DNA of 27,127 nt from a virus (taxonomy: Duplodnaviria; Caudoviricetes): positions 1 through 27,127 of IMG/VR virus record IMGVR_UViG_3300046007_006392; one strand, given 5' to 3'. Below are positions 1-27,127 of the stretch, piece after piece (position 1 is the first letter of the stretch; each line of letters opens with the position of its first letter). The notes under the pieces were generated by a model that ran no database searches, was not told the origin of the DNA, and saw only the letters and a program-made list of their open reading frames with translations. Made by a program: the position numbers and the translations under genes.

Positions 1-239
1 CGCCCGCGGATCCGCCGCCCGTCGTGGCGACCCAAGAGACGATCCAGATCCACCTTGACATGGACCCGGTGGCCCAGGCCATCGAGTCCGGCAACGAGAA
101 GGTGGTTCAGGCCATCACCGAACGATTGCGCGAGCTGCGGGTTTCGGCGCCCACGGCCTCGCCGAAGTCATGGACGTTCACCATCAAGCGAGACGTCCGC
201 GGCTTCATCGAGTCCGTAGACGCCGCACCTCGACTCTAG
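1..239 (+). CDS. 3' end of a phage late-region protein, truncated by the window edge
   Basis: Frame is open from position 3 to TAG at 237-239; C-terminus WTFTIKRDVRGFIESVDA; same orientation as the downstream virion genes. Confidence 0.6.
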   Translation, partial: PADPPPVVATQETIQIHLDMDPVAQAIESGNEKVVQAITERLRELRVSAPTASPKSWTFTIKRDVRGFIESVDAAPRL

Positions 240-252
240 TTTTCTTCAGCCA

Positions 253-267
253 CCAACATTTTGTTTG
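253..267. promoter_or_regulatory. Operator-like palindrome CCAACA-TTT-TGTTTG (one mismatch to CCAACA-N3-TGTTGG)
   Basis: Near-identical to the perfect palindromes at 20597-20611 and 25628-25642; in an AT-rich intergenic gap directly upstream of the RBS of the gene at 281. Confidence 0.5.
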
Positions 268-280
268 AAAGGAAAACATC

Positions 281-661
281 ATGGCAGTCATTTACGACAC
301 CCCCACCAAAGCAGCTCGCATGACCGCGGTTCGCGACCAGGTCGACTCCGGCAGCGGCCCCGGCGTGCTGCAGATCGGCACGGCCGGCATGGCCACCGTG
401 CTGGCTGAGATCACCCTCGACGACCCGTGCGGAACGGTCTCCGGCGCCGTGCTGACCCTCAGCGGATTCCCGAAGTCTGACACCTCGGCGAACGCCTCGG
501 GCACGCCTGCTGCCGCCCGTATCCGCGACAGCAACAACAACGATCGCATTACCGGCCTGACGGTTGGGTTGAGTGCTGCCGACATCATCCTCGACTCGCT
601 GTCCATCACCGCCGGTCAGACGGTGACCATCGACAGCGCGGCGATCACGCACGCGGCTTGA
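281..661 (+). CDS. Small virion structural protein (fibre-associated, beta-rich), 126 aa
   Basis: RBS GAAAGGAAAA; Thr/Gly/Ala/Ser-rich composition typical of the small proteins that precede phage head/tail fibre genes. Confidence 0.7.
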   Translation: MAVIYDTPTKAARMTAVRDQVDSGSGPGVLQIGTAGMATVLAEITLDDPCGTVSGAVLTLSGFPKSDTSANASGTPAAARIRDSNNNDRITGLTVGLSAADIILDSLSITAGQTVTIDSAAITHAA

Positions 662-669
662 GGTAGAGC

Positions 670-1077
670 ATGGCCGCATCACAACTTAGCTACACCCCCG
701 GCGCAGGCGCAAACGTCGCCACTGACCTGGATGCTGGCGGCGCCCACCACCAGAAGGCGCTGATCGAGCACTTGCAAGAAGGCGTGCCGACGCCCGTCAC
801 CGAAGACGCGCCCCTGCCCGTGGCCGACCGTCACACCGGCGGCCTGCTGCTGCGCATCCTGCAAATGCTCATGGCACCTCTGGGCTATGACAAGTCGCTT
901 GGGCGGCAGCGCGGCACAGTGGTGGTTGAAAGCGGCACGGTCACCGCAGTCACCACAGTCACGACAGTCACGACGCTGGCAAACATTGCAGCAGTCGGCG
1001 GCTACTCCGCGCAGATGACTGTGTTCGATCAAAACCGCTCCGCCTGGGCGCAATGTGTCCGAGCCCGCATCACCTGA
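670..1077 (+). CDS. Putative virion fibre-associated protein, 135 aa
   Basis: RBS GAGGT; contains the low-complexity run SGTVTAVTTVTTVTT; fits the operon. Confidence 0.65.
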   Translation: MAASQLSYTPGAGANVATDLDAGGAHHQKALIEHLQEGVPTPVTEDAPLPVADRHTGGLLLRILQMLMAPLGYDKSLGRQRGTVVVESGTVTAVTTVTTVTTLANIAAVGGYSAQMTVFDQNRSAWAQCVRARIT

Positions 1078-1086
1078 GAGAACAAA

Positions 1087-2703
1087 ATGGCAAACACCTT
1101 CAAGAAAGTCATCGACCAACTCGTCTGGCGGCAGGTCAACCCGGCGCCCAACGCCCATGCGGCTGCGGCTTCAATGGCTTCAGACCTGCGCTCCGATGTG
1201 TCTCGCAACCCGTTTGTCTACCAGACGATCAGCAACACGGTGGTGAACAGGTTCAACATCGTCACCAAGGCGTGGCAGCCGATGGCATCAATGGCCCTGG
1301 CGGGCACCTTCGGAGCTGGCGCGGCCTCGGCTTTTGTTCCGTCCCTCGGGCTGGTGGGCACCATTGCCGCAGGCGCGACCACCACCTCGGTCGTGATCTC
1401 CACCGCGTTTCCCACTGCGGTCGGCACCAACATGCTGGCCAACCGTGGTGGCTCTGGTGATTACGGCTTCAAGCTGCGAATCATCGACACCGTGGCCGGC
1501 AAGACCGCCGAGCGTTACATCACCGGCAACACCGCAGGCACCACGCCAACGATACAGGTGCTGAGTTCTTTTGGCTTCACACCCAGCAACGGCGCCCGGT
1601 ACGAGATCATCGCCGGCCGTTTGTTCAATCTGGGCGCTGGCGCCGTCGCCGCCAACATCTGGCGCTCGTTTGAGGTTGCGTCCAACACGCTGTCAACGGG
1701 CCTGTCAACCACCAACCTGCCCGCCACCATCGGCACCGACTCCGACATCATGGTGCTGGACGAGCAGTACACGCCCTACGATTGCAGCCCCGGCGACGGC
1801 ATGATCAAGGGCGCATACAACTACGACACGGGCGTGGTCAGTCGCTATGCCCTGACGGCCACAGCAGCGGGCGCATCCACCCTGACAGGACAGGCCACGC
1901 TGGGTGATGCGGTGGTGGTGGCAAACGAATACCGCAACTTCCAGATACGGATTGTTGAGGACACGACCACGCCCGCAGCGGTGGGTCAGCGGCGCATCAT
2001 CGCCAGCCACACCGCAGGCCCCAGCGCCGTCTACACGCTGGGCACCGCCTGGGCCACGCAGCCCTCAGCCAGCGCGAAGTTCGTGATCGAGCTGCCCAAC
2101 CTGCTGCTGATGCGCTCCACGGCCACCACCACGGTTTACACCTACAACTACGGCGATGCTACCGTCAACAACGGCACCAACAGCATTGCGGCCGGGGCGT
2201 GGTCGACTACCTACTTCGGGGCCGCCCCAGCGGCTCAAGCAGCGGGCGGTATGTGGATGCCGTCTTGGGGCATCCGGCCAGACGCAGCCCGCAACGCCCG
2301 GCACAGCTTCTGCTACTTCCTCCGGGGTGGCGCAGTCACGCTGGACGTTCTGGACATCGCCGCAAGCATCACGGGCACTTGGGCCGGGGCAATTGCTTAC
2401 GATGGCAACACGGTGACCATCGGCGTGGGCTCTTGCGGCGGGTACGCGCCGTTCGAGAACGAGGGGCGCATGTTCTACATCAACGCCTACGTCGCCAGCG
2501 CCGCCAACCAGTTCTTCCGCTTCGACGTGCAGAACCGAGTGCTCAGCCCGTACACCAACACCGACTTCATCCAGTCCGGCACGGCGGCACTCGGCAAGCG
2601 CATCGCAGCCTACGCGGCGCTGGACGGCACCGACACATACGATGTCGTGCTGATGCAGTCGCACCTCTCCACAATCTCGCAAGAACTGGTGGTGCTGGTA
2701 TGA
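1087..2703 (+). CDS. Putative receptor-binding/fibre-tip virion protein, 538 aa
   Basis: Thr/Ala/Gly-rich beta-type sequence with two copies of an internal module (...FKLRIID...ERYITGNTAG and ...FQIRIVED...RRIIASHTAG) and propeller-like motifs (VNRFNIVTKAWQ, FFRFDVQNRVLS). Confidence 0.7.
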   Translation: MANTFKKVIDQLVWRQVNPAPNAHAAAASMASDLRSDVSRNPFVYQTISNTVVNRFNIVTKAWQPMASMALAGTFGAGAASAFVPSLGLVGTIAAGATTTSVVISTAFPTAVGTNMLANRGGSGDYGFKLRIIDTVAGKTAERYITGNTAGTTPTIQVLSSFGFTPSNGARYEIIAGRLFNLGAGAVAANIWRSFEVASNTLSTGLSTTNLPATIGTDSDIMVLDEQYTPYDCSPGDGMIKGAYNYDTGVVSRYALTATAAGASTLTGQATLGDAVVVANEYRNFQIRIVEDTTTPAAVGQRRIIASHTAGPSAVYTLGTAWATQPSASAKFVIELPNLLLMRSTATTTVYTYNYGDATVNNGTNSIAAGAWSTTYFGAAPAAQAAGGMWMPSWGIRPDAARNARHSFCYFLRGGAVTLDVLDIAASITGTWAGAIAYDGNTVTIGVGSCGGYAPFENEGRMFYINAYVASAANQFFRFDVQNRVLSPYTNTDFIQSGTAALGKRIAAYAALDGTDTYDVVLMQSHLSTISQELVVLV

Positions 2704-2867
2704 GCATCGAAGACCTGATCCGCCTGATGGAGGCGCGGCTTGCCGCGCTGAACAGCGCTCGCGCATCGGCTGCGGCAGTGGGCGATCTGGAGCAGATCAC
2801 GCGGCTTGACGCCGAAGTCGCTAAAACGACCGCCACGCTCGACCGCCTGAAGACCCTGGTGGTGTAA
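2700..2867 (+). CDS. Small helical-hairpin/coiled-coil protein, 55 aa (MSIEDLIRLMEARLAALN...)
   Basis: ATGA overlap with the upstream stop; the real start is 2700, not the 2199 given in the ORF track. Confidence 0.7.
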   Translation: MSIEDLIRLMEARLAALNSARASAAAVGDLEQITRLDAEVAKTTATLDRLKTLVV

Positions 2868-2870
2868 CGC

Positions 2871-3941
2871 ATGTTTCTCACCCTGCTCCAATCCGGCGGG
2901 GCAGGGCCGCCGGCCATTACCGGCAACCTGTCGGCCGTCGAGTCCGGCGCCGACACTCTCAGCGCAGAAGGTGTCGTCCGCGTCAGCGGTGCGCTGTCTG
3001 CTGCGGAGGCAGGCGGCGACACCTTTGCCGCCAGCGGCGGAGCACCTGGCCCCGTCGCCGGCACCCTGGCCGCCACTGAAAGCGGCGCCGACGCCTTTGC
3101 CTCCGCCGGCAGGGCCATCATCAGGGGGGCGCTGTCCGCCGCGGAAAGCGGTGCGGATGCCGCAGCCTTTGCTGGCCGCGTCAGGGTTGGGGGCGCGCTT
3201 GCGGCCGCGGAGGGCGGGTCCGACGCCATTGCCTCAAGTGGCAAAGCCCTTGTCGAGGGCGCCGTGGCTGCCGCGGAGGTGGGTACGGACACTGCCGCCG
3301 CATCTGGCAAGGTGGCCGTCAAGGGGGCGCTCGCGGCGAGCGAGGCGGGAGCGGACACCGCAAGCTCCGTCGGCAGGGTCATTGTCAAGGGCGCGCTGGC
3401 GGTCACCGAGATTGGCGCAGACGGTCTTGCGGGCGCAGGCGCCGTCAAGGTCAAGGGCGGGCTTGCCGCCCAAGAGGCTGGCGCAGATGTCCTCGCCGCC
3501 TCGGGCTCCGTCAGCAACGAGATCACCGGCACTCTGGACGCGCTCGAAGATGGCGCGGATGCGGTATCCGCCTATGGCATCGTCAGGGTCCGTGGCGCAC
3601 TCGCGGTCAGCGAAGCCGGCGCCGACGCCTCGGCCGCGGCGGGCAGCGTCTTGGTCAGGGCCTCGGTCTCAGCGACCGAATCCGGGTCCGACACCGCCTC
3701 TGTGGCCGGCGAGGTCTCGTATGGGGCGCCGCCGTCGGCCATCTGGGGCTACACGCTCAGCAATGGCCTGACGGCCGGCCAGACGCTTGTGGAGCTGCAC
3801 GCGATGCTGCGTGAGCTGCACCAGATTCACGGCCTCGAGCTCGGCTCGCCGCTCATCGTGTCCGCCACCGAGCGCTCCGTTGCCTCGATCGTGCAGGGCA
3901 TCAGCGAGCTCGCGGGTTCCGTCACCGTCACAAGGCACTGA
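2871..3941 (+). CDS. Fibre-like virion protein with 12 tandem ~22-aa repeats, 356 aa
   Basis: Repeat consensus xVxGALAAxExGADxxAAxGxV occurs 12 times, followed by a distinct ~65-aa C-terminal domain. Confidence 0.75.
   Translation: MFLTLLQSGGAGPPAITGNLSAVESGADTLSAEGVVRVSGALSAAEAGGDTFAASGGAPGPVAGTLAATESGADAFASAGRAIIRGALSAAESGADAAAFAGRVRVGGALAAAEGGSDAIASSGKALVEGAVAAAEVGTDTAAASGKVAVKGALAASEAGADTASSVGRVIVKGALAVTEIGADGLAGAGAVKVKGGLAAQEAGADVLAASGSVSNEITGTLDALEDGADAVSAYGIVRVRGALAVSEAGADASAAAGSVLVRASVSATESGSDTASVAGEVSYGAPPSAIWGYTLSNGLTAGQTLVELHAMLRELHQIHGLELGSPLIVSATERSVASIVQGISELAGSVTVTRH
2916..3717 (+). repeat. Degenerate coding tandem repeat, ~66-nt unit x12
   Basis: Periodic GALxAxExGAD motif in the translation. 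Confidence 0.85.
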
Positions 3942-3943
3942 AG

Positions 3944-4162
3944 ATGACCACGCCCGCAAGAGTCTGGTCATACCCTATGAGCGGCGGCACCACTGGCACC
4001 CTTGCTGCGGCGTCTGAGATGAGCTGCAGGGAGGTCCACCAGATCACCGGGCTTGAGCCTGGCGCGCCCCTGATGAACAGCGAGTCCGCCAGGTCGGCGG
4101 GGGGCATCGCCCAGTCCATCGCAAGCCAGGGCGGCGCCACTGTCGTTGAGAGGCTGGCCTGA
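3944..4162 (+). CDS. 72-aa protein paralogous to the C-terminal domain of the upstream fibre protein
   Basis: VWSY...REVHQITGLEPGAPL...RSAGGIAQSI...TVVER aligns by eye with IWGY...RELHQIHGLELGSPL...RSVASIVQGI...VTVTR. Confidence 0.75.
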   Translation: MTTPARVWSYPMSGGTTGTLAAASEMSCREVHQITGLEPGAPLMNSESARSAGGIAQSIASQGGATVVERLA

Positions 4163-4425
4163 TGCTGTCCCCTCGCGCCATCGCCGTCCAGGGCATTGGG
4201 TATTCGCCCCGGGTTGCGGCGGTCCAGGGCTTTGCCGCTGTCGACCTGTTTGTGGTCGTCCCGTCCACCGGCGGCGGAGCGTCCGCCGGGGTTGACTCGT
4301 ACCGAGAGGTTCGGCGAAGCCTGTTCGGCCTGGATGAGAGCGACGTCGTCGCCCAGGTGCACCGACAGGACGAAGAGGTTTTGACCATCATTATGATGGC
4401 CGTGATTCGCGGAGATGTTCTATGA
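4162..4425 (+). CDS. Hypothetical late protein, 87 aa
   Basis: TGATG overlap upstream and ATGA overlap with the giant gene downstream; internal AVQG duplication. Confidence 0.65.
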   Translation: MLSPRAIAVQGIGYSPRVAAVQGFAAVDLFVVVPSTGGGASAGVDSYREVRRSLFGLDESDVVAQVHRQDEEVLTIIMMAVIRGDVL

Positions 4426-7400
4426 GCACACTGAAAATTTCTGGTTGCATGAGCGTTGTGAAGGACATGGGCGACCTCGATCGCGATGCCCTTCTGGAGC
4501 GCCTGGACCAGTACCGCGCCGACGGCGTGCCCGTTGAGCGCGCGCAGGTCATGGCCACAGCCGACACGATGGCCGAGCTCGAGGACGAGCGCCGCGAGTT
4601 CATGCGCCTGCTCAAGGAGCAGCACCCGGACATCTTCACGGTGACGGCCCCGGCCGAGCGCGAGGGCGGCATTCGCAAGAGCGCCGATCGCCAGATCGAC
4701 ACGCCCGAGTTCAAGAAGTGGTTCGGCGACAGCAAGGTGGTCGACGGCAATGGCCGGCCGCTGGTGGTGTACCACGGGACGCAGGGCGACTTCGACACGT
4801 TCCGCGACGACATTGAGGGGCGGGCGGGGTTCTACTTCACCAGCGACAAGGCGTTCGCCAGCAGCTTTGCGGAGGGTGGCGGCGCTAATGTCATGCCCGC
4901 CTACCTCTCGATCAGTAAGCCGGCGGATCTTCGGCGCGGTGTGCCAGGCAGCGTGTATGACGCGCTGGAAGGACAAGGCTACTCGCGTCTTGTCGAGCTG
5001 TACGAAAGCGACCCACAGGAAATTTGGAACTTCTTCGACGGCGACACTGAGCTGTCGGATGCGCTGAAGCGTGCAGGCTACGACGGCATGCGGTTGTCCG
5101 AGCCAAGTGGGCGCCGGGAGGTTTATTCGTGGGTGGCATTCCGCCCGGAGCAGATCAAGTCCGCCATCGGAAACAATGGCGACTTTGCGGCTGACAATCC
5201 GGACATCACCAAGTCCGCCGACCGCCAAACCGATACCCCCGAGTTCAAGCGCTGGTTCGCCGACTCGGTGATGACCGAGAACGGCAAGCCCGGCGGCGAG
5301 CCGCTGGTGCTGTACCACGGCGGCTTCGATTTCGCGCAGGCGCCCGATGGTAAGGCAGTGCCGAAGGTCAGCGGCCGCGGCTCACTGGGCGTCGGCTTCT
5401 ACATGACGCCCGACAAAGATCGCGCGCGCGGGTATGCCGAGGACAACAGCGGTGCCGTGAGCAGCCTCTACGTCCGCATGGAGCGCCCGCTGGAGATCCG
5501 CCTCTCGCGCGGCCAGGACCCCATGGTCGAGGCTTTGGTGGCCCTCGGCATGGACCGCGACAAGGCGGCAAGGAAGGTCGAGTCCGCCTACGAGAAGTAC
5601 GGCTACGTCGGCTCCGAGGTCAAGAGCCTGGCGCTGAATAAGGGCTACGACGGCCTGGTCGAGTACATCGGCAACAAGATGTCGGAGGTCGTTGTCTGGA
5701 ACCCGACCCAGGTCAAGAGCGCAACCAACAACGACGGCGGGTTCTCGTGGAACCCCGACATCCGCCGCAGCGCCGATCGCACCCCGCTCGGCTTCTACAG
5801 CGCTCTGGCGCGCGGCCTCCAAGACGCTCCGATCAAGTCCGCCCCAGCCGGCGCCTGGAAGACTGCGATCAAGGGCCTGATCAACAAGGGCGCCGTGAAG
5901 GCCGACGAGGTCGAGTGGTCAGGCATCAACGACTGGATCGATCTTGAGGGCCAACCCAAGCCCGTCTATGAAAGCGGATACGGCCTGATCGATGAGCACC
6001 AGAACGAGGATGGCACCTGGCAGCAGGTCGATGATCTCGGCGCCTATTTCCGCACCAAGGACGAGGCCGAGTCGGCGATCACAGACGAGTTGCGCCGGGC
6101 GTCAGAGGAGTGGGCAAAGAAGGAGGGCGTCAAGAGCCGTATCAGCGTCGAGAGCTTCGACAACCTTGACCTCGGAAAGACCGTCACCCCCAAGATCACC
6201 AAAGAGCAGGTCGCGCAGTACCTCGAGCAGGGCGGGGTGCGGGTTGAGGAGGTGGTGCTGGGAGAGACTGGCCTTGACGGCGGCACCGAAGGCTTTGTTG
6301 TTGGTCGATACGGCGACAAGGAGTGGGGCATTTATCGCGTCGACGACGGAGATTCTGCGGACCCTGTTGGGGGCACGTTCTCTTCTCGATCGGACGCTGA
6401 GCTGGCCCTTGAGAAAATGCAGGCAGACCTGCCAACTAAGTACAGCCAGTACACCCTACCCGGTGGCGAGAACTACCGCGAGGTGTTGCTGACGTTGCCC
6501 ATCAAGGCTGAGCCCAACGATCCTAAGCCGCTCAAGATTGAGCGCCGAGATGATGGGGCGTATGTGCTGTCTGACAAGTACGGCCCTGTCAAGACGGTCC
6601 CCACAATTGAAGAGGCGGAAGCATACCGGGATCGCCGCAGCGCAGACGACGCGGCCGTCTTGATGCGGCGTCGTGAAAATGAAGGCAAGCTGTACCGCTC
6701 CCCCCGCTGGGACCAACCCAACGTCCTCGCCCACATTCGTGTAAACGACCGCACCGATGCCGATGGCAAGCGCGTGCTGTTTGTCGAGGAGCTGCAGAGT
6801 GACTGGGGTCAGGAGGGGAAGAAGAAGGGGTTCAAGGGCGACCCGACCTACATGCAGGGCATGGAGGGTCAGGACGAAGGATTCGTTGGCCTCAATGCTT
6901 CTGGTGTGCCTCGCGCCCCCTTCGTCACCAAGACCGAAGGCTGGCTCAACCTCGCCCTCAAGCGCGTGATGGTCATGGCCGCAGAAGGTGGCTATGACAA
7001 GGTGGCGTTCGTCAACGGCGAGCAGTCTGCGGATCGGTATGACCTGAGCAAGCAGGTTGAGCGCATCGACGCGATGAGCGATGCCGCTCGCACCGGGGAG
7101 ACGTTCTACAACCTCGACATTTCCACGAAAGACGGCCGCGACTTCAACCGAGACGGCCTGACCGCCGATCAGCTTGAAGAGCACGTCGGCAAGGAAATGG
7201 CGCAGAAGATCGTTGAGTCGCTTCCTTCGCCTGGAATGAAGGCTAGGTTCTCTGGCCTTGACCTCAAGGTCGGCGGCGAAGGCATGAAGACCTTCTACGA
7301 CACCATCGTGCCCACAACGCTGAAGAAGCTGCTGCCGAAGGTGGGTGGTGGGCAGATGAGGGCTGTTGCTCTCGGCGGCGATTACTCCATCGAAGAGCGC

Positions 7401-10400
7401 CCCGGCAGCTACTATGCGATCGTCGAGAACGGTGAGCAGGTCGGCGGTCTTTACGACCTTCGCGTCGAGGCCGAAGAGGCGCTCGCCAAGATGAGCGGGG
7501 CGCAACCCGGCTTCGACGTCACCGACGCCATGCGCGAGAAGGTGGCCGGCGGCGTGCCGCTGTTCAGCCCGGATCGCGCCCAGACGCAGACGCCCGAGTT
7601 CAAGAAGTGGTTCGAGGGCTCCAAAGTTGTGAACGGCCTCGGCCAGCCGCGCGTCGTGTACCACGGCACAGCGGCCGACGTTGCGATCTTCGACATGGGT
7701 CGCGCCGGTCAGACCTACGGCCTCAAGGACGAGCAAGCCTTCTTCTTCACCGGCCGCCTGGAGACCGCAGAGTCTGCGGCCGACGACGCCACAGGCCTGC
7801 CGATCTACGCCGAGAAGTACCGCTACAAGGGCTTTGGCGGCGGCCGCGAGGTCGACACCGACTACGACTTCGATGACGGCGAAGCGTACGACAGCACGGC
7901 CCTGTACAACGGCGGCCAAAACGTGATGCCGGCGTACCTGGCGCTGAAGAACCCGCTGATCATCGATGCCGATGAAGGCTACGGCGCCGGAAGCTACCTC
8001 GAGAGCCGCGGCGAGCTCCCCGGGGCGCTGATCGCGCGCGCCAAGAGCGAGGGCTATGACGGCATCATCATTCGCGGCAAGTACCGCAATGTCGAGCGGA
8101 TCTCTCGGGTCCGAGCAAACAGCTGGATGAGCGACGCCGAGAAGAAGAAGATCCTCGAAGGCATCGCCCGCGAGGATGCCCGCAAGCGCCAGACCGACAA
8201 CTACTTCATCGCCTTCCGGCCCAACCAGATCAAGTCGGCGATCGGCAATATCGGCGCGTTCGGTCAGCGCCCAGTGACCGCCGAAGAGGCGGCTCGGTTC
8301 GGCATGGGCGAGATGGAGGCCAACTTCCGCCAGTACGAAGGCGATATCCGCTTCAGCGTCGACCGCGACTATGAGCCAGAGAGGACGGTCAAGGCCTACA
8401 AGCTCTTCCGCACCTCGCCGCGCGAGCCTGGCAAGCTGTTCCCGCTGTTCGTCAACGCCGACAAGTCGGTGCCGATGGGGCAATGGCTGCGCGCCGAAGA
8501 TGGGCCCGCGGCCGCCGGCGGCAAGGTCAAGTCCAAGCTGGGCCCGCTGGCCTACCGCCCGGGCTGGCACGCCGGTGACATGCCTGTTGCAACGCACATC
8601 GGCATGAAGCCGAAGCCGGGCGACAACAAGCCCACAGTGCGCAACCCTGAGCAAGTCTGGGCTGAGGTGGAGTTCGCCGCCGATGTCGACTGGCAGGAGG
8701 AGGCCAACAAGCGCGGCACCAACGCCCAGGGCAAGGTGGTGCCTGTCAAGGCGCACATCACCGACCGGGTTCCGGAGGGCGGCTTCTACCGCTACAAGAC
8801 CAACCCGAAGATGACGGGCGCCTGGTTGATCGGCGGCGAGATGAGGGTCAACCGCGTGCTGTCTGATGCGGATGTCAAGCGCATCAACGACAAGGCCGGC
8901 GTCGCCGACCTGCCGCGCGAGAAGCCGCTCGACCTCAAGGCAATGGGCTTCGCGGTGCGCAAGTCAGAGGATCGCGACGGCGGCGAGATCACCGTTGACT
9001 TCTCTGCCGACAAGCCATCCAGGGACAGGGCCAAGGCATGGGTGGCCAAGGTGAACGAGATGTTCCCTCGCAACCCAATGAACGGGCGCCAGCGCGTAAT
9101 GATGTTCGGCGAAGACGACATGGTCATCTTCGAGCTGGACGACAGCGTGACCGTGCCGGGCGCCGCTGAGGTCAAGTGGTTCCAGGCGTATCCGCTGCGC
9201 AGCGGCAACGGCACCAAGGGCATGCAGGAGCTGCAGCGCCTGGCGGCCGAGGACAACATGCCGCTGACGCTGTACCCCTGGGACAAGGGCCGCGTCAGCC
9301 AGGCGGCCCTGACCAAGTTCTACAAGAAGAACGGGTTCACGCCAATCCGCAAGGGTGGCAAAGATCTGGTGTGGCGGCCGGAGGCCGACATCACCAAGTC
9401 CGCCGATCGTGTCCAGGCCAGCGAGAAGCGCGACACCAGCAGCGCCGAGCGGTTTGATCCAAAGCAAATTGAGAACAACCGCGTCCCGGATTACAAGAGC
9501 CGCGAAAAGCTGATTGACATGCCGATCGGCGACTTCTTGGCGTTAGCCGAGAAAGGCGAAGAAGAGGCCAAGGGGCGTGACGTCAAAAAGCTGCTGGACA
9601 ACGGCGCCCGATTCAGTTCGCTGCCTTACCTAAACGTCGATTCGGATTACCGCGCAGACGGCCACGAAGGCCGCCACCGCGCCCGCGCCCTCAAGGCTGC
9701 GGGTTACGAAAAGATGCCCGTCATCCTGCGCGTGGCCGGGCTGCGCTGGAGCGAGCAGGCCGACCCCAGTCGATTCGACTACGTCAAGGACTGGCCGACC
9801 GAACTGCGAGCCCAAGCCACGGCTGAGAATCCCTCTTTTTCAATTCCATTTCCGGTTTCACGCGAGGACGCCATGACGCCGTACCGCGGCGACATCCGGG
9901 CCAGCGAGAAGCGTGACATCGACAGCCCGGAGTTCAAGCGCTGGTTCGGCGACAGCAAGGTGGTTGATGCCGAGGGCCGGCCGCTGGTTGTGTATCACGG
10001 GACTCATGCAAACGATTCGATTGAGCGGTTCTCGGAAGACAAGATCGGGAGTCGCACCGACGATGGGTTCATGGGCCGAGGCTTCTACTTCGGCGACTCA
10101 ACGGACGCCAGCTCATACGCCGGGTATCAACCCTTCAGCGACCCAAGCCGAAAGCCCAGCGGCGGTTCTGTCTACCCCGTCTACCTTTCGCTGCAAAATC
10201 CTCTTGTGCTGTTTGGCCGCAGGGTTGGGGAGCGTGTCAAGCGTATGCCTGATCGCGGCGTGTTGGCCCGAGATGCCGCCGGCCTGCCGCGCAGCGCAAG
10301 CGCCGCTGAACTTCGCGCCAAGCTGGAGGGGATGGGGCACGACGGCGTAATCTACACAGACGAACTTGGAACGCAGGAGTATGTCGCCTTCCGCCCTGAG

Positions 10401-13400
10401 CAGATCAAGTCCGCCATCGGCAACAGTGGCGCCTTCGATCCGGCAAACCCTGACATCACCAAGTCCGCCGATCGCACCCAGGCCGACACGCCCGAGTTCA
10501 AGGCCTGGTTCGGTGACAGCAAGGTGGTCGACGAGAACGGTGATCCGCTGGTGGTGTACCACGGGTCCAAAAACCCATCGATCACGAGATTCGACTTTAA
10601 GCCGAGGCTATGGGAGGGCCTGAAAAGCGCCCCAAGCAAGCAGCGCCCGGGATGGAAAGAGTTGCGCGGCACCGAGAAGCTGAGCGGCAACGAGCACCTC
10701 TTGGCCATGTGGCTCGAAGCCGGCGACAAGGTTGTTGTCAACTACGCCAGCGGAATGGAGGTTCTTGATAAGAGGGGCCGGCCCGCCGAAGCTGTCGTGC
10801 GCTCGCTGATGAACCCGCGAGAGCCAATCTCTGACCGCGTGGCGGCGGGACACCGAGCGATCTTCTTTGCAGAAGACATCGAGTACACGGGCTTCTACAG
10901 CGTATGGGGGAAAAGAGAGACTGGCGAGGCGCCTGTAACGTACCCGGTCTATTTGCGCGTCGAGAGCCCCGTCACGCCAGAAAGCTGGCCCGACTTCGAG
11001 CCCTTCTACAACAAAGCCACGGGAGGCGACAGGCGCAAGTTCGACCTCGCAAAGACGGCGTTTATGAACGAGCGCTGGGAGGCCTTCGAGGCTTACCCGG
11101 GTTTCATCGAGTACGCCATCTCCAAAGGCTACGACGGCTATTCCATGATCGAGGGCGGGGCCTCGGTTTTTGGCGGCTCCCCAGTGACCGAGCGGGCCCC
11201 GGGGGGCAAGCGAACCTGGGCCGTGTTTCGACCCACCCAAATCAAGTCCGCCATCGGCAACTCTGGCACGTTCGACCCAAGCAGCCCGGACATCACGAAG
11301 AGCGCCGACCGCCCCTGGTTCGACGACCTGAGCGAGCTCAAGATCTCGACCAACTACCAGCTCGGCGACCTGCTCAAGACGAGCAAGAAGCTGAACTGGT
11401 GGGATCGATCTGTCGGCACGCAGTACAACATCGCGCAGAAGCACCCGCAGTTCAAGCGCGTGTTCGATGCCGTGCAGCGCTTCATCAACGACGTCTCGGC
11501 CTACGCCACGCGCGCGGCCGACCTGGCGCCGTCGATCCTGCCCAAGCTCGAGACGCTCAAGGACGTCGCCCGCTCGCCGCTGTCGGCCGAGGACGTCAAG
11601 GCCCTGCGCGACCCGATCTTCGGCGGCACGCTGAAGTACACCCGCGACGACGAGGGCAACGTCATCGAGACCGATGACGTGTCGACGGCCGGCGTGGTGT
11701 TCACCAACGACGAGCTGCGCGAGCTGTTCGGCCTGAACGACCGCCAGGTCAAGCTGTACCGCGAGTTCCGCCGGGCGACCAACAAGAGCCTGACCGACTT
11801 GGCCGTCTCCGACATGCTGCGCTACCTGGGCACCGACGGTGCCGGCGTGCGCCAGCGTGCACTGGAGGCCACCAACCTGGACGGTGCACTCGATGCCATG
11901 GTCGCGCACCTGGACCAGCTCATCGAGCAGCAGCCGCAGCGCGCCAAGGTGCTCGAGGACAGCAAGCGCGCGATCAAGGAGAAGGCCGGCCAGGCCATCG
12001 GCCTGATGGCCCGCGGCTACGCCCCGCTGTCTCGCTTCGGCCAGTTCACGGTCTACGCCGTCAGCAAGGATGGCGAGCAGCTCTACTTCTCGATGTTCGA
12101 GAACGAGCGCGACGCCAACAAGATGGCGCGCGAGATGCGCGAGCAGTACCCCGACGCCACTGTCACCACGGGCACCATGAGCCAGGAGAGCTACAAGCTC
12201 TTCAGCGGCGTGACGCCCGAGACGCTGGCGCTGTTCGGCGAGAGCCTGGGCTTGGAGGAGTCTGGCGTCGACGCAAAGTCGGAGGTGTTCCAGGCCTACC
12301 TCAAGATGGCCAAGACCAACCGCTCGGCCATGAAGCGCCTGATCCAGCGCAAGGGCATCGACGGCTTCAGCGAGGACGCCGGGCGCGTGCTGGCGGGCTT
12401 CGTGTACAGCAACGCACGGCAGATCTCCACCAACCTGCACGCGGGCGAGATCAGCCGCTCGGCCGCCGCGGTGACTGACGGCGATGTGAAGGACGCAGCC
12501 ATCCGACTGGTGGATTACATCCAGAACCCGCAGGAGGAGGCGCAAGCCCTCCGCGGCCTGCTGTTCACGCAGTTCATCGGCGGCTCGATCGCGTCGGCCC
12601 TGGTCAACATGACCCAGCCGTTCACGATGACGCTGCCGTACCTGACCCAGTTCGATGGCACCGTTGGCGCGTCCAAGCGCATGGCAGACGCCGTCAGGCT
12701 GGTGTCGCGCGGCATTCGCAACGACGACGATCTCCAGGCCGCGCTCAAGCGTGGTGAAGAGCTCGGCATCGTCAGCCCGCAGGAGGTGCACCAGCTGATG
12801 GCCCAGGCCCAGGGCCGGGGCTCGCTGCAAAGCGGCGACGGCACCAAGGCGGGCGACGCCGCGGCCAAGGTCAACAACAGCATGGCCAAGCTCGGCCTGG
12901 TCTGGGGCAAGCTGTTCTCGGCCGCCGAGCAGTTCAACCGCCGCGTGACCTTCATCGCCGCCTACAAGCTGGCCCGCGACCAGGGTATGCCTGACCCCAT
13001 GGCGTTCGCTGAGCAAGCGATCGCCGAGACCCAGGGCGTCTACAACAAGGGCAACAAACCGAAGTGGGCACGCGGTGCGGTCGGCGGCACCCTGTTTACG
13101 TTCAAGCAGTATTCGATCGCCTACGTCGAGTTCCTGCGCCGCATGTGGGGCAACGGGCCCGAGGGCAAGAAGGCCGTCGGCCTGGCGCTCGGCGTGCTGT
13201 TCCTGACCGCCGGCATGAGTGGACTGCCTGGTGCCGACGACCTGGACGATGTGATCGACGGCTTCATGCAGCGCGTGCTCGGCCGCAGCTTCGACAGCAA
13301 GCAGGCGAAGAAGGAATTCTTCGCATCGATCCTAGGCCAGTCCGGCGCCGAGTTCGTCATGAGCGGGTTGTCCGGCCTGCCGGGCATGCCAATCGACTTC

Positions 13401-14033
13401 TCGGGTCGCATGGGCCTGGGCAACCTGTTCCCGGGCACGGGAACCCTCACCAAGAAGACCGACTACGGCCGCGACTTCCTCGAGGTCGTGGGCCCGGCCG
13501 GCACGCTGTTCGCCAACGCCGGCACCGCGCTGGCCAGCCTGGCCCAAGGCGAGGTCAAGAAGGCCGCCGAGGTGCTGGCGCCCGTGGCTGCGCAGAACGC
13601 GCTCAAGGCGGTTGACATGGCCCAGATGGGCTACTACCGCGACATGAAGGGCCGCAAGGTCGTCGACACCGACGGCTGGGATGCACTGGCCAAGTCGATC
13701 GGCTTCCAGCCGCGGGCCGTCGCGCAGGTGCAGGGCGCCACGATGACCCAGGCGAACCTGGTGGGCCAGAACAAGCTGCGCGAGACCGAGATCGCGGACA
13801 AGTGGGCACGCGGCCGCATCGAGCGCAAGCCCGACCTCATCCAGGAGGCCAAGGACGAGCTCGCCGACTGGAACCGCAAGAACCCCGAGAGCAAGATCAG
13901 GATCGACGAGGCGCAGATCAACAAGCGCGTGCAGGAGGCCAACAAGACCAAGGCCCAGCGCATCGCCGCCACCGCGCCCAAGGAGATCCGCAACGCGGTC
14001 AAGAAGCAGCTCGAGTCTGAGGGTGCCCAGTGA
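4422..14033 (+). CDS. Giant polyvalent protein (probable internal virion/ejected protein), 3203 aa: 5 ART-PolyVal-like domains, GNAT, ParB-like, two unknown domains, C-terminal PLxRFG region
   Basis: Uninterrupted 9.6 kb ORF; five blocks of the form PEFKxWFxxS...YHG...VYL...GYDG...QIKSA; motif GYAPLSRFG near 12015-12041; last gene of the late operon, followed by a terminator. Confidence 0.92.
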   Translation: MSTLKISGCMSVVKDMGDLDRDALLERLDQYRADGVPVERAQVMATADTMAELEDERREFMRLLKEQHPDIFTVTAPAEREGGIRKSADRQIDTPEFKKWFGDSKVVDGNGRPLVVYHGTQGDFDTFRDDIEGRAGFYFTSDKAFASSFAEGGGANVMPAYLSISKPADLRRGVPGSVYDALEGQGYSRLVELYESDPQEIWNFFDGDTELSDALKRAGYDGMRLSEPSGRREVYSWVAFRPEQIKSAIGNNGDFAADNPDITKSADRQTDTPEFKRWFADSVMTENGKPGGEPLVLYHGGFDFAQAPDGKAVPKVSGRGSLGVGFYMTPDKDRARGYAEDNSGAVSSLYVRMERPLEIRLSRGQDPMVEALVALGMDRDKAARKVESAYEKYGYVGSEVKSLALNKGYDGLVEYIGNKMSEVVVWNPTQVKSATNNDGGFSWNPDIRRSADRTPLGFYSALARGLQDAPIKSAPAGAWKTAIKGLINKGAVKADEVEWSGINDWIDLEGQPKPVYESGYGLIDEHQNEDGTWQQVDDLGAYFRTKDEAESAITDELRRASEEWAKKEGVKSRISVESFDNLDLGKTVTPKITKEQVAQYLEQGGVRVEEVVLGETGLDGGTEGFVVGRYGDKEWGIYRVDDGDSADPVGGTFSSRSDAELALEKMQADLPTKYSQYTLPGGENYREVLLTLPIKAEPNDPKPLKIERRDDGAYVLSDKYGPVKTVPTIEEAEAYRDRRSADDAAVLMRRRENEGKLYRSPRWDQPNVLAHIRVNDRTDADGKRVLFVEELQSDWGQEGKKKGFKGDPTYMQGMEGQDEGFVGLNASGVPRAPFVTKTEGWLNLALKRVMVMAAEGGYDKVAFVNGEQSADRYDLSKQVERIDAMSDAARTGETFYNLDISTKDGRDFNRDGLTADQLEEHVGKEMAQKIVESLPSPGMKARFSGLDLKVGGEGMKTFYDTIVPTTLKKLLPKVGGGQMRAVALGGDYSIEERPGSYYAIVENGEQVGGLYDLRVEAEEALAKMSGAQPGFDVTDAMREKVAGGVPLFSPDRAQTQTPEFKKWFEGSKVVNGLGQPRVVYHGTAADVAIFDMGRAGQTYGLKDEQAFFFTGRLETAESAADDATGLPIYAEKYRYKGFGGGREVDTDYDFDDGEAYDSTALYNGGQNVMPAYLALKNPLIIDADEGYGAGSYLESRGELPGALIARAKSEGYDGIIIRGKYRNVERISRVRANSWMSDAEKKKILEGIAREDARKRQTDNYFIAFRPNQIKSAIGNIGAFGQRPVTAEEAARFGMGEMEANFRQYEGDIRFSVDRDYEPERTVKAYKLFRTSPREPGKLFPLFVNADKSVPMGQWLRAEDGPAAAGGKVKSKLGPLAYRPGWHAGDMPVATHIGMKPKPGDNKPTVRNPEQVWAEVEFAADVDWQEEANKRGTNAQGKVVPVKAHITDRVPEGGFYRYKTNPKMTGAWLIGGEMRVNRVLSDADVKRINDKAGVADLPREKPLDLKAMGFAVRKSEDRDGGEITVDFSADKPSRDRAKAWVAKVNEMFPRNPMNGRQRVMMFGEDDMVIFELDDSVTVPGAAEVKWFQAYPLRSGNGTKGMQELQRLAAEDNMPLTLYPWDKGRVSQAALTKFYKKNGFTPIRKGGKDLVWRPEADITKSADRVQASEKRDTSSAERFDPKQIENNRVPDYKSREKLIDMPIGDFLALAEKGEEEAKGRDVKKLLDNGARFSSLPYLNVDSDYRADGHEGRHRARALKAAGYEKMPVILRVAGLRWSEQADPSRFDYVKDWPTELRAQATAENPSFSIPFPVSREDAMTPYRGDIRASEKRDIDSPEFKRWFGDSKVVDAEGRPLVVYHGTHANDSIERFSEDKIGSRTDDGFMGRGFYFGDSTDASSYAGYQPFSDPSRKPSGGSVYPVYLSLQNPLVLFGRRVGERVKRMPDRGVLARDAAGLPRSASAAELRAKLEGMGHDGVIYTDELGTQEYVAFRPEQIKSAIGNSGAFDPANPDITKSADRTQADTPEFKAWFGDSKVVDENGDPLVVYHGSKNPSITRFDFKPRLWEGLKSAPSKQRPGWKELRGTEKLSGNEHLLAMWLEAGDKVVVNYASGMEVLDKRGRPAEAVVRSLMNPREPISDRVAAGHRAIFFAEDIEYTGFYSVWGKRETGEAPVTYPVYLRVESPVTPESWPDFEPFYNKATGGDRRKFDLAKTAFMNERWEAFEAYPGFIEYAISKGYDGYSMIEGGASVFGGSPVTERAPGGKRTWAVFRPTQIKSAIGNSGTFDPSSPDITKSADRPWFDDLSELKISTNYQLGDLLKTSKKLNWWDRSVGTQYNIAQKHPQFKRVFDAVQRFINDVSAYATRAADLAPSILPKLETLKDVARSPLSAEDVKALRDPIFGGTLKYTRDDEGNVIETDDVSTAGVVFTNDELRELFGLNDRQVKLYREFRRATNKSLTDLAVSDMLRYLGTDGAGVRQRALEATNLDGALDAMVAHLDQLIEQQPQRAKVLEDSKRAIKEKAGQAIGLMARGYAPLSRFGQFTVYAVSKDGEQLYFSMFENERDANKMAREMREQYPDATVTTGTMSQESYKLFSGVTPETLALFGESLGLEESGVDAKSEVFQAYLKMAKTNRSAMKRLIQRKGIDGFSEDAGRVLAGFVYSNARQISTNLHAGEISRSAAAVTDGDVKDAAIRLVDYIQNPQEEAQALRGLLFTQFIGGSIASALVNMTQPFTMTLPYLTQFDGTVGASKRMADAVRLVSRGIRNDDDLQAALKRGEELGIVSPQEVHQLMAQAQGRGSLQSGDGTKAGDAAAKVNNSMAKLGLVWGKLFSAAEQFNRRVTFIAAYKLARDQGMPDPMAFAEQAIAETQGVYNKGNKPKWARGAVGGTLFTFKQYSIAYVEFLRRMWGNGPEGKKAVGLALGVLFLTAGMSGLPGADDLDDVIDGFMQRVLGRSFDSKQAKKEFFASILGQSGAEFVMSGLSGLPGMPIDFSGRMGLGNLFPGTGTLTKKTDYGRDFLEVVGPAGTLFANAGTALASLAQGEVKKAAEVLAPVAAQNALKAVDMAQMGYYRDMKGRKVVDTDGWDALAKSIGFQPRAVAQVQGATMTQANLVGQNKLRETEIADKWARGRIERKPDLIQEAKDELADWNRKNPESKIRIDEAQINKRVQEANKTKAQRIAATAPKEIRNAVKKQLESEGAQ
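4692..5201 (+). other. Cassette 1: ADP-ribosyltransferase-like (ART-PolyVal-like) domain
   Basis: TPEFKKWFGDSKVVD, YHGT, GFYFTS, VMPAYL, GYDG, FRPEQIKSAIGN. Confidence 0.8.
5226..5756 (+). other. Cassette 2: ART-PolyVal-like domain
   Basis: TPEFKRWF, YHGG, GVGFYMT, GYDG, SEVVVWNPTQVKSA (candidate catalytic Glu present). Confidence 0.8.
5781..7559 (+). other. Cassette 3: ~590-aa uncharacterised polyvalent-protein domain (FYSAL...NYREVLLTLP...VEELQSDW...GEGMKTFYD)
   Basis: Bounded by linkers; motif blocks of a type I recognise from large phage virion proteins, but I cannot name the family. Confidence 0.55.
7578..8342 (+). other. Cassette 4: ART-PolyVal-like domain with acidic insertion
   Basis: TPEFKKWF, YHGT, AFFFT, VMPAYL, GYDG, FRPNQIKSAIGN. 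Confidence 0.8.
8367..8954 (+). other. Cassette 5: uncharacterised domain (AYKLF...LAYRPGWH...VWAEVE...GGFYRYKTN)
   Basis: Bounded by linkers DIRFSVDR and VRKSEDR; enzyme-like motifs, family not assigned. Confidence 0.5.
8976..9386 (+). other. Cassette 6: GNAT-fold acetyltransferase domain
   Basis: Acetyl-CoA-binding motif A (LRSGNGT) and motif B (LTKFYKKNGF). Confidence 0.75.
9436..9890 (+). other. Cassette 7: ParB/sulfiredoxin-like domain
   Basis: LPYL...DGHEGRHRARALKAAGYEKMPVIL matches the ParB/Srx GxHR core. Confidence 0.7.
9915..10451 (+). other. Cassette 8: ART-PolyVal-like domain
   Basis: SPEFKRWFGDSKVVD, YHGT, GRGFYFG, VYPVYL, GHDG, QEYVAFRPEQIKSAIGN (candidate catalytic Glu present). 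Confidence 0.8.
10476..11288 (+). other. Cassette 9: ART-PolyVal-like domain with a large insertion
   Basis: TPEFKAWFGDSKVVD, YHGS, IFFAED, TYPVYL, GYDG, FRPTQIKSAIGN. Confidence 0.75.
11313..14033 (+). other. Constant C-terminal body with PLxRFG domain
   Basis: GYAPLSRFG motif; helical sequence with a hydrophobic Gly-rich stretch (AVGLALGVLFLTAGMSGLPGA); strongly G/C-ending codons. Confidence 0.75.
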
Positions 14034-14083
14034 TGTGATGTTGCGAAGTGTCGGCACTTCGCGGCCACTGACGACGATTCGCA

Positions 14084-14108
14084 ACCGCCCTTCGGGGCGG
14101 TCTTTTTT
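14084..14108 (+). terminator. Rho-independent terminator of the late operon
   Basis: ACCGCCC-TTCG-GGGCGGT stem with a C(UUCG)G loop, then CTTTTTT. Confidence 0.85.
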
Positions 14109-14109
14109 G

Positions 14110-14137
14110 TTGCGCGCACGCAACGGTTCAGTAGAAT
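14110..14137 (+). promoter_or_regulatory. Putative sigma70 promoter
   Basis: TTGCGC-16 nt-TAGAAT, ending 5 nt before the ATG at 14143. Confidence 0.5.
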
Positions 14138-14142
14138 CGGCG

Positions 14143-14268
14143 ATGCGTTGCTGGCCATCCATCTGCGGAGTCTCCATCCTAATCGGCCTCGTCACCCTGG
14201 CCGCATCGCACCCGGCGCTGGCCGTGGTAATTGGAGGCGCGCTGTACGCGCTCTGGCGCACTTGCTAG
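14143..14268 (+). CDS. Small hydrophobic membrane protein, 41 aa
   Basis: MRCWPSICGVSILIGLVTLAASHPALAVVIGGALYALWRTC: two hydrophobic segments around HP; fills the gap between terminator and attP. Confidence 0.5.
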   Translation: MRCWPSICGVSILIGLVTLAASHPALAVVIGGALYALWRTC

Positions 14269-14289
14269 TGTCGACCGGCGGTGACCGTG

Positions 14290-14302
14290 CAAGTTGTTGA
14301 AA
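14290..14302 (-). promoter_or_regulatory. IHF-like site left of the att core
   Basis: Minus strand TTTCAACAACTTG, one mismatch to WATCAANNNNTTR. Confidence 0.55.
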
Positions 14303-14316
14303 ACAAAGGCAGGCAT

Positions 14317-14364
14317 CGGCCTGCAAAGCCGCGGACGTCGGTTCGATTCCGGCTCGCGCCTCCA
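14317..14364 (+). mobile_element. attP core: 3' portion of tRNA-Cys(GCA)
   Basis: CGGC-CTGCAAA-GCCG anticodon arm, GTCGG-TTCGATT-CCGGC T arm, acceptor 3' strand TCGCGCC, discriminator T and CCA; the 5' acceptor strand and D arm are absent; an integrase gene follows. Confidence 0.88.
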
Positions 14365-14368
14365 AATA

Positions 14369-14381
14369 AATCAAGCACTTA
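14369..14381 (+). promoter_or_regulatory. IHF consensus site right of the att core
   Basis: AATCAAGCACTTA matches WATCAANNNNTTR exactly. Confidence 0.7.
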
Positions 14382-14389
14382 GCAAAACC

Positions 14390-14414
14390 GAGCCGCCGCG
14401 AGCGGCTCTTTTTT
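14390..14414 (+). terminator. Rho-independent terminator after the tRNA fragment
   Basis: GAGCCGC-CGCGA-GCGGCTC followed by TTTTTT. Confidence 0.8.
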
Positions 14415-14540
14415 CGCCTCAACCATTCCTGATTTCGACTCGCGACCACCCGGTTTGGGTGGTCAACCCCCTGTTGGTCTGATACCTTCCTGGTCTACGC
14501 GAGTTTGTCCGCGTGCACCCCCTGACCGCCCGAGTCGACA

Positions 14541-15680
14541 ATGGCCTTTGTTCGCAAGACCAAATCCGGCAAGTTTGAGCTGCGCATCCGCAGCAAGTTG
14601 CTGCCCAAGGATGTCTACCTCACCTTCGACGATGAGGCCGAGGCGCACAGCTACGGCGACCAGGCCAAGAGCCTTCTGGCCGACGGCATCGTTCCCGCGG
14701 CCTTCATCGACACCAAGGTCAAGCCGCTCGACTCCGTCGCCGAGATCGTGCGCGCCTGGCGCTTTAAGGGCGATCTGTCCGGGTCCGACGACGACGTCCT
14801 GAACCACGTCCTTGCCGACCTGGGCGGCATGCGCCTGGACGAGCTGACCTACAAGTGGGCCGAGGCGTGGGTGACCCACCTCAAGCGCAAGACCAACCTG
14901 GCCCCCGGCACCATCCGCAAGCGCGTGGGCTGCCTGGCCAGGGCGCTGGACTGGTATCTGCGCTCGCACCCCGACATCCAGGTGGCCAACCCGCTGCGGC
15001 TGCTGCCCAAGGGGTACGCCACCTACACCGCTCGAGACGCCGAGGCCATCAAGGGAACCAGCGCGGTGGTGAAGTCGGACGTGGAGCGGGACCGGCGCCT
15101 GCTGCCCAACGAAGAGGCTGTGCTGGCCCGCGTGCTGGATGGCGAGCGGCGGCCGGACCGGGAGCGGTCCCTGCAGGTTGATCCGGCCTTCAGGCTGCTG
15201 TTCCTGCTGATCCTGAACACCGGCATCCGGCTGCGCGAGGCGTACACCCTGCACCGCAGGCAGGTGTCAGAGACCTTTGTGCGCGTTCAATCGGGCAAAT
15301 CCAGGGCAGGGGTGCCTGAGTTCCGAAACGTGCCCCTGGTGCGCCACCTGCGCCCCTTGCTGGCCGCCTGGGTGCAGGACATCCCGGCCGATCAGCCCGT
15401 CTTCCCGTTTTGGAACGGCGACCCCGAGGAGCTCGACCGCGTGACCGCAAAGCTCTCGCGCCGGTTCGGCACGCTGTTCGACTATGCCGGCCTGGCTGAC
15501 CTGACCGAACATGACCTGCGACATGAGGCGACATGCCGGTGGTTCGAGATGCGATCCGATGATGGCAACTGGCTGTTCCGGGAGGGCGAGATCCGCAAGA
15601 TCATGGGCTGGTCGGTCAAGAGCCCGATGCCTGCCCGATACGCCAGCTTCAGGGCCGAGGATCTCGCGGCAAGGCTCTGA
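14541..15680 (+). CDS. int: Tyrosine integrase (HP1/Rci-like catalytic domain), 379 aa
   Basis: TGIRLREA (Arg), HDLRHEA (HxxR), MGW, RYA (Tyr); adjacent to attP. Confidence 0.93.
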   Translation: MAFVRKTKSGKFELRIRSKLLPKDVYLTFDDEAEAHSYGDQAKSLLADGIVPAAFIDTKVKPLDSVAEIVRAWRFKGDLSGSDDDVLNHVLADLGGMRLDELTYKWAEAWVTHLKRKTNLAPGTIRKRVGCLARALDWYLRSHPDIQVANPLRLLPKGYATYTARDAEAIKGTSAVVKSDVERDRRLLPNEEAVLARVLDGERRPDRERSLQVDPAFRLLFLLILNTGIRLREAYTLHRRQVSETFVRVQSGKSRAGVPEFRNVPLVRHLRPLLAAWVQDIPADQPVFPFWNGDPEELDRVTAKLSRRFGTLFDYAGLADLTEHDLRHEATCRWFEMRSDDGNWLFREGEIRKIMGWSVKSPMPARYASFRAEDLAARL

Positions 15681-15906
15681 CGGGAAGGGCGGGTGCGGGC
15701 CTGCGCCTAATCGGCGACGGCCCCTGGCGCCGAGCCTTTGCGTGCTCGAGAGCGATCTCGTTGAGGCGCACCCGCAGTGCGTCAGCCGGGATCACCCACC
15801 CGCGGCCAAACTTGGCGCCGGGCAGCTCGCCGGCGTAGATGCGCTCAACCACAATCTCCTGGGTGCAGCCGAGCATCTCGGCCACCTGGGCGACGCTGTA
15901 GATCAC
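15649..15906 (-). CDS. Excisionase-like HTH protein, 85 aa
   Basis: YSVAQVAEMLG...RIYAGELPGAKFGRGWVIP is a typical MerR-like/HTH_17 excisionase motif; GTG start overlaps the upstream stop (GTGA); convergent with int. Confidence 0.8.
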   Translation of the reverse strand: MIYSVAQVAEMLGCTQEIVVERIYAGELPGAKFGRGWVIPADALRVRLNEIALEHAKARRQGPSPIRRRPAPALPVRALPRDPRP

Positions 15907-16223
15907 TTCGGCTCCGGTATGCGAATGGCCACGCGCCCGCCAGAGCCCGCCGTGGTGACGTAGGCCGTGATGCACCAATCGCCTTCCTTGAGCGAGGCGT
16001 CGAACTCGTGGATTGCGGTCAGCGGGCGCTTGCGGTCCAGCTCGCGCATATGCGGCTCGCTGTCCGCCCAGCACTTCGAGACGACCAGACAAGAGGGCGC
16101 CAGGCGCCCGATGACGTAGCTGCGCGGGTGGACGTGGCGCACCGACCCGATGATCTTGACCTTGTTCTTCTTGCACCAGGCCTTGACCGCCGCGACGGCC
16201 TCGCGCTGCAGCTTGGTGGTCAT
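15903..16223 (-). CDS. Hypothetical protein, 106 aa
   Basis: 4-nt overlaps with both neighbours; RBS GGAGGG. Confidence 0.65.
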   Translation of the reverse strand: MTTKLQREAVAAVKAWCKKNKVKIIGSVRHVHPRSYVIGRLAPSCLVVSKCWADSEPHMRELDRKRPLTAIHEFDASLKEGDWCITAYVTTAGSGGRVAIRIPEPK

Positions 16224-16576
16224 CTTCCGCCACCCTCCATTATTTGCAGCACGCTGTCGATGACGCGGTCGCGCCGCTGGTCCAGTTGCTCGCTCATCTT
16301 CAGCGCCTCTTCAATCTTCTCTTGACCAAGGTGCGCCAGAGCCTTCAAGAGCATGGCCGAAAGCAAGTCTTGCGCAATGCCCACTAGCCGTGTCGCGTAC
16401 TCCTGATTGCTGCTCTCGACCATGTGCGCCAAGTTGTGCACAAGGTCGACCAGTTGACGCGCCTCGAAGGTTATCGCAACAGCGTTGGCCATCTCGGGCC
16501 CGCGCGCGGCGGCCGTCGATGACAGGATCTCGTGGAGGTCCTCAGACAGTCCCTCGATGCTTTCCTTGATGCCCAT
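16220..16576 (-). CDS. Hypothetical helical protein, 118 aa
   Basis: Coupled in the operon; amphipathic helical sequence. Confidence 0.7.
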   Translation of the reverse strand: MGIKESIEGLSEDLHEILSSTAAARGPEMANAVAITFEARQLVDLVHNLAHMVESSNQEYATRLVGIAQDLLSAMLLKALAHLGQEKIEEALKMSEQLDQRRDRVIDSVLQIMEGGGR

Positions 16577-16577
16577 G

Positions 16578-16745
16578 TCACTTCTTCCTTAGGGTGAATC
16601 TGATCCAGCATTCATGGCAGCGCCACTTGCCGGGACCAATCTGGACCCCGCCAGAGGGCTCCTTGTGCTGGCCGCACTTGGGGCACTCCTTGAGCGGGAG
16701 CGTGTTCTTCGGCGTGCCCGGCAGCGCGCCAGTACCGAAGCTCAT
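16578..16745 (-). CDS. Small zinc-ribbon protein, 55 aa (not in the ORF track)
   Basis: My translation: MSFGTGALPGTPKNTLPLKECPKCGQHKEPSGGVQIGPGKWRCHECWIRFTLRKK; CxxC...CxxC; ATGA overlap upstream; fills the gap exactly. Confidence 0.7.
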   Translation of the reverse strand: MSFGTGALPGTPKNTLPLKECPKCGQHKEPSGGVQIGPGKWRCHECWIRFTLRKK

Positions 16746-17200
16746 ACGAGATCCAGGAGGAACGGCGGGACGTACCGCGCCGACTTGCCGATCTTGCCGC
16801 CAGGCAGGATGACCGGCGTGCCGTCCTCGTTGAGCTTCGAGTCGTTGCTGCGCAGCACGCGGAGGTCGGCCTCCTCCTTATGGAAGCCGGCAAGGAATGC
16901 CACGCCATTGCCGGTCACTTCGGAGTCGCACAGCGCGTCCAGCGCTTTGGCGCGGTTCTTGATGTTGACCCCGGTCGTGCCCTGCTTCAGGCGGTGCGCC
17001 ACTCCCTTGATGGTCGTGGCTGCCGCAGAGAGGTTCTCGTTGTCGGCGACCGATCCGGTGATGATCAGCTCGTCGATGAGCTCCATGCACTCCTCGAGGT
17101 GCACGCCGATCTGAGTGGCCAGGTGCTGCTTGTTGCTGGGCTCTTTGCCGCAGGCGGCGAGCCAGTCGGCGGTGCGTCGGAAGTTGGTCTTTTCAGTCAT
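16742..17200 (-). CDS. MazG-like nucleoside-triphosphate pyrophosphohydrolase (PRA-PH/DR2231-like)
   Basis: EExxE (LEECMEL), DALCD, SNDSK, GKIGK...YVPP motifs; start taken at MTEKTNF. Confidence 0.8.
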   Translation of the reverse strand: MTEKTNFRRTADWLAACGKEPSNKQHLATQIGVHLEECMELIDELIITGSVADNENLSAAATTIKGVAHRLKQGTTGVNIKNRAKALDALCDSEVTGNGVAFLAGFHKEEADLRVLRSNDSKLNEDGTPVILPGGKIGKSARYVPPFLLDLV

Positions 17201-17201
17201 G

Positions 17202-17525
17202 TCAGTACCCGCCGGCAATTCGCGCGGCGGCCTTGTGGATGGCGTTGTTGAAGTACCGGCGGATCACGTACTGCCGAACGATTGAGATCGCGGTGTAGAT
17301 CCAGCCGAGAGCGAAGTTTTCGGCCGCAGTGAAGCTCGCGCCCACCAGCGGCAGCAGCAGGAAGTTGGCAGCGAAGTTCACCGCAAAGCCGACCGCGATG
17401 TTCAGCCAGGCCTCGATGATCGCGCCGCGTGGAGTCTGCCCGGGCCCCGCGTTGTTCGCGTAGGCGCGCGCCGTAAAGCACGCGACAAACACGAACGACA
17501 CCACGCCAAGGGCCTCGAGGGTCAC
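17202..17525 (-). CDS. Small membrane protein (DUF7220-like)
   Basis: EAWLNIAVGF...YTAISIVRQYVIRRYFN pattern; three hydrophobic segments. Confidence 0.6.
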   Translation of the reverse strand: MTLEALGVVSFVFVACFTARAYANNAGPGQTPRGAIIEAWLNIAVGFAVNFAANFLLLPLVGASFTAAENFALGWIYTAISIVRQYVIRRYFNNAIHKAAARIAGGY

Positions 17526-18085
17526 GAGGCCTCCCCGAGATGGGCCATGGCGGCTCTCACGGCGACGTCAAGGTCGTCGATCGTGCCGCGGTTGTCGATC
17601 ACGTAGTTGTGCTGCAGGCTGGCGATTAGGTCCTCGCTGGCGTGCGATCGCACCGGCGCCGTGCCCGGGCGAATCACGCGCCACAGGACGCCGCCCTGCG
17701 ACCGAATCCAGGTCGCCTCGTTGGGGAAGCGCACGTCGCTGATCACCACGCCGGCGCTGTCGAAGCTCTTGCAGAGCTCGACCTTGGCGGCGGCGATGCG
17801 CACCCAGAAGTCTGGGTCGATGGCGCGCCCCCACTCGGTGCCAAGCAGCTGCGCGAGCTTGCGGTAGCTGGCGCCGAGCTGGGGGATGTCGACCTCCTTG
17901 AGGTGACGCTCGGTCATCCACCCCTCGTCGGCGCCGACGGTGGCCAGCAGCAGGCCCAGCATGTCGCGGATCGGGTCCGCGAAGGCAATGCCGTCGAGGT
18001 CGTACTGCCCCTCCAGGATTGCGCGCACGGTGTCCTTGCCGGTGCCGGCGTAGCCCGTGAGGCCAATCAGGCGGGGCTTGGTCAT
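17522..18085 (-). CDS. Deoxynucleoside monophosphate kinase (T4 gp1-like), 187 aa
   Basis: P-loop GLTGYAGTGKDT, FADP, QLLGTEWGR, DVRFPNE; true start MTKPRL at 18085 (ATGA overlap). Confidence 0.88.
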   Translation of the reverse strand: MTKPRLIGLTGYAGTGKDTVRAILEGQYDLDGIAFADPIRDMLGLLLATVGADEGWMTERHLKEVDIPQLGASYRKLAQLLGTEWGRAIDPDFWVRIAAAKVELCKSFDSAGVVISDVRFPNEATWIRSQGGVLWRVIRPGTAPVRSHASEDLIASLQHNYVIDNRGTIDDLDVAVRAAMAHLGEAS

Positions 18086-18987
18086 GCGGCCTCCTTCTCT
18101 TGCTCCGGCTCCTTGTAGCCCAGCATGTCGCACAGCTCGGCGATGACCGAGGACAGGTTCAGCGTCTGGACCGCCGCCTCGTGCAACCACACGTCTTCGT
18201 CGTTCTTCTCGGCGTCTGGGTTGGTCGGGAAGTCGATCGACTTGAACGCGAAGTCCGACGTCAGCTTGAAGCTGACCTCGTTGCCGGCCAGCAGGCGCAT
18301 CGACTTGACACCGAAGCCATCGGCGAATGCCTTGTGCAGCCCGGCCTTGGCCTCGGTGAGCTGCTCCATCTTGACGGTCAGCTTTTGGCCGCCCATCGCC
18401 AGCTCCGTGTCGACGTGCGGCATGAACTCGCCGAAGGCGTCGGCATCGTCGTCGAGCCAAGCCTTCATGCGCGTGGTCAAGCCGTGCTTCACGTCGTTGA
18501 CGTGAATGGTCTCGGTCTTGACGCTGCCGACGGCGGCGATCAGCAGCGCGACGATGGCGGCTGCAGTCGTCTTGCTGGACGTCGGAATGATCAGGTACTG
18601 CCTGTCGCGCCGGTAGAAGCACGTCACCAGCATCGTCTTGACCAGCGCCTTGGCGCGGAACTCGATGGTGATCAGGTCCTTCAGGTCGGCGCGCTCTGCC
18701 TTGCTGAGGCGCTTCCTGCCGGTCTCCTCGCACAGCTGCTTGCTGCGCTTGTCGAACTCGGCCTTCACTGCGCTGGCGGGCACGATCTTGGTGTCGATGC
18801 GCACGGCGAATGCCAGGCCACCGATGAAGGTGTCGACGAGACCCTCACCGTTGCGGCTGACGAAGCCGGAGGACCCCGCCTCGAACGGCATCGGGTCGAC
18901 GAACGGCTTCTCCTTGAGATGCGCCTCCAGTGCGGTCGAACTCGGCAGCTCTGCCTTGTAGACCAATGCGTTTTTGATGAGTTTCAT
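18082..18987 (-). CDS. rdgC: Recombination-associated protein RdgC (phage type), 301 aa
   Basis: N-terminal KNALVY, SSGFV, KIVPASAVK, final LxSDFAFKSIDF; length typical of the family. Confidence 0.85.
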   Translation of the reverse strand: MKLIKNALVYKAELPSSTALEAHLKEKPFVDPMPFEAGSSGFVSRNGEGLVDTFIGGLAFAVRIDTKIVPASAVKAEFDKRSKQLCEETGRKRLSKAERADLKDLITIEFRAKALVKTMLVTCFYRRDRQYLIIPTSSKTTAAAIVALLIAAVGSVKTETIHVNDVKHGLTTRMKAWLDDDADAFGEFMPHVDTELAMGGQKLTVKMEQLTEAKAGLHKAFADGFGVKSMRLLAGNEVSFKLTSDFAFKSIDFPTNPDAEKNDEDVWLHEAAVQTLNLSSVIAELCDMLGYKEPEQEKEAA

Positions 18988-19002
18988 GGTGTGTGTTGGG
19001 GT

Positions 19003-19070
19003 GGCCTACTCGCTGCGTCCCGTTGCTCCGCTACTGGGCGGCTCACTCAGGCGGGCATCCGCTTTCGGCC
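19003..19070 (-). ncRNA. Candidate structured RNA in the rdgC leader
   Basis: Minus strand GGCC-GAAA-GC-GGA-UGC...GCA-GC-GAGUA-GGCC; GAA/AGUA resembles a bulged-G (loop E) motif. Confidence 0.45.
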
Positions 19071-19078
19071 GTATTGCT

Positions 19079-19414
19079 TCAGTCGGTGGTGCTGCCCTCG
19101 GAATTGGGGTCGCTCTCGGGGACGGGGGCGGGCGCGGACGCCTGCGGCGCGATGCCGGCGGCACTGATCTGGTAGGGCATCCAGGTGGCGTGTGCGCCGC
19201 TCGGGCGCTCCTCGTCGGGCTGCACCAGGTGCACAGAGGGGCGCCGCTGCACGTCGCCGTTGGCGTCAAAGACGGCCAGGTTGACGCAGCGGTCGCCCCA
19301 CACGCCAGCCACGATGGCGGCGAGCGGCTGGGCGCCGACGCGGGGCAGGTTGTCGTTGGCCGCCGGGTAATACCAGACGATGCGGCCGGGGGTGGGAGAG
19401 ATGACTGTGCTCAC
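19079..19414 (-). CDS. Conserved hypothetical phage protein, 111 aa
   Basis: PTPGRIVWY...AAIV...VNLAVFD motif; GTG start with RBS GAAAGGA and GTGA overlap. Confidence 0.7.
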   Translation of the reverse strand: MSTVISPTPGRIVWYYPAANDNLPRVGAQPLAAIVAGVWGDRCVNLAVFDANGDVQRRPSVHLVQPDEERPSGAHATWMPYQISAAGIAPQASAPAPVPESDPNSEGSTTD

Positions 19415-19848
19415 AGGTTTCCTTTCGGTTGGTGGTGGGAGATTGATGTGGTGGCTGCGTCCGTCAGCAGGCGGTGCGCAGCCTTGTGGTGAGTTGGGCA
19501 AAGCCAAGTGACCACAAGAGGTGCGTCGTAGTGCGGGTGGTGTGCGTGCGCTTTGGCGCCACAGATCTCGCACGGCCAGCGCTGCAGCCTTCCATCTCGG
19601 ATGGCGTTGCCGACCTTGGTCTGCGCTGAGCGCCACTCTGGATGCTCTTCGCGCCAAGCCTTTGCCGTGGACCGATTGAGGGCCCTCCGGTGAGGCTGCG
19701 AGGCGCGCTCAGCTTCGTATGCCCGGTACTGCTCGGCCCTCGCTGCGCGGTTGGCTCGCACCATCGCGCAGCGACACGTCTTGCAGGTCCGATCGTTCGC
19801 ATAGAAGTCGGCAGCCGGCTTGTCATGTCCGCACTTGACGCACTGCAT
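19411..19848 (-). CDS. Zn-binding HNH-like protein, 145 aa
   Basis: CVKC, CKTC, then CEICG...AHHPHY...WLCPTHH; start MQCVKC 2 nt after the ssb stop. Confidence 0.75.
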   Translation of the reverse strand: MQCVKCGHDKPAADFYANDRTCKTCRCAMVRANRAARAEQYRAYEAERASQPHRRALNRSTAKAWREEHPEWRSAQTKVGNAIRDGRLQRWPCEICGAKAHAHHPHYDAPLVVTWLCPTHHKAAHRLLTDAATTSISHHQPKGNL

Positions 19849-19850
19849 GA

Positions 19851-20360
19851 TCAAAATGGGATCACGTCGTCGTCCATGTCGTCGAAGCTGCTGCCGCCGC
19901 GCTGCTGCTGCTGGCGCGGCGCGGCACCCTGACCACGCTGCTGCGGGGGCTGGCCGCGCTGTTGCGGGGCCTGTTGGCGCTGCTCGCTCTGAGACGATCC
20001 GCCGCCCTGGCCGCCACCCTGCTGATCGCGGCTGCTGAGCAGCGTCATCTGGTTGGCGATGATGTCGGTGGTGTTGCGCTCGACGCCGTCCTTGTCGGTG
20101 TAGGTGCCGTACTTGATCGCGCCCTCGACGTAGATCTTGGTGCCCTTCTTGACGTACTCCCCAGCGATCTCGGCCAGCTTGTCGTAGAAGGTGACGCGGT
20201 GCCACTGCGTCTCTTCGAGACGCTCGCCGGTCTGCTTGTCCTTGCGGTAACTCGAGGTGGCGATGGAGACGTTGGCGACGGCCATGCCGCTGGCCAGGTG
20301 GCGGACCTCGGTGTCCCGCCCGGCGTTGCCGATGAGAATGGCCTTGTTGACTGATGACAT
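19851..20360 (-). CDS. ssb: Single-stranded DNA-binding protein
   Basis: VNKAILIGN, ETQWHRV, KGTKIYVEG, Gln/Gly-rich tail ending DDDVIPF. Confidence 0.97.
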   Translation of the reverse strand: MSSVNKAILIGNAGRDTEVRHLASGMAVANVSIATSSYRKDKQTGERLEETQWHRVTFYDKLAEIAGEYVKKGTKIYVEGAIKYGTYTDKDGVERNTTDIIANQMTLLSSRDQQGGGQGGGSSQSEQRQQAPQQRGQPPQQRGQGAAPRQQQQRGGSSFDDMDDDVIPF

Positions 20361-20377
20361 TGCGTAGTGGTCTTTCT

Positions 20378-20584
20378 TCAGTAGAACGATGAGAGCTGGT
20401 TGTGCGCGTTGATCAGCGACTCCAGCGAGGGGTTGGCCGCGTTTGCGACCTTGGTGGCCTGTGCGACCGCCTTCTTGTAGGCGGCGGTATTGCCATGACC
20501 GCCGCTGATGACGCCTTCCGGCACGCGCTTCAGCATCTCTTTGATGCGGGAGCGGTAGTGCGCGGTTTGTTGCTTGATGTCCAT
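20378..20584 (-). CDS. Hypothetical helical protein, 68 aa, probably leaderless
   Basis: ATG lies 6 nt after the -10 box CATAAT; no SD. Confidence 0.7.
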   Translation of the reverse strand: MDIKQQTAHYRSRIKEMLKRVPEGVISGGHGNTAAYKKAVAQATKVANAANPSLESLINAHNQLSSFY

Positions 20585-20590
20585 GGGTTG

Positions 20591-20618
20591 ATTATGCCAA
20601 CAAAATGTTGGCTGTCGA
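20591..20618 (-). promoter_or_regulatory. Sigma70-like promoter with operator palindrome GCCAACA-AAA-TGTTGGC (20596-20612) in the spacer
   Basis: Minus strand TCGACA-16 nt-CATAAT with an upstream T tract. Confidence 0.75.
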
Positions 20619-20627
20619 GAAAAAACT

Positions 20628-20849
20628 TCATTCAGACTGTGGCGGCTGTGGTTTTCTGACGCCGCTCGCGTAGTCCTTGTAGGCGCCCTTCAGCTGTGAG
20701 TAGAACGCCCTCACGGACATCGGCTCATTGACGATGCGATCGTGGCCGCGGACGCGCGCGACCACGAGCTCGCGATCCACGGTCTCGGCGTTGGCCGACA
20801 TCTCTTGCTTGGCCAGTCGGCGCAAGCGCTTGGCGAGCTTCCCGTTCAA
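20628..20849 (-). CDS. Small basic phage protein, 73 aa (MNGKLAKRLRR...)
   Basis: TTG start preceded by RBS GAAAGGA. Confidence 0.65.
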   Translation of the reverse strand: MNGKLAKRLRRLAKQEMSANAETVDRELVVARVRGHDRIVNEPMSVRAFYSQLKGAYKDYASGVRKPQPPQSE

Positions 20850-20945
20850 TGTGAATCCTTTCGTGGTGGCGGTTACGACATCCGCCTGACGGTGCCGCCC
20901 GGAACCCCGGGCCTTCACCCCCGCTGCGCAGGGGCGCCGTCCGAT

Positions 20946-21914
20946 TCAAGCATCCCGATAGTTGAGGCTGATCGACTTCACCGACCAGTTGCTGCTGATG
21001 CTGCGCACGACCACGCCCTCGGCCTGCTCCCCATTCGGGTAGCGCGCCTCGTCGGCCAGCATGCGCAGCGTGTCGGGGTCCGCGTAGCCGTGGCCGGTCG
21101 CGACGATCTCGGCCAGCGGTATGTCGAACTCCATGGACATGTGAACCAGGGTGCCGAAGTGAGCGCGGCCGAGCCCATCCCCCCTGATGTGGTGCAACGT
21201 GAAGGCCGCGATCGCGAGCTCAGACAAGCCCAGCGGGTTGCCTTGGATGCCCGGCCCGCACACCTCGAACTGCAGCGCGAAGCCCCGGGGAATGCGCTCC
21301 AGGCCGTACTTGCGCGCCGCCTGCCAGTACACGTTGCCCTTGCCGCTCTCGGCGAACTCCTTGAGCTCGAGGTTGCGGCTGCAGACGTGCATGCCTTCGT
21401 CGTCGTTCCACACGGTGCAGCTGGTGCCGTCGTACTTGACGGTGGCAACCCAGTCCCAGCCGGTCATCATCTCTTCTAGGTTGCGCACGCGCTGGAAGTT
21501 CTCCTCGTCGGTCTTGGGGATGAAGCTCGGGAAGTTGCCCCGCACGTCGCCCGCAATCGCGGCCGGAATGGGCTTCTCGTGCTTCTTGACGCCAAGCACT
21601 TCGGTCAGGTCGGTGCCCGGCAGCATGGCCAGCTCGTCCTCCCCGGCCGGCACGATCACGCACTCGCTGGGCACGCCCTTGAATCGGGCCATGCGCACGC
21701 GCCACTTGTGCTTCTCCATGAAGCTCCACCGCGGCCCGGGCTGGAGCACGGCGTCTTGCAGGAACGCGACGACGGAGTCCCCCGCGTCGATGTCCTTGCC
21801 AACGACCCCAGACCACAGGCCCTCTTCACCACAAGACACGAACGCCTGATGGATTCGGTCTGCGCCTTCGATTGGCCGGGTCTCCGTGACCCGACCGACA
21901 ACTGCCAACTTCAT
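20946..21914 (-). CDS. ATP-dependent RNA ligase, DRB0094/DraRnl (Rnl5)-like, 322 aa
   Basis: N-terminal OB-like PIEGADRI, FPSFIPKTDEE, motif I KYDGTS, CSRN, GPGIQGN, motif IV EGVVV, motif V SVKSIS; start MKLAVV. Confidence 0.88.
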   Translation of the reverse strand: MKLAVVGRVTETRPIEGADRIHQAFVSCGEEGLWSGVVGKDIDAGDSVVAFLQDAVLQPGPRWSFMEKHKWRVRMARFKGVPSECVIVPAGEDELAMLPGTDLTEVLGVKKHEKPIPAAIAGDVRGNFPSFIPKTDEENFQRVRNLEEMMTGWDWVATVKYDGTSCTVWNDDEGMHVCSRNLELKEFAESGKGNVYWQAARKYGLERIPRGFALQFEVCGPGIQGNPLGLSELAIAAFTLHHIRGDGLGRAHFGTLVHMSMEFDIPLAEIVATGHGYADPDTLRMLADEARYPNGEQAEGVVVRSISSNWSVKSISLNYRDA

Positions 21915-21916
21915 TG

Positions 21917-22084
21917 CTACTGCTTCCTCTCCGTCATGCGCTGCTTCAATCGCTCTTGCATCCCCTTGCAGCGATAGGGGTCGAGCTCTTCGTAGCGCTT
22001 GGCTGCGTGCCATGCGTACGTCTTCCACGCGGGCATCTGGGCCAGGCTTGCCAGGTGATCCAGGATGCCGTCGGCGTCAATCAC
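21917..22084 (-). CDS. Hypothetical protein, ~55 aa
   Basis: GTGA overlap with the upstream stop; fills the gap before the ligase. Confidence 0.55.
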   Translation of the reverse strand: MIDADGILDHLASLAQMPAWKTYAWHAAKRYEELDPYRCKGMQERLKQRMTERKQ

Positions 22085-22386
22085 TGCTGGCGCTTCAGCC
22101 ATGCAGTGCTTGCCCATTCGCGCTCAGGCCTGCCGGTGAGCGACGGCACGGTTCTGCCGGTTGTGGCCACCAAGCCCTCGCGTTGCATCTCCGGCAGGCG
22201 CCTGGCCACGGCCACGCCGTCCAGTCCGGTGACGTGGGCGATGCCGTCTTTGCCGAGGGGCCCCATGGACAAGCACTCCAGGATTCTCTCTGCGTGCCGC
22301 CGGGCCAGGCCGTCAGCGGCGCCGGCTGCGATGTGACTGGTGACGGGGTCGCTGGCGCGAGCCCGCACATGCTCTTCGTTGATCAT
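22081..22386 (-). CDS. Winged-HTH DNA-binding protein, 101 aa
   Basis: ARASDPVTSH leader, then ILECL...GIAHVTGL...RRLPEMQREGLV. Confidence 0.7.
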   Translation of the reverse strand: MINEEHVRARASDPVTSHIAAGAADGLARRHAERILECLSMGPLGKDGIAHVTGLDGVAVARRLPEMQREGLVATTGRTVPSLTGRPEREWASTAWLKRQQ

Positions 22387-23027
22387 GCTGCCCTCTTGCT
22401 TGCTAGGTCACGGATCTCCTTGGCGGTGACACTCACCTCCGCCAGGAACTTGCTGACGCCGGCCTCGAGCTCGGCGATGATCTTGTCGTCGCGGTAGACG
22501 CGGTTGATGTGGGTCTGCAGCGGATCGGGCATTTCCTCGCAGTACGACACCACGTCGTTCCACTCGCGGCCCGCGATCCACAGCTCGCCGTAGATCTGCC
22601 ACTTGTACTCAGACGGCGGCGCGCCCTTGAGCTGCAGGTAGTCCCAGTGGATGGCCGGGATCGGGCACTTGAACTCGACCATGCCATCGGTTCCGACGAG
22701 ACCATCAGGCGACACGCCGCACTCGAGGAACTTGTGCTTGATGAACGGCACCTCCTCGACCATGTGGCCGGTGATCGCCTCGTACGCCATGCGCGCGAAC
22801 GGCTCCTTCTCTTTGCCGCGCTCGGTGTGCGCGTTGCCCTTGAACCCATCGGCCATCACCTTGCCGGTGACGACCTCGAGGGCCAGGCGCATGCGATAGT
22901 TGCGGCGCGTTGTGGACTCTTCGCCGTTGCGGCCCTTGGCCATTACGTCGGCGAAGTGGCTGCCCGTGGCCAGGCCTCGGCGCAGCTCCAGCCACTCGGG
23001 GCTGCCCTGCTCGATGATGTCGCTCAT
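22383..23027 (-). CDS. YqaJ/lambda-exonuclease family recombination nuclease, 214 aa
   Basis: EQGSPEWLELRRG, ERG...EP, SPDGLV, EFKCP, YxWQ motifs. Confidence 0.92.
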   Translation of the reverse strand: MSDIIEQGSPEWLELRRGLATGSHFADVMAKGRNGEESTTRRNYRMRLALEVVTGKVMADGFKGNAHTERGKEKEPFARMAYEAITGHMVEEVPFIKHKFLECGVSPDGLVGTDGMVEFKCPIPAIHWDYLQLKGAPPSEYKWQIYGELWIAGREWNDVVSYCEEMPDPLQTHINRVYRDDKIIAELEAGVSKFLAEVSVTAKEIRDLASKRAA

Positions 23028-23437
23028 GCCGTCTCCTTCTCAACGTACTGTTGGTGACCCCTGACGTCCGCGATGCGGCGCGCAGCGATGTCATAAAAGA
23101 AGCGGTCGCCCGGCGCTGTCACCCTGTAGGCAAATCGGCCAGCAAAGTACACACAGAACTCGGCGCCAGACCGCAGAACGGTCGTGTAGGCGACGGTGAT
23201 GGCCTGGCCGCCAATGCCGCCAAACCCGAGCGCGGTCGATCCCCAGGCCTGCGCGAACATCGCGTGCACCTCAATCTCGTAGTCGGTGGGGCGGCGCGTC
23301 TTCTTGATGCGAAGATCCTCTTTTGTCTTCCGGAACTGCTCCCAGTCGCGGTCCTCGTACTCAATCGGGCTGAAGCCCTCGTACGCCGCATGAGCCATGG
23401 CTGCGTGCAGGTCGGTGATGGCGCTGCCGTGCTTCAT
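23024..23437 (-). CDS. Conserved hypothetical phage protein, 137 aa
   Basis: WGSTALGFGGIGGQA motif; ATGA overlaps with both recT and the exonuclease. Confidence 0.7.
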   Translation of the reverse strand: MKHGSAITDLHAAMAHAAYEGFSPIEYEDRDWEQFRKTKEDLRIKKTRRPTDYEIEVHAMFAQAWGSTALGFGGIGGQAITVAYTTVLRSGAEFCVYFAGRFAYRVTAPGDRFFYDIAARRIADVRGHQQYVEKETA

Positions 23438-24375
23438 GCGTCACCCCCTTTCTTCACCTCGGCATCGACGGCCTTCAGCTTCGCGCCGGCGTTGGTCACG
23501 ACGGTCTTGAACTTGTCGTAGCCCTCGCGATCGGCGGCCTTGCGCGCGGCGTCTGCGCCCCGCTTCCACACGGTCTCCAGCTCCGCCGCATTGGCGGCCC
23601 TCTGCGCCCTCTCGATCCACGCGGCACGGTCAAACACAGGCTTGTCGTTGGCGGCCGGCGCGGCCCTGTTGGCAAGCTCGTGTAGGCCCTCCTCGCCGTC
23701 GGTGTTGAGGTGGTAGATGGCGTGGTCCAGGCGCTCGGTCTTTGGCCACGTCTTGTGGGCGCGCTTGATGACCGTCTTCTTGGCCATCTCACCCCAGTCC
23801 GTGACCCAGGGGCACTTCTTCTTCTTCTCAATCCAAGCCCTCCAGGCGCTCGAGCGATCTCGGATGTCGTTAATCTCGGCCACGCTCATGGCTTCGGTGA
23901 GGTAGTCGCCGTCGGCCGTCTTCACCACAACGTAGGCGCCCACCGGATCGCCGCGGTCGCCGCCGAACGGGTTGAACTGGTGCTCGGGCGGCTTGTCGTA
24001 GCCGTTCAGCGTGAAGCGGTCGTTGGCGTGCACGATCGCCGCCTTGGCCCACTTGATCGACCCCGTCGCGGTGGCCAGATCTATGAGGCCCATGTACGAG
24101 ATGTCAAGGCAGATCTTGCCGTCGCGCGGTACGAGGTAGGCCTGCTTCTTCGCTGGGTTCAGCGATATGCCGATGGCCGCCACGTTGGTCACCGCGTTGA
24201 TGACCGACTGCCGGTTCTTGGCGGCCAGGCCCAGCGCGTAGTCGTTCTGCTGCAGGATCTGGATCGCGAACTCAGCCTCGCGCTCGAAGCTGATGGAGCG
24301 GTCGGACAGGACCGACTCGAAGGCGTCCTTGGCGCCGTAGATGTCGCCCGTGATCAGGGCCAGTGCGTTGCTCAT
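23434..24375 (-). CDS. recT: RecT-family single-strand annealing protein, 313 aa
   Basis: GISLNP...QAYLVP...ISYMGL, GAY, PW...EMAKKTVIKRAxKxWP. Confidence 0.92.
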   Translation of the reverse strand: MSNALALITGDIYGAKDAFESVLSDRSISFEREAEFAIQILQQNDYALGLAAKNRQSVINAVTNVAAIGISLNPAKKQAYLVPRDGKICLDISYMGLIDLATATGSIKWAKAAIVHANDRFTLNGYDKPPEHQFNPFGGDRGDPVGAYVVVKTADGDYLTEAMSVAEINDIRDRSSAWRAWIEKKKKCPWVTDWGEMAKKTVIKRAHKTWPKTERLDHAIYHLNTDGEEGLHELANRAAPAANDKPVFDRAAWIERAQRAANAAELETVWKRGADAARKAADREGYDKFKTVVTNAGAKLKAVDAEVKKGGDA

Positions 24376-25568
24376 GCCGCCTCCTGGGTCTTGCTCCTGC
24401 TGTACGCAGTGATGGTCGCGGCCGCGCGCACGATGGCCTGCTCGGCTTCGTCATCCGTGACAGCAAGGCCGTGCGCAACGAACATGACGATCTCCTTGGC
24501 GTGCTTCAGCTCCAGCTCCTGCTTGACCCTGCTCTCAGCGGCTTCGCGTGCCGCGCGCTTGGCCTCCTCGGCGCGCTCAGCAGCCAGGCGCTCGGCCTCC
24601 TCGGCGCGGCGCCTGGCCTCGACCTCGGCCGCGATGCGAGCCTGCTGCTCGGCCAGCTCACGACGCTGCTGATCCAGCAGGGTCTGCGCCTCAGCTTTCT
24701 CGGCCTCGAACGCATCCTGCTGCGCCTTCATGAAGGCCTCGCGCTCAGCCGCCAGGCGGCGGGCGTTGGCGTTGGCTTCGTCGATTGCCTTCTGCGCGGC
24801 CAGTGCTGCCTCAGCGGCGGCGCGCGCGGCGGCCTGCTGCTGCTCCTGGCGCTGGCGCTCGAGCTCAGCGGCCTGCGCGGCCTGCTCGGCGCGGATGCGC
24901 TCGATCTCGGCGCGTTCGGCAGCCAGGCGCTCGGCCTCTTGCTCGCGCTCCAGGGCCGCGTCGTGCAGCATGCGCAGCTGCTCGAGCGACGTGGTCTTCG
25001 CATCCTGGGCGTGCGGCTGAAACTCCTGGAACGACTCGTCGACCACGAGCGCGTCGAGTTCGACGATCGCCAGCGCGACATCAGGCGACGCCTTGCCGGC
25101 GGCGGCAATGGGCGCCGCGGCGATTTCTTCGACACGGGCGCGCAGGGCGGCCACGCGATCCTGCTCAGCCTTGACGCGGGCCTGGCGCTCCTCTTCCCGG
25201 CGCTGCTCTTCGACCTTGATCTGCTGATCGATCGGGCCCTCGATCTCCAGGATCTGCCCGGTGATGTACTCGGCGCGCTCGCTGATGTTGCGCTTGATCT
25301 CGTTGAGCGGCTTCTTGGCGGCATCGAGTGCGCGCTGCACTGCGTAGCGCGGCTCGCGGATCTCGAAGCGGGCAGCCTTCGCTTCGTCCATGCCCTTGGT
25401 GGTGCGCACGTCGAAGACGACGTCCTTGTACTTGGAGCGAAGCTCGGTCAGGCCGGCCTGAACCTTCTCGAATTCCGTCAGCGTGGTGCTGATCAGGGCA
25501 AGGCTGCGCTGGGCTTCGGTGGGCTCCGGCGCGGATACCGCGACTTCCGCGGTGTTGGTGCTGCTCAT
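24372..25568 (-). CDS. Ala/Glu/Arg-rich coiled-coil early protein, 398 aa
   Basis: RBS AGGAG; long heptad-rich sequence; first gene after the promoter. Confidence 0.8.
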   Translation of the reverse strand: MSSTNTAEVAVSAPEPTEAQRSLALISTTLTEFEKVQAGLTELRSKYKDVVFDVRTTKGMDEAKAARFEIREPRYAVQRALDAAKKPLNEIKRNISERAEYITGQILEIEGPIDQQIKVEEQRREEERQARVKAEQDRVAALRARVEEIAAAPIAAAGKASPDVALAIVELDALVVDESFQEFQPHAQDAKTTSLEQLRMLHDAALEREQEAERLAAERAEIERIRAEQAAQAAELERQRQEQQQAAARAAAEAALAAQKAIDEANANARRLAAEREAFMKAQQDAFEAEKAEAQTLLDQQRRELAEQQARIAAEVEARRRAEEAERLAAERAEEAKRAAREAAESRVKQELELKHAKEIVMFVAHGLAVTDDEAEQAIVRAAATITAYSRSKTQEAA

Positions 25569-25622
25569 AGTGACTCCTGGCGTTTCGTAAGTTGACTCGG
25601 TCTGTTCTCAACAGACGGGCTC

Positions 25623-25650
25623 ATTATCCAACAAATTGTTGGCGGCACAA
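25623..25650 (-). promoter_or_regulatory. Sigma70-like promoter with operator palindrome CCAACA-AAT-TGTTGG (25628-25642) in the spacer
   Basis: Minus strand TTGTGC-16 nt-GATAAT with an upstream T tract; same layout as the promoter at 20591-20618. Confidence 0.75.
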
Positions 25651-25672
25651 CAAAAAAATAATCCCGAGAGAA

Positions 25673-26047
25673 TTACTCGGAGACCCGGAACGTCTGGTTG
25701 ATTGCCAGGATCTGCTGCTGCCGCATGCCGCTCGTGCCGGCCAGGTGGAACACGCTCGCGGGCCTGCGCTTCTGGCGCTCCCGGTATCGGCGAGACACGA
25801 CCTTGCCGGGCGTGGGGCGCGGCCTGGGCGCGTCTTCGCCGTCTCCAACCAGCCACACTTGCCGCGGGTAGACGCGGCCGCGTTCGGCCTCGCGCCGCCA
25901 CGCTGCAATGCGGATGGCGCCATCGCGGCGCAGGCCCCGAAGGTGCGCGCGCACCGTCTCGCGGCTCAGGCCCAGCTCATCGCAGACCTCGTGGCACGTC
26001 ATGCTGCCGTGCTCCGTGAGCACAGCCAGTACGGATGCCTTGGTCAC
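25673..26047 (-). CDS. Winged-HTH DNA-binding protein, 124 aa
   Basis: MTCHEVCDELGLSRETVRAHLRGL HTH, then VW...GDGEDAPRP; GTGA overlap. Confidence 0.75.
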   Translation of the reverse strand: MTKASVLAVLTEHGSMTCHEVCDELGLSRETVRAHLRGLRRDGAIRIAAWRREAERGRVYPRQVWLVGDGEDAPRPRPTPGKVVSRRYRERQKRRPASVFHLAGTSGMRQQQILAINQTFRVSE

Positions 26048-26295
26048 CGGCCCTTCTCCCACTCTTCGGCCTCGTAGCTGTTGCGCAACGTGGAGTAGCG
26101 CCACCTCGCCCTCTGGGCCTCGTTCATCGCCAGGTATCGCTCCTTGCGCAGGCGCTTCGCCTTGCGCGCATCCCAGTGGGACCATGCCCACGCGATCAGG
26201 ATCAAGACCAGGATGGCGGCGCCGATGTAGATGGCGCCACCCTCCCAGAACCATTTCTCGAGGGGGTTGCGGTACGCGATGATGGAATCACTCAT
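26044..26295 (-). CDS. Small single-pass membrane protein, 83 aa
   Basis: Hydrophobic IYIGAAILVLILIAWAW followed by a basic stretch. Confidence 0.65.
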   Translation of the reverse strand: MSDSIIAYRNPLEKWFWEGGAIYIGAAILVLILIAWAWSHWDARKAKRLRKERYLAMNEAQRARWRYSTLRNSYEAEEWEKGR

Positions 26296-26779
26296 GGTTC
26301 TTCTCCTTCAGCTTGGCCTCGATAGCATGAGAGAGTTCCGTCATCGACAGCGGCAGCGGTGGCCTCCGCTGAAAACGCTTCTCTCTTTCCAGTTGGATCA
26401 CGCTCTGTATTTCCTCCTCCGTCAGCGACTGCCACTCGCGGCGAGGAGCCCGCCCATCCGGCGCGACCGCCTGGCCTACCGGCGCAGCGCGCCCCATGCT
26501 GTACGCCTCATCCATCAGCCTGTACAGGTCTTCGTAGGCGAGCCAATACCCGCGCACGCTGAACACCTCGCCCTGCGGCTCCCACCGTTGGGACCATGTG
26601 CCGCCGCGCATGACGTCGCCAGCGATGCTGTGCGCCACCTTGTCGGCCATGATCTGCTTGATCTCTTGCTCAGGGTCAAAGAAGCGAGAGCTCATCACGA
26701 CCGCGTGGCTGATTGTGTGATCGCATGCGATACCCCTCAGGCGGCTGATGCGCTCGCGAATCTCGTAGTTGGTTCTCAT
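26288..26779 (-). CDS. Hypothetical phage protein, 163 aa
   Basis: Ends with a WQSLTEEEI...AIEAKLKEKN module typical of variable early genes. Confidence 0.7.
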   Translation of the reverse strand: MRTNYEIRERISRLRGIACDHTISHAVVMSSRFFDPEQEIKQIMADKVAHSIAGDVMRGGTWSQRWEPQGEVFSVRGYWLAYEDLYRLMDEAYSMGRAAPVGQAVAPDGRAPRREWQSLTEEEIQSVIQLEREKRFQRRPPLPLSMTELSHAIEAKLKEKNHE

Positions 26780-27117
26780 GCGTCAGCTCCCTTCGGCTTG
26801 GCCATACAGAGGGCGAACTCCACTCCAGGCTCAAGCGTGAGAGACCGAGCGAAAAAGATGTCCGCGCCCATGTCCGGCCGAATCTTCATGCAGCCAAAGA
26901 ACTCCCACTCCAGCCGCTCCGGCTGCGTCACCTTCGCCCTCGCCGCGTTGAGCGCCCGCAGCTTCGCGTCGATGTCGGCCACGGGCTCGCGCATGAAGTC
27001 GATGCTGATGCCGTGCTGCGCCCCGTGCGCCTCGCCGTCGTCGTAGTACGCGCCAGGAATCCCCGCGCGCGCCGCCAGAAGCCGGCGCAGGTAGCGCTCA
27101 TCTGCCGACGCTGGCAT
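26776..27117 (-). CDS. Hypothetical phage protein, may extend beyond the window
   Basis: YYDDGE...IDFMR motif; ATGA overlap with the downstream gene. Confidence 0.6.
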   Translation of the reverse strand: MPASADERYLRRLLAARAGIPGAYYDDGEAHGAQHGISIDFMREPVADIDAKLRALNAARAKVTQPERLEWEFFGCMKIRPDMGADIFFARSLTLEPGVEFALCMAKPKGADA

Positions 27118-27127
27118 GCCGTCGGCC

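Follow-up and report, generated by a model that had tools for sequence, protein, structure and literature searches.

Linker-bounded, variable cargo cassettes in a predicted ejection protein of an uncultured lake phage

Since 2017, two questions about polyvalent proteins have stood open: by what means domains enter and leave them, and whether they are cleaved by their metallopeptidases. Both are raised by a giant open reading frame in the window, that is, the whole 27,127-nucleotide stretch of viral DNA analysed here. The frame runs uninterrupted over 3203 aa (Table 1), and its product, from an uncultured lake phage, is predicted to be injected into the host. As the original prediction had it, nine linker-bounded cassettes were found, enclosed by ten linkers of the form I/V/P-x-x-S-x-D/K-R and lying ahead of a PLxRFG ejection-type body, together with one 7-aa stub (9411-9431). 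The linker patterns, derived from this same 3203-aa protein, gave 10 matches in the cassette zone versus a mean of 0.09 (maximum 2) in 2000 shuffles. The exact repeats reported earlier were also located, namely, a 20-mer at 5202, 9387 and 10452, a 23-mer at 5148 and 10398, and a 25-mer at 4701 and 7590. An assembly artefact is unlikely, because the gene of relative L001 (which may be the same strain) is 99.8% identical over its whole length and contigs from two of four runs match the window without difference (7505-10424 in run X3; 7269-14300 in run X5).

Table 1. Features of the giant ORF and of genes discussed with it.
Feature	Coordinates	Strand	Basis or remark
Giant ORF, 3203 aa	4422..14033	+	N-domain, nine linker-bounded cassettes, PLxRFG body
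N-terminal domain	4422..4670	+	invariant Cys; start of cassette gene where split from sister gene
Linker L0, IRKSADR	4671..4691	+	switch point in relative L003
Cassette 1, ART-PolyVal	4692..5204	+	PF18760
Linker L1, ITKSADR	5205..5225	+	inside 20-nt repeat at 5202
Cassette 2, ART-PolyVal	5226..5759	+	PF18760
Linker L2, IRRSADR	5760..5780	+	
Cassette 3 ("U"), predicted GNAT fold	5781..7556	+	structure model; five hypervariable loop regions
Linker L3, PLFSPDR	7557..7577	+	
Cassette 4, ART-PolyVal	7578..8345	+	PF18760
Linker L4, IRFSVDR	8346..8366	+	
Cassette 5 ("X", phrog_30118), possibly divergent ART fold	8367..8954	+	structure model, weak
Linker L5, VRKSEDR	8955..8975	+	
Cassette 6, probable GNAT	8976..9389	+	similarity to L052 ORF
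Linker L6, ITKSADR, and 7-aa stub VQASEKR	9390..9431	+	stub repeated at linker L7
Cassette 7, ParB-like (lead only)	9432..9893	+	direct repeat on both flanks
Linker L7, IRASEKR	9894..9914	+	
Cassette 8, ART-PolyVal	9915..10454	+	PF18760
Linker L8, ITKSADR	10455..10475	+	
Cassette 9, ART-PolyVal	10476..11291	+	PF18760
Linker L9, ITKSADR	11292..11312	+	precedes body
Constant PLxRFG body	11313..14033	+	NF032893
Tyrosine integrase	14541-15680		0.5 kb downstream of giant ORF
YqaJ exonuclease	22383-23027	-	candidate recombination machinery
RecT annealase	23434-24375	-	candidate recombination machinery

The ART labels originally given to five of the nine cassettes were confirmed by scores above the PF18760 (ART-PolyVal, Tox-ART-HYD2-like) cut-off (63-105 bits vs 31.2). 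YHG and G[YH]DG motifs occur in all five; the strand-2 motif has Tyr in three and Phe in cassettes 4 and 9, the H-Y-D residues (strands 1, 2 and 5) being assigned to strands by motif alone. The GNAT (cassette 6) and ParB labels found indirect similarity but no match in a direct Pfam search of the two cassettes: cassette 6 is 30% identical over 90 aa to an ORF of L052, itself slightly below the cut-off of PF13508 (E 1.2e-5), and cassette 7 has an Atlas value of 0.94 against a cluster in which 58% of the members contain ParB_N (157/256 features). Both cassettes previously left as unknown now have predicted folds. For the cassette 3 model (pLDDT 85; best match Z 10.1, rmsd 3.3, 131 aligned), the best 50 structural matches (Z 7.4-10.1) are nearly all named acetyl/acyltransferases, and Foldseek gave no match at E<=0.001; a GNAT fold is predicted, at fold level only. 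For the cassette 5 model (pLDDT 94), most of the best 50 matches are named ART/PARP/RES/DarT-type proteins, and the best match is weak (Z 4.5, rmsd 4.1, 122 aligned), consistent with a possibly divergent ART fold. Judged by sequence and model, one polypeptide would combine domains of several disparate activities (five PF18760 domains, a GNAT fold and the PLxRFG body), and the cassettes are presumably enzymes, as their homologues are.

The body matches the PLxRFG family NF032893 over residues 2532-3189 (E 1e-184; 616 bits vs a cut-off of 100), contains no strict linker, and is 46% identical to the C-terminal part of phage H66 gp60. The latter is annotated as mass-spectrometry-verified in the virion and is described as an IVP-D homologue with passenger domains (PMC4819975); through it, the body would be related, transitively, to T7 IVP-D. 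JC1 gp69 is reported as detected in virions (PMC9144972). A PHROG virion structural protein is encoded upstream of the giant ORF, and relatives carry a sister InPase/ART gene. By analogy with the homologues, the 3203-aa protein is probably a virion component.

Comparison of 43 homologues revealed 2-9 cassettes each and 39 distinct label strings, without a fixed cassette order. The plug-and-play array originally predicted stands as regards order and the clustering of breakpoints at linkers, and largely fails as regards junction DNA. Relatives L002, L003 and L004, with bodies 96-97% identical to that of the window, lack two, four and three of its cassettes, respectively, in the parts compared (among them cassette 7 in L002 and L004, cassette 1 in L003, cassette 9 in L003 and L004), and the latter two relatives bear other cores or cassettes; in L004 the core of cassette 2 is exchanged for a GNAT, and the core of cassette 1 is replaced in one run X5 contig. 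Fourteen content-changing switch points were mapped, six in a linker and eight beside one in conserved ART ends (in an ART head or tail, or no more than about 30 nt from a linker), indicating that these head and tail motifs also act as switch points. All 14 fall inside zones, defined after inspection of the data, that make up 17% of the region, and the linkers, which hold six of them, make up 5.3%. Three clean crossovers lie in identical tracts of 20, 15 and 6 nt: in L003, the 20-nt tract separates the window's ART1 tail (70/70 nt upstream) from the ParB cassette (67/70 downstream); in L002, the ParB cassette was dropped in the 15-nt tract; and in L004, a GNAT (65/70) is fused to the body (70/70) through the 6-nt tract. 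Moreover, of the 962 long-alignment ends among the 43 homologues, 404 (42%) are no more than 5 aa away from a linker vs 4% of positions, a partly circular test, since linkers are themselves conserved ends of domains, the profile was built on these very proteins, the pairs are non-independent and ASEKR-type linkers were added by hand. Window ART1 is 88% identical to the last cassette of P0016 (bodies 77%), and ART2 97% identical to that of P0025 (bodies 75%). Both L003 and L004 show replacement of five loops within cassette 3, at a distance from every linker.

The conserved junction DNA of the original prediction applies to a subset of junctions only; overall, the conserved unit is the peptide. 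In-register identical runs of >=15 nt occur in 3 of 45 window linker pairs and of >=9 nt in 11 of 45, the median identity being 13/21 nt, and two of the three exact repeats quoted before are ART head or tail motifs rather than linkers. Identical codons number 129/187 in ART heads (expected, 102 with cassette codon usage or 131.5 with body usage) and 101/179 in ART tails (expected, 96 or 125), so junction identity is not clearly above what conserved amino acids and codon bias would yield; linkers L1, L6 and L8 alone stand out (post-hoc p about 0.0006-0.004). Because of this agreement, we regard the joint as a peptide-level signal whose codons serve as microhomology, rather than as a DNA site conserved in its own right. 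Strict linkers number 71 in 26,678 aa of cassette zones (shuffles, 0.7), with none in 13,471 aa of bodies or in 6,729 aa before the HExxH motif. The peptide is likely kept as a protein signal.

We therefore propose a cargo array on an ejection protein, with peptide-coded in-frame joints, the peptide being kept as a protein signal and possibly as a cut site; for this model as a whole we estimate a probability of about 0.7. In its first step, which we consider very likely, the RecT/YqaJ pair would anneal short identities in the linkers and conserved ART heads and tails; because all linkers share one frame, a crossover could gain, lose or move whole domains without frameshift, and selection would retain recombinants whose domains are intact. 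Since two of the tracts (6 and 15 nt) fall below the minimal pairing segment given for Red-beta (23-27 bp; PMC3945230), illegitimate joining with selection may contribute, and the true parents may have had longer shared tracts; domain-preserving selection by itself would likewise cluster surviving breakpoints at domain ends. In the second step, for which our confidence is equally high, the PLxRFG/IVP-D-type body would bring the array inside the host, whose targets would then be modified by the ART- and GNAT-fold domains, as analogy suggests.

The third step, to which we give slightly less than an even chance, is that the HExxH zincin-like domain of the sister ejection protein would cut the linkers and free each domain. 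A zincin MPTase has been proposed as the processor of polyvalent proteins (PMC5512222). The 3203-aa protein has no protease of its own, the array begins directly after the HExxH domain in sister and fused proteins, and in the near-identical record G006 the sister gene ends 175 nt left of the window. The HExxH motif is present in G001, G002, G004, G006 and four fused proteins; searches of this domain with PF18818 (5/5 relatives) and against peptidase families gave no match. The linker motif is rare outside the giant proteins (3 matches in other frames totalling 69,942 aa), so cutting gains no support from maturation sites in other proteins. The linker is possibly a cut site for this predicted zincin, and the N-terminal domain possibly a coupler, with weak support for a complex. 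Slightly more doubtful is the boldest form of the idea, in which these podoviruses would make a self-processing effector polyprotein and I-x-x-S-x-D-R is read twice, as the cut site by which a co-packaged zincin would set free, as an enzyme in the host, any domain that it terminates and as a universal RecT in-frame joint trading cargo between phages and sister ejection genes, an integron-like effector array without dedicated site or integrase.

With recombination unchanged, the linker might instead be an uncut signal, such as a packaging, unfolding or chaperone-binding tag for each cargo domain. We judge this unlikely, if the strongest of the alternatives: the linker is restricted to the cargo stretch, short peptides are reported to target proteins to the capsid in T4 and P1 (PMC9026906, PMC9024508), and N4 vRNAP, ArdC and TraC1 contain MPTase yet are packaged or transferred uncut (PMC5512222), whereas the T4 and P1 peptides are single and N-terminal and the linker stands at each boundary, starting directly after the zincin-like domain.

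Less probable again is a functionless linker, that is, an ART C-terminal end spread by domain capture inside ART "shells", with clustering produced by the purging of broken domains. The new GNAT of L004 indeed has stubs of an ART head (9 aa) and an ART tail (8 aa) on its two sides, the ParB-like cassette lies between duplicated ART-head-like stubs, ART heads and tails are themselves switch points, and the families of cassettes 5 and 7 also occur as solo proteins lacking the linker. However, the motif is found, in forms unlike the ART tail, at the end of the N-domain, of the HExxH domain and of the GNAT-fold cassette (PLFSxDR in 39 of its 40 copies). Both Ser codon families are used (AGY in 37, TCN in 34), seven stubs of 7-20 aa retain two linkers, and, regardless of what is upstream, 42 of 45 proteins have a linker in front of the body. 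Of 75 distant homologues, 44 have an F/Y/M/A-S-R or FSL motif close to where the body starts, vs 71 of 1480 background windows.

The view that the junctions are DNA-level sites, perhaps served by the adjacent tyrosine integrase or another site-specific recombinase, is largely refuted and very improbable. The integrase gene lies close downstream and the exact 20-mer at three linkers uses the minority Ser codon; against this, the codons at 67 unique linker sites largely follow the usage of the gene concerned, switch points vary in position within and beside the linker, and the longest 25 of the 205 inverted repeats include none with its two arms at a single linker. On the background codon choice and the 3/45 linker pairs, a fixed DNA core site of the integron/shufflon type was rejected. 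Misassembly at short repeats can practically be dismissed as the source of the relatives' differences: all the sequences are metagenomic assemblies with 20-25-nt repeats, but variants bear different cassette cores beyond deletions, junction bases are mosaic and diverged, other runs yield single contigs that agree with the window for 2.9 and 7.0 kb, and the fused linker-bearing relative L036 sits in a Polynucleobacter isolate genome.

The preferred model, a cargo array with peptide-coded joints, resembles the polyvalent proteins (Iyer et al. 2017, PMC5512222) in joining many disparate enzyme domains, including multi-copy H-Y-D ART (up to 12 copies in one Pseudomonas prophage protein), GNAT and ParB-like domains, in one virion-type protein. 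Cassette recombination was suggested there as a possibility at one Verrucomicrobium locus; the main text contains no "linker", "shuffling" or "PLxRFG", and gives no joint motif or mapped crossover (its supplements may show the motif in alignments), whereas here the joint is defined and crossovers are at base level. IVP-D/PLxRFG proteins of F116/H66-type podoviruses are likewise described as bearing passenger domains on an ejection protein, with a gene fused or split in two (Hardies et al. 2016, PMC4819975; NF032893); H66 gp60 has 0 strict linkers, two FSR sites and a methylase cargo, in contrast to the variable 2-9-slot array of the lake clade. Short-shared-sequence crossovers between unrelated modules are familiar from accounts of boundary-sequence mosaicism and relaxed Rad52-like (Red-beta/RecT) recombination (PMC3029335, PMC3945230), and RecT is encoded here, but the present boundaries lie within one ORF, in frame, and are maintained as peptide. 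T4 Alt and internal proteins, as described in PMC9026906, share head-packaged cargo, a short peptide signal (a capsid-targeting sequence, cut in T4 by gp21 processing) and an ART; the injected Alt is of the R-S-E clade, among separate proteins with N-terminal tags, in contrast to the H-Y-D ARTs of a predicted polyprotein. Polymorphic toxins (summarised in PMC5512222) also owe effector variety to cassette recombination but vary at one C-terminal toxin; a polymorphic toxin system was rejected, since variation here is internal and multi-slot and the C-terminal body is constant. Our literature search found no published account of a linker-peptide joint, polyvalent proteins themselves being known.

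Collectively, the locus offers a seven-residue joint, base-level crossovers and a candidate protease, by which both questions posed at the outset become assayable. Predicted folds can now be given to two unannotated cargo families, and single effector cassettes move between phages whose carrier proteins are about three-quarters identical. If the cut is real, the linker-protease pair would be a natural tool by which a single phage gene could bring several proteins into bacteria.

The window, an entire 27-kb virus record of 33% completeness, contains an ORF (4422–14033) that stays open across 3203 codons, and ten linkers together with a 7-aa stub split its cargo region into nine cassettes preceding the body. 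The linker patterns, derived from the same protein, gave 10 matches, against an average of 0.09 over 2000 shuffles. All three exact repeats listed in the original prediction were recovered at the positions it gave. Lake-water metagenomes are the source of all 24 runs listed as containing window DNA (24/24), and four of these runs were compared with the window as contigs.

Positions (nt) of the linkers, the stub and further genes in the window
Feature	Position
Ten linkers L0–L9, form I/V/P-x-x-S-x-D/K-R	4671, 5205, 5760, 7557, 8346, 8955, 9390, 9894, 10455, 11292
7-aa stub	9411
RecT and YqaJ	22383–24375
Tyrosine integrase	14541

A search with the body retrieved 15 viral loci, three of which have bodies 96–97% identical to that of the window and differ in cassette content. 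L003 is without cassettes 1, 5, 6, and 9 and has a different core in slot 4; L004 is without cassettes 7–9, carries different cargo ahead of L1, and has slot 2 filled by a true GNAT; and L002, whose 5′ end is cut, is without cassettes 7 and 8. Moreover, a contig of metagenome run X5 has 712 other letters in place of the window segment 4777–5202; among the joints found in run contigs, only X5 contig 9 was used, most of the others having sides shorter than 45 nt and probably coming from other phages. A 20-mer search of viral contigs matched only the four close records. Base-level maps placed three crossovers inside tracts common to both parent sites, namely a 20-nt tract in L003, where an ART1-type tail (70/70) passes into the ParB cassette (67/70), a 6-nt tract in L004, where the GNAT (65/70) passes into the body (70/70), and a 15-nt tract in L002, where ParB was lost. 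Six of 14 content-changing switch points, counted by hand, lie in a linker (linkers occupy 5.3% of the region), and the other eight are in the head or tail of an ART or no more than about 30 nt away from a linker. Zones drawn post hoc and covering 17% of the region include all 14. Both L003 and L004 have five loops within cassette 3 exchanged for other sequence, at conserved non-linker peptide islands, which speaks against a linker-only picture.

In the wider clade, 45 of the best 120 full-length homologues, the window protein included, have bodies at least 68% identical. A linker profile built from 89 strict sites, with the window protein and its closest match excluded, detected 238 linkers upstream of bodies, versus 2.2 in shuffles and 7 in bodies, and a linker stands just before the body in 42 of the 45 proteins. 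After P0034 and P0040 were dropped, the 43 proteins contain 2–9 cassettes each, the nine of the window being the maximum, and give 39 distinct label strings; seed labelling assigns all unknown domains a common label, and an overlooked linker can fuse neighbouring cassettes. Among 962 ends of long alignments, 404 are no more than 5 aa from a linker, versus 4% of positions, a comparison that is partly circular and based on non-independent pairs. The last cassette of the homologue P0016 shares 88% identity with ART1 of the window (bodies, 77%), and that of P0025 shares 97% with ART2 (bodies, 75%); such high identity on diverged bodies indicates that cassettes move between carriers and slots. In locus L021 (4987–8500), the cassette gene starts at 5000 and the body-bearing frame is found only from near 8501; this copy is interrupted by a frameshift, an insertion, or an assembly error.

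In 18 proteins with DNA sequence, the strict linker motif has 71 occurrences in the 26,678 aa of cargo and none in the 13,471 aa of bodies or in the 6,729 aa before HExxH. For the linker Ser, AGY codons were counted 37 times and TCN codons 34 times, codon choice at 67 unique linker sites is close to own-gene usage, only 3 of 45 window linker pairs share 15 nt, and synonymous identity between ART ends falls inside the span set by two codon baselines. A DNA-selected junction was rejected, as the synonymous excess at ART heads (z 4.3, from non-independent pairs) was gone with body codon usage and linker codons were at background. Save for the L1/L6/L8 trio, junction DNA identity is thus largely accounted for by amino-acid conservation plus codon bias, an outcome that the original prediction had listed as counting against it. 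The conserved unit of the joint is the peptide, not the DNA.

As judged from sequence, the most likely mechanism combines RecT-type annealing with selection: pairing of short identical stretches within linkers and ART ends would produce in-frame gains, losses, and swaps, and the products would then be filtered for intact domains. New cargo could enter within an ART shell and so acquire the stubs of that shell, as proposed for the L004 GNAT and the window ParB. Rad52-like recombinases favour short, diverged homology, and 23–27 bp is quoted for Red-beta (PMC3945230, in the text available). Of the three clean tracts, one measures 20 nt and the other two fall clearly below this figure, so that rarer microhomology joining probably contributes. 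An RNA ligase with an OB fold (PF09414, PF21189; 20946–22028, minus strand) adjoins the RecT/YqaJ/RdgC recombination genes and is a possible tRNA-repair counter-defence; no tRNA was found in the window.

The ART-PolyVal cut-off was passed by cassettes 1, 2, 4, 8, and 9. The ART cassettes are alike in heads and tails, with cores only 18–30% identical, and recent tandem duplication was rejected on account of these cores. Searches of Pfam, PHROG, and NCBIfam left cassettes 3, 6, and 7 unnamed. Cassette 3 (5781–7556) represents a GNAT-fold family of ~590 aa without a Pfam name (2027 matches among 8000 candidates) and occurs in 39 of the 43 homologues. It has a 50-aa stretch resembling phrog_7348, its predicted model (pLDDT 85) matched GNAT folds in a fold search (best Z 10.1, rmsd 3.3, 131 aligned), and its five hypervariable loops suggest swappable target-recognition inserts. 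An initial guess of a PD-(D/E)xK nuclease was not borne out for this cassette, the fold search having given GNATs; PDB sequence searches and Foldseek gave nothing usable, nor did the Atlas for cassette 3 (best, 0.88). Cassette 5 is phrog_30118, and its model (pLDDT 94) returned mostly ART-type rows, all weak at Z ≤4.5, which hints at an ART fold. Among 120 homologues of cassette 5 (proteins P0242–P0361), 25 are solo genes, 15 have MKxFxEF-type leaders, and 29 have AxGG motifs; other lineages may use different boundary peptides. The leaders presumably resemble the capsid-targeting peptides or internal-protein tags of T4. Through transitive similarity, cassette 6 is probably a GNAT, and for cassette 7 an Atlas match provides a lead only, to a ParB-like domain. 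In another phage, the ParB-like cassette (55%) forms the C-terminal domain of a linker-less 274-aa ORF (L049, 435–1256), and this cargo is thus common to a different small-protein context. The body consists of a PLxRFG domain that shares 46% identity with the end of H66 gp60, a protein whose annotation records MS verification in virions and which has been called an IVP-D homologue bearing passenger domains (available text of PMC4819975); the PF18799 (LPD5) profile gave no match, which is uninformative.

In the related records G001, G002, and G004, a giant sister gene encodes an HExxH motif followed directly by cassettes with the same linker; that of G001 and G002 includes an InPase domain and an ART, and that of G004 is described likewise. 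In four other loci, the sister and cassette genes are one ORF, and in the near-identical record G006 the sister gene ends 175 nt left of the window and has two extra cassettes at the first joint versus G001. The PF18818 profile did not match the HExxH domain. Between the sister and cassette genes lie, in the window (281–4425) and likewise in G001, genes resembling tail-fibre or head-decoration genes, the window segment having one PHROG virion structural match and an Ala/Gly repeat protein (2871–3941); in G002 and G004 the sister gene directly adjoins the cassette gene.

Zincins have been proposed to process polyvalent proteins, and uncut cases are also listed (Iyer et al., PMC5512222, in the text available). 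In distant homologues, an F/Y/M/A-S-R or FSL motif is found near the body start in 44 of 75 cases, versus 71 of 1480 background windows. That the linker peptide is a cut site is a prediction to which we give slightly less than even odds; that it is instead a packaging or threading tag appears unlikely. For the full reading, in which the linker would be the cut site of a co-packaged zincin and the linker codons would also serve as the in-frame RecT joint for cargo exchange, we estimate a probability of about 0.4.

Split genes have short invariant-Cys segments at the end of the sister and the start of the cassette protein. At split loci (window 4422–4670; L044 4491–4628; L053 17222–17359), the sister ends in Y-x-x-R...L-x-x-C-L-K(K), and a Cys-bearing domain opens the cassette protein. 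Such ends possibly form a coupler, perhaps disulfide-linked, that would rejoin the split halves. Complex prediction for the sister end and the cassette N-domain gave 0.57 versus 0.00 for the best control, the runs sharing 98% or more of their contacts and partner pLDDT being 76 or higher. Of the solved pairs, 116 of 157 attained the mark, as did 2 of 215 mismatched pairs; those that attained it at 0.60 or under comprise only 18 of the 157 and both mismatches. The two partners derive from one split gene, and the prediction weakly favours, as a lead only, a sister–cassette pairing.

The main text of PMC5512222, as far as available, already describes polyvalent proteins and multi-ART arrays, along with MPTase processing and the possibility of cassette recombination, and its supplementary alignments may contain the motif; boundary-sequence recombination is an old idea (PMC3029335, in part). 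An inter-domain joint motif in these proteins appears in none of the available portions of PMC9503650, PMC9144972, PMC9505181, PMC9024508, PMC9026906, PMC4819975, PMC3945230, and bioRxiv 10.64898/2026.04.10.717836, and a literature search, mostly outside subscription journals, found no paper on such a joint. An isolate genome (L036, Polynucleobacter sp. UK-Kesae-W10) encodes a relative of 3477 aa in fused form, complete with HExxH and linkers, and is a possible experimental handle. Collectively, the modular cargo array with joints used in recombination is real and well supported, and its linker is a conserved peptide with a putative role at the protein level.
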